Source: Trichoplax sp. H2 (lineage: Eukaryota). Taken from it: a DNA stretch of 64,000 nucleotides. The stretch's first letter is position 1. Every line of letters begins with the position of its first letter. The position numbers and the translations under genes were made by a program. The DNA lies in assembly GCA_003344405.1 (NCBI GenBank), contig NOWV01000109.1, forward strand, positions 124,001 to 188,000. Direction: 5' to 3'. The notes beneath the pieces were generated by a model. The model did not search any database. It saw only the letters and a list, made by a program, of their open reading frames with translations, and was not told the origin of the DNA. Shown piece after piece: positions 1 through 64,000 of this stretch.

Positions 1-731
1 TCTCACATCTCCTTATCGCTCTGAAATCCGGCTGATCTCGCATGTTCACGAAGTGGCTATCGTTTAAGTGTAATTCTTTCATCACACCTAACTGATATTT
101 TCTCTACTGTCCTTGTCATTCATTGTACCGTACATGTATGCGCTATCGTGAATCATCAAAGATCATAGATTTCACACCTATCATCCCTACTACTTTATGT
201 AGATTCTTTATTAATTAATTTTATCTATGCCGTCATAACGGTTTGAGATACATTACGAAAAAAAACCCAAATTTCCTACTTTAGCGTGATTTAGATCTTC
301 TTAACGATCCACTATTATTGACTCAATTTTCCTAGATGACAATCCAAACGCTAATCCTGTATTACAGTAATAAAGAAACGATGGATTTCTGTTCTTGATT
401 GCTAATTTCGAGATTGATTCACATCTAAGCAAAAAGTAGCTATGATTAATTATACATAGGCTAGTGTATAGTATAAAGCCAACAAATTAATTACTATTAC
501 AGTATTGAATGGCATCGTATTTCAATGAATATGATAATTAATAGATGATAAATAATAATGCAGGATAAATCTATATCTTGTAACGATAAAACAGTGAAAT
601 TGACTATCATTTCTACTATTGCTTATTACGTTGACTATTTTATAGTAGTATTTCATATTACTCTGTAAGTTTATCTATAAAATAGTAGCTAGGTATATAG
701 TATACTCTCCTATTTCAGTACTGTTATAAAA

Positions 732-935
732 ATTTCAACGTTATTATAAATTCATTGACAATACGGAGGAAAATATCCACTATAAATATTAAGCATTTTA
801 CTTTTGCACTCTACTGGTAATTAATAAATGTTATTTCAACGTTATTGTAAATTCATTGACAATACGGAGGAAAATATCCACTATAAATATCAAGCATGTT
901 ACTTTTGCACTCTACTGGTAATTAATAAATGTTAT
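732..935. repeat. Direct tandem duplication, 2 x ~101 bp, just upstream of the first recognised NRAMP exon
   Basis: 'atttcaacgttatt(a/g)taaattcattgacaatacggaggaaaatatccactataaatat...ctctactggtaattaataaatgttatt' starts at ~732 and again at ~833, near-identical. Confidence 0.9.
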
Positions 936-938
936 TGA

Positions 939-5145
<4,207 letters not shown>

Positions 5146-5829
5146 CTACATTACTTGTCTAAACTTATATTTAGAGATTATCCAAATTTAATTCCCAATT
5201 TTATCATTCAATACATCTCGTGATCTGACTAACATACTAGCGTCCTATTAATTATAGCTGTCCACGATTAATTTATTAATGTAAAAATATGGGAATCGCA
5301 ATTAATTTACATGTAATAAAGCCGATGGTATACTAATATTTAAAATTTAAAATGGTGATTGATCAAATACGCTTACATATGGATTGGACATATTGTTATT
5401 CGGCCCATCATCATTTCCTTATTATTACATTGTTATGAAGTATTTTTGTTAGTGTTTTGCAATTCATAATGTAGTCTAAGATTATTCTGTGTATAAAAGT
5501 GACCACCGTAGTAAAATACCTTGAAAACATTGCGTTGCCATAGTAGAACTTGACATCTATTCAGGTAATTGATTGTTTATCATCGATATTAAGATTACAT
5601 AACTTAAATTAGCTAATATCCACGCCTTGGCGTGAAAGAAGAGTGATGGAAAATTCAACAGACTTTCATAATGAATGGATTAGTTTAGATAGTTGAAATT
5701 ATTTATTGATGAATAGAATAATTTATGATTTGCAAAGAAATTTTCATGTTTTCAATACGTGGGACAAGGAGAGTTGGGTTGGAAACACTTTGAAATATAC
5801 ATCAAAGCACTTCTACTCGTATGTAATCA

Positions 5830-5962
5830 GTCTCTTTGGTTGCTTTTAAGAAAATTTTTAAAATAATACTGATCCGATAAGAGATCGAGAAGTACCGTTA
5901 ATTCGTTTCTTTGGTTGCTTTTAAGAAACTTTTGAGATAATACTGGTTTGATACGAGATATC
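5830..5962. repeat. Degenerate direct duplication of a ~55 bp segment (period ~75 bp) in the NRAMP-DDX42 intergenic region
   Basis: 'ctttggttgcttttaagaaa...ataatactg...gata.gagat' at ~5834 and ~5909. Confidence 0.7.
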
Positions 5963-6686
5963 AAGCTTTTCAAAATAGCAAAGGTCTAAGCCATGGCCAC
6001 TTGAGCATGAACTACTAAAAGAGAGTTAGTCGTCCCTGATCATGAGCTAGAGGAAAATACTGCATGATTGATGCATCATCTACAGTAGTAGTCGATATCT
6101 AAGCTTACAGTAGCAATGAGATGTATTTGCTGATTTTGGAAAGATCATCACTATGTTATCACTTTTCTTTTCATGGCATGCATCTGTAGTTTTAGAAGCC
6201 TAGTTCTATGGTTGAACAAGGCACTCGGGATGACAAGTAGACATTTTTTGCTACACTTTTAATGAAAGAGAGCAACTTGGACCTCGTTCACCAACAAGGA
6301 AGGCGAGGAGGCTGTTGCCATGACTTTGCATTGCTACCATACAAAATCAGTCTAGTGTACGGATATAGAGGTACAGCATAGGTGAAATAAAGAGCAAAAT
6401 CGTCCGCTTATTATACAGCCGCGCCACAGTACATTCAACGTCTTTCGAATTCTTACCACAGTACTCAGTACTGTAGTACCATAGGGTACACTCCGGTACA
6501 GTAGTGTACACTACAGTATAAGACACTTAATGTACTACAGTACAGTACAGTATATTGCAGCTGAAAATTACCATCGCATTCATTACCAGCTCACAGCTGC
6601 TTTCCGATCAAGAAACACGAAATAGACATCCAAATAATATTGGAAAATTCTCATTAGATATTGCCTTTGCCGTACTCGGTACAGTT

Positions 6687-12411
<5,725 letters not shown>

Positions 12412-13436
12412 TATTCAGTCTTCATGAAAACTGTATTTAGCTATTCGAAAACGTTTCTTAGTAGTTTATTACATGAAATGCTGTAGTATTAAGTAATTAG
12501 TTATTGAAGTGATGGTGTAAAACACAGTATGTACTTATTTCTACTGCTTACACTTTTATGTATATAAAACTAAGGAGGCTATTCCTTATCATCAAACAAA
12601 AATTCAATAATACTGAATAAGATGTCTCAATGAAATAAGAACTAATAATTTTTTTGGCGTTGCTTGTGCTTATTCCTTGTATTATAAACTTTTTATTCTG
12701 CTCCTTTCGGTATAAATAGGCGCCAATCCTAAGGCTTTGTACGACATATTACTTTACGTAAAGCCTTCCATATTGTCTCAACTAATTTTGTGATGTATTT
12801 ACGACCGTTTGATTCGATAAAATTGCCTGTAATATAAGCCATCTGATGTAGCAGGCTCGTGAATAGGTACAGCTGTATAAGATCCCTTGCAATCATGTTA
12901 ACAGTCTCATTAATGGCAATAAACTCAAGCATAAGACTAAGCCTCTATCAAACACTTAGGGACATAATTCGCTGGTGAACGCATGCTTCACGATTGCTTT
13001 CGCCCAAGTGTCGTAAAGTTAGAAACTTGTAACAATATCGCATTTATGGCGGCATCCCTACAGATAACAACATCCATATCATGCAACTAGGCATAGAATA
13101 CCGATGCAATAATATGGCCATCAGCTAAACCGTATAAAAGTTTCAAAACGAGAGCTGCTAGTAACACAAGCTGATTGGCCACATTATCGCCTGTTTCAAA
13201 AGATAAGCTAGTTTGCAGATGCATACGCCAGCGACAGAACAATGATATTATCGCATTACACAATTTAGGAAACAGATTTTGATATAAATCCAAAATATAA
13301 TATGATATCAAATATTAAACAATCAGACAACGAAATATGATAATATTATTACGGTAATAGTAAGCAAGAGCATTCAATATGAAACCTATTTCGTAAAGAG
13401 CTGGACGAGAGCCTACGCCTAACGGCGCATGCTTGA

Positions 13437-13450
13437 GTAACCATAGCAAC
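13437..13450. promoter_or_regulatory. RFX-binding X-box motif upstream of the uncharacterised gene at 13798
   Basis: GTAACCATAGCAAC fits the X-box consensus GTNRCC-N(0-3)-RGYAAC and lies ~350 bp upstream of the ATG. An NRF1-like GCGCATGC is adjacent (13425-13432). Confidence 0.6.
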
Positions 13451-13797
13451 TATGACAGCAACAAGTGGAATAATACTGAAAGATGATTGTTCCATCTTGT
13501 ATACTGAAAGAATAACGGGATAATAATTCTTATTAAAGCCTGTATTAATTTCTGACAATTACCTAGAAATCACTAACGTTTCAATTAACTTGATATTGAC
13601 CATTGCTGTTAGTCTAGATGATCTTTCTATAAACGATACTATTATCATTAAATCTTTGCAGTAATAAAAGTGCTATTTGGTACCTAACCATTGCAATTGC
13701 TTTCACATATGTAATTTGGAACCCTATTAAACACTTTACTTGAAAAATAGTGTTCATAGCGTTCAATTTCTCTATTTTAAATTATTAATCTGCAACG

Positions 13798-16700
13798 ATG
13801 AGTACGACTTATTCAAATCCGACGAATAACTTTACTAAAAGTAATCCTGGTAACGAATTCCGATCAGAAGGGGCATCACCGACTGGTTCTCGCTATGCAA
13901 ATCGAGCCAATGAATCGATGATTAGAAATAAAGGAGAAAAAACTGGATCCGTGTATAGGAGTAGTAAGTACACCACTAATTGATATGAAGAGCAAAGATT
14001 AGATTTGTTACGATGGCAATATAGCCCCAGTACTCTTAACAAGAGGACAGCACTTTGTCTATTTCCTGGTAGAAGATACCCATAGTGAAAGATTTAAGAT
14101 GGGGTGCTGTATGCTGCATACCTATTATTCTCTTGATTACAGGTCTTTCACAGTTGCAAACTTGATAATAGATTTAAAGGTTCAATTATTCCTTTGATAG
14201 ATAGTATTCTACAGCAAAAACTAGAGATTTATCTACTGTTGATTTATGTATTCTTTGATGGAAGGTACTCCGCATTAAAACACTTATTAACTAAACGAGA
14301 TAATCCCTACATACCTACTTAAGATGATTCAATTTCATAAAACAGTGTTAGTAAGATATTTTTATCGTATCTATCTGTTATTTTTGGTCATTTAGTACTT
14401 ACTAGAATATTAGATAGCAGTACTAGACCGCTACTAATTGATAAGAAGGGCAAAAATCAGATTAGTTATAGTTGAATATATATCCAGTAGCACTTAAAAG
14501 GAGCTGCAGTAGTTTGTATATTTCCTGATTGAAGATACTCATAGCGAAGGATTTGAAACACAGTATAGTAATTTGCATACTTTATTATCGCCGAATGGAA
14601 TATCTTTAATAGTCAAAGACTTGATAATAGATTTAAAGCTCAAATTATTTCATAATAGATGGTATTCTACAGCCAAAATTGGAGGGCATTCCCATACTAT
14701 AGATTTATTTATATTTCAATGGAAAGCACTGTACATTACAACGCTTATTAAGCAAGTGATATAATCCCTATGCACCTATTTGCGATGATTACATCTTATA
14801 AGACAATGTTAATAGGATATTTTTATTGAATTTGTCTATGTTTTTTGATCATGTAGTGGCTACTAGAACACCAGGTAGCCGTAGTAGCCGCACTCCGACA
14901 CCTATGAAAACTCTAAGTGAAACTGCTGAAGAAAAGACAGATAAAGATGAAGGATCTTGGAATACTGTACTGTGCTCAATTTTTTTATACAATAATGAAG
15001 TTATTTTTAGGCTACATTCCATGATCAACCGAAATAAGAAATCTAATTTCGTTACACTCATAATTTTAACAGAAAGGAAGTGATTCCAACGTTTTCAATA
15101 CACTATGTGATAGCGTTATGACTGGGAACGGATTACTACATAGCTCTGTAACTGAGGTAGTTTATGATACTATTACATTATTTCTGCTGGTAGCTTTAGT
15201 TCGACCTAGACATGTATGTAATTTGCATTAATACCGATATTATTTAGCTTCTGGATATTAAAGATGAACTCATCAAGCATAGCTTACCACCAAGTCTATT
15301 ATTAAGAATATTACTTACTACTAGTAGATTATTTCGAAGGTAATTCTATTAGAGCCAATAAATTATTTATTTTAAAATGATATCGATTAATATTATTAGA
15401 GATACGTACAGTCTTTTCTTCCTAGCTCTTCAAGGAAGAAATGAAAAGTTTCATTAATAGTATATTGACATTTCTTTACAGCTAATAAATATTTTATTGA
15501 TGTTTTGACCTATTTAGTGTGGCCGATTTAAATATTCCACTTAATGAATTGGTACGATTGGTCCGTATGTATTCAGTACCATGGGAAGAAAAAAGTGAAG
15601 CCTTGAAAAAATTGCATGCTGACTACGATAGTAAACTTAGGCAATTAAATGTTGCGTTGCGCAAATTAGAGTTGGTTGCAGTTCATGTGCGTTTCTTGTT
15701 GAAAAAAGCATCATTATTAAGAAAACTATGAGCAAATAGAGTAAATTAACTTTATGAATTACAACAATTACAGGCAGAAAGGATGCAAAAAGAGCAAAGC
15801 ATTATGCATTGGGAAAGGATGTATATAAAAACAATGGTAAAATTAGATATTTCTACTTTACTTAAGGACTGGGTATTGTTAACTTTAACTGCAAATGCAC
15901 ATTAAACTAATTTGCTAGAAATAATTTATAGAGCGACCTATATCTGCACTTTACGTAATGGTTGAATTTATCATTATTTCAAGTGATATAAAGAGTAACT
16001 AAAAATAGTTATGTAAAAACTTATACGCCAAACGTACCTAACAGCTTCATCTATCTTAATCTTAGTAGTACAGCGAAATACTATAAGCAGTTACAAGATA
16101 GGTCTACTCTGTTTATAAAAGTCAACCATAACCTCTGTCATATACTAGTTAGCTAAAATATTCTTAAGACATTTGATCCCACTAATTTGAGTTGCTACAG
16201 CATATTATATTTTTACTTTATAATTATATGAAAAACGCAAATATAACCTTTCATAGTAAAGGCTTTAAAGTAGATGGCATTTCTTAAGGACTATTGTGAT
16301 CAGGCGTAAATAATATAACAATTTCCTTTTGTAAAACAGCTTTTTCATTCAGTGATGAAATAATCTGATTACGAGACCAATCGCATAAAGATTTAATACC
16401 TTATAGTACTCATCTTCCGAGAAATTCATAGCAGTATATCTAATTTGTTTCTGTATTCTAATTAGACTGCTTCTGGTCGAAGTAGAAGATGGAAATTTCT
16501 TATCCCATCATTTAAGAAAAAGATTGAGCAAGGGTAAGTATTCCAAGGCAAATGTTGATTCATAAAGATTAGAATTATGCAGTAATTCATTGGCTTTTAG
16601 CTCTAATAAATTTGTTTATATGAAATGAAATTAAAATTTTCAGCATGGTACTTACTTTAATTACGTATTAATAGGGTGGATGTATATAATTACTATGCGG

Positions 16701-19700
16701 ATCCAAACGATGATGAAGAAGTAAATATGGCTGATCGACAAGGTAAAATAGGCAATTCTTTACGTATAAGATTGTATCACCAATAGCAATGTTGAAAACA
16801 GTATCCAAGTAAAACAGAATTCTACTCATTAACGTGACATATTATGATTTTCATAGATCGCTTAACTAGTAGTCTTGATGAGAAAATAACCATCGACCCT
16901 GGAAGAAGCATTACTTTAAAAATACAAACTGATACATCTGAGATGGATAGGCCGGAATCGCAAGTTATTCGGCCAAGTTCCAGACAGAGCGCTCAAAGGT
17001 AATGAATATTCTCTCGAAGGAATCTGATCTATTTTTTCAACCAGAATCACACATATCTTGCTATTCAACAAAATCTACCGACATCAATATTCTTTTAATT
17101 GCATGTGGTCTCCAATATCAAACTTAAAAATAACTTAAGTCTTAAGATGAGCATATTTAACTATGAAAATAATGATGAAAATTTAGACTAACCGATACAA
17201 CTTTACAGCGCTTTTAATAAATAGTGAATTGCTTTAACGTGCAATCCAGTAAGATATTTCTTCTCAGCATGTATTAAAAAGTTTTATGCTACTTCAAATA
17301 CGTTTTCAAACTATTTCATTGCCTTTGAACTGACCTGCCGTAGCTTTAATCAGTAACAGTATTTTACTTATTGCTATTGAACTAATCAATTCTATGTTCT
17401 ATTTATATGTATAGTGCTGATAGTGAAAAGAAGGCAGATTCAGTTATTTCAGAAGGTAACAGAATTTTAAATTATTTTACTTTAGAATAGATAATCTCAC
17501 TATCTTCTTATTTCTAATTGGATATAACCATCAATGCTTTGATAACTTAGGCGATTTAATGTTTTATCCATAGGCTTCGAACATGACCTTTTAACTAAAT
17601 TTAAAAATAGCCGAATGTCTGGACTAGATTTGGTAGGAGTTTATATTCGTATTCCATCATTTCTAGGCTGTACTAGATGATGAAACTGATTCAAATAAAT
17701 TTCGAATGGTTCATTAATTGTACAATTTATTATTGGTATTCCAAATTATTAGTCCTCTGCTGATGGTATGGATACTATGCAGAGAACTTCATCCAGTTTC
17801 GATCTGATTACTGATCCCACAACTGATCTTAAAGCTGCATGCGTACCCATGGAAGATGCAGGCACATGGACCCATGAACGAGAATTTGAAAAGTAAGTTT
17901 AGATCTTACATCATGAAAAATAACCACTTTACTCTATATCAAAATGAGTGTTCTTAATATCTCGAGAATTATAGTTATAATATCGTTTCAGTTGGTAATA
18001 AATAATTATTTAAATTTGCTCCGTTATCCAAATACAATATTACAACATTCTTTCGTTTTGCTTTGATAGGTATATGCATATTAAATTATATAAACCTGTT
18101 GGCTTTAAAGGTATCATCATGATAGATCGATAATTATTTCAATTTGAACTGATCTCCATTTAATCTATTAATCCTCGTGATGGGAAGTAAGCTTTACTAC
18201 TATTTAAAATATAGATCGGTCATTCTCTTGTCATCTACAAATTCGTGGCAATTCCTTTAAGAGTCGAACCTATGAGCGAGAACCAACCCATGATTCAAAT
18301 TCATTTAATGATAAAAAACGGAATCGAGGAAGTTTAGTCGGTTCGAAAATTGCAACCAGTTCTATCATCCGTGAAAAGCGTAAAATATTACTAGATAGAA
18401 ATACTTTGGCTGGGCTTGATATTAATGAGTAAGTAGGATGTGATTTCCGTTCATATGCGATGATTCAGTATATTAACAGTGAAATAGCTGTGGAATCCGT
18501 GAGCTCCTTCTTTAATTGCTTAATACTCCTCCTCCTACTTTGCATTTAGTTACGAAGAATTTATTGTTCACATACCTCACGATCCAAACAAAAAGGATAT
18601 AGACACTGATAAAGTAGAAGAAAATAATCCTGATGACCAACTTAGTATAGCTATTCATGACGCTGTTAGCCGAGGTATCATCGCCGTGGCTACGATTGAC
18701 ATGGACGATTTAAAAATATTGGTAAGAAGTTTAATTATTACATATCGATAGTGGAACTGCTAGTATAGTAGTAAGGAAAAAATTAAGAGGTATTATAAAT
18801 TAGCTATTCCAGTATGTTCATTTAAGGCATCTTCTAGTAGATTATTGCCTTTGGTTCGATTAAGCATACTAAGCTTGATAGAAAACTAATCGGATTTTGC
18901 TTAACCTATAAAATACTTTCAGACAATTGATGAAGGAGAGGTGAGTGAAGATGATGAAAAAGAAGCTGATAAACGCAAAGATAAACCTACACATGACGCC
19001 AAGCCAACCCTATTTCCACTCTATTCTACTCACCAAACTGGCATTAATTCACCACCCCAAGTTGGACAATTACCATTAGCATGCTATTGGGTAAAATTCA
19101 AATTTTAATTATAATCGCATTTCCGAGTTATATACCATGCGATAATTATCATGATTCATTGACGATCATAATCAATTAATACTGTATTTATGATTTTCGA
19201 TTATTTCTCAATTAGGAATATTGCGAAATGTAAGTTATGATGAGCTTTAACGCCTAGGAAGAGATGAGTATCAAATATTATAACTAGTTACTATTTAAAC
19301 TCATCATTCAGGCAGCTAAATGAGTAGGAATAGATACTTGAGCACTAAGCCGATAAGTTAGCGATTGTAAATCAAGTTGAACCCTATCGGAATTTATTTA
19401 ATTACGTAGCTGATTTAATCTTACGAATAATAGCGAATTAAATTAAAAAGAAAGACATTTACATATCCCACCAAGCCAATAGGATCTACTATTTTCCTAT
19501 CGACTTGTACCTGATACATCATTGCCTTCATGAATAGATATCGTAAAATGATTTATCAGGATAAATGGATATTTAGTGAAGAATTTATTTAACTTAATTA
19601 TTTTAGCTTTGGAGATAGAAACATTCTGCTAATATAACTATATCAATAAAAATAGTTAATTGTACATTAATTTAATTAATGTATCTAGGAAGGTTCTTTA

Positions 19701-22700
19701 ATTTGGAGTAGATCTTGTAATTATTTCTGTTAGCTTGTGCTGGATACACTGTTGCCTTTATGAGTAGATATTTTAAAGTCATTTATTCTGATAAGTAAGA
19801 ATTAGTGAAGAATTAAAGCAATTTTCAAAGTAATTTATCAACATAAATGGATGTTTAGCCAAGAATTTAGGAAATTTTTGTGCTTAACTGCTAGGATCAT
19901 TCTGCAAATCTAACTCTATCGATAAAACAGTCAATTGTACATTAATTAATTAATGCATCCAAGAAAGCTCTTAAGTTGGATATGATTGAGTAAATCCAAA
20001 TCAAATATATATTGTAATTAACTTCATAATGGTTGTTCTATCTTTCTATTATTCTATTCTCAGCTTTAAACATCGGAATCAGAGCACTGAAACCTTACCT
20101 TTTTATGAGTATGTGACAATATCTTTCTAGAATTTTAAAACCGATATTATTTAAAAAGCTGTAATCCGCAAATAACGGAAAACTTGCCATTTAATCCTAT
20201 TTTCGTAATATTGAATTATAACAGAATGGTTAAAGAAGTAACTGGTTTCGATATCGAGTAAGTTTTACTCGTAAAGTCTAGTATATTTTATATTCAAACG
20301 TGCTAGCGACGCCATAATTATGAAAACTAACAATGCTTGATGTGCCCATTTCTAGAGAGGAAAGGAAGAAGATAGCGTCATATGAACTGGAAAGAGTAAG
20401 TTATAGGCTCTTACGGACCCTCATTATAGGCTTTATGTAGCTTAGACTAGTCCGTATATATGACAAACACTGTAATAGCTTTCCTTTTAGCAATTTTTGA
20501 CGTAATATATCCTTTATATCGATATGATAGGTGGCATCTAAGGCCGAAATGAATCGCTTAAAAGCACAATATATGGAAGATATGGAACACGTACAAAGCG
20601 ATTATGCGTAAGTCCTATCCTATTGAAGAAGAACTTACTTTCACTTCTTATATTATATTATTAATTGATCAATAAAACTCCTACAGCAAGCGATTTGAAA
20701 CAATGACAACATCACTAAAGCGAGCAGAAGCTGCTAAAAAGAAAGCGGAAATACAAGCCGCAACACGTAAGAACTGATGCAAATTTTCCATATATATTTA
20801 TATAAAAATAAAAATCGATTGTACTGATACTGATCCTTTATTTATTTTCCGATTTCTTATGATTCGACATTAGGTCAAGTGAAACTGAGATCGCCAGTTG
20901 ATGTAAGTTTAATCATATTTATGATGGGCTGTAGAATATTCTTGCATTTAATAAACAATCATTTTAATAAATAAATTTATGGAAATGAATCTTTTCTGTA
21001 TACTATCAATAGCCATTGCCGCCACCTAAATCGCCGACTAATCCTCGCAAGTAAGTATTAATGCAGTCTAATTAAAGTTGCTAATAAATTAGTGACTATG
21101 GAGGTATTGAATCGATTTTATCTTACAGGTACGAAAAGATTCGATTAAAAGTTGACGAATCTCCTAATCCTGCCTACAGTAAATTGCCGGAAAACTTGCC
21201 AACAGATGTACGTTTCTTGCTTACTAATTTAGTAAACGATGTGTCAAATTTGCTAGATAGGATACAATTATGAATCCGATTTTTCTTATATCCTCGAATT
21301 AAGTCAAATAGTAATATGATCGAATACCATATTGACAGTTTTGACACTTTTATCACATTTTTCGCGAAGATGGGCTGTAATTTAAGGAATTAAGTAGTGG
21401 CTTACTTGATCCAATTTATATGCTTAAACTGGAATTCAGTTTCAAGCATATAAATCTTCCTTCTATTTGCTTTGCTAGATTAAAATACGATTTACTTTAC
21501 TATCAATGGCGTGCGTTACTGTCACTACGAGCAGATATAAATTCTCTTTCTGACCCTGGTTTATTAAAATTTTAGCTATTGAACTCAACCGCATTTATCA
21601 ACTATATGTTATACGTGTACGTTGGCAATCTCAAGCTCATTTAATATGGATATTTTTTGATGTTATGTAGTTTTTTGAACGCATGGATCATTTTACGCAA
21701 GAGAATAAGCAGAAGCAAGAAGAATACAGGCTTAGAACACGGGAAGAGGTAGAGTTATCTTGAATCTGAATCATCATCAATTTAAAAACTTGTATATTAA
21801 AACTCATTTTGGAGACTGGTATAAACATTACTAGAATGTTATAAATAACCTGATGGCGTAGTATATAGAGGCGATTTTAATGAAAGATTAAATGGATTAA
21901 GACCATATTTGCAATGTTAGGTTCGACGAATGTACGAGGAACGATTAGCGAGTCAGTTTCTTTTGGCTAAAGAAAGTGAAGAAGAAATTGCAGCTGCTGG
22001 TACTTTATTTAAACGGATAAATTTTGATACTCCAATATCTTAGAGAGAAGAGATTAATCAGGAATCTATATTTTTGCTTTTGTAGACGTTTGCCTGCCTG
22101 CTCTATTCATGCCTACACAACTTGGGCATGTCTATAATCCACGGGCTCATTTATACTTTAATCCTTCAGGTAAGATTGATGTTAAGATATACTAGTATAT
22201 TGGCTTGATTCAACCCCTAGATAATTAGTAATTAGTTGCTATCGTGTCGATTACGACTTCAAACTTTTTACACCTACGGTTAAGCATCTCGTACCAATAA
22301 AATTAACACACTTTAGTTACGAATATCCGAAACCAATTAAATAAAAATGGATTCAAAATTATGGAAAATTTATGTTTTAATTAGGCTCCAGAGAAAGTCG
22401 CATAACTCAACCACCGTCGATGCCTAACTATAAGCTACCTGAAATTCCTAAAACTGTATCTGGATTCTTAACTATAGCTTATTGAATATGACTTTAAATC
22501 GATATTATTAACATTAATATTTAAGGCAATAATGTAAGATCTTAAACCTTATGTTTTCTACAAAGTCTTATTTACGGCCTAGTTTAAGCTATATTTAGAT
22601 AATTTACTCGAACAACACATTACAATTTTCTGATTATAAATTTTAGTTATTATACAATACTATACTTTCATAACATAACATTTATTTTATTTCAAGCTAG

Positions 22701-23361
22701 AGCTAGATCATTTTAATTCTCATAGCGACCTAGTGTCTATGATAATCTACTTATTATCTACCACTTGCAGCTAAACAATTAGTTCTTGTAACATCTACGT
22801 ACTGATTATGAGTTATAGCAGTTATTTAACCCTTATAATACTATATCCTTAGTTACCGTCTGTTTGATTCAAAATTGCAGTAAAAAAATATAGCACTTTA
22901 ATTTCTAGCCTTGCCTATAGTATAGCTGACCGTAATTAAGTCATTAGGGTTATAACATCTAGATCTCGATTACAATCAATTTATTTCAAGTTAAGGCTAA
23001 GCTATTTTGCTGTTATAACACCCATATTATCATCAAATCTAAACTTTAGTTCTTACTTAGTTTGCTGACTTTTAATTCTACTATGATATAAGCAAATTAT
23101 TTGTCTGCTTAATGCAACTAGAATCTAGCAATGTTGTTCTTAACTTAATCACAGCGTCATTTGCCGATCGTCAATCTGTTTGAGATCAGCCAGTCTATGG
23201 CGAATGAAGACTGGGCATGGGCTAATAGTAGAGAATATTGGGAATACTCGACAACAGAAGAAAATACAGATTTTGCAACTAGCCCATCTAAACAATCACA
23301 AGGACAAACTTTAACAGCAGAATCATCGTCTCATAATGATTCAACAAGTTTAACAGAATAG
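13798..23361 (+). CDS. Uncharacterised protein (~30 exons, roughly 900-1000 aa): N-terminal coiled-coil, central C2-like beta domain, second coiled-coil, and a conserved-looking C-terminal block
   Basis: Continuous-frame splicing from ATG 13798 (exon 13798-13963) through 14857-14966, ~15073-15156, ~15248-15339, ~15518-15686 (VPWEEKSEALKKLHADYDSKLRQLNVALRKLE), ~15774 (HWERMY), ~16467 (GRSRRWKF), ~18070-19090 (YMHIKLYKP...FSCHLQI...YEEFIVHIP...LSIAIHD...IIAVATIDM...VGQLPLACYW), 14-nt exon 19216-19229, ~20064-21228, ~21671-22455 (FFERM...DVCLPALFMP...YNPRAHLYFNPSG...RITQPPS), last exon 23155-23361 (TAG). I do not recognise the family. Confidence 0.8.
13964..14890 (+). repeat. ~461 bp tandem duplication covering intron 1 and the start of exon 2 of the uncharacterised gene
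   Basis: Homologous blocks offset by ~460 bp: 'ctaattgata.gaag.gcaaa.at.agatt', 'acttgataatagatttaaag', 'ataatcccta', and acceptors 'ttggtcatttag' (AG 14394-14395) vs 'ttgatcatgtag' (AG 14855-14856). Confidence 0.85.
19500..19985. repeat. Degenerate intronic direct repeats
   Basis: 'ataaatggat.tttag..aagaattta...cattctgc.aat.taact.tatc.ataaaa.agt.aattgtacattaatt.aattaatg' at ~19561 and ~19843; 'gataca....tgcct...atga.tagatat' at ~19512 and ~19743. Confidence 0.65.
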
Positions 23362-24104
23362 CTTGGTGAAATTGCAAACAGATTTTCTTACTACTTCCTA
23401 TGATTATTACTCTCTACTCGTAATTAACCGGCGAAGCATATTCTATTTACGAAGGCTTTAGTGTTCAGTTTCGCATTAGCTGATACAAAATGATTGACAC
23501 TAACTTCCATCTTATGCAAATTAAAGAATTATCTTATTATTATAAATATGAAATTACACCTAAATTTTTACCAGTTAAACTATTTCATTTTATAAAGACA
23601 AACTTTCCTACGCATATCCTATGTAAAGAAATTTATCAATGTTTCAAGTACTAAAATCGTATTAATAATTATGATTTTAAATTCATATATATATTTATAG
23701 ACAGATTTGAGTGTACATTATATGAGGCTATATGAAGCAATTTTATTACGTTCTATTTTATTCTATCTCAGCTACAATAAAACTTGATGGATTCGAAGCT
23801 CGAATTCAATAATTACATGATATCAATTGAACTATCTTGATGTTCCATTTTCCAATTGCAGATAGAATTAAAATACGACGAGCACGATTTCGTTTCAATT
23901 TCGCTAATGCACTGAATACAACAATGGAATAAAATAGCTTTCCGCCATCAAATAGATATTTTACTCAAGATTTCTGTAAATGATCGCATATCAAGCCTTG
24001 CTAGTCAAATTAGAACTTTGAGTTATATAATCTAGCTATTTCAAGGTCACTTTTTTTCTCAAAATTAGCCATTAGCATAAAATACAAATGAGCTTGGCGA
24101 TAGA

Positions 24105-24149
24105 TACCCTGCTATAGACACCCTGCTATCGACACCCTGCTATAGACAC
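24105..24149. repeat. Minisatellite, 3 x 14 bp (accctgctat[a/c]gac)
   Basis: Directly visible: taccctgctatagacaccctgctatcgacaccctgctatagacac. Confidence 0.9.
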
Positions 24150-24988
24150 ATATATATTATAAATTTATATTTATATTTATTTACTTATAAATTTAATCAC
24201 ATTGTATATTATTCGACAATTGCACTTTACTATATATATACTTGTCAACTATGCCTTTTATAGAAAAATCCCTTCCGCATATTATGAATAGTATGTAAAT
24301 ATGCCATTTTATCACATTAGTCATAATCTACGATTATTTTATTAGACAACCGATGTTCTATCACGCAGTTCTGTACAGCATACGCTCTATATAACTATAC
24401 TTTCAAAACGTGCAACGATTGTAATTAGCTAAAGTCATAAGAAATTTGCAGTAGAGAATTTTTCTAACCTCTGTATTGCAGTAGATTGAGATTGATCTGC
24501 AAAATTAATATCATAACCTCAATTGAAACTAAGATAATTAACAATGAAAGCTTGTTCTCGGAGATTTCGATTTGATTAAATTTGATTAAAAAACCTATCG
24601 CGGTCTTGGAACTATTACAAAAACAGGCAATGCTCCACTTGCGGCAACAGTACATGTTTTTAAATAGAATAATTCACCGTGCAAATGACAACCTTGGAGA
24701 TGATTATAAGCAACTGGTAGAGGAGAGAAATTTCAACTAAACTGATATTTATTATACTACACGTATATTTAGAGATAGATCTGATTTTCTAAGTATAAAG
24801 ACATTATATTGAATATTTCTTAAAAGATTTCAATCATTTTACTAAAGTAATACCTGCAGTTATCCAGAATCACGCCAAATATTAGTAATATTGCTTTGGT
24901 TACTTGAATTTATAAATTCCTACTGTCATCATGTTATAGTATAGAATACCATAATATAAAGTTAACCTTAATCATTACGACCCAAAAT

Positions 24989-27900
24989 CTACATTAAATC
25001 AATTCTAGTTGTTGATACTTTCAAGATTTCATGGCAACGGTTTGTTGCAGATTCAGTGAAGTCTTTAAGCTCATCCAGAGTCTGACACAATCCAAGAATT
25101 GCCATTAGTCATTTCTTTCTACGTTAAAGTAAATTAATTAATTTTTAAAATCGAGCTTGTCATCATAGCATACCTGTTTCTTGAATTTTTCATCTTCAAT
25201 TGATTTCAAATGAATTAATACATTATAATAAGCTCCCCATATTGCAGCTTCTAAGCTACGACATCCGGTCTATTAAATTAATTTTAAAATCAGTATTTTA
25301 CATTAGTAATTCATATCAGTATTTAGGTATTCATAATTGTACACTAATAATTTATTATAAATCAGATTCTACATAGAACTCAAATATAAACTCGCAAATA
25401 ATACAGCATAGTCGTGTCACGCAGTGATGTCCGTGAAGCTATATTGATTTTGTTAATAATTAAATGATTGTTTACCAGCATTAATTAGTTATCTGGTGCT
25501 TTAAGAATTGTAATAAGTAATGAAGTGTTAATTGCAATTAGAGCCTACAATGTTGTGAAATGGTATTATCGTGCTTATGTGTCACATCATTAGCCGTTGT
25601 TAATTAATTAATTGCAATTAAGGTTGTTTACAAATATTAACCTATAGTGAACTATATAATTTATTGGTAAATAATTTCTCATACTAATGTATGTAAATCT
25701 CGTATAGCGATATTACATCATTGTTTATATGTGTACCACTTATCAGCGCCGAAAACTATAAAAAGCCTAAGCAGCTCTGCTGGTAATCAGTTAGTTCCTC
25801 AGCTCTTGTTGTATAAACAGGTATCTGCTTTACCTTAATAAACTTAATGTACAATTTTTATTAGAGTAACTTGTGTGGTTGTATCTTAGAATAGATCTCC
25901 ATCACTACGAAAGAGGTATACTTATTCTAGTAGAATTGTATCGTTCGCAGTGTTACTCAAACAGTAATGAGAAGAATACCGCGACAAATCGGCTTCTTAC
26001 TACTCTACGAACCTGGACGTTGGAAATAAATCCAATATCACAGTAATGAGCTAGTTCTAGAAATGGTGTCCAACACTTTTGGCAAGTTTTCATCATGATT
26101 AAAGGCACTTCTATGGCTCCTTTTAGCTCCTTTTGCTCTGCCGCTTTTTGCCTATAGTATAATTATAGATTCAGTAGTAATTAATCTAATACAAATTGAC
26201 TTAATAGTATTTCGCTATACAGTAGATAGCTTCATTAAACCTTACTTTTCTTTCTCCTCTTCTGTTAAAGCTGGTAACTTCGAGACGGCCTAGATTTGTA
26301 ATATAATAGCAGTATATTTATTCATCTATATATGGTAAGCGATAAATTAATGTATAATTAATTCAACAACAGCGTACTCTATAACTATTGAATGCATCTT
26401 CATATTTGTCAACTAGTGGCAAAATGTCTTTATAAGCTTGGTTAAATTGAGCAATGATAGGTTTTATGGTAGATTCTAAAGATTCAAATCGTTTATTCCC
26501 GTAGCTAAGCAATCCACCCATACACCCGAGCGATGCACCCTACATGATATAGAAAATATTAGATAGTGGGATTAGAAATAGATCCACTATGATAATCTTA
26601 TCAAAATATATTTCAGAAACTGATTGCATAACACTTTAAAATTTTATAACTAGATTGTTTATACTATTGGTATCTAAAGTTGATATTAATACATTATAGC
26701 TTACAATAGCTCCGATTGCAGCAGATGCTGAGCCACTTCCTGGTGATAACGTTCTGCTACCAATACTAGTAATAAACTTATTTAAACTCGTCGATACTAA
26801 AGGACCAGCGGCATTAAGATTTGTTTTATATCTTTTAAATAAGAATAAGATAGAAATAACGGTTTCCATCATTAGTAAATTCAAAAAGAAAAGAAAGATG
26901 TCATAGGAATATTTGCTTGTACTATATTTTAATGTGTCTACATTACTCGATAATTTTCTCGCTTGGATCAAAATGATTGATAGAATTGAGTCCCAAACGA
27001 TTAATTACCTTGACAAATAATGATAAAATGTGTTTCAATTTAGTATTGTATTTGATAATAAACATGCATAATGATTAGGGACTATAATGCAATCTTATAA
27101 TTTGTAAACGACCTAAATGGTCTTCTATTGAGTTGAACGTAATTACTAATCTAATCTTTTGATCTTCATTCAGAATAAAAAGATTTTCCTTTTCGATATA
27201 ATATTCAGCGGCCTTTAGCATTGCTTCTAAAGGTAGCACCCCAACAATTTCAGAACCAGTAACGGGTAAATTCAGCTCCTATTAATCGATTTAATGTCAA
27301 TATGAAATTTATTCGTCAATACGAAGAATAAATATACATCACAACACAACAGAATTTCATCTATTTCATCTGTTATTGTTATTATATCGATAAACTGTAA
27401 AGCGAAATTTGCTAAAGTACAGTTATTTCTAGAAAATAGCACTTCTAAGATAATTATAGATGCTTTACTACAAACTACCCTAATTTTTATAATATTTCTA
27501 TAATGCATTTTCTTGACTACTGTACCTTCGCATCCTTCAATACTTCTTCGAAGACAATATGCATCGGAGATGTGCGAAAATCATATAAATTGAAAGATGC
27601 TTGAGCTATATTATGATCTTCTAGATACCATCCTATTCCATGCACTTTCTTCATTCGACCCGGCTTTCATTTGTAATATCAACCATTGATGAATATTATG
27701 ACAGGTTATGCTGATAGTTGTTGAAGTATATCAAAAAACGATTTACCTGAGTTGGACCGCGGCCTCTTTCACGTATATTGGATGCAATGCGGTGTGCCTG
27801 CTCTTTTGTTCCAATCAAATTGACATTATAAGCAATCAAGTAAAAATCGCGAGCACCTATTAGAGTTGCACCCCATTTGGGAACAAATTTAGCTGGTCCA

Positions 27901-30900
27901 TAATCAGGTCCCCAGCGAGGATCTTTCAGCTGTTACAAATTTTAATAAATAAAAACAAGGAGAATTCAATTCTACAGCTGACTGCAATGTTTTTAAATTG
28001 TATTCTAGCCTATATTTAACATAAACGATCTATGCTACTCTTAAATATAGATATCTCTACAGTCTTATCTCTTGAAAATCAAAAATATCAAGTCATGTTT
28101 AGTTATTTGTAATACTTTCAGTCTGGGCTATTTTCTATAATTATTCGCTATGATATAGACTATTGCGGTATACGCATATGTTATATCTGATTCTCCAATC
28201 TTGTTCTCTGCATGTGTTCTGTCTTTAAAAATAATATCGATACTAACGAATTTCTGCCTTAGATTCAGTAAGTTGCAATGTTCACACGGTATATATATTA
28301 GTGACTTATTGCATCAGTAAATAATTATGCCAGATAGTATTTACATGTTAAAGAATAGTTTTATTGATTTTAGTACTGAGAATATATCGTATAGGGTTAT
28401 AGTATCAGAACAGTGTGATGTATAGTAGCAGGAAAGCTATGGTAAAGTATCTGCCCACTCTATATTTGTTATCACACGAAAGGTACTACTTTCCACTATC
28501 GTGAACTGTAATATTACTATTGCTATAGCTTAACAACGATGTAATATATAATTACAGTTTAGTAAAATATCAAGCTATTTCTGCTTTACTACTAGAGGCG
28601 TCAGTTTTTACTATATCGAAAGAAGTATTACCATTTCTACATTATATTTATCCCTATTACATATATATGTTATTATTAGTTATATTACACAATATCAAGC
28701 TCCTAGACTTGCTTATGTTATTTAATACTTACACTTTTACTTATGTAATTATTCGTTAACAAGACGTATAATAAAAGTAATGTTAGTATTCGATAGGGCT
28801 ATTCTTAATTAATAGAGCTATTTTATCTTACTAGATAGATGACGCAGAAATAAGAGCAGTAATGGTTTATGGAAAAATTTGCATGTAATATGATAATCGC
28901 CCGACTAGATCATATATGCAAATCTTCAGTAGTACACTCTCAGAAGTAGCTTAAGATTAAGACGTTAAGATTATGCAACTATCTCTTTATGCATGATATT
29001 TATGGTACGTAATGTGGCTATTCATTGTGATGCTTATAAACTTAAGTTGGTAACCTTTTATATATATATGTGTATATAATTTATAGATTCTGTTATAATA
29101 AGTTGGACAGTTTTTAAACAGTTATACCGAAGGTAGATAGTCGTAGGCAATCTGGGTAGGCAAAGGAAATTATATAACAGTCATATAATAAATTGAAATT
29201 ATACAAGAAGTTAAAGTTCTTGCAGTAATACTTTAGAGATACTTTATCGCATACATTGAATAGCGATATTGTATCGTGCAATATTGCACCGTAATTTTCT
29301 AGTGTGCGTATACTTGGAAATTATGCAAGTACTTATATGTATAACTAATGGATATAAATCTCAAGGTTATGAACAACAAATTATTTATTGCTTCTTAACA
29401 GTCATTTCATCAATATCAACGAGAATGATTGCTATTTTTTTTAATAAAAGCTGTCTATTAATTGAAAGCATAAATATATTAATTTGTAATCCATAAAATA
29501 TCATACCTTTTGCTCTAAACCTTCATATTCACCAGCACGTATCTGAGGGATAAGATTTCGGTACTCACGTGTTTGTCCAAAACCATACCTAAATACTTAA
29601 AGGTAGAATGCGATTAACGTAATTAGTCATAGCTATTTTTGTTTACATCTTTTGAATTGAAGAGCTTACAACGATCTATAGACAAGATAATTAATCTACA
29701 GTATAAACTGCATATACTCGTATGTATATTATGGGCTATCGATAATGTTATTGACTATAGAATTAGAATTGCTAGACTAAACATCATCTCAAGAGATTTT
29801 AATTGAAATATTGAAGATTTGTGCATAATTTAAAACAATGCCATAACTACTTTTTATTATACAAATTATATCTCACTAAGCAACAACACTCATCTGTTGC
29901 ATTATAGAGCTAATTGCAGTAAATAAAAACAAACTATTACTGCAATGGTATTAATTTATTAGCAGCTATTTTACATCATACTTGGTACATCCAATGTCTC
30001 CGCTAGTAATTTTGAAAACTCATCGGCACATTGGACACATAAATCGATATCAGCGTTTCTTATTGGAGCAAATGGGCAAACATCCATGGCGCCAATACGA
30101 GGATGCTCTCCTTCATATTGAATGGAAAAAGAGTAAAGTAATTAAAAAACTAATGTCTCTCAAGGTGATTTATTTGGAAATTAATTTGGACGAATTAACT
30201 AGTTAACTTCTGTTATAACCGTCAATAACGAATAATATTAGTAATAGCAATTTAGTTTGTTCATGTTAGTTAAAGTAGCTGTGGTAAAGTAAATTTATCG
30301 CAAAGGCCTAGCTATTTATCATAAAAGCCATAGTGTTGATGACTCTCATTTTATTGCGTAAAATAATCTTAGATTAGTTTAATATTTTAGTAGTAAATTG
30401 GAAAGAAGTTCCGATATTCATTGCTCTTATTGTTCCTGATTGATTTCATTTTATATAATCCTTTAATTGCGTGCCAATGTATAATACACGACACATGAAT
30501 TTAATACTAATTTAGATTCGATTCAGTGGGGATTGGCACGCTGTGAATAAAAAGGATGCAAATCTGGGTGTTGTAAATAGTGTTAGATATTACGATATAT
30601 GTTATATTAGCTATTAGATAGAGCGTTAAGTATATGATTAGAATATCATCTATTTGAGTACTTATAATATGATGACTTGTATGTAGTCTTGTAATACCGT
30701 ACATGATTATATTTCAAAAGGCGGACTGATAATTTATTACATATATGTATATGTTGTAAAGTAAACGATAGCTATGATAGTTAGTAATTAGATGTATGTG
30801 TAAAATGCTACGACGCAAAAGGCAAAAGGTGTAAACTGGAATATCTATAAATACTTAGCATTTTTAATAATCAGGTTAGTTACAAATCTTACTCGCAGAG

Positions 30901-32547
30901 TAGAACTCATTGCTTAAAAACATAACACTGGGGATACTGTGCAATATGCATAGTTTGATTTTCAGTATCGTACAAATTTGTGTCAAGTGATTTTGATTTG
31001 TACACAGTATAGCAAGTGTTTAGTAATTTTGTAAAATGATTAATTAATACTAGTAGTAGGATTTTTGAATAAATGCGGTAACATCATTACTATAAGATTA
31101 GGCAAATGTGGTACATGGACTGCTTGAGGACGGACTGTTACCAGTTCAATCGCTATCAAATCATGAGAGAATATTAAGAACAATAAGGGAAACCCCACCC
31201 CTGCCGCTCATATCTCTAATGGCTGTTTATCATATTGACTTGTTTATGATGATGACGTACATTTACACAAAGCTTTGTACTTCAACTTGGGCGATTTAAG
31301 CTACTAGACTACGGATTTTCCTTTGCGAGAGAGAGATTAAAAACAGCGAAACAGATGGCGCTGGCACTAAAACGGTTTAAAATTAATATACTACAGAACC
31401 GTTAATTAATTCTTATTAAATCACTTTAAGACTCCAGTATAATTATTCTATTATTTGTATAAAGATCGGCGGTAAAAATGAATGCTAAACTAGTACAATA
31501 CTCTAGCATAAAGAGTTACATTAACAGAGCTTTCAAGTAGAGTCACAGTACCTATTCTTATATCGTACTTGATTAAAATAATTAGATCCTATACAGAACT
31601 TAGATATATACTGTATTTCTTAAACAAGCAATAAGGTAATCAATTACTGCATTGATTAGATCGGAAACTGATCTATAAAGTCACCATCAATCAATAGTAA
31701 ACGGATAATTTTGAGTTAGAGATACGTAATATACAACATACAAAATCAACAGTTTATTGTCAGCATTTCAATAAGATCATCATCTTCGCTATCTTTGTCT
31801 GATTTATGTATTTTTATCTGATATCATCTATAAAAGCCTAATTCTAATCACTATAATAGCAACATACGATAAAATACATGTAAGCTATGGGTTAGCGGCG
31901 ACTAAGGTTTTATTCTTTTCAATTCTTTTAGCAAATTTATTATTGAGATAGTTGAAATCTAATATGAGTAAAAAGCGCCTAAACTCCAATTTCTATATAG
32001 TACTATAAAAGTATTATCTGACCGTAATTAATGTATTGCCTTTGATATCTTTTACTTTTACATTTGGTAAATTAATCGTCGACATACTTTGACTTTACTT
32101 AATTGCCTCAAACTCTTTATTACTACCAATCAAATCTATAAAGTGACGTGAAATTTTTACGCCTTACAGTTAAGAAAATCGCAAAACTCTGATTTGATAA
32201 TTGTTATTCATAACCTTAAATCGGAGATAGCTTTCTACCTTTTATATTTTATTTACTTCAAAGATTAATGACCGTAAATTAAAGTTTTTACCTTTATGTT
32301 TGACCATATCAATGAATTCATGTGCTTGTAGAGCAGCATTCAAGGCCCCCTGTATAACGCTAGAAGGCGATCCTACAAATGTAAATACTGATCGATTTGT
32401 GCTTGGAGATGAGTTGAAATCGAGTAATGTGCATCCATCGGTATTTGTAATTGCATTAGCAATAGCATGGATAATTTTTTGATCTTTCCCTTCAGAGAAA
32501 TTTGGATCGCTTAACAATATTGCGCTTTCGTCGAACATCATGTCCAT
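24989..32547 (-). CDS. FTCD: Formimidoyltransferase-cyclodeaminase paralog B (intact 13-exon ORF, divergent cyclodeaminase active site)
   Basis: Start at ATG 32547, 32541 or 32538. Exon 1 ...[13 protein letters not shown]...[11 protein letters not shown]; exon 2 (~29982-30110) [13 protein letters not shown]; exon 3 IRAGEYEGL; exon 4 [20 protein letters not shown]...[65 protein letters not shown]; last exon ends TRIDLM-TAG (24989-24991). No frameshift or internal stop found. Confidence 0.92.
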
Positions 32548-34229
32548 GATCACGAATAATTGCCACAAATAGGTTATCGTCAATTTTATTTGTTGGAAAT
32601 AAAGTATATATGTAGCCTACTTCTAGTAAAAGAAAAAAATGAGATATGTAACGCCTTTACGTCTACAATAGTAATTTTCCAAGGACTTCTTAGAAATTCC
32701 CATAGAAGCACTTGAATAATCTCTCCAAATCATCTTATTGGCCATAGCAGAATGTTATTACACGTAGGCCAACTAAATACAATGAGTTTATACATTCTAC
32801 CGTGTTTGTGTACACATACATTATTCAACAGGCCGTATAAAATTAACTTATGACAGATTAATTGGTGAATGAACAATCGCATCAATACGTTATAGAAATT
32901 TACGATATTGCCCTAGGCAATCCATTCAATGATTTTGCTGTCGGTTATACACAATAATATCTCAATTTTGGGGATCTTTCGATAATATTTTTGCTTGATA
33001 ACCGTAAATTTAAAAAAATTATAGAAGTGTTTCAGTTATGAAGCACCCGTAACATGTATGACTTATAATTGGATTAAATTATCTTTATCTCACAAGCTAT
33101 CATTTCCATGACAATGCCTTCATTATTATTTTAACATAAATCATATGTATGTCCGTACTGGTCTTGGTCTGTATTGGCATCGTTATATAATTTAAAAATT
33201 ATTATACTGATATATACTCGTATGCAATGCTCTGCTATTAAAAATAATCACTATTACTATTAACATCAAATAGACAGTAAGAAATTGATCTTATTCAACC
33301 AAAATATCTTCAAGAAAATAGAGTAATTTAAATTTTAAATTTTACCACTCTAAGACGTAGCGCCTAAACTCAACCATCATCAAACATTAAAATAAAATAA
33401 AATAAAATAATGTAACGGGTTAAAACACAATGTATAGCTTTACCCTCCATCAAATCTCAAAAATAAACATAGAGTAGAACATATTAACTTCTGAGATATA
33501 TTCCTAATTCCTATTTCAGCCTCAGTACAAACTAGTAAATCAAATTAACGTTTTGAACTATACTATCTCCTTTATACTTGCTAATTGAACTTTATTGACT
33601 GTAAATTAGGGATTAAACTATCAAATTATACTTAAATTTTATATCAATAAACTAAGAAGCTGTGTATATGACAATACAAAGTTCAATCATCAGCTACTCT
33701 AGGTTCCCGTAACATTGAAGTAAAATAAATATCACAATTTCTATCGAATCTAAAGACTGCCCTAACCAATTCATCTACAGCCTACCATCCTAAAATCCAA
33801 TATTCGATAATCAGAACAAAATAGTATATCTCCTTACAAATGATACCGTATCTTGAAAACAATAATTATAAAAATTAGTCAACCTCTTGTTTAAAAATAT
33901 TTATCAAGCTTAATTAAAATTACTACTGAATCTATACAACATTAAAATAATTTTTTGTGTGTTTGTGTAGATATAATATATGCACTTTATGGTACATGGC
34001 ACCATAAATTACAGGAAATTGATCCCCATTCGCAGACATGTTTCAAACTCACATCTATTTTTAATTTCATAATTTATGGTTCTTCCAATGATGTAATCTT
34101 GTTTGACTCTAGCAAACTTTATTAAATAAAATATTGGCTAGCTGTAATTGTGGCCTCACTCTTTGAAATTCTCTTTAAAAATTTATCATCGAGATTGTTG
34201 ATATCTAATATGAGTAGAAAGTGATCAAG

Positions 34230-34393
34230 CTTTCAGAATCAGCATTAAGTGTAGATGGTCTTCGTCGACTTTAAAACGGCGAAAAACCTCCCATTCTCCG
34301 CTTAGCCATGAAAAGGTTTTAGCTTTTTATCAAAGTTCTTTCGTCGTTTTAAAGTCGACGAGGACTATCTACGTTTAATACTGATTCCGAAGG
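34230..34393. repeat. Long inverted repeat / hairpin (~57 bp arms, ~47 nt spacer) between the FTCD paralogs; MITE-like or structured RNA
   Basis: Left arm 34232-34287 ttcagaatcagcattaagtgtagatggtcttcgtcgactttaaaacggcgaaaaac. Reverse complement of the right arm (34335-34391) is ttcggaatcagtattaaacgtagatagtcctcgtcgactttaaaacgacgaaagaac. Confidence 0.9.
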
Positions 34394-35218
34394 TATGCAT
34401 AGTGTTCCCCTTACACTCTCCGTTTGGCCGCGATGGTATTACAAAAAGGTTGGCTTTTACTTTACGTTATAGATTACTATTAAGGTTTATGCGAATATTA
34501 TATTACCATGATATTACCATCCGGCGACTACTAAAGATATTACATAGTAATTGCCATGCATTGGTATGAGAAAATGTTAGTATAATACAAGTATCTGACA
34601 AAATAAGTATCTTATTCTGATGTATGTGGTTTGAAATATTGCTTGTAGCAAAGTAATAAAATCTTGTATAGTGTGCAAATCAATGTAAAGTTTATTAGGA
34701 AAACTATAACGCAACAAGATATGGTAGATTTATAGTTAATATAAATCTGTAAGCGTAAATCAGTGTATGTAATCGTAAGGTAAGACCGTATGAGCACAGA
34801 AATGGATGTAGAATGTAACAGGAGGATTAACATAAAATTATACCAGTCTTGAAGAAATACAAATTTGTTAATTATTTTTTTCTTTCAGCTATATCAAGAA
34901 TTAAAATTGTAATTACCGTCTATTACTTGCTATGGTGAAGTCACCAATAAGCAGTATAATATTTACGTATAGCAGATTGTATACGCTGTTAGGCGACCTT
35001 AATGCTAGGTATTAATAATGGACTAGATACATTCAAATTCTTAGGATACGAGTATCGATCTAATAAGCTACTACATTTCCTTTACTGATTCGTTATCCAA
35101 ATTACGATGACTCAATGATTAGTTTAAAACTGATATTAATAAGATTGGAATCGACTAAATAGTATTTAAAGTTAATTTTTTGTTTAGTTCACAGTAGTCA
35201 TTCAATACTTTGAACCTT

Positions 35219-38200
35219 TTAAGATCCACTGTCAACACTAAATTCAGTTCTAGCACCCAAAACTTTTAAGATTTGTTGACAGTTATATTGAGCCGATTCA
35301 ACTCTTGTATTTATTTCCTGTAAAGTCTAAGAGTCAATTCAGCATAAATTAATACAATTAATCGTATTACATGTAAAATGAAATTTTGATGTTATCAGCT
35401 ATAGCCGACTAAATTTAAGTTTCATTAAGAATAGCTATTATTATACCTCTTTTTTAAATTCCTCATCGGTAACTGATTTCAGATTGATTACTACATTATA
35501 ATAAGCACCCCATATCCCAGCTTCTAGGCTACGACTACCTGTCTGTAGTTAATAAATATTAAAGGTTGAGCAGAGCAATCATCAGAATTAGCTGTTAACG
35601 TAATTCCAACTACTTTCCGTCAACAAATTTAAACAAAAATTTTATGGCTTTTCTTCAAAAACGTTATTGTTAATACTCTATATTAATTACCTGAACGTCA
35701 GAAATTACCCTGACATTGCAACAGTGGGCTAATTCGAGAAATGGGTTCCAGCACTGATCGCTTATTCTCATGATTGTTAGTGGTATTTCTATAGCCTTCA
35801 AGAGTTCGGTTTGCATGGCTTTCTCTCGTCTATAGTAGTTTGGATGAAAAATGCAATTAAGTTTAAATCATTACTTCATAACATTATGGATATCAGGATT
35901 TATAACATTCTGTAAAATTATACCTATCTTTCTCTTCCTGCGTAGAACTCGGTAACTTAATAGCACCCTGATGGTAAAGTAAAGAAGGCGCATTTTAACC
36001 ACCCATTAGCAGATCTGATATTATTAACTCTCACCGACAAATAATACACCATTTCAAAATTTTTAAATATCGAAATCTTACTTACAATGTAGCCATTAAA
36101 GGCATCAGTATCTTTATCAATCAATGGTAACAGATCCTTGTATATGTCATTAAATTGAGATATCAATCGTCTCATTGTTGAATCCAAAGATTCAAATTTT
36201 TTACTTCCGTAAGTTAAAAATCCACCCATGCAACCAAGTGCTGCACCCTAACAAAACAGAATTATCATCATTTGCACCAGTTTATAGTGACTAAAGCAGC
36301 ACGTTGAAAATAAAATTTTCTTGCATTATAATCATATTATTGAAAGGGGTTTATTTAATGCTACTTACTATAGCTGCAACGGCAGCGGAAGCTGATCCTC
36401 CCCCAGGAGATGAGGTTCTACTACCGATACTAGTAATGAAGTTGCCTAAACTTCCGGATAGTAAAGGACCGGTAGTATTTTTCTTGATAATGTATCTAAA
36501 GTGGCGTTTATATAATTTGTTAACGCTCAGTGTACATATATAGGACTCGTAAGCTCTATCACAATATTAACTCAGTTTATATGTAAAAGTATAATTACTC
36601 GATAATTTTCTCTTTCGGATTGAAGCAACCAACAGAGTTGAGTCCTAAGCGTTCAATTACCTTCGTATTAAAACAATGCATTAAACAACGTTAATTAATG
36701 CATGTACCGAGTAGCAAAGAAAGAACTCATGGCAATACCATAAACGGTAAGAACCGACAATCATGGAGCAACCTTAACAATGCGAACCAATCTTACCAAT
36801 CTAATTTTTTGATCTTCATTAATTACGAAAAGATTTTCCTTTTCGATGTAATACGTAGCTGCATCTAGCATCGCTTGCAGTGGTACTAGACCGACAACTT
36901 GTGACCCAACGACAGGTAGGCTTAACTCCTAGAGTATAAGTGTTTTAGGTAAGATAGGTGTACTATGTATACAACAGGATACACATTGCATACTACCTTT
37001 ATTATCTACACTGATGACTGCTGACAATTGTATGATTATGGATTGCTTAGTGATCTCAGAAAGCTTATGCAACAGTTGCTGCTTATATTTTAATACAAGG
37101 AATCGATAACTTACTTAACAGATGCAATCAATACAGTCATATTGATGAGCTTACCTTGGCATCTTTCAGCACCTCTTCGTATACAATGTGCAGAGGGGAT
37201 TCATTACTGTCAGAAATATTGGTCGATACTTGAGCTATATTAGCTTCTTCTGTATACCAGCCTACGGCTTGTACTTTCTTCAACCGCCCAGGCTAGCAAA
37301 TAGAATATTATTATTAAAAAGGGTATTTATAAGGAAAATTTTCACTTTGCGGTATCAATTTTATTCATAACGCGATAGTAAAAATACACAAGAAAGAACC
37401 TTAAGGGGACCACGACCACTTTCTCGAATATTTAAAGCAATACGATGAGCTTGTTCTTTCGTGCTAATTAAATTGACATTATAAGCGATCAAGAAATCAC
37501 GAGCACCAACAATCGTCGCACCCCATATCGGAACAAACTCGGCCGGTCCAAAGTCAGGCTTCCAGCGTGGATCTGCCAACTATGCCAGTTTGAGAAGAGC
37601 AATTAAATATTTTGATAATTAAATTAAGTAAAGAATAAACTGTCATTCAATTGGTTACTAGGGATGCTATCATCATATTATAATCACTTTAACAATTTAT
37701 TTCATACGACGTCATATTTCTCGATGCATTTAACTTACTCTCAGACAGTCTTTACATTAAATCAGTAATCTATGATGGCATTAAAATATTATTTGATAAT
37801 GCTCGTTTATTAAGAAATACCTTTTCTTTCAAACCTTCATATTCGCCATTACGTATTTGAGGCACGGAAGATCGATAATCAGTCGAAGATGCAAAGCCGT
37901 ATAGGAATACTACAATAGAGACAAGAAAATTATTCTAATACGCGTATGTTGGAAAGAGTATACCTCATTCAAGACTCGAGCTTGATCAGAAGGCTAAATC
38001 TTTTGCAATACTGTACAAGTTATGGACAAATCCCAAAACTGGATATTGCACGAAAGGATGTATAAATCCTACGAAATTATTACCCTTACGAATATCATTC
38101 TATGCAATGGAAAGAGCTGTTTCGCGTGATATAATGTAACATCGATTTTATTGTAGTGCTCTCCATGGACTTGGTATAACTGCAATCGACTACGATTTAC

Positions 38201-40013
38201 ACTTTGTTTTGAAGGTAATGCTGTGTAATGAAGACTACATTCATTAATGCGTACTCTCCTTAACCGATATTATGATACTACTGCGTTTACTATTTTTATA
38301 GAATTATTGATAATAGTAACTTGCTCTGAACGCAAATTTATACATAATACTAATCGCACAGCTAAGATAAGGTAGTCAATCAAAATCACAATTACAGTGG
38401 AGGCTTGGCGAAAATAGATCGATTAAATATTATATTATATAGGGAATATATTAAAAGCCTGTGGATATTCGACTCAAGGGAATAATGTAATGTACAGTAC
38501 AATTGACGTTCAACTAATTCAAGCAAGACCATCAATGCTTTATTCCGACGCATTAATTAATCAGATGGAAACCATACGACCATTTCTATTTACTATATTG
38601 AATTTTGCAGACAGTAAGCCAATAAAATGAAGGAAAAAAAATGATGTTGTAATTTTTTGTATTTTCTAAAAGTATGATATCGTCGTACTACCGTACATTT
38701 GTAAAATAGAAATAGCAGTCAAATGCAACATGATCACTTGCCATTAACATGTTAATAATGTAAACAGGAGTTGCTAGTATTTAACGCAAGAAGCAATCCC
38801 AAACTACGTCTTCTACTACATTACATAGCATCTAAAATACGTGTACAATAATGGTTGTGCAGTTTTCGTATTGTATAAGCGCTCTAGTTATCAGTAGATT
38901 GATGTATCCATTTTTTATATGGATGTCGTGTACTGACCTGGCACTTTCAGTTTATCAGCAAGTAAACTACCAAATTCTTTAGCACATTGAACGCATACAT
39001 CCATGGATACATTTTGAACAGGAACAAATGGGCATACGTCAAGTGAGCCTAAACGGGGATGTTCTCCTTTAAAATAGAAATAATCGATCATAAGCCCATC
39101 TTTAGTATTGCTTTACATGATGTGATTGCAATCTGTGTGCATCAAGCACTCCATTATTAACATCGACTACTATTATAATCTTTTTACATGATACATATTT
39201 AATTAATAGATTATCCTCCAGCAGTGACAACAAACACGGGTGAGATAGAATATTCGCCATCGTCTGTAAGGCCTTTCTACTTGTTCTTATACTCTATTCG
39301 TAATCCTATTTATTATGGTATTCAACGGTAGCCTATCCTAAAAAATACTATTATGATTCTTGGCGCAGCCTATCTACAGTGCTGTAGTACTATTCATTAA
39401 CATTGTCGTCTCTGTTAACTTCTTGCTTGGTTGTACAAATAGACAGCCAATGCAGTTAGCCAAAATCATACTGTCCAATCATCACTGATGCTAACTCGTC
39501 GATAGCGTATCTTGTAACGTTTTTTCACCATTGCATCTAGTCTTTCCTCCATCTGCCCATCCAGATCGACTAGAAAACTCATCAACACTGATGCAAACGG
39601 CACTTCGGATCATATCGGATATACAGCACAAATACGTTTCTAAACGATATGATCCGGCACTTTAAAATGGATGCCAATCACTGTCCTTAGCCACAAAGAT
39701 GGCTAATGATTATTCCATGTACGCTAGAGGCAGTGAATCAATCCAGCAAAGATATCCATTCTGTACCTTTATGATGTTTCATATCGATTAATGAGAAAGC
39801 TTGCAAGGCTGCATTAAAGGCACCCTGGACAACATTGCTTGGAGATCCAACAAAAGTGTAAACAGTCCGATTGGTACTTGTAGAGCAATCGATATCCAAC
39901 AACGAGCAGCCATCCGTACTTGAAATAGCTTTGGCTATAGCATCGATAACGGATTTATCAGTTCCTTCGGAGAAATTGGGTACACATTCAATGATGGCTG
40001 TCTCTGCAGACAT
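35219..40013 (-). CDS. FTCD: Formimidoyltransferase-cyclodeaminase paralog A (canonical, 13 exons)
   Basis: Exon 1 40013-39767 [17 protein letters not shown]...[11 protein letters not shown]; exon 2 39066-38938 [52 protein letters not shown] (second Asp at 36110-36112); [20 protein letters not shown]; ends FSVDSGS-TAA (35219-35221). Intron positions are the same as in paralog B. Confidence 0.95.
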
Positions 40014-40540
40014 GGTGATTGAGAAAGGTAAAAAGAGCAATCTTGCCTACCAGCAAGAAGATTGGTCAAAGCGGATCTGCTGATGTTATTGATAGTGAAA
40101 TGAGCACGGATTGTTATTATTTTTATGATGATTTGAAATGGCTATCTAGGGTGCCATGTAGTAGTGAATATTCTATACGATACTCTTATGATTGCATTAC
40201 GTAATGTAAAGACAAGTCACGACGAGAGGAAAAAAACATGGCATGATGTCGTGGCACTATGCTGACATTATTTTTGCTTGCAATTTGTAGTCTCTACTTA
40301 GTATGATGAAAAATGAACCATAGAGTAGACTACTCGCCTAACAGTGTAACAAGGACTGCTTAGACAACGGCTTCATCGTGTGTAAAATAGATGTCATGCT
40401 TAGCCATTTTCTCTTGTAATGTCCATCTGTCTGTGTCTGAAGAAGAAATCAAAACAACGTTCCGATTAATTCCGATCGGGCAAAAGCTCCAAATTAATGA
40501 CTGTAAATGAATAAGAATATCAATATGATTTGATAAATAG

Positions 40541-42420
40541 GGCATGATTTAAGGATGGTGTGTCATCAGTTTCCTTAGTAATTATGCTAGATTTACTAAA
40601 TTCGTAAGCACTGTCTAGCAGCACCAGAATCTTATAAGATATCGACCTGGATCTTTAACGCGTCTTATTCTGCATACTAATGTATGTGTCAAATAGCGAA
40701 ATTATTAGGATTAATGAAAATGCGCTTGTAGTAATTATTATTTGAGAAAACTTGTTGGCATGATTTAAATTAAGCAAGGTGGATCCTCAGTTTCCTTTAT
40801 TAATGATGCTAGATTCGTTCAATTCGTAAGCGCTGCCCAGTACTAGAATCTTATCAGACATCTAGATGGATGTTAACACAGCGAAATAATAATTATTAAT
40901 CCATTCTATTTATACGGCAATGACTTAAAATAGCGGCTGTAGTAATTATTGTTTGAGAAAACTGGATGGCATGATTGAAGGACGGTAGATCATCAGTTTT
41001 CCTTATTCATTGCTACATTCGCTAAATTCGTAAGCACTGCCACGAATAATCTTTTTAGACATCGATCTGGATCTTCAAGAGCGCTATTCTACACACTATA
41101 AAACTGCTAAATAAATTAGAATAGCCGCTGTTAGTATTTATTATTTGACAAAACGTGACGGCACGATTTAGGGACGGTGTATGGTCAGTTTTCCTTATTA
41201 ATTATACTAGATTCGTTAAATTGCTAACCGCTGCCCATCACTATAATATTATTGGACATCTATCTCAATCTTCATACCGTCAAATAACTATATATAATTG
41301 CTTAAAATAGCGGCGGTGGTAATTATTATTTGAAAAAAAAATTTGATGGCATGATTGAAGGACGGTGGTTCATCAATTTTCCTTATGAATTACGCTACAT
41401 TCGCTAAGTTCATAAGCACTATCCAGCACTATAATCTTACTAGACATGTATTTGGATCTCTTTTTGTGTAATGTGTGTTACTCTACATGCTATGAAATAG
41501 CTACGTAATCATTTATTATAATTAAAATAGTCGCTGTAGTAATTATTATTTTGAGAAAGCTTATAGCATGATTGAAGGACAATGTATCATGAGTTTCCTT
41601 AATAATTATGCCAGCTTCGTCAAATTCGTATGCGCTGCTCGGCACTATATTTTTCGTTTACATCTATCTTGTTTTACTTAAGTAATATTGTATATATGTA
41701 AAACAGCTAAATAATAGTAATTGTAGTAATTATTACGTTGTTATTTGAGAAAACGGAAGACACCAATTAAGGACGGCATTTCATAATTATGCTAGCTTTA
41801 TTAAATTCAAATACGCCGTCCAGGACTATATTCTTACTTGACCCTATCTTGTCCTACTTGTGTATTATTCTACATATAATAAAACAGTTAATAATAGCAG
41901 CTGTAGTAATTTTTATTTATTTATTATTTTGAGAATACCCATGACAGGATTTAAGGAGAAAGTATCATCAGTTTCAGTAATAATTATGCCAGTTCTGTTC
42001 AATTTATATACACTTCTCAGTACTAGAACCTTATTAGACATCTACCTAAATCTTTATATGTTTTATTCTACTATACATACTATGCAATGGTTAAATAACG
42101 CAATCCATTGCAACGGTAGTAATTATCATTTATTAGAAAGCTTATGGCATGACTCTAGGTAGTCTATCTTGAGTTTTCTTCAATAACTATGCTAGCTTCA
42201 TCAAATTTACATACATTACTCAGCACTGTATTCTTGTTAGGTATCCACCTTGTTCTACTTGTGTTTTATTCTACTTACTATAAAATATAAAATAATAGCA
42301 GCCGTATTCATTCTTATTTGAGAAAGCTTATGTGTAATTCTTGCAGCCAATTGCGGTAGTTATATATTCATAATTATGCAAACTTTGTTAAATCCGCATA
42401 CGCCGCTCAATGTTACCATG
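40541..42420. repeat. Degenerate tandem array of ~10 units of ~180-220 bp upstream of FTCD-A
   Basis: Units begin 'ggcatgatt.aagga.ggt...tcatcagtttcctt...aattatgctag.ttc...aaattcgtaagc.ctg' and end 'gctgtagtaattattatttgagaaa'. Starts at ~40541, 40758, 40968, 41161, 41348, 41566, 41760, 41940, 42146 and ~42330. Confidence 0.9.
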
Positions 42421-43444
42421 CGTATATTCCTATGCGATTTCTACCCTGTGCTTGTATATTATTCTAGGCAAAATTCAGTGACTTGATGTCATCAATCCCA
42501 ATGAGTATTTCATGAATTAATCAATATTTGCATAAATGTGTCGTGTGACGATACATCTTGCAGGAAATCAAGATGAGTGAGTACCTTTCTAACATTGACA
42601 GTTTTAGCTGGTCACCAATAGTGCTATTGAATATTACGTAGCTCAAACCAGTCAATTTAATCTTTGAACCCTTTACACCTTAGCTGTAACAGATAAAGCA
42701 CACAAGTGGTGATGATATTCTAGTGCGCAAGCTATGGTATACATGTGCATATATTTTACAGTCAGCCTACAGTAAATGATTTTTCGTCAATTTTAATAAT
42801 ACATTGCTGTTTAATTCTTGTATGCTCTGTCATGGATTACTACAACTATCTGCTAGTCCATGGCTTTGTACATTAATTAATCATAGATACAGATATATTT
42901 ATTGGTCCCATGCAGTTGTAGACATAATAGTTTCAGTGTACATGTAAATGGTCCGCTTATAAAGTTATTTATTAGTTCACTTTAAGTTTTATTACCAAGC
43001 TAGCTAAATGTTAGAGGCGTATACTTGCATAAAAATATAACAATGAAGAAAGGTATAATATTTGGTGAAAAAGTGTCCTCTATTCACTAGAAAACACGTC
43101 AGGTCGAAAAGAAAATATAGCCAATGATAATGACCAATACTGTATCTACCAGCTACTCGCAAACAATTCAGTTCAGGCATCCATTCGACATTGATAACAG
43201 TAAATCATTATACATACAATTCCTTCATCGACTGAAATACAACTTTTTACAATTTACAGAGTTAATGATTGTACTTACGTACATCTCGAACCTAAAGTGA
43301 CTAGTTAGTTGATTGAAATGATTTCCTTACATGTAACATTATGTACCACCGATGGACAGTACAGTACACTAAAGATCTTAGCATACGTACAATTCATCTT
43401 AGGCGATACTAAAGTAACGATATTAGTAATCAACTTCAAGCCTC

Positions 43445-45050
43445 TCAGACTTTATACTGCGGAGGGGCACTAGTAGGGTAAGGATATTTTGGAGATACAG
43501 CACCATATCCAGTGGTGGTGGTGGTGGTCGTAATAGTAGGCCTCGTCTCGTTAACAATAGCGTACTGAGCTGTCGCAAGTCTTCGGCGACGAATACACAA
43601 TCCAAGAAGCGTTAAAAAGGTAAAGAATAGACCTAAGAGAAACCTGGAATAATATTGAATCAACTATTATTTCTTCACCTAGTAAATAACATCAGTATAT
43701 TACAAGAGGAATAACTGTAGCGAAGCAAATTCGCTTTTTGTCCATCAGAATAGTACACTTAAGATTAAACTTGAGCGTCAACGGTAATGTAAAGTTGAAG
43801 AACTATGTACGAAATAAAGGCTTTATCGGTATTTCTTGGTAACAACTGTTACTGCATCGCATCAACTTGATGCCAAAGATTATGAAATACCCGAAATCAA
43901 GGATAAGCTCATTATCGTAGTATAGTAAATAGAAGGAAATACAAAGCTGACGATAATACTTGACATTAATACTGACAAAAATAGAGTAGTTAGAATTCAC
44001 CAGCATGACAAAATGTGGGTAGATGAGTTGTAAGTAAATAGTCATTTATGATATTATTCGAAAGTGTAAAATGATGATTTCTATGCATACAACATATTGA
44101 TGAAATCTTGACAGCTACTCACTGGAAATACTCTGCTATACCGAACTGTGGTGATTAAAAGGTGGATGATACCTATTATTGGTATCCTTTAGCAGAACAA
44201 CTACTTACCAGAAGTACCAAACATGCCAGACAAAAGTACAGCAACCATACCCACAACAATATTGATAATTCAAGCAGTAATGGGACGCACTCCCATAGTA
44301 ACTGTAAAAGGAAATCAATACGTCATTAGAATGACATGACATGGTTGAAATAAATCCCTTTTCACTCGAATTGGACACCATTTTGCAATCAATGCCAAGT
44401 CGAGCTTCTTAATATGAGATTTTGACTATTTGATGAATTCTACTGTATGCTCTACTTCTAATCCATCATCATTTGTACAGATTTCTTACCATTTACGGGT
44501 AGCATTTGCCTGAAGATTTGGCATCCGTTCAGCAACATAACAAGGAGAATGAAAAAAATAGGAAAAAAATGAACGAAATGAATTGCCTAGCCCATGAATA
44601 TTATGTCCGTAATACAAGTACTTGTCAAAAACTCAAGCATCAAGTTAAATGCGACCAATCAGTTACGATCCATCCTGGAGTTTTACTGCTAGCATCATGA
44701 AGATATCCTTTTCATTTTGAATATTATCAGTTCTCTTTCTATACTATTCGTAGACGTATTCTAATATTAGTCTAGTGAGCAAATTGGCAAGCATTCAACT
44801 CCTTTCTATGGACCATCAAGACGATTGGTGTGAAATCGTAGACAAACATTTTACTGATCATCATGACTGTACTGTATTGACGATGCTATCGTTCAAGCTG
44901 CTTGCAAGTTTACAAATAGACAAAGGACAAATTAACATCCATTTTCAATCTCTACAATAGATCGTGATAGCCATATAAGTCAATTACCGTGTGAAAATGA
45001 ATGCTGATCATCATTAATGTAGCAAAAAAGAGCGTTTTGGAAATAGCCAT
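43445..45050 (-). CDS. Small single-pass membrane protein, WBP1/VOPP1/TMEM92 (Shisa-like six-cysteine) family, with PPxY motif; paralog 1
   Basis: Exons 45050-44988 (signal peptide MAISKTLFFATLMMISIHFHT), 44509-44490 (ANATRK), 44301-44209 (C-YYGSASHYCLNYQYCCGYGCCTFVWHVWYF-W), 43643-43445 (FLLGLFFTFLTLLGLCIRRRR...SAPPQYKV-TGA). All phases are consistent. Confidence 0.85.
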
Positions 45051-46402
45051 GGCTGATTTTGTGAGTGTCCTATCCTTGTTATGGTGCGTTCATAGAGCTG
45101 AGTTGGCTCCAACTTCTTCCTCTACTGTATGCGACAGTACGCCCGCTTGCCAGTCCTTTTAATCACTTCCGCCGACAGACAGACTGACGGGCCGAGTTCT
45201 GGATAGGCCAAGATTCCCTTGAACTCTACAGTACCCCTGTCTAGAGTCTACAGTACTGTAGAGTAGACTACTGTAGCATATACCGTACAGTATGTTTTAT
45301 GTAGTGTATGGCTCATTGTTGATGACAAGATTCCCTTGAACTCTACAGTACCCCTGTCTAAAGTCTAGAGTAGACTACTGTAGCATATACCGTATGTTTT
45401 ATGTAGTGTATGGCTCAGTGTTGATGACTGTAATGGTATCCAGGGATTTTCGACAAGTCCCGTTGTACTGTATTCCATAGCCGAAATTGAACAGCAAGAA
45501 AGTACTTTTTCCTCGCTTTCTTTGGACTGTATTCAATCCACTTCCAGCATTGATAGTGGTATATGTTATACTGTCGACTGTGCTGTACAGTTCTACAGTA
45601 TCCAGTACTACAGTCAAGAAAAATATTGAAAATGCCATTGCGTCATCGCCACAATGCCATGTTACNNNNNNNNNNNNNNNNNNNNTGAAAATGAATGCTG
45701 ATCATCATTAATGTAGCAAGAAAGAGCGTTTTGGAAATAGCCATGGCTGATTTTGTGAGTGTCCTATCCTTGTTATGGTGCGTTTATAGAGCTGAGTTGG
45801 CTCCAACTTCTTCCTCTACTGTATGCGACAGTACGCCCGCTTGCCAGTCGTTTTAATCACTTTCGTCGACAGACAGACGGATAGACCGAGTTCTGGATAG
45901 GCCAAGATTTCCTTGAACTCTACCCCTGTCTAGAGTCTAGAGTAGACTACTGTAGCATATACCGTATGTTTTATGTAGTGACTTTACGTACTAATATTAG
46001 TAACTTTAACACCCTTTATGTCGATTTGAATTACATATTTAAATAAAGCATCTTATTTGCAATAGACTGATACCAAATTTGTCTAATTTGGTGTTGAAAT
46101 TGTGTTTTTATATAACTTCAATCATCGTCAATTTTTTATGAGACACCCTGTATGGCTCAGTGTTGATGACTGTAATGGTATCCAGGGATTTTCGACAAGT
46201 CCCGTTGTATTCCATAGCCGAAATTGAACAGCAAGAAAGTACTTTTTCCTCGCTTCCTTTGGACTGTATTCAATCCACTTCCAGCATTGATAGTGGTATA
46301 TGTTATACTGTCGACTGTGCTGTACAGTTCTACAGTATCCAGTACTACAGTCAAGAAAAATATTGAAAATGCCATTGCGTCATCGCCACAATGCCATGTT
46401 AC
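44992..46402. other. Gap-flanking direct duplication (44992-45665 vs 45686-46402), probably two uncollapsed haplotypes across the N-gap 45666-45685
   Basis: Sequence right of the gap restarts at 'tgaaaatgaatgctgatc' (=44992) and runs to 'gccatgttac' (=45665), with SNPs and indels. It includes a second copy of most of the paralog-1 signal exon. Confidence 0.85.
45981..46150 (-). mobile_element. 170 bp insertion present in only one duplicate copy; one end resembles a Tc1/mariner-type terminus
   Basis: Absent from 'ttttatgtagtgtatggctcagtg' in copy 1. On the minus strand its end reads TA|CAGGGTGTCTCATAAAAAATTG. No matching second TIR is seen. Confidence 0.45.
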
Positions 46403-47099
46403 CAAAACAAAATCCTCCAGTCTATAATAATAGAGTAGAATATACAGTACAGTTATATTGTCCATCATACAGGTCGCTTACCGCTATGTTGTACTGTTCA
46501 GTATACGCATTTTTGGACTACGCCAAATGAACTTCAATCCTCCATACCGTAAAATAAAATCAAGTTCATTTGGCCCGCAAAATGCCAGTCGAAAAGCCTT
46601 TCTAGCTTCCATTGGTGGCTACAACTTGGATATATTTCTTTCTTTTTTGCAGCCATTTCGGACTGTACAGTGTACAGTACGGTAAGCCTGTAGAATACAG
46701 TACATTGTACCCACAACAGGCATACCGAAAATAGTGCCCCCACGCTATAGTGTCGCATGCACCAATCACGGACTACTCGATTGACAGAGATCACTGGAAG
46801 TCACGTTACTGTATGACTGTGTCCTGTACAGTGTACTGTACAGTGGGTGATGGATGAGAAACACGTGACTAGCAACTGGTTGTTTCAAAAGCCGCGTATT
46901 GTACTCAGTTATCCGGTACTGTACCCTGTCTTCAATAGGTCGTGACGGTACTGTACGGTAGGTACTGGTTCAAGGGATGACGACGTGGGTCGGACTGTCA
47001 CGTTGTCCGTGCATGCTTTTGTTTTGATCCAATGTTGTCGATAACGTCACTTCGGCTGAATCATTTCCAGCGTCACCCTACTTATCGTTTGACGTGAAA

Positions 47100-49398
47100 A
47101 TGGCGTCCAAATTATTCATTGCTGCTCTTATCTGCCTGTTCAATGTCTATCAGGTTAGAACTAGATCCATCTTGGTCTCCATCTTGGTCTCCATCTTGAT
47201 TCCATCTTGATTTGAGACGGAGATAAACTAGTGTAGCCAGTTGTAATTGACACCATCAAGTCGTAGTAGACTTCTCAAGTATGTCCATGATGGAACACAA
47301 CCAGTTAGTTGACTGAACTGATCCAATCGATGACTAGATTGAAGATTCACAACAACGATAGCTTGCATGCACCAACCCAATGCATAAAATAACCACTTCA
47401 GGATAGACAATGTGTAATGGATGATGAGTTCATATCGCGATCGAACATGAAGTAGCTGCTGCAGCAGATCCAATTCCGAATACAGTATTTCTGAGTTGGT
47501 CTCAAATTTCATGCTTACAACAGACGCCTTGACAGTCATGTTAAACTCTACAGTACTGTACAGTACTATAGAGCAAAGTCGGTAGCTGCTGCAGATCCAA
47601 TTCCGAATACAGTATTTCTGAGTTGGTCTCAAATTTCATGCTTACAACAGACGCCTTGACAGTCATGTTAAACTCTACAGTACAGTACTATAGAGTAAAG
47701 TCGGTTTCCATAGCCACCGTTCGTCTTAAACTTAAATAAACTTATCGTGGGGAATATTTCAGTAGTCTATCACTTATCCTACTAGCATGTTATATCGATA
47801 CAGTATGAACTGGATGGAATAAACCTTGTAATGAACGTTATGATTGATCTTGTTTCCATAGTCACCCTTCGTCTTCAACTAAAATAAACTTAACACTGGG
47901 AATATTTTAGTACTCCATTGCTTATCCTACTAGAATGTTATATCGATACAGTGTGAACTGGATGGAATAAACCTTGTAATGAACGTTACGATTGATCTTG
48001 TTTCCATAGTCACCCTTCGTCTTCAACTAAAATAAACTTAACACAGGGAATATTTTAGTACTCATTGCTTATTCTACTAGAATGTTATATCGATACAGTA
48101 TGAACTGGATGGAATAAACCTTGTATTGAGCGTTATGATTGTTCTTGTCGTAATAAATAATGCTGTCGTATTTTCACTCAATTTTAGGTATCTGCTCAAA
48201 TGGATCCATGGTAAGAATGACTCCTGCAATTTGCTAATGAGCAGTTGGATGGGAAAATGAATACACTAAAATGTCCACTTCTCTGAAGTCATATATCGTA
48301 TTCCGTAGAAAACTTGACATGTTTAGTGTATTCATCTTTCCCAATTAGATTCATGATATTTGACTTATGTTAATTAGTCTAGTTTTCACATGACAGGCTG
48401 ACAGACAACGCTTGTAGTACTTATATCACTATCACTGTGTTCGACCTCAGTACTGTGTTAGTGCCCTACAACATGGCTGTAGTACTGTACATTTTAAATA
48501 ATTATATGTTAGAGCATGCATTACTATTAGTCTCCTCTAAAATGGCGGCAGTACTGTATACCTGAAATGATTGCATGTTACAGTATGTATTAGTGTCCTA
48601 GAAATTAAATGACCGCAGTAATGCACGTACCTTTGAAATGATTCGATGTTGAAACATGTATTAGTGTCCTACAAAATGATTGCAGTACTGTACATTTGAA
48701 ATGATTCGATGTTAGAGCATGGTAAGGATGTAACGATCTTTTCCAAAAATAATTCATATCAGTATCCCGTTAAAGAACGGGTGCGTTGAATACTAATACA
48801 GAATTCCTATTAGCATGCGTTGGCTACAACTTGTTGACAGTCGATTAATAAATAAAGCTATTGTGAGTGCTGATCGAACTTTTCATACCTACTATAGCCA
48901 ATGTTTGATGCAAGAATATTGCTGTGGTGGAACCAGCTGCTGCTTCGCCTTCTATAAAGTCTGGTATTTCTGGTAAGTTGTAAATTAATTAAACATCAAT
49001 GCTGGTCAGCCAATGGAGTCGGTGTATGTGAAGTGACCCCCTGATGTTATCCAATTAATTATTGAATACTTAAACATGGCAGATAGTTTCATTTTCCTTT
49101 ATCTTTCTGTGGCATAGTTTGATTTATCTATTAATTATGTGAAGCTAGCTCTTACTAATCCGTAAAGACTTCTTGCTGTTACAAATGAACGCTATTCTAT
49201 CCCTCTACTAGGGCTTCCATTGGTTTCCTCATACTCGCCTTTGCTGCTATGATTACTTGGTTGAGATATCGCCGTATGCAGTTGGAACGAACACATTACA
49301 TCATTCTCCAAGGAGAAGCTGCACCCGGTGTCATCGAAAAGTTAGGGCTTTCGTCCAACTCCAACACTCAATTTTGCCCACCACCATACAAATCTTAA
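47100..49398 (+). CDS. Small single-pass membrane protein, WBP1/VOPP1/TMEM92 (Shisa-like six-cysteine) family, with PPPY motif; paralog 2
   Basis: Exons 47100-47153 (MASKLFIAALICLFNVYQ), 48188-48210 (VSAQMDP), 48898-48972 (C-QCLMQEYCCGGTSCCFAFYKVWYF-W), 49212-49398 (ASIGFLILAFAAMITWLRYRR...FCPPPYKS-TAA). Same exon/phase layout as paralog 1. Missed by the ORF track. Confidence 0.87.
47167..48150. repeat. Cluster of young tandem repeats in intron 1 of paralog 2: 4 x 12 bp, 2 x ~130 bp, 3 x ~148 bp
   Basis: (ccatcttg[g/a]t[c/t]t)x4 at ~47168-47212; 'gtagctgctgcag...agatccaattccgaatacag...aaagtcg' at 47452 and 47582; 'gtttccatag.cacc.ttcgtctt...gaactggatggaataaaccttgta' at ~47704, 47852 and 48000. 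Confidence 0.9.
48250..48343. repeat. Short inverted repeat (~26 bp arms) in intron 2 of paralog 2
   Basis: Left gggaaaatgaatacactaaaatgtc (48251-48275); reverse complement of 48316-48342 is gggaaagatgaatacactaaacatgtc. Confidence 0.8.
48445..48722. repeat. Degenerate ~60-70 bp tandem repeat (4-5 copies) in intron 2 of paralog 2
   Basis: Recurring 'ttagtgtccta.aaaatg...gcagtactgtaca.ttgaaatgatt.gatgtt.gagcatg'. Confidence 0.75.
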
Positions 49399-50138
49399 GC
49401 AAAATACTGCATTTTTATACGCCATAGATTACAATGTCACTTGATGATGGACGACGTAAATGCGTGTATTACCGTATAGAATAGCAATTTTCTATGTTAA
49501 CTTCATTAATCTCAGGCTAGTTAACCATCGAAAACTTAGAAATTCGTATCTTGATGTATCGTCCAATGTAGGATATAGCGATGCTTTTGCAATATTTTGG
49601 TTGCACCAGCTACACATCTCGATCTGTACATGTCCTTTAGTGGTATCGACCTTCAACTAAAGTATGCATTGAGCATAAATTGTAGGCTATTATCTCAGCG
49701 AAAAGTACCACTAGTAGACTGGATTTTTATTTTCTCTGAATAGCTATTGGTTTAGTAATTCTAAACAAATGACTATTATTCATGGGATTCTCTATGAGTA
49801 ATAAATATAGACTATAGCCCTGTTGTAAAGCAATAAAGACTGTTTCAATGATCGGTAGAATGTTATTATTTTATTCTATTTAATTTGCTTTATGACCTGC
49901 TAGTAGTTAACTCTTGCGGAAGTTAACGTCTTAGGATTGTACGTGATTACAGATTCTACTACAGGAATTACAATATTAAAACTTTAAAATAATTTTTAAA
50001 GCACATGGAAATACACGGTACCTTATCATAACATTATTATGGTAAAATATAGTGAAAATGGAGGCTAAAGACAGTTTTCAGTATTCGGTGGACTAATTAC
50101 GTAGGAAATACAGTAGCATTAATAGTACTGCAATCCCG

Positions 50139-51140
50139 AGGAATATAGGAATTAAGATAGCGTCTCCAGCCAGAATAAGCTATACATTACTCAATTGCCA
50201 ATAATATAATTTGGTAGCTTATGTAGAGTAGTCGTGTTAATACGCATTCTATAAGGTGGTTGGTTATTCAGTAATCTATGGCTTGACAGTGTCCATGATA
50301 GCACAATTAAGTGTATGGATAAAAGAGTAATACTAGTAGATAAAACGATTACACATGAAAGTTCATTTTGAGAGTACTGGATGTAGTGGAAAGAGGTAGT
50401 TATATCGCAGACAGCTAAATAAGGAAAAACTTCAGCCATCATATTACTAATATACTAATATGCAATTTTGCACCTTTGTAGTCCTGATCGAATTTAGGGT
50501 AACATCTAATAAAAGACAAAAATCCGTCGGCATTTGATTACAATTCAATTTCAACCTTTNNNNNNNNNNNNNNNNNNNNAGGAATATAGGAATTAAGATA
50601 GCGTCTCCAGCCAGAATAAGCTATACATTACTCAATTGCCAATAATATAATTTGGTAGCTTATGTAGAGTAGTCGTGTTAATACGCATTCTATAAGGTGG
50701 TGGTTATTCAGTAATCTATGGCTTGACAGTGTCCATAATAGCACAATTAAGTGTATGGATAAAAGAGTAATACTAGTAGATAATAGAAAGTCAATAATTG
50801 CACGTAGAAATACGCACCTTCACTAAAGGGAAACTTGTCCGCAGAAAGCAATGCTACAAGTTATGGTAGTTTGTTACCTGAACTACTATATATGAACTAT
50901 GATTTTAAGTAGTAACTTATTTCCAACGATTACACATGAAAGTTCATTTTGAGAGTACTGGATGTAGTGGAAAGAGGTAGTTATATCACAGACAGCTAAA
51001 TAAGGAAAATCTTCAGCCATCATATTACTAATATACTAATATGCAATTTTGCACCTTTGTAGTCCTGATCGAATTTAGGGTAACATCTAATAAAAGACAA
51101 AAATCCGTCGGCATTTGATTACAATTCAATTTCAACCTTT
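50139..51140. other. Second gap-flanking direct duplication (50139-50559 vs 50580-51140), probable haplotype overlap across the N-gap 50560-50579
   Basis: Near-identical copies; the second carries an extra ~140 bp (50784-50923). Confidence 0.85.
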
Positions 51141-52147
51141 TAATTTATTTATTTATTTACAATCCAGTGATAGTCAAATAGCAAAACAGTATCACTATAC
51201 ACGATCATCATTTATTTTCTTTAATGATAAAGCATATTACTGTAGATTACAAGAACCAAGGTTGGTCTTTAATTATACATTCTATGATAATTTAATTGGC
51301 AATATTAACTTATAAGCAATAGAATAATCTATATATCTAGAAGTATATAGTATTGACTGCAGTGTACTAATAGAAATAGGAATTTATTTAATAAGAGGTA
51401 GTTTTAGTGTCCTCGACATTGATATTGTAATATTATCTTGGAATAAAAATGAAATATTCTATATCTAAAACGGTTGAGAAAGATCTAGCTTAAGCTAAGT
51501 AATACTTGTACATAAACGTAATAAAGAAAAATAATTTAATCTTTAATATGACAATAAGTATTTGACTTGTTATTTTAAGTTAGATACACAGGAGATCGAT
51601 TGAAAGTGCAGTTGTAGTAACTGAATGAAAACATACTCATACCAAGTCGTACTTTTGAAATCATAGATAAGCTTGGTGTAATACATAGTCATAATTAAAG
51701 CAGATTTTATTGTATTTAGAGTATTGAAATTGAATTTATAAATGTAATAACTAGTAAGATTGATGTTTTCGTATACTTAAACTATTTCAATAATTTATAA
51801 AAAAAATAAAGAGAGTCGGTAATAAAAAAGCTCAACAGATCTTTGACATTGCAAAACTTAACAAACGTATAATGACTACAAAGTCAAAAATCTGCATTAT
51901 CCAACTCAATCACTATCAAGTAATAGAACTAACGATGACTAATTATTTTAGCTAGTTGCAGAATTTTTTATATATATATTCAGTATGCCAACGTATACGC
52001 ATGTACGTTTAAGAACATGGAGAAAACTAGGCAAATCCAAGTTGTGATTGATTGGTAGCTCATCATTATCCTCATCTTTTCATAACTTATTGCACACATT
52101 AAATGTATCCATTCTCGGCTTTTCTATCTTGATTGCTACTATATCGG

Positions 52148-55100
52148 TTAACTAAGTGACATCACTAAAGTTAATGTAGCTGGATTACCAATTCGACTTC
52201 CTTTTAAAGTAACTTGATGAGGCTGATTTAAAGTGCTTGTATTGATTGTGGTCCATATTGCATCGATATAATCAGTACCAGTTACTATAAATTCAATTCC
52301 AATTTTCTAATCATACATATTACAGATAATAAAAAGAGAAGAAAATAAATTTATTCGTAGATTTAAAAGCTAGTTCATAACAGCTATCCTGTTATTAAAA
52401 TATTATTATTAGTTAATTAATTTAAACTAGCTACTCAGCTTTGATATACCATCGACATAATTATTTATCATCATATTCGTATAACATATCATTTCTTACA
52501 CCCTTAATCGATATCAAAAAGAAGATCAATAAAACTTTAAGCTACGCTGACCTACCTTGCAGTTTACTTCTGGATTAATAACACCTTCATCGCAACTATA
52601 AATTGGTGGCAACGTAAAATTAAAAGCTGTACTATTGCATTCAGAACATTCTGCCAATTCCTTAAATTCAAAATTGCTAGAATGATTTTTAAGAACAATA
52701 GTAAATTTCTTGCACTCAAAGCGTCGTCCGTTATCAGTATCTAGTAAACAAAATTTTGATGCTAATTCCATATATTCCGGAAAGTTATTCGAAAAACCAG
52801 GAATCTGATTTTTATTTCCTGATATGGTAAAGTTTAATGGTACAATTTCTAATGTCACATTTTTTGTCGTCTAAATATAGAGAGAAATAAAATCATGTGT
52901 TAAAATTTGCTGGAATTAAAATACAGTGCTTTGGTAGTAAGCTTAAATGAATTTTATTTGCTAATTATAATCAGAAATTAGTAATTTGCAATGGTAATTC
53001 TACACACAATAATAGCAAAGTGATAAACGATTAATGAATATTACTAGTGTTATATTATTTATCATCTACCAACCATTTGCTTAGCGCTAGTTTATGTTGA
53101 AAAAAAAATTCAAAGAGTATCTATTTGAATTATTGGCCATTGGACTTACAAATTCTAATTAAAATTTAGAAAACCATCGATTAATAGATTGTCTTATGTA
53201 TCGTATATTTGTATACAAAATAAATACTATTAAATATGGTTACATTAACGTACTTCTCGTGCAATTGGCTCCATACCAGCCTTCTTGACACCTATTAACG
53301 CAAAAATTGCAGGAAATATAAAACGTAAGATTGATATCAAAAATATTCGTGCTATGCTTAAAGCAAATTAGATAAATAGCAGATTAATATTTTATATATT
53401 ATAGGATTCGTATATCTACATAATTAAGTGTATAAATAAATGCTATACTGTAAAACAGAAATCTACTATATCATAGTAGCCTAAGTACGCAATTTATAAA
53501 ACAATAAATACGACTACAATTTTAAATTTTAGCCATAAATGTAAATACGAAAAGAACTATTTATAGCTTTAATAGGAAGCTTTATGGATATCTTATAAGT
53601 AATGCAGCATGGCTACGAAGCTTACATGCATTGTCCAGGCTCCTGACAGTAGCCATTGACTGGATGGCAGCCAGTTCGACATATAGCTGTTAATAGAAAT
53701 GATAATGCGAGTATTAATGCAAGCAGTTATAACATTCAGGAAATTCTGTAGGCAAGATATGAATTTTATTGATATTACTATCAAGCTAAACGAAGAGGCT
53801 TATGTTAGGACAGCATAATCGATTGCTTCGTAAATCTGCACTGGCGGCTCATGACACAAGCAGAGAAAGCTTTATTAAATTTTTATGGCTATAGTGAAAT
53901 ATTTCATGTTGCATCAACAATTTCGATTTAATGTTAAGGAGAAAGCTAAATAAGTATTTAAACTGTAGGCCCTTGTAATTTGGCAAGAAATTGATATTTT
54001 CTTTAATGAATATGCTATTTTATCTAATTTTAGTGGGATGATTAATACGACAAAGTTGACAAAACCTCGCATAACAATAAGTTAATACGGATATATCTGT
54101 TCTTAAAGATCACCTTAAACAAATCACTATGATTAACTAAAAATTCAACGTTGAACATGACTGATGGCAGTCGACAACTACGATCGAAATTAAGTTGTAT
54201 AATCACACTGTATAATAGTGACAGCATGTTAAGAAAGGAAATACGTATAAAAATGATAATTCGCTTAGATTAGAATAAACTTACGTTGATTGCATAATTC
54301 ACCAGTCCACATATTGCCACAAAAGAGATGGAAACGATAATATAACGCAGAATGGGAGCCAGATAGTCTTATAAGTCCACGATTTTTATTCATTAAATCA
54401 ATAGTTCCGTGTAGATTATCGACAACATCGTAGCCGTAGAAATCTTTATCCGTAACGCGAATCCGAACAGTAAACTTTCTCTATACGTAAGCAAGTCAGA
54501 AGGCAAGAGAGTATTTATTAGCCAAAATAAGGCGACTAAAAATTTTTCAAATATGGATACAATGCAAAATTGTCAATGCATGATTGAGTACAGTTGGCTT
54601 ATTTGCCTGTAAACTGTATTATTTATCTTAACTATTTTGGTTAATAATGATAGAGGTGGGGAAATAACTTTTGCGTTGCAATGACGACACAACTATAACT
54701 CTCTACTGTACTTTCCATGTTCGTCTATTTTTAAATCAATTTCACATAGGATAGCCTTGAAAATAATTTTACACCGCTACTCCTCACTCGTAATTCTTCG
54801 TGTAACTGGCTTACTGATTAGGATAATTCGGTAGTCTAAAGTACAGCACATAGGGCAAATAATCTGCATAAAATGTCTCGCCGTGATATAGCTGTCCAGA
54901 CTTTGTCAGTTATTAATTACTATTTATTCATGGTATCAAGCAAAGGTCTAATGCCAAGTAAAGTAAATACATAGTAAAGGAATATAGAATCAATGCTTTA
55001 GGCTTGAGTTTACAAATGATAAAGATTTTCTTTCAGCTTAGTCTTAAATTGGAGATAGTTTTTATATGAAACGAATATCCATCTTTTTAGCGCAATTATA

Positions 55101-57128
55101 AAGTTTGACTTCATGGCCATGATTTAATTTGCCTATTTTCATAAGAGAAATCCTTATTTATTTTTATCTATTACCAATCTTGTCCTTGCAATTCAGCTCT
55201 AAGTTATTCATCATAAAACGACATTCGAAAAATCTTGCACAGAGACAATTCTAGCAGGTATACTATGAATCTCATATCTCTTCAGTATTAAAATGTTAGA
55301 GATTAATGGAATGTACTGGCATAATCGAAATAAATTTCCTATCCGATAAAAATTGTTGTAAAAACAATCAGGACGTGTATTCATGTTTTTCTACTCTTAT
55401 TCATTCTTTTTATCGTAAATTCGATATTTAAATCATAATTATCTTGGGATGCCAATAACAAATGGAATAAAAGTGGAATTTCAAAAGTTTTTTAATAGAC
55501 AAGGATACCAAAGTGTCCTATGATATTATTAACAAGAATCAAAGTGATCTAACAAGAACTTCATTATTGATAATTTTTCGTCATTAAATGGATCGAGTTG
55601 TTTAGTAAGCCGAACGCCCAAACAGCTTAATATAAATAAACAACACGATGGCTATTTCATAGGATGGCAGTTTTACAACAAAATAACGAATAATGGCTTA
55701 TGCAGCAAAAATTGATCATATCGTCCATAAACTATATCGGATAAGCGCCACAGTAGTATAGTCCTTTTCCATGTGTTAACTTTTAACCTCAAACAGGTGC
55801 AGCCATTTGGGGGTATCGATATGTCATTTTTTCCATGCTACAACCTGGCAATGAAAAGAGCGCTATCCGATGTGATCTTCTAGAGCGCGTAGCAGTAAGA
55901 TCATATTAGTCTAACCTTGAATTCTAGATATCGTGAAAGAACTATATTGTCTAGACTTTAGAAGTACCAAAGTGCCATCGATGATCTCTAATGAACGATA
56001 CTCATACTATCGTACTTTAGTCATTCTTTGAATCAGTTTTGTTTAGAATAATAGGCATCATATCAATTTGGCGCCGAATTAACTCCAAACTTGTAGGTAA
56101 TATGATGAAAGTTAATAAATTTTGAAGATTAAATAGTACTAGAATAAATATTGAAAATGGCTTGTCAAATTCCCCATTGTATGTTCGTAAATTAGAGACA
56201 GATTTATGCGTGAATACATGACGGAGTAAAGCGAAGAAATAGGCACAGTTTAGGAATTAAGACCATCAATATTGGGGAGTGGCGAAAAAAATTCTATTTC
56301 CTGAACCTCTGTTTGCTTACAAGCGCATTTTACAATTAATTTAGGGTATGATAATATAGCCTCTTATACTCATATATACGGGTACACGTAGATACCGATA
56401 CTTATATGTCAGTCTTTGATATAGTCTACTATCTTAAAGATACATGCTAAGTATAAAAAATATCAAATCATGACTTACCTTAACGCGAAATAGTTTTAAT
56501 GTTACATCTAACTCATGATGAAAATACAATATTGGCATAGCGTCAGAGAAAGTTCCAAATTTTCTATCAGCATAACTACATGGATCAAGTTCGTCACCGA
56601 TACAAACATGGAAATCGTAATCACAATTTTCATCTAATATCCAATTATCGCATGCTTTTTTTTCCATAGTTTGACTACCGGCATTAATATAATTTTCGAA
56701 ATGGATATAAAGGATTATGTAATGCGTGCTGGATCGCAATTCTCTTCTTAACTGGAAATACAAAATTCAATTAGGTGTTGAACGAGATGAAAAAAATCGT
56801 AAAAAAAGATGTAAACTCTATTTTCCATCAAGTTATACAGATAAGTATTCATCATTTGATTCCGAGTAGTTGATATTTATTTTAAATGAATTTTTTTTTC
56901 CATTACGCAAGATTTATTACGTATCTATTTCAGAATAGCGCAATTACTGTGGTGATGTAGTTGCTATACTATCATGATATTATAATAATAGCGTTGCGCC
57001 GAATGATCGATGTAATACAATTTTTTTTAAGCTACTGCTGTTATTTTTACCTGAAGGTTTCTACCATGACCAAGATATGCCAAGTAACAGATTAGAATTA
57101 ATCTCACTAATAAAAAGTTTTTTAACAT
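52148..57128 (-). CDS. Secreted Notch-ligand (Delta)-like protein: signal peptide, MNNL/C2-like domain, collapsed DSL, one EGF repeat, second C2-like domain, no transmembrane segment
   Basis: Exons 57128-57051 (MLKNFLLVRLILICYLAYLGHGRNLQ), 56751-56479 (..IHFENYINAGSQTMEKKACD..NCDYDFHVCIG..PCSYA..), 54480-54285 (..FTVRIRVTDKD..ALYYRFHLFCGNMWTGELCNQ), 53686-53626 (PICRTGCHPVNGYCQEPGQC), 53291-53254 (MCQEGWYGANCTR), 17-nt exon 53086-53070, 52870-52556, 52306-52148 (..QVTLKGSRIGNPATLTLVMSLS-TAA). PIC..GC...G.C..PG.C.C..GW.G..C is the Delta/Jagged EGF1 pattern. Confidence 0.75.
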
Positions 57129-59084
57129 GATGGCTGAAATTTTATTCGCTCGCTAGAAAATGGTCTTAGCAAATAGATTGGTCTAATGAGCTGCATTCAA
57201 GTTAATAGGAAGAAAAAAATAAAATGCCAACTATTAAGGTTCCAACGGTCTGAGTAAAATGTTGAGACTATCGCGTTCATTAGCTCTTAATAAAGTAAAT
57301 TATGTATGTTTGCTAATAGAGCACCTAGGGATTTATTATAAATTTCGTTCAGTTGTCAAGAACTGTTTTGGTTGACTCTAACTGATGGCTGATTATTTAT
57401 TCGTAATCACCGTATAGTTCTCATAATAGCTCCTTGTGGCAATACATCATCGGACAAGCAGTTTAGACCACCCATCTATCATCAATAAGTACATAAGTCT
57501 TGAAGTCAAACTTTGATCTTCCTACTGCAGCTATTATTGTTTACTTATCGTTTCTCTCCATATTAAAACGTAAAAAGGGGCTACTCCAGTTCAAGGGTGG
57601 TGAATACTATAATTTATTTGTATTGATGAAAGATTGTTTTGTAAGATCTAAATTACTTTTTACGTCTTTATTCACCATTACATGCACAGTACTCTGCACT
57701 GTCGAATAGTCAAGCTGAGCAAAATTAAATAAATATGACGGACTTTGGTATGGCAAATATTTTAGATGTACTACCTAGTACGTGTAGTTCGTCGATGAAA
57801 AGCTACAGAGAGTAACTTTCTGTTTATTTCCATAATGGATTACTCCACCTTTCTTTGGTGGGTGGTATGCAGCCATTCGCTATACTTAATAAGTATCTTG
57901 GTCATGAGATCAAAACAAGCCAACAGCGATGACAAACTTGATTTGACAGAGTCAATGTTGTTCAAATACAACTCGATTCTTACGAAATGCAGTAACGGTC
58001 AGGGGCTAACATTAATCATTACAAAATCTACTGTCAGCTCTTTTGCTATTCGATGGCGTGATTTGGACTACTATCTATCTCCCAAACATAATTATACTGA
58101 GGTCCAATTCTGATTGATCATAACGATTATAACTATCATCTACTCTTCTTACAAGTAGTGATGCAATAGGAATTGAGAACAGTCCTATATGAAAGAGTTA
58201 TAGCCCAATAAATGTTATCTTTAGGGGACTAGTGATGAAAGTGACAAGTTGATCGAGAATCTATCATAAAAGTGTTGCTAATGAGTCATTTTCTATTCGA
58301 TTACCAAGCAGTAATTCAAAGATATCGCTAATTAATATGGGAATAGTTATATTATTTCCTTATTAGATCAAAGGAGATATGGGTTGATGATGAGGATGGG
58401 ATTTTTAAAGGATTAGATCAATACTTATTTTAGTGCAGTTTAGCATAGAGAAGAATAATGAAATCCACTTCAATAACTAAATCATACAATCGATGGCTAA
58501 AAATGGCAGGCAAATCATTGGGTTATAGGATAAATTAAACAAATTATATTATAACCAAACACGAACAATAACAACGTGTCAAAATTTTCCTTGGCAGAAT
58601 ATCATATTTTTCACGTTATCCGATATCAACAGTTGCCTCTACCGTAAACAAGATTACTCATCTTTGAATATTAAATTGAAGCAATAGGAAGTGACTAATA
58701 GCCTTTAATGCCTCGATACAGATTCGTCAATTATTATTTTTCTGTTCTAGCGCATTTATTCGCTGTTATGGCTAAGATTTTGCTATCTTAATCGTTTCCT
58801 CTCCACCCCTTCTACCTACCACACATATTACATATCGTAGTTCTGACTATTACAACTTATACTTAAATTATTTATTTGCCCAATAGTACTGCAGTCATCT
58901 ACCGGTATTTTTAATTTTAATAACTGGTCCAACGAATGTTGACTAAATTAACAGTATCCATTTAAATAAGATCGTGAGTCATTGTGTATTTGTGTGTTAA
59001 TTTGTCCGCCAAAACAGTAAATTTAGAATAGATTAGGAGTGCCCTTATAGCCTCATCTATTGCAATAGTTGTTATGGAAAGATC

Positions 59085-59272
59085 TATAGCAAACTTTCCC
59101 TATTATTACTCATCTACTTGCTGTCTCATTTGCATCTTCTACTGGTACTATATTAGTAATTCATTCTTAGTTTAAAGTGTATAGCGAGGTCTACGTATAG
59201 CGAACTTTCCCTATTATTAGTCATCATTTGATGTCTCATTTACACCTTTTACCTGTGGTATATTAGTAATCC
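59085..59272. repeat. Degenerate direct duplication (~78 bp, period ~111 bp)
   Basis: 'tatagc.aactttccctattatta.tcatc...ttg.tgtctcattt.ca.ctt...tatattagtaat' at ~59085 and ~59197. Confidence 0.75.
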
Positions 59273-60519
59273 TTAATTATGAATGACTGGATTATCGTAC
59301 TTATGTTGTCGTAAATTTTCTCAATTGAGGCAATTGAACTCTAATACTTATTGAATTTCTATATTTTGTAATTGATATCTTTAAAAATACCCCCAAAATT
59401 ATAATTTATAATGTAAAGGCTACTTTTAATTCCATCTGATTTAATCATTTTGGCAATTGATGTATAAAAAAGCTACTGTTATCTTGAACTTGTAAATCAG
59501 TACGGTGCTATAGCTGACAATGAGCTAACATGCGCGATTACTTTCTCTACAGTACTAATTTAAGAAAGACATTCGATTTCTGACTGAATCTAAAAATAGT
59601 TATTCAAAATATAGCCATACAAAATAATTATCCGTATCGATAATTATAATAAAGCGGTATTTTTTCTTATATTCGCTTAATTATATTATGGCATGAAAAG
59701 CTTATGAATCGGTGTTTAGTACGCTGATAATTATGTTTCCTCTTAAATCGGCAACCTTATTGAATTAACACCATAATATTTTTACTCGTTGGTCAGCAAC
59801 TGTAATGATTTCAGCTAATTACAGTTTTATCGGTATATGTTAGGAAAACACAGTTATAGTACAGTACGTACTACAGCAACTTATGAACAATTCTGTGCTG
59901 AAGTTGAACTTGAATGCATGATATTTTACTCGCAGGATCAGTTTTCAAAAAATATGTCATCTAGATGCAAGAGTGTAATATACCTTCAAACCGGATTAAA
60001 ACTGGTCTTATTGCTCAACAAACGATGATTCATAGTCATGCTCAACAAATGATGATTCATAGTCATTCTTGCCGAAAATTGGGTAATTGTCTGTGTCAAT
60101 TTATTATTAGCATGCAATTAATGAGTTAATGGCCTAAAATTATTACCTTAATGTACCTCTGTGGTACTATCAATCAGTGGTAGTAGCAATTATTTATTTA
60201 TCGCCCTACTATATTTGATTTGTTTTATCCATAAATTCATCATGTATACCCTACAATGATGCAAGAGTTGCCATTAAAGGAGATCTGTTTCATCATCCTA
60301 TTCACCTTTTTATAATGTAAATTGATCAAGAAATAAGTTAAAGTCAGTTATTTGCAACAGCCGATAAACAAATTTCGTTGCTCCTACCCTATAGGCATGA
60401 TTTTAAAATTTCAGCTGTAAGCTAAGACATCTTCTTCTAGTTATTTACACAGCTATCTGGCCATCTAAGCATCTTAGGACATGCCAAAAGCCAACAATGC
60501 ACTCAATTCCATCAGCCCA

Positions 60520-62863
60520 TCAAAACGACATTAAAGCGTGGCAGTTTACGGCAGATAAATCCTAAATCGTTTTCAAAAACATGCCATTGAGTATCATTTA
60601 CTAATTTCCTGCCGTCTTTGACATAAAAATTGGAATCACACTGTGCCTAGTTCTTCAGCATCATATGTGAATGAACTGCTAAAATAGTGATTTCAGAACA
60701 TCGAAAAATACATGTTCACACTGACAATTTTATTCAACAGCCTATGGTGATGTCAATACCTATTGCCTGCATATTTAAGGAAAGTTTAATATTTATACCA
60801 AAATATATATATAACAAATTAGTCAAGACAAGGCACAATCTAGCAATTTGGGGGCGATATCAGTGAGTCTTTAAAGTTGACGTTATAATTTACATCGTGA
60901 TTCCCTAGAGCTATAAGATAATCCTTTAACATACGTAAACGTTATTTCACCACATTATCACACGAAATTTTTTTTAAATTATTTAATACCTCTCGATATC
61001 ATTTGATGTTCTTTCAAGAAATTCTTGCATATGGCCAGATGAACTGTTTTTAATGACAGGTCGAGTCAATCTAAGTGTGCTAAGCATAATTTCAATTGTC
61101 GAAAATCTTTGCAGCATTAATTTTTTGTAATACTATAAACTATCAACGATCATGCTATGATATAAAATCTTATAAATTAATCACTAATGCTCCTCGATGT
61201 CACTGCGTGATGTTTTAAGAAATCCTTGCTTATGGCTAGATGAGCTTTCTTAATGAGAAATTGAGGCAATCAAGATATACTAAACATGATTTTAATTTGT
61301 CGAAATTCGTTACAACGTTAATAATTGGTAGTACTATAAACTATTTTCGATCATTCTACGATCGAAAATCTTATAAGTTTGTCGCTGCAGGATATAACTG
61401 GAAATTTTACGGCTACCATTTCAAGGTTAAATAACTCATCGCTAATGTCTATAATAATGTTCCTAAGATAGTAAAGTTCTACACCTCAATATTTGCGTCA
61501 AAAGTAATTAGTTCCACAGGCTAGAGAAATTGCAACTTTTAATACGGATGGGCTAGAGTATAACATTTGAATATCACCGTTAACTCTAGCTTTTAATTCT
61601 CATTGACTGCAAATACCAAATTTAAATACAAAAACCCGTTATTGCCCTTGCGTATATTTCCAGCTACAAATAATTATTTACACCCATTTTTCAACGTGCT
61701 AAAGTAATAAAATTGGCATATTATGGACTAGATTACTTCCACCATTGATCAATTGGCCATGAAAAGAATTTGATTAGTGTCTATTAGAGAGTATGGCAAC
61801 TATTCTACTTACCAGTTTTTCAATTCCACTAGCTAACTTACCATAAATGGCCGTACTTATTTCGACAGTATCATGCGCGAGTACATTGATATCTTGTGAT
61901 TAGTTGGAATAAAAGGCTCCGTTGATGCTGAAATTTTCGGTGGGATAAACACTGCATGTAAAAGTATTGCAATTTAGAATATATATGCTACTCTTATTGA
62001 TAATTAAGTAACGGCGCGCTAGTATTTTCTATCTCTAAAATCTAGGGTTAAGCAATCTTTGTAGGAGCAATAATATTTAGCAAAGTGTTGATCATTGCTA
62101 TTTTAGCCATATCAGATAGTATTGGAGCAATTCTACTAGAAGAAAAGATGACGCAAACACTTTTATAAAATGAAATATTTGGTCAAATACACTCTAGTCA
62201 GTATGTCATTAATTAGTCAATGATCAATCCATATCCGCAAGTACGCTTTCAACTAGGGTGATAAATTCTAAAAGTATGCCCGAACTTTTATCACAGTAGT
62301 ATTTTTATGTTATAGAATATGTCGATATACACTAGCACTGTGCCCTCGTAATAAAATTATTTCCATTCCTCGACGAAGTTATTAAACTGCTACCGAAGCT
62401 GCGGATTATTTTAAAGAAAAAGTATTTCTGTTATGAAACCGCTACCTAAGTTGAAGATGTATCGTTTATTGCTGTTATAGATTCATTAGTCTTATGATCA
62501 TGAACAAGGTATCTCGCCAAGACAAGCTTTTAAAATTATTCTTTTTAATAATTTCTAGATTGCATCATTTTGACCTTAACACTAAGGTACCTAATAAGCA
62601 ATTGATATTATCAATGAGATGATTCATGGCATCATAACCACTGCAATTAGTCATTTTCAAGTTATTATCATTTCCGTACAGAAATTGATGCCTATCCTAT
62701 TAAAATCAATCTCGGAAGCTACGGTAATCTCATAAGTGTTCTCGTCGGTAATTCGTATATAGAAATGATAATTTAATGACTCATATATCCAGAAGCTCAT
62801 GACTGTCACGATTGAATACGTAATCAAAGTTCTGAGTGATCGTTTAAACTTTAATCTCGTCAT
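60520..62863 (-). pseudogene. Possible degraded gene for a type II membrane-anchored protein
   Basis: ATG 62863 gives MTRLKFKRSLRTLITYSIVTVMSFWIYESL (basic tail plus anchor). An acceptor at ~61952 leads to LFIPPKISASTEPF...ILSK and an in-frame TAA before a gtaagt donor. Further coding-like blocks at ~61520, ~61100 and ~60650 contain stops. I could not join a clean frame. Confidence 0.3.
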
Positions 62864-63799
62864 GACGACAAGCGGAAAAAGTACAGAAACTTTTATATAT
62901 TGAACTTTAATATATGACGAGATAATAGCAGCACGTAGTAAGCTACCGTGGCTTGATGTTAGTTTATACTCTCGTATAATCTTAAGGAGAAAAGCTACCG
63001 CACTTGGCGAGAAAGACTACTTAACGACCTCTTTCAAATTCCAACACTCCCAGTTCAATTTAATTCTTACTTAGATTAATATAAGATTTGCAGTGTAAAC
63101 TAAAAGTATTCGATGAAATGTTTTACCTTGCAGCAAACATCCAAGACTATAAAGGGAAAATCATGGCTATAGCTATCTGTACTATATTTATTCGTTAAAT
63201 ACTATTCCTATACTGATCATCCTATCCTTTAACTACTTTTTATGATATTCCAGTACAATAGCAGTAACGCTATCACGGATGGATGCGGTAAACCATTAAT
63301 AAGATTCAATTGAATATTGAGACATTTGATGTTGTCCACTTGTTTCTACTATCATAATGTGGATCAACATGATGACGATGTGGCAATAGTAAGAATTCAA
63401 AACAACACCATTGCCATGTCTAATTTTCTCACAACAACATTTTATTATTGTTGTTGTAGACATAAATCACACGTCAATTTTGTTTTGCTGGATATGATTG
63501 ACGACATACGGTAAACGTCAAATTGTATTGATTCCAGCATGGAAAACAACAGTTATTTTGCCCTAGATTGTGGGTTTAAAATGCTTCGTTTACATCAAGC
63601 TGAACATTATATCATTATCGTTATCGATCATAGTAAAGCAATTGGGTTAAAATTTCTAGAAAAATTGAATAAAATCGATATTAAATAGATTACTTTAGGG
63701 GTCTTAGGCCGCGTAAACGATGACATAATCGTTTGGGAGCTAATTATATATTCTAGTCCTCACTTGTTTGTCAAACTAGCCAAAAAGAAACACTATTTT

Positions 63800-63945
63800 C
63801 TAGAAGCATCGGTGACTATGTCTCTCCAATGGTAGTATTCCTTTTAAGTCAAGAAGGATTTCTTCATGATATTGAAGTTCTGATAGCAAATATGATTCGA
63901 ATGATGGAGTGCAAGGGTTACAATCAGAAATTTTTACCGATATTG
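63800..63945 (-). CDS. Probable terminal exon of a gene extending beyond the window
   Basis: Pyrimidine-rich acceptor (ttattttttcctag) followed by an open frame ISVKISDCNPCTPSFESYLLSELQYHEEILLDLKGILPLERHSHRCF-TAG; product unknown. Confidence 0.4.
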
Positions 63946-64000
63946 CTAGGAAAAAATAAACAATATCCCGTATGCTTGTAATGAACTTCAATATAATTTC

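What the first reader, a model, noticed from the sequence alone, without database searches (positions are those of the whole stretch)
24989..32547. Intact FTCD paralog with a specifically altered cyclodeaminase active site (candidate half-pseudoenzyme)
Seen: paralog B keeps all 13 exons, splice sites and reading frame, and keeps the formiminotransferase EHPR His. It differs from neighbouring paralog A at five cyclodeaminase signature positions: PGGG->PGSG (26735-26737), LIDKD->LVDKY (GAT->TAT at 26402-26404), CN..->CD.. (26037-26039), SD->SN (26019-26021) and NVxINL->NVLIHL (25210-25212). Established: in mammalian FTCD His82 is the FT catalytic residue and Asp412 (second D of VDAD) is required for cyclodeaminase activity; numbering is from my recollection of the human sequence. 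FTCD is an octamer that channels substrate and also has a Golgi/cytoskeleton-binding role. Inference: loss concentrated at CD catalytic motifs in an otherwise preserved ORF suggests a monofunctional transferase, a regulatory subunit of mixed A/B octamers, or a structural or new-substrate protein, rather than random decay.
Basis: partly seen in the sequence, partly recalled or inferred. Interest (0 to 1): 0.8.

Follow-up and report, generated by a model that had tools for sequence, protein, structure and literature searches.

The report
FTCD duplicate with altered cyclodeaminase site
A placozoan (Trichoplax) carries two neighbouring copies of the histidine/folate enzyme FTCD, and the faster-evolving copy is intact, transcribed and still under selection, yet has replaced four of the seven most conserved residues of its second (cyclodeaminase) domain, so it probably no longer does that second reaction in the usual way.

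Summary
Paralog B (24989-32547, minus strand) is an intact 13-exon gene. Its spliced product is letter for letter the NCBI protein 'Formimidoyltransferase-cyclodeaminase [Trichoplax sp. H2]' (P0001, 549 aa).

- **Conservation:** against 195 full-length homologs, B changed 4 of the 7 cyclodeaminase (CD) columns conserved at 97.5% or more: G362S, D418Y (rat D412), D485N and N507H. It changed 0 of 38 equally conserved transferase (FT) columns (Fisher p = 2e-4). Neighbour A changed none of the seven.
- **Origin:** A and B are sister genes (100/100 support), a placozoan-specific tandem duplication. B's branch is 3.3 times longer than A's.
- **Selection:** silent sites are saturated and dN/dS is about 0.1-0.18 in both domains.
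- **Expression:** spliced B transcripts occur in runs of three studies and carry the derived codons.

B is therefore neither decay nor a sequencing error. Loss of cyclodeaminase activity is inferred, not shown. The catalytic role of D412 is recalled only. A rare Glu419 sits next to Tyr418, and the FT domain also carries unusual changes. No ortholog from another placozoan genus was found. I rate it a new variant of a known kind, of moderate interest.

The parts
24989..32547 (-). Paralog B gene, start codon to stop codon: 13 exons, 549 codons plus TAG
   Evidence: P0001 threads exactly. All introns are GT..AG.
32292..32547 (-). B exon 1 (256 nt). Includes the derived Leu12-Ser13-Asp14 codons at 32506-32514.
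   Evidence: RNA contigs X13 record 2 and X9 record 21 cover 32291-32639 and 32291-32569.
29982..30110 (-). B exon 2 (129 nt). His88 codon at 30103-30105, equivalent to rat H82 in the EHPR motif.
29507..29595 (-). B exon 3 (89 nt). Arg131 (29588-29590) and Gly135 (29576-29578) depart from columns conserved at 94% and 90%.
27747..27929 (-). B exon 4 (183 nt, 3 nt longer than A's). Inserted Tyr188 codon at 27840-27842.
   Evidence: Joint 27663/27747 is seen in X6, X9 and X13.
27526..27663 (-). B exon 5 (138 nt)
   Evidence: Joints on both sides are seen in X6, X9 and X13.
27147..27278 (-). B exon 6 (132 nt)
26947..27008 (-). B exon 7 (62 nt, linker)
26705..26831 (-). B exon 8 (127 nt). Ser362 codon at 26735-26737 (PGGG becomes PGSG).
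26378..26539 (-). B exon 9 (162 nt). Tyr418 codon at 26402-26404 (rat D412 position) and the rare Glu419 codon at 26399-26401.
   Evidence: The exon 9/10 joint in X6 was confirmed from loose ends.
26246..26289 (-). B exon 10 (44 nt). Val428 codon at 26284-26286.
26013..26151 (-). B exon 11 (139 nt). Gln442 (26148-26150), Asp479 (26037-26039) and Asn485 (26019-26021).
25174..25269 (-). B exon 12 (96 nt). His507 codon at 25210-25212.
24992..25081 (-). B exon 13 (90 nt of coding sequence), followed by TAG at 24989-24991
24500..24988 (-). B 3' untranslated region. It reaches at least the edge of the stretch that was laid.
   Evidence: RNA contigs X6 record 14, X9 record 20 and X13 record 1 run continuously over 24500/24546-25081.
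35219..40013 (-). Paralog A gene: 13 exons, 550 codons plus TAA. It is canonical at all five positions: Gly358 (36399-36401), Asp414 (36110-36112), Asn475 (35715-35717), Asp481 (35697-35699), Asn503 (35483-35485).
   Evidence: Model built. All 12 introns appear as RNA joints, including intron 1 (39066/39767). Codons.

Best explanation
Paralog B is a real, transcribed and selectively maintained gene. It is the fast-evolving member of a placozoan-specific tandem duplication of FTCD.

It keeps the whole three-domain fold and every top-conserved formiminotransferase residue, including the catalytic His. In the cyclodeaminase domain it has replaced four of the seven most conserved residues: the middle Gly of PGGG, the Asp aligned with rat D412, the Asp of the S-D motif, and the Asn of NV-I-N-L.

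The most likely consequence (inferred, not shown) is that B no longer carries out the canonical 5-formimino-THF to 5,10-methenyl-THF reaction. On this reading B acts as a transferase subunit. Its cyclodeaminase domain is kept as a folded module for ring assembly and/or binding of polyglutamylated folate. The deaminase step is left to paralog A, either in separate rings or in mixed A/B rings.

Shown: gene structure, substitutions, their statistical concentration, sister relationship, rate asymmetry, purifying selection on average, transcription and splicing.

Inferred: loss of deaminase activity, retention of transferase activity, the scaffold role, and any A/B mixing.
For: 1. Exact 13-exon gene with canonical splice sites.
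2. B changed 4 of 7 CD columns conserved at 97.5% or more, against 0 of 38 FT columns (p = 0.00023). A changed 0 of 7.
3. The same four residues are present in the distant solved family members FchA 7vg4 and T. maritima cyclodeaminase 1o5h, in the alignments to A. They are therefore family-wide.
4. Among 197 rows, 187 have no change at the seven columns. The only others with 3 or more changes are three bacterial fusions whose whole CD domain is divergent (identity to consensus 0.15-0.24) and mis-modelled goat and polar-bear isoforms. B has 0.49 identity over the rest of the domain; A has 0.53.
5. Pfam FTCD_C scores 166.3 bits in B against 203.8 in A. The FT C-subdomain model scores 212.3 against 213.7.
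6. A and B are sister genes with 100/100 support. Terminal branches are 0.59 (B) and 0.18 (A). By domain: FT 0.35 against 0.24, CD 0.53 against 0.15.
7. dN is 0.24-0.25 and dS 1.4-2.2 overall. dN/dS is 0.12-0.15 in FT and 0.10-0.18 in CD. Four-fold sites are identical at 52 of 149.
8. A neutral open frame survives 0.05 substitutions per site in 0.8% of 4000 simulations.
9. Spliced B contigs are present in X6 (RNA on record), X9 and X13, from three studies and two organism labels. No difference is listed at the five codons.
10. The AlphaFold2 model of B has mean pLDDT 93.9 and superposes on rat FTCD 1tt9 with TM 0.91. The domain is still a well-formed fold.
Against: - There is no biochemical evidence of any kind.
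- The catalytic requirement for D412 is recalled only; the paper is not held, and no held paper states it.
- Glu419, beside Tyr418, is a rare residue there: 2 of 195 have E and 186 have T, A or S. It could supply a carboxylate.
- In the model, Asn485 and His507 lie 22 residues apart on one helix (480-508). The four positions therefore cannot all line one small pocket of one chain, and the site geometry was not established here.
- B's FT domain also departs from 94-96% conserved columns and has the Tyr188 insertion. Transferase competence is assumed, not shown.
- No B ortholog from another placozoan genus was found. Long-term conservation of the derived residues is untested; they are seen only in two labels about 1-2% apart.
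- Among the differences listed between strains, B has 3 nonsynonymous and 3 synonymous changes, against 2 and 4 in A. The counts are too small to show present-day constraint, and 55 differences were not shown.
Confidence: 0.5

Rival explanations
1. The cyclodeaminase pocket of B has been rebuilt for a different folate reaction or substrate (neofunctionalisation), not merely switched off. Tyr418, Glu419, Asp479, Asn485 and His507 would then be a coordinated new set of polar and acid-base residues. The unusual FT changes would belong to the same change of specificity, for example formyl instead of formimino transfer.
For: - All replacements are polar-for-polar or add potential acid-base groups (Tyr, His, Glu, Asp) rather than random hydrophobics.
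- Glu419 is a rare, adjacent second change.
- The CD domain is still under constraint, with dN/dS 0.10-0.18.
- The family already hosts another chemistry on this fold: FchA, a methenyl-THF cyclohydrolase, 7vg4.
- Plant FT-only homologs lost formiminotransferase activity and gained a 5-methyl-THF to MeFox activity (PMC12622545, passages read).
- The FT domain of FTCD is described as also transferring formyl from N-formyl-glutamate (PMC6443193, Fig. 4 legend).
Against: - No positive evidence for any new activity.
- Constraint on the domain is equally explained by a scaffold role.
- No cross-species data show that the new residues themselves are conserved.
Confidence: 0.2
2. B is still an ordinary bifunctional FTCD. 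The changed residues are dispensable or compensated, for example by Glu419 standing in for the missing Asp.
For: - Glu419 lies directly next to Tyr418.
- Three of 195 homologs have Glu instead of Asp at column 418.
- The fold is intact.
- The essential role of D412 could not be verified from any held source.
Against: - Four independent positions that are 97.9-98.5% conserved in 195 homologs, and kept in Thermotoga and Methylobacterium family members, are all changed in one protein.
- The three homologs with Glu at column 418 are globally divergent bacterial fusions.
- A residue at i+1 on a helix points in a different direction.
Confidence: 0.15
3. B lost its function recently and is at the start of decay. 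It is an expressed gene on its way to becoming a pseudogene.
For: - B evolves faster than A in both domains.
- The FT domain also carries odd changes.
- The listed strain differences are 3 nonsynonymous to 3 synonymous.
- A neutral phase shorter than about 0.02 substitutions per site cannot be excluded: the frame is still open in 13% of simulations.
Against: - Open frame of 549 codons, 24 canonical splice-site dinucleotides, and correct splicing in three studies.
- Average dN/dS well below 1 with saturated dS.
- None of the 38 top-conserved FT columns is changed.
Confidence: 0.07
4. Sequencing or assembly artefact at the key codons.
For: None found.
Against: - The spliced product is identical to an independently deposited NCBI protein.
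- Contigs of X6 and X9 cover the exons carrying the five codons. No difference is listed there, although differences of equal contig depth elsewhere in the same contigs are listed.
- Caveat: the difference table is cut, with 55 rows not shown.
Confidence: 0.01

Closest known systems
Mammalian bifunctional FTCD (rat 1tt9/2pfd; pig FT domain 1qd1)
   Same: - Same three Pfam domains in the same order.
- phmmer E = 1.3e-172 over B 14-534.
- The model superposes on 1tt9 with TM 0.91-0.92.
- The FT His is kept.
   Different: - B has Ser, Tyr, Asn and His where rat has the middle G of PGGG, D412, the D of S-D and the N of I-N-L.
- It also has the Tyr188 insertion and an altered first strand, L-S-D for E-C-V.
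- Octamer formation and Golgi/vimentin binding were not tested. That role is known to me only from the listing and abstract start of PMC2198822.
Paralog A in the same window (canonical placozoan FTCD)
   Same: - Sister gene with 100/100 support.
- 65% identical.
- Identical exon lengths in 10 of 13 exons.
- Same strand, about 2.7 kb away.
   Different: - A keeps all 21 CD columns conserved at 90% or more and all five named residues.
- A's terminal branch is 0.18 against 0.59 for B.
Bacterial FT proteins fused to a degenerate CD-like domain (P0215 Planctomycetota, P0174 candidate division KSB1, P0178 and P0181 unnamed)
   Same: An FT domain is joined to a C-terminal FTCD_C-like domain that lacks several of the same top-conserved residues.
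   Different: In those proteins the whole C-terminal domain is divergent, with identity to consensus 0.15-0.24. B's domain is near normal (0.49, against 0.53 in A) and has targeted replacements. They are also unrelated lineages.
Plant glutamate formiminotransferase-like proteins (GFT)
   Same: A member of the FTCD family that has left the canonical two-step reaction. Plant GFTs showed no formiminotransferase activity and instead convert 5-methyl-THF to MeFox (PMC12622545, passages).
   Different: Plant GFT has only the FT domain and is monomeric in vitro (same passages). B keeps a full-length CD domain.
FchA methenyl-THF cyclohydrolase (7vg4) and T. maritima cyclodeaminase (1o5h)
   Same: Same helical CD fold: TM to target 0.95 and 0.89-0.90.
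   Different: These are stand-alone proteins. Both keep the Gly, Asp, Asp and Asn that B has lost.

Membership tests
Bifunctional formimidoyltransferase-cyclodeaminase (FTCD) | Domain order FTCD_N, FTCD, FTCD_C | tested here: met
   PF07837 scores 206.3 bits, PF02971 212.3 bits and PF04961 166.3 bits, all far above their cut-offs.
Bifunctional formimidoyltransferase-cyclodeaminase (FTCD) | Overall fold as in solved FTCD | tested here: met
   The AF2 model has mean pLDDT 93.9. Foldseek to 1tt9_A gives E = 3e-53, TM 0.91/0.92 and rmsd 2.5 over 540 columns. The prediction used an alignment of canonical homologs, so it leans towards the family fold.
Bifunctional formimidoyltransferase-cyclodeaminase (FTCD) | Transferase catalytic His (rat H82; role recalled, not read here) | tested here: met
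   His88 of B aligns with rat H82. The column has H in 194 of 195 homologs.
Bifunctional formimidoyltransferase-cyclodeaminase (FTCD) | Cyclodeaminase Asp (rat D412; role recalled, not read here) | tested here: not met
   Tyr418 (TAT, 26402-26404) aligns with D412. The column has D in 192 and E in 3 of 195 homologs.
Bifunctional formimidoyltransferase-cyclodeaminase (FTCD) | Other family-wide CD residues: middle Gly of PGGG, Asp of S-D, Asn of I-N-L | tested here: not met
   B has G362S, D485N and N507H. Each column is conserved in 191 of 195 homologs and kept in 7vg4 and 1o5h.
Bifunctional formimidoyltransferase-cyclodeaminase (FTCD) | Homo-octameric ring and substrate channelling | not tested
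   The complex job (CD domain of A with CD domain of B) was never accepted because the queue was full.
Bifunctional formimidoyltransferase-cyclodeaminase (FTCD) | Both enzyme activities | not testable with these tools
   This needs recombinant protein assays.
Pseudoenzyme / dead-domain paralog | Homolog of an active enzyme that lacks residues conserved throughout the active family | tested here: met
   4 of the 7 top-conserved CD columns are changed, while the rest of the domain is near normal.
Pseudoenzyme / dead-domain paralog | Retained by selection and expressed | tested here: met
   dN/dS is 0.09-0.18 with saturated dS. ORF-survival simulation. Spliced contigs in three studies. Constraint is an average since the duplication, not shown for the present.
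Pseudoenzyme / dead-domain paralog | Activity actually absent | not testable with these tools
   No assay is available, and Glu419 may compensate.
Unprocessed pseudogene | Frame disruption, lost splice sites, no transcript, omega near 1 | tested here: not met
   The frame is open and all splice sites are GT..AG. The gene is transcribed and spliced. Omega is well below 1.

The most novel reading that the evidence does not exclude
B is not a half-dead enzyme but a new one. After the placozoan duplication, its cyclodeaminase pocket was refitted with Tyr418/Glu419, Asp479, Asn485 and His507. Its transferase domain was retuned through the changed first strand, Arg131 and the Tyr188 insertion. Together these would give placozoans a folate one-carbon reaction or substrate (for example a formyl-specific route) that no characterised FTCD performs.
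Probability: 0.15. Interest if true: 0.7.

Novelty: new variant of a known kind. Interest (0 to 1): 0.45.

Why it matters
FTCD couples two reactions in one octameric ring and channels the intermediate between them. How far the cyclodeaminase domain serves assembly and folate binding, rather than catalysis, has been studied only with engineered fragments.

This paralog is natural, selectively maintained and keeps the fold while lacking the conserved cyclodeaminase residues. It sits beside a canonical copy in one of the simplest animals. That gives a ready-made pair for testing three things:
- what the domain does beyond catalysis;
- whether mixed rings form;
- how a bifunctional enzyme subdivides after duplication.

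It also corrects public annotation. B is named as an ordinary FTCD, and the model for A lacks its first exon.

The general phenomenon, a duplicate with a dead or changed catalytic domain, is common. The surprise is therefore moderate unless a new activity is found.

Tried and rejected
- **Whole genome of the window:** not held, so other FTCD copies elsewhere in the genome could not be sought.
- **Mao et al. 2004 (EMBO J, PMC514939):** not held under its DOI or PMC id. I saw only its reference entry and the PDB title.
- **Literature searches:** nothing was returned for 'cyclodeaminase' + 'D412A', 'pseudoenzyme' + 'cyclodeaminase' or 'formiminotetrahydrofolate cyclodeaminase' + 'conserved residues'. 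'Trichoplax' + 'formiminotransferase' and 'FTCD' + 'placozoa' returned one unrelated mite genome paper. The FchA structure search found nothing on the FTCD_C fold.
- **Orthologs of B in other placozoans:** the full-length search listed only P0001 and P0023 as placozoan among the best 120. The search for short fragments with the CD region returned 1 protein among 259 candidates, a 33%-identical cyclodeaminase. The database may simply not hold those species, so this says nothing on their presence.
- **YN00 dN/dS:** failed with a math domain error, consistent with saturation.
- **Complex prediction (CD domain of A with CD domain of B):** No result exists.
- **Contig depth in read laying:** depth is higher for A than for B contigs in X6, X9 and X13. 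The tool states that contig depth cannot rank genes, so I draw no conclusion on relative expression.
- **Low cover between the genes (33044-34111) in the RNA runs:** not used as evidence of separate transcripts.
- **Three-dimensional clustering of the changed residues:** could not be measured, because no coordinates are available to scripts.


Full report
**What is there.** The window is AT-rich eukaryotic DNA (GC 0.29-0.40). An exon-sized ORF of the finding hit the NCBI protein 'Formimidoyltransferase-cyclodeaminase [Trichoplax sp. H2]' (P0001, 549 aa).

Threading P0001 onto the minus strand gives an exact match in 13 exons, 32547..24992 (1647 nt), with TAG at 24991-24989. All 12 introns are GT..AG. 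A second copy, paralog A, lies upstream on the same strand.

The NCBI model for A (P0023, 476 aa) starts inside intron 1. With exon 1 (40013-39767) added, A is a 13-exon, 550-aa gene ending at 35222 with a TAA stop. All its introns are GT..AG. Ten of its 13 exon lengths are identical to B's.

**The observation.** A has Gly, Asp, Asn, Asp and Asn at the same columns. The phmmer alignment to rat FTCD (1tt9) puts His88 of B on rat H82 and Tyr418 on rat D412.

**Is it more than chance?**
- I aligned B, A and all 201 fetched proteins of 500-620 aa. I kept the 195 that fill at least 85% of both domains.
- Seven CD columns are conserved at 97.5% or more: P360, G362, G363, L376, D418, D485 and N507. 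B changed four of them; A changed none.
- None of the 38 equally conserved FT columns is changed in B (Fisher p = 0.00023). At 95% or more the counts are 4 of 12 against 2 of 51 (p = 0.0099). At 90% or more they are 6 of 21 against 7 of 77 (p = 0.030).
- N479 is conserved in 169 of 195 homologs.
- The Gly, Asp, Asp and Asn are also present in the distant solved members FchA (7vg4) and the T. maritima cyclodeaminase (1o5h).
- Of 197 rows, 187 have no change at the seven columns. The others with 3 or more changes fall into two groups. One is bacterial FT fusions with a wholly divergent C-terminal domain: Planctomycetota plus two unnamed, with identity to consensus 0.15-0.24 (a candidate division KSB1 fusion is similar but has two changes). 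The other is goat and polar-bear isoform models with replaced segments. B's domain is otherwise near normal, at 0.49 against 0.53 for A.
- Pfam agrees. FTCD_C scores 166.3 bits in B against 203.8 in A, while the FT C-subdomain scores 212.3 against 213.7.

**Against 'otherwise preserved'.** B also departs from FT columns conserved at 94-96% (E12L, C13S, V14D, L131R), at 90% (A135G) and at 92% (L279V). It carries an inserted Tyr188 that 194 of 195 homologs lack. In the model this insertion lies in a loop before strand 190-196. Twenty-nine columns conserved at 80% or more differ in B, 17 in FT and 12 in CD.

**Origin and rate.**
- I built a careful IQ-TREE tree (LG+C20+F+G4) of 38 rows: A, B and 36 named animal, Dictyostelium and bacterial sequences. 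These were chosen from the 201; 165 mostly unnamed or redundant rows were left out.
- A and B are sister genes at 100/100 support. Terminal branches are 0.59 (B) and 0.18 (A), and the shared stem is 0.54.
- Quick LG+G4 trees by domain give FT 0.35 against 0.24 and CD 0.53 against 0.15.
- Counts polarised on the family consensus show B-specific changes exceeding A-specific ones in both domains. At 50% consensus or more the counts are FT 24 against 10 of 232 columns and CD 18 against 3 of 96.
- This is therefore a placozoan-specific tandem duplication. A stayed canonical and B diverged, mostly in the CD domain. It is not reciprocal subfunctionalisation.

**Selection.**
- Between A and B, dN is 0.24-0.25 and dS 1.4-2.2. 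dN/dS is 0.12-0.17 overall, 0.12-0.15 in FT and 0.10-0.18 in CD. YN00 failed.
- Four-fold degenerate sites are identical at 52 of 149, about what base composition alone gives (my arithmetic from the composition).
- B holds about three quarters of the protein divergence, so its own omega is higher than the pairwise value but still well below 1. This is an inference.
- In simulations using intron base composition, an open 549-codon frame survives 0.02, 0.05 and 0.1 neutral substitutions per site in 12.9%, 0.8% and 0.03% of 4000 trials. Indels and splice sites were ignored.
- Only a very short recent neutral phase remains possible.

**Expression and sequence errors.**
- One search found 17 runs holding part of the stretch, from 6 studies. 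I laid four of them (X6, X5, X9, X13; four studies, two organism labels) on 24500-40500. All are Logan contigs, so levels cannot be read.
- B joints 27277/27525 and 27663/27747 appear in X6 (RNA on record), X9 and X13. Eleven further joints were not shown.
- X13 record 2 (1132 nt) and X9 record 21 (956 nt) link exon 1 to exons 4-6. The unlisted record stretch has the length of exons 2 and 3 together.
- X9 record 20 (1503 nt) has 582 nt on exon 13 plus the 3' UTR, and a remaining 630 nt. That equals exons 7-12 (62+127+162+44+139+96; my arithmetic). Its depth of 24.3 reappears at 26451 and 26789.
- X6 loose ends at 26289 and 26377 match the exon 9/10 junction.
- No difference is listed at any of the five codons, while differences of equal depth in the same contigs are listed. 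The table is cut, with 55 rows hidden.
- Listed coding differences in B are D43N and V54I (X6, X5), A402V (X6), and synonymous changes at T344 (X6, X5), T34 and P15 (X13). In A they are T229I and K20Q plus four synonymous changes.
- X5 shows even cover without joints and behaves like DNA.
- All 12 A introns appear as joints, including 39066/39767. This supports my exon 1 and shows that P0023 is truncated.

**Structure.** With a 55-row alignment, AlphaFold2 gives mean pLDDT 93.9 and pTM 0.85. Foldseek puts the model on 1tt9_A at TM 0.91/0.92. Ser362 caps the N-terminus of helix 362-384, and Tyr418 is in helix 414-429. Asp479 is in the turn before helix 480-508, and Asn485 and His507 are at opposite ends of that helix. 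The four residues therefore cannot share one small pocket within one chain. Whether they meet across the CD dimer could not be measured here.

**Mechanism.** Established knowledge, partly read in PMC6443193 passages: FT moves the formimino group from formiminoglutamate to THF (or formyl from N-formylglutamate), CD releases ammonia to give 5,10-methenyl-THF, and the enzyme is a homo-octamer. The catalytic roles of H82 and D412 are recalled and could not be read.

My best reading (0.5) is that B keeps transferase function but lacks canonical deaminase chemistry, with the CD domain retained for assembly or folate binding. The rivals are:
- a refitted pocket with a new activity (0.2; precedents are FchA on the same fold and the plant GFT change of activity, PMC12622545 passages);
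- retained activity through compensation, notably by the rare Glu419 (0.15);
- early decay (0.07);
- artefact (0.01).

**Novelty.** No held paper links FTCD with placozoans or with pseudoenzymes. The gene is publicly annotated as an ordinary FTCD. A duplicate with a catalytically altered domain is a common evolutionary outcome. I therefore rate this a new variant of a known kind, with interest 0.45. It would rise substantially if a new activity or obligate mixed rings were shown.

Noticed in passing
window 38938-40013 (-): The public model of paralog A (P0023, 476 aa) lacks exon 1 and begins at a Met inside intron 1, adding 8 spurious residues. RNA joints 39066/39767 in X6 and X13 support a 13-exon, 550-aa gene starting at 40013.
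   Followed up: yes
tree (P0109, P0100, P0115, P0118): Full-length FT+CD proteins of Ignavibacteria, Kapabacteria and Bacteroidia are 51-55% identical to B, as close as animal FTCDs. Dictyostelium FTCD groups inside the bacterial set (97/93) rather than with animals. This hints at horizontal transfer in one direction or the other.
   Followed up: no
The stem leading to both placozoan copies is long, especially in the CD domain (0.53 against 0.16 in FT). The placozoan cyclodeaminase domain had therefore already diverged before the duplication.
   Followed up: partly
window 45666-45685 and 50560-50579: Two runs of 20 N, which are assembly gaps.
   Followed up: no
window 4355-4612 (+) and 47228-47635 (-): Exon-sized ORFs with sub-threshold Pfam matches. 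The first matches Nramp at 24 bits (cut-off 29.8). The second matches the inward-rectifier K+ channel transmembrane domain at 19.2 bits (cut-off 22.7). They are probably exons of neighbouring genes.
   Followed up: partly
window 24100-24149: Tandem repeat of period 14 with 3.6 copies, downstream of the laid part of B's 3' UTR.
   Followed up: no
window 35829-35927 (A intron 10): X9 and X13 report the joint as 35831/35927 with one extra letter, whereas X6 reports the canonical 35829/35924. This is probably an alignment effect of a nearby variant beside the 44-nt exon 10.
   Followed up: no
window 27039 (X6 loose end): A 24-nt loose end in X6 is the reverse complement of the B exon 9/10 junction sequence. 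This suggests a chimeric or fold-back contig.
   Followed up: partly
window 28238-29305 and 30374-31975 (B introns 3 and 1): B's introns 1 (2181 nt), 3 (1577 nt) and 11 (743 nt) are much longer than A's counterparts (700, 241 and 148 nt). This accounts for the larger gene. Their content was not examined.
   Followed up: no

Follow-up and report, generated by a model that had tools for sequence, protein, structure and literature searches.

TrispH2_007137, a placozoan gene for a probable secreted derivative of a Delta-type Notch ligand

The gene TrispH2_007137 of Trichoplax sp. H2, situated on the minus strand of the 64-kb window (the whole stretch of DNA that was analysed), is an expressed placozoan gene of probable descent from a Delta-type Notch ligand. 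It encodes what is probably a secreted glycoprotein of 374 aa, with neither a DSL core nor a membrane anchor. The product appears to keep an MNNL/C2-like fold and a ligand-specific EGF1 and to have lost its array of EGF repeats, its DSL core and its transmembrane and intracellular domains (TM/ICD), in agreement with the soluble ligand derivative envisaged in a first-pass annotation of this DNA. Judging from this architecture, it is probably not a canonical Notch ligand and no longer signals as Delta does: with no TM/ICD, endocytic pulling would not be possible and, since the DSL contact surface is also absent, neither would canonical trans-activation.

Exon structure, splicing and the public gene model

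The locus showed 100 % identity to TrispH2_007137, whose public model is P0001, and the peptide strings quoted in the first-pass annotation were located in minus-strand frames at the positions it gave. The joined coding sequence is a single open frame of 1125 nt, corresponding to 374 aa plus the stop. All seven introns have GT-AG ends, and the splicing of six of them is supported by RNA contigs of run X6 (Table 1), with joints showing CT..AC ends on the plus strand (GT..AG on the gene strand) and contig depths of 18.5-80. Run X6 is on record as RNA and was the one run, from the four examined, with spliced contigs; X13, X14 and X15 contained only unspliced pieces (e.g. 53153-53337 and 53546-53734 in X15) and may be DNA. 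The 5′ UTR extends in an RNA contig to at least position 57262. The junction of exons 6 and 7 and the 3′ end (52148-52734), with the stop codon and the poly(A) end, lie outside the RNA contigs of the four runs; they were placed by their GT-AG sites and a phase-0 fit, together with P0001.

Table 1. Coding features of TrispH2_007137, with the splice joints present in RNA contigs of run X6.
Feature	Position	Strand	RNA joints	Description
Exon 1 (CDS)	57051..57128	-	57051/56751	ATG at 57128 (first in-frame); 26 codons; signal peptide; GT donor
Exon 2	56479..56751	-	57051/56751, 56479/54480	91 codons; first half of MNNL/C2-like domain; four invariant Cys
Exon 3	54285..54480	-	56479/54480, 54285/53686	196 nt; second half of MNNL/C2-like domain; ends in C-x8-C loop (Cys171-Cys180)
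Exon 4	53626..53686	-	54285/53686, 53626/53291	61 nt; cysteines 1-4 of Delta/Jagged-type EGF1; absent from P0001
Exon 5	53254..53291	-	53626/53291, 53254/53154	38 nt; final two EGF cysteines (C-x8-C with G-W-Y-G); wrong frame in P0001
Micro-exon AATTT	53150..53154	-	53254/53154, 53254-[5 letters]-52870	5 nt; restores the frame between EGF and C-terminal domain; preceded by AG, followed by GTAAGT
Exon 6	52556..52870	-	52870	105 codons; 100 % identity to P0001; bulk of C-terminal beta-rich domain; six conserved Cys, conserved N-x-T sequons
Exon 7	52148..52306	-		52 codons plus stop (52148-52150); end of C-terminal domain, without hydrophobic tail; outside RNA contigs

A small exon restoring the frame after the EGF had been proposed with a size of 17 nt. 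The frame argument behind it was sound, because 17 and 5 leave the same remainder when divided by three, but the size was not, since the RNA gives an exon of 5 nt (53154-53150): one contig running from 53254 to 52870 carries AAATT (plus strand) at a depth of 80.1, and a second contig joins 53254 to 53154. Because this micro-exon was missed, P0001 (352 aa) skips EGF exon 4, besides reading exon 5 out of frame, and is therefore wrong in its middle part. A survey of the domains of Notch components in placozoans would thus overlook the EGF of this gene. The practical outcome is a corrected model of 374 aa in place of 352 aa.

Retained ligand modules and the DSL position

The evidence for an MNNL/C2-like fold at the N-terminus of the product is structural. 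In a structure search of the ESM Atlas with residues 24-182, all ten rows were Delta-like clusters aligned over their PF07657 part, with TM values by query of 0.68-0.75 over 149-157 residues; these matches reached the naming bar, both sides being predicted models and the Atlas model of the product having a mean pLDDT of just 0.63. The Atlas feature search with the N-terminal query gave a top score of 0.89, with 176 shared features, for a cluster with MNNL and DSL. AlphaFold2 models (pLDDT 35.8 and, for the C-terminal domain, 34.5) were too low for use. Sequence profiles did not recover the domain: Pfam returned no family at E ≤ 10 for P0001, no MNNL (PF07657) in the seven exon translations, where the sole match was a sub-threshold EGF_Teneurin (E 0.23), and no MNNL in the five related fragments P0002-P0006, with one sub-threshold DUF4734 match (E 0.31, P0002). 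Likewise, when P0001, a profile of exon 2 and exon 3 were searched against the PDB, all matches were at chance level, and phmmer against 1.84 billion representatives found no Delta or Jagged, its four matches all being exon fragments. The MNNL-like domain of the first-pass annotation is thus upheld by structure but not by the PF07657 profile, and the structural models suggest that the N-terminus adopts this fold.

At the DSL position there is a single C-x8-C loop (Cys171-Cys180), followed after four residues by Cys185 of EGF1. In the Serrate chain 7alt_A, the motif C-x3-C-R-P-R spans 167-174 and the EGF1 cysteine is at 205, 37 residues past the second DSL cysteine. What the product lacks is a stretch of about 33 residues that includes the other four cysteines of the DSL and, between Cys3 and Cys4, the core that binds the receptor. 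An RNA contig of run X6 joins 54285 directly to 53686, as predicted, leaving no DSL exon in 53687-54284; none of the seven minus-strand intron ORFs matched any Pfam family (E ≤ 10), and the DSL profile PF01414 matched neither these ORFs nor any of the seven exon translations. The proposed lack of the DSL core is therefore borne out.

The adjoining EGF is of the same type as EGF1 of Delta and Jagged. All nine PDB matches of exon 4 (20 coding residues) were to Serrate, DLL4, JAG1 and DLL1 (E 0.0016-3.2). They align to the first EGF past the DSL, and the cysteine spacing, C-x3-C-x6-C-x5-C, is the same. A six-frame pattern scan of the 64-kb window detected no further EGF repeats, including the EGF2 of the DOS motif: among 23 flagged ORFs, the only two that matched an EGF-like pattern were those holding exons 4 and 5. 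The RNA path proceeds from the EGF through the micro-exon to exon 6, with no other EGF between.

By their sequence, the C-x8-C loop at the DSL position and the type of EGF1 fit a deletion of the DSL. The product could otherwise be a relic of a ligand architecture older than the DSL, which would account for an MNNL followed directly by EGF1 and would suit the early branching of Placozoa. The retained loop and post-DSL EGF1 speak against it, as does the restriction of the relatives found to exon-sized fragments and a placozoan orthogroup. Moreover, complete Delta genes with DSL occur in sponges and in Trichoplax, according to the available text of PMC2770060 and PMC12166595, and the DSL therefore predates the lineage of TrispH2_007137. 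Since placozoans also have a canonical Delta (TrispH2_000422, in the accessible part of PMC10580291), the pre-DSL relic mentioned in the first-pass annotation is extremely improbable, and deletion from a complete ligand remains the preferred origin.

Secretion and the C-terminal domain

The sole hydrophobic stretch of the product is a predicted N-terminal signal peptide (Kyte-Doolittle 1.8 over residues 1-19). Beyond it there is no TM segment, with a next best window of 0.79, apolar runs all shorter than 12 residues and a mean of 0.44 over the last 20 residues, the 3′ exons being those of the annotation, outside the RNA contigs, which leaves room for an isoform with a TM. This matches the earlier observation that no hydrophobic helix precedes the stop. 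The mature chain contains 18 cysteines, an even number, and seven N-x-S/T sequons, which suits a secreted protein.

A linker of four residues, partly encoded by the micro-exon, connects the EGF to a beta-rich C-terminal domain of 157 aa with six cysteines and predicted N-glycosylation. This domain had been read as a second C2, and a C2-EGF-C2 protein could have arisen by internal duplication, the C-terminal domain being a much diverged second MNNL/C2 and the whole bridging two membranes. In keeping with this, both domains are interrupted once, by a phase-0 intron (91+65 and 105+52 codons); residues 196-352, used as query in the Atlas feature search, gave an MNNL-only cluster (0.87, 152 shared features) and a bacterial C2 cluster (0.86) that the N-terminal query had also reached, although the tool's statistics make scores under 0.9 no more than leads; and one structural row is a plant lipase C2 (TM 0.54). 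However, the structural rows (TM 0.49-0.54) are a mixture of unrelated beta-sandwiches (cytolysin, GH2 and C2), all below the naming bar, and the C-terminal profile matched only parvalbumin in the PDB (E 0.11). The cysteines also differ in number (four in the N-terminal domain, six in the C-terminal one) and spacing. No similarity between the two domains was found by BLASTP (best E 1.3), hhalign (probability 0.1 %) or Smith-Waterman comparison (z 0.46 and 1.48, 1000 shuffles), placing the 'echo' perceived between their ends at chance level. With generic matches of TM around 0.5, the assignment of the domain as a second C2 was not sustained, and an internal duplication is rather unlikely.

Relatives, expression and possible functions

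The relatives found for TrispH2_007137 were a few exon-sized fragments, with 33-69 % identity to exons 2 and 6, and the placozoan members of a published orthogroup; the gene is so far known only from placozoans, and is to that extent lineage-specific. All four cysteines of exon 2 are invariant in the alignment with fragments P0002, P0004 and P0005, and all six of exon 6 in that with P0003 and P0006 (54 % and 53 % identity), suggesting purifying selection on the gene.

In single-cell tables of three placozoan species (PMC10580291), the gene and its orthologues fall in fibre-cell modules. TrispH2_007137 belongs to module TrH2.blue, labelled fibre, with a membership of 0.848, and its orthologues Hhon_g10400.t1 (0.917) and HoiH23_PlH23_002989 (0.969) to the fibre modules of their own species; its partners are matrix and lysosomal genes, not Notch-pathway genes (PMC10580291 supplements). 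Placozoan fibre cells are mesenchyme-like and touch every other cell type. The canonical Delta is the separate gene TrispH2_000422, which differs in being expressed in peptidergic progenitors, as described in the available portion of PMC10580291.

These data also bear on whether the gene could be decaying or misassembled, with a non-functional product or a true gene running into unseen exons. The 3′ third is outside the RNA contigs of the four runs, P0001 is at odds with the RNA and T. adhaerens is absent from orthogroup OG_10267 (PMC10580291 supplements). Nevertheless, the frame is open over eight exons and requires the exact splicing of a 5-nt micro-exon, every cysteine is kept in fragments at 54-69 % identity, the mature chain has an even cysteine count, the orthologues annotated in two other genera are co-expressed in fibre cells too, and the 64 kb hold no other EGF-like exon. 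Decay or misassembly is accordingly improbable.

Our tentative choice for the function of this secreted product, held at slightly less than even confidence, is an extracellular factor from fibre cells that works independently of Notch, as part of the matrix or as a bridge. Docking on a membrane-lipid or glycan surface would fall to the C2-like domain, and a second binding site would come from the glycosylated C-terminal domain. MFG-E8 and EDIL3 are secreted bridging proteins, made by phagocytic or mesenchymal cells, in which EGF is paired with beta-sandwich (discoidin) domains that bind lipid. They may offer a functional analogy only, with no homology, their lipid-binding domains being discoidin and not MNNL/C2.

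The main alternative, possible but clearly less likely, makes the product a soluble decoy or a weak, non-activating modulator of Notch. The C2-like domain and EGF1 would touch Notch, by the C2 contact known from complexes of ligand and receptor, or membrane Delta, and would tune Delta-Notch signalling in the epithelia contacted by fibre cells. The parts kept are precisely the N-terminal ligand modules. Yet the DSL core, which in the structures of DLL4-Notch1 (4xl1) and JAG1-Notch1 (5uk5) provides one of two contacts with the receptor, is absent, and the EGF1-2 (DOS) surface is incomplete because a single EGF remains; co-expression with fibre-cell matrix and lysosomal genes, instead of Notch-pathway genes, also counts against it. 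In its favour, PMC10580291 describes Notch expression as broad in lower epithelial and gland cells and assigns to Delta-Notch the control of peptidergic cell numbers in Trichoplax sp. H2. DLL3, with MNNL and no DSL, is counted among the Delta ligands in the available part of PMC12166595.

A bolder version, which we consider distinctly unlikely, is that fibre cells secrete a free 'C2+EGF1' ligand module that acts remotely. It would diffuse and bind Notch or Delta on epithelia without activation, or else form a lipid-sensing bridge with a diverged second C2. If true, the C2 module of Notch ligands, which binds lipid and receptor, would work alone and apart from juxtacrine signalling, in an animal that has neither neurons nor a basal lamina.

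To our knowledge, work on the MNNL (C2-like) domain has been confined to Notch ligands anchored in the membrane. A natural, conserved and cell-type-specific secreted protein with MNNL and EGF1 and a deleted DSL would thus be a ready-made test of the C2 module without DSL and without pulling force, and TrispH2_007137 would exemplify an early re-use of Notch-ligand modules in animal evolution.

The product shares with DSL ligands (DLL4, JAG1 and Drosophila Serrate, PDB 5mvx, 4cbz and 7alt; placozoan TrispH2_000422) the N-terminal signal, the MNNL/C2-like fold, a C-x8-C loop where the DSL would begin and the spacing and residues of EGF1. It differs from them in lacking four of the six DSL cysteines, some 33 residues, the EGF array, the TM and the intracellular domain, and in having one EGF and an unrelated C-terminal domain of 157 aa. 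The ESM Atlas cluster 'MNNL domain containing protein' (154 aa, 63 members, mostly arthropod) also has MNNL without a recognised DSL and contains the nearest feature-space neighbours of both halves of the product; neither EGF1 nor the C-terminal domain is on record there, and its members may be partial gene models.

Vertebrate DLL3 is a non-activating, cis-inhibitory ligand that keeps six EGFs, the TM and the ICD and acts intracellularly or in cis, whereas the product of TrispH2_007137 is soluble and has one EGF. Both have MNNL with an absent or degenerate DSL (for DLL3, the available text of PMC12166595), a likeness in which the label is an automatic best hit and implies no orthology. Other relatives of Notch ligands, some of them soluble, are similarly missing part of the canonical architecture. 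DLK1/2 are without MNNL and DSL but keep an EGF array and a TM. The secreted DSL proteins of C. elegans, such as DSL-1, keep the DSL and have no MNNL, and TrispH2_007137 is the reverse case, with the MNNL-like domain kept and the DSL lost.

Transcript support and gene model of TrispH2_007137

The window is AT-rich (ca. 30–35 % GC), and all the peptide strings quoted in the first-pass annotation are present in minus-strand frames between 57128 and 52148. Among public proteins, the exon 6 translation is 100 % identical to the hypothetical protein TrispH2_007137 (P0001, the public 352-aa model) of the placozoan Trichoplax sp. H2. We mapped contigs from four public runs (X6, X13, X14 and X15) onto 51800–57400; X6 is registered as RNA-seq with random priming, and RNA is only a guess for the other three, which gave a few unspliced pieces and no splice joints in this interval. 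X6 contig sequence contained splice-type joints (CT..AC on the plus strand) at five positions, and another X6 contig joined 53254 to 52870 with five additional letters between them, AAATT on the plus strand. These letters are minus-strand AATTT at 53154–53150, flanked by AG and GTAAGT, indicating a 5-nt micro-exon. Six of the seven introns are confirmed by X6 contigs, including the junction from 54285 to 53686 that had been predicted from the sequence; the need for a small frame-restoring exon had also been correctly foreseen, its size being 5 nt in the X6 RNA instead of the proposed 17 nt. The junction between exons 6 and 7 and the stop codon were assigned from GT-AG sites, phase fit and the public model, with 51800–52734 free of contigs in all four runs.

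Joined by their coordinates, the eight exons yield a single open frame of 1125 nt, coding for 374 aa plus the stop. Exon 4 (61 nt) is absent from the public model, as is the 5-nt micro-exon; since this amounts to 66 nt, P0001 comes back in frame downstream, but its exon 5 is translated in the wrong frame and the EGF is lost.

Upstream of the start codon, the RNA contig continues for at least 134 nt, and in this leader an ATG in another frame opens a short ORF that overlaps the main ATG. Between the spliced X6 contig and the window there are two exonic differences, at 57103 and 56509; one replaces Arg9 of the signal peptide by Lys, and the other is synonymous.

Coordinates of TrispH2_007137 and of other features in the window
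Feature	Position	Strand	Observation
Leader	57129-57262	-	
Exon 1	57051-57128	-	X6 joint 57051/56751
Exon 2	56479-56751	-	X6 joint 56479/54480
Exon 3	54285-54480	-	X6 joint 54285/53686
Exon 4	53626-53686	-	X6 joint 53626/53291
Exon 5	53254-53291	-	X6 joint 53254/53154
Micro-exon	53150-53154	-	
Exon 6	52556-52870	-	
Exon 7	52148-52306	-	
FTCD-type exon	26639-27004	-	FTCD_N or weak FTCD_C match
FTCD-type exon	32245-32616	-	FTCD_N or weak FTCD_C match
FTCD-type exon	39741-40046	-	FTCD_N or weak FTCD_C match
Cys-rich exon	44208-44408	-	CC..(C)C motif, then aromatic hydrophobic stretch
Cys-rich exon	48797-48973	+	CC..(C)C motif, then aromatic hydrophobic stretch
Exon after Cys-rich exon	43448-43663	-	Proline/tyrosine-rich motif at end
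Exon after Cys-rich exon	49189-49395	+	Proline/tyrosine-rich motif at end
Local direct repeats	44992-46402		83-238 nt, 64-100 % identity
Local direct repeats	47458-48146		83-238 nt, 64-100 % identity
Local direct repeats	50139-51140		83-238 nt, 64-100 % identity

N-terminal domain, DSL position and EGF

Neither an MNNL domain in residues 24–182 nor a DSL domain in the protein was matched by sequence in Pfam, in phmmer against 1.84 billion representatives, in word-based searches or in PDB sequence searches, the latter with P0001, the exon 2 profile, exon 3 and the exon 5 ORF as queries. The PDB matches to hemolysin II (E 0.6), thiaminase (E 0.34), a sensor protein (E 1.1) and a proteasome subunit (E 0.072) were dismissed as chance. 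The ESM Atlas structure search with residues 24–182 of the P0001 model retrieved Delta-like clusters in all ten rows, the aligned part being PF07657 MNNL in every one and reaching the naming bar (TM by query 0.68–0.75, 149–157 residues), a match of model against model in which the Atlas model has a mean pLDDT of 0.63. The Atlas feature search with the same residues placed MNNL/DSL clusters on top (best 0.89, 176 shared features), and AlphaFold2 on the whole of P0001 with five fragments gave a low-confidence model (pLDDT 35.8).

The domain is followed by a Cys171-x8-Cys180 loop, four residues and Cys185. Exon 4 alone (20 coding residues), compared with the whole PDB, matched Notch ligands in nine out of nine cases (Serrate, DLL4, Jagged-1, DLL1; E 0.0016–3.2), aligning with the EGF that directly follows DSL and with identical C-x3-C-x6-C-x5-C spacing. 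In the Serrate PDB chain, C-x3-C-R-P-R lies at 167–174 and the EGF1 cysteine at 205, an interval of 37 residues, against four in TrispH2_007137; some 33 residues, with DSL cysteines 3–6 and the receptor-binding core, are absent from the predicted protein. The lack of a DSL core proposed initially is thereby upheld, with one C-x8-C loop and RNA joining exon 3 directly to exon 4. The intervening 53687–54284, examined for an extra DSL exon, contains none: the RNA joins across it, and none of its seven minus-strand intron ORFs matches any Pfam family. Besides those of TrispH2_007137, no further EGF-like exons were found in the 64-kb window.

That the gene is a relic of a pre-DSL architecture, as the first-pass annotation had considered, is extremely unlikely, because DSL is older than placozoans and the gene retains the DSL flanks. 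Complete Delta genes are reported in sponges and Trichoplax (Gazave et al., 2009; PMC2770060).

C-terminal domain, relatives and classification

Residues 218–374 contain six cysteines, invariant in P0003 and P0006, two protein fragments spanning exon 6 (54 % and 53 % identity), and six of the seven N-x-S/T sequons of the protein. Atlas structure rows for this domain mixed cytolysin, C2 and GH2 sandwiches, none of which reached the naming bar (TM 0.49–0.54), with feature scores of 0.86–0.87; AlphaFold2 on the C-terminal 157 aa with two fragments again gave a low-confidence model (pLDDT 34.5). The C-terminal profile retrieved parvalbumin alone from the PDB (E 0.11), over an L-L-D-x-D-x-G string. 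The EF-hand consensus has an acidic residue at loop position 12; this is missing here, the domain is Cys-rich and beta-rich, and the match was treated as chance. The likeness between N- and C-terminal domains noted earlier did not hold up (BLASTP E 1.3; hhalign probability 0.1 %; shuffle z 0.46 and 1.48), and an internal duplication was rejected at the sequence level.

Residues 1–22 form the sole hydrophobic stretch (KD 1.8; next best window 0.79), and a second segment was not found: the chain has no stretch of at least 12 apolar residues, and hydropathy averages 0.44 over its last 20 residues. This single N-terminal stretch therefore points to a signal peptide, without a TM or GPI-type tail, in agreement with the absence of a TM segment claimed from the sequence.

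The relatives of P0001 found by sequence search were exon-sized fragments only (P0002–P0006). Over exon 2, P0002 shows 69 % identity, and P0004 and P0005, which are 33–35 % identical and probably represent a paralogue, share with it the four invariant MNNL cysteines. Within the window, tblastn with all fragments returned TrispH2_007137 alone; a weak match at 43782–44039 contains a stop and was considered noise. Two metagenome scans yielded no relatives. In the literature searched, no paper names TrispH2_007137 and none deals with secreted DSL-less MNNL proteins, the remaining matches being general papers on Notch evolution; the protein carries automatic labels in one supplement (PMC10580291), with no description in that literature.

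According to this supplement (Najle et al., 2023; PMC10580291), TrispH2_007137 belongs to orthogroup OG_10267, together with Hhon_g10400.t1 and HoiH23_PlH23_002989; OG_10268, next in the list, contains Hhon_g10401.t1 and HoiH23_PlH23_002990 (labelled DLL1) and no listed Trichoplax member. All five genes of both orthogroups fall in 'blue' modules, assigned to fibre cells, with memberships of 0.848, 0.917 and 0.969 for OG_10267 and 0.804 and 0.731 for OG_10268, and the canonical Delta is a separate gene, TrispH2_000422, in peptidergic progenitors (PMC10580291). A dead gene is very unlikely, because the open frame depends on the micro-exon, the cysteines are conserved and so, in the published modules, is cell-type expression.

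TrispH2_007137 is transcribed and precisely spliced, with a secretory signal and conserved cysteines and without a DSL core, EGF array or anchor. Notch trans-activation needs a membrane-anchored ligand that undergoes endocytosis, and ligands use both C2 and DSL surfaces for receptor binding; from the predicted protein, we infer that it cannot be a canonical activating ligand. We tentatively favour, as plausible though short of probable, an extracellular function that is independent of Notch, exerted in the matrix of the fibre cells or on cell surfaces; the C2-like domain would dock on a lipid or glycan, and a second binding site would be provided by the glycosylated C-terminal domain. The first-pass annotation had proposed a soluble Notch-ligand derivative, and the Delta-like fold, EGF1 and missing anchor agree with such a derivation; its decoy or modulator role, as a weak, non-activating modulator of Notch/Delta, appears rather unlikely.

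Four of the six defining features of DSL ligands are lacking (MNNL profile, DSL, EGF array and TM/ICD), and TrispH2_007137, which resembles Delta at the level of fold and EGF1, is therefore filed as a Delta-derived protein and not as a DSL ligand. DLL3 is membrane-anchored and has six EGFs, differing in both from TrispH2_007137. It is still the nearest analogy in having MNNL without DSL, as reported for vertebrate Delta3 (PMC12166595). The gene constitutes a tidy natural experiment on the C2 module of Notch ligands, and its model is corrected here.

Neighbouring loci

FTCD_N was matched in two separate exons (E 3.5e-22 and 1.1e-26) and FTCD_C weakly in one (E 0.00094, below the cut-off). The exons suggest two tandem formimidoyltransferase-cyclodeaminase genes upstream of TrispH2_007137, an arrangement that agrees with gene order in the published list of orthogroups (PMC10580291). 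The two similar Cys-rich exons lie in opposite orientation, ca. 4.5 kb apart, with a weak match to WBP-1 alone (E 0.33), and one of them may correspond to the neighbour TrispH2_007136. Some of the local direct repeats adjoin N runs (assembly gaps near 45.6 kb and 50.5 kb), and a 148-nt unit occurs in three tandem copies at 47704–48146.
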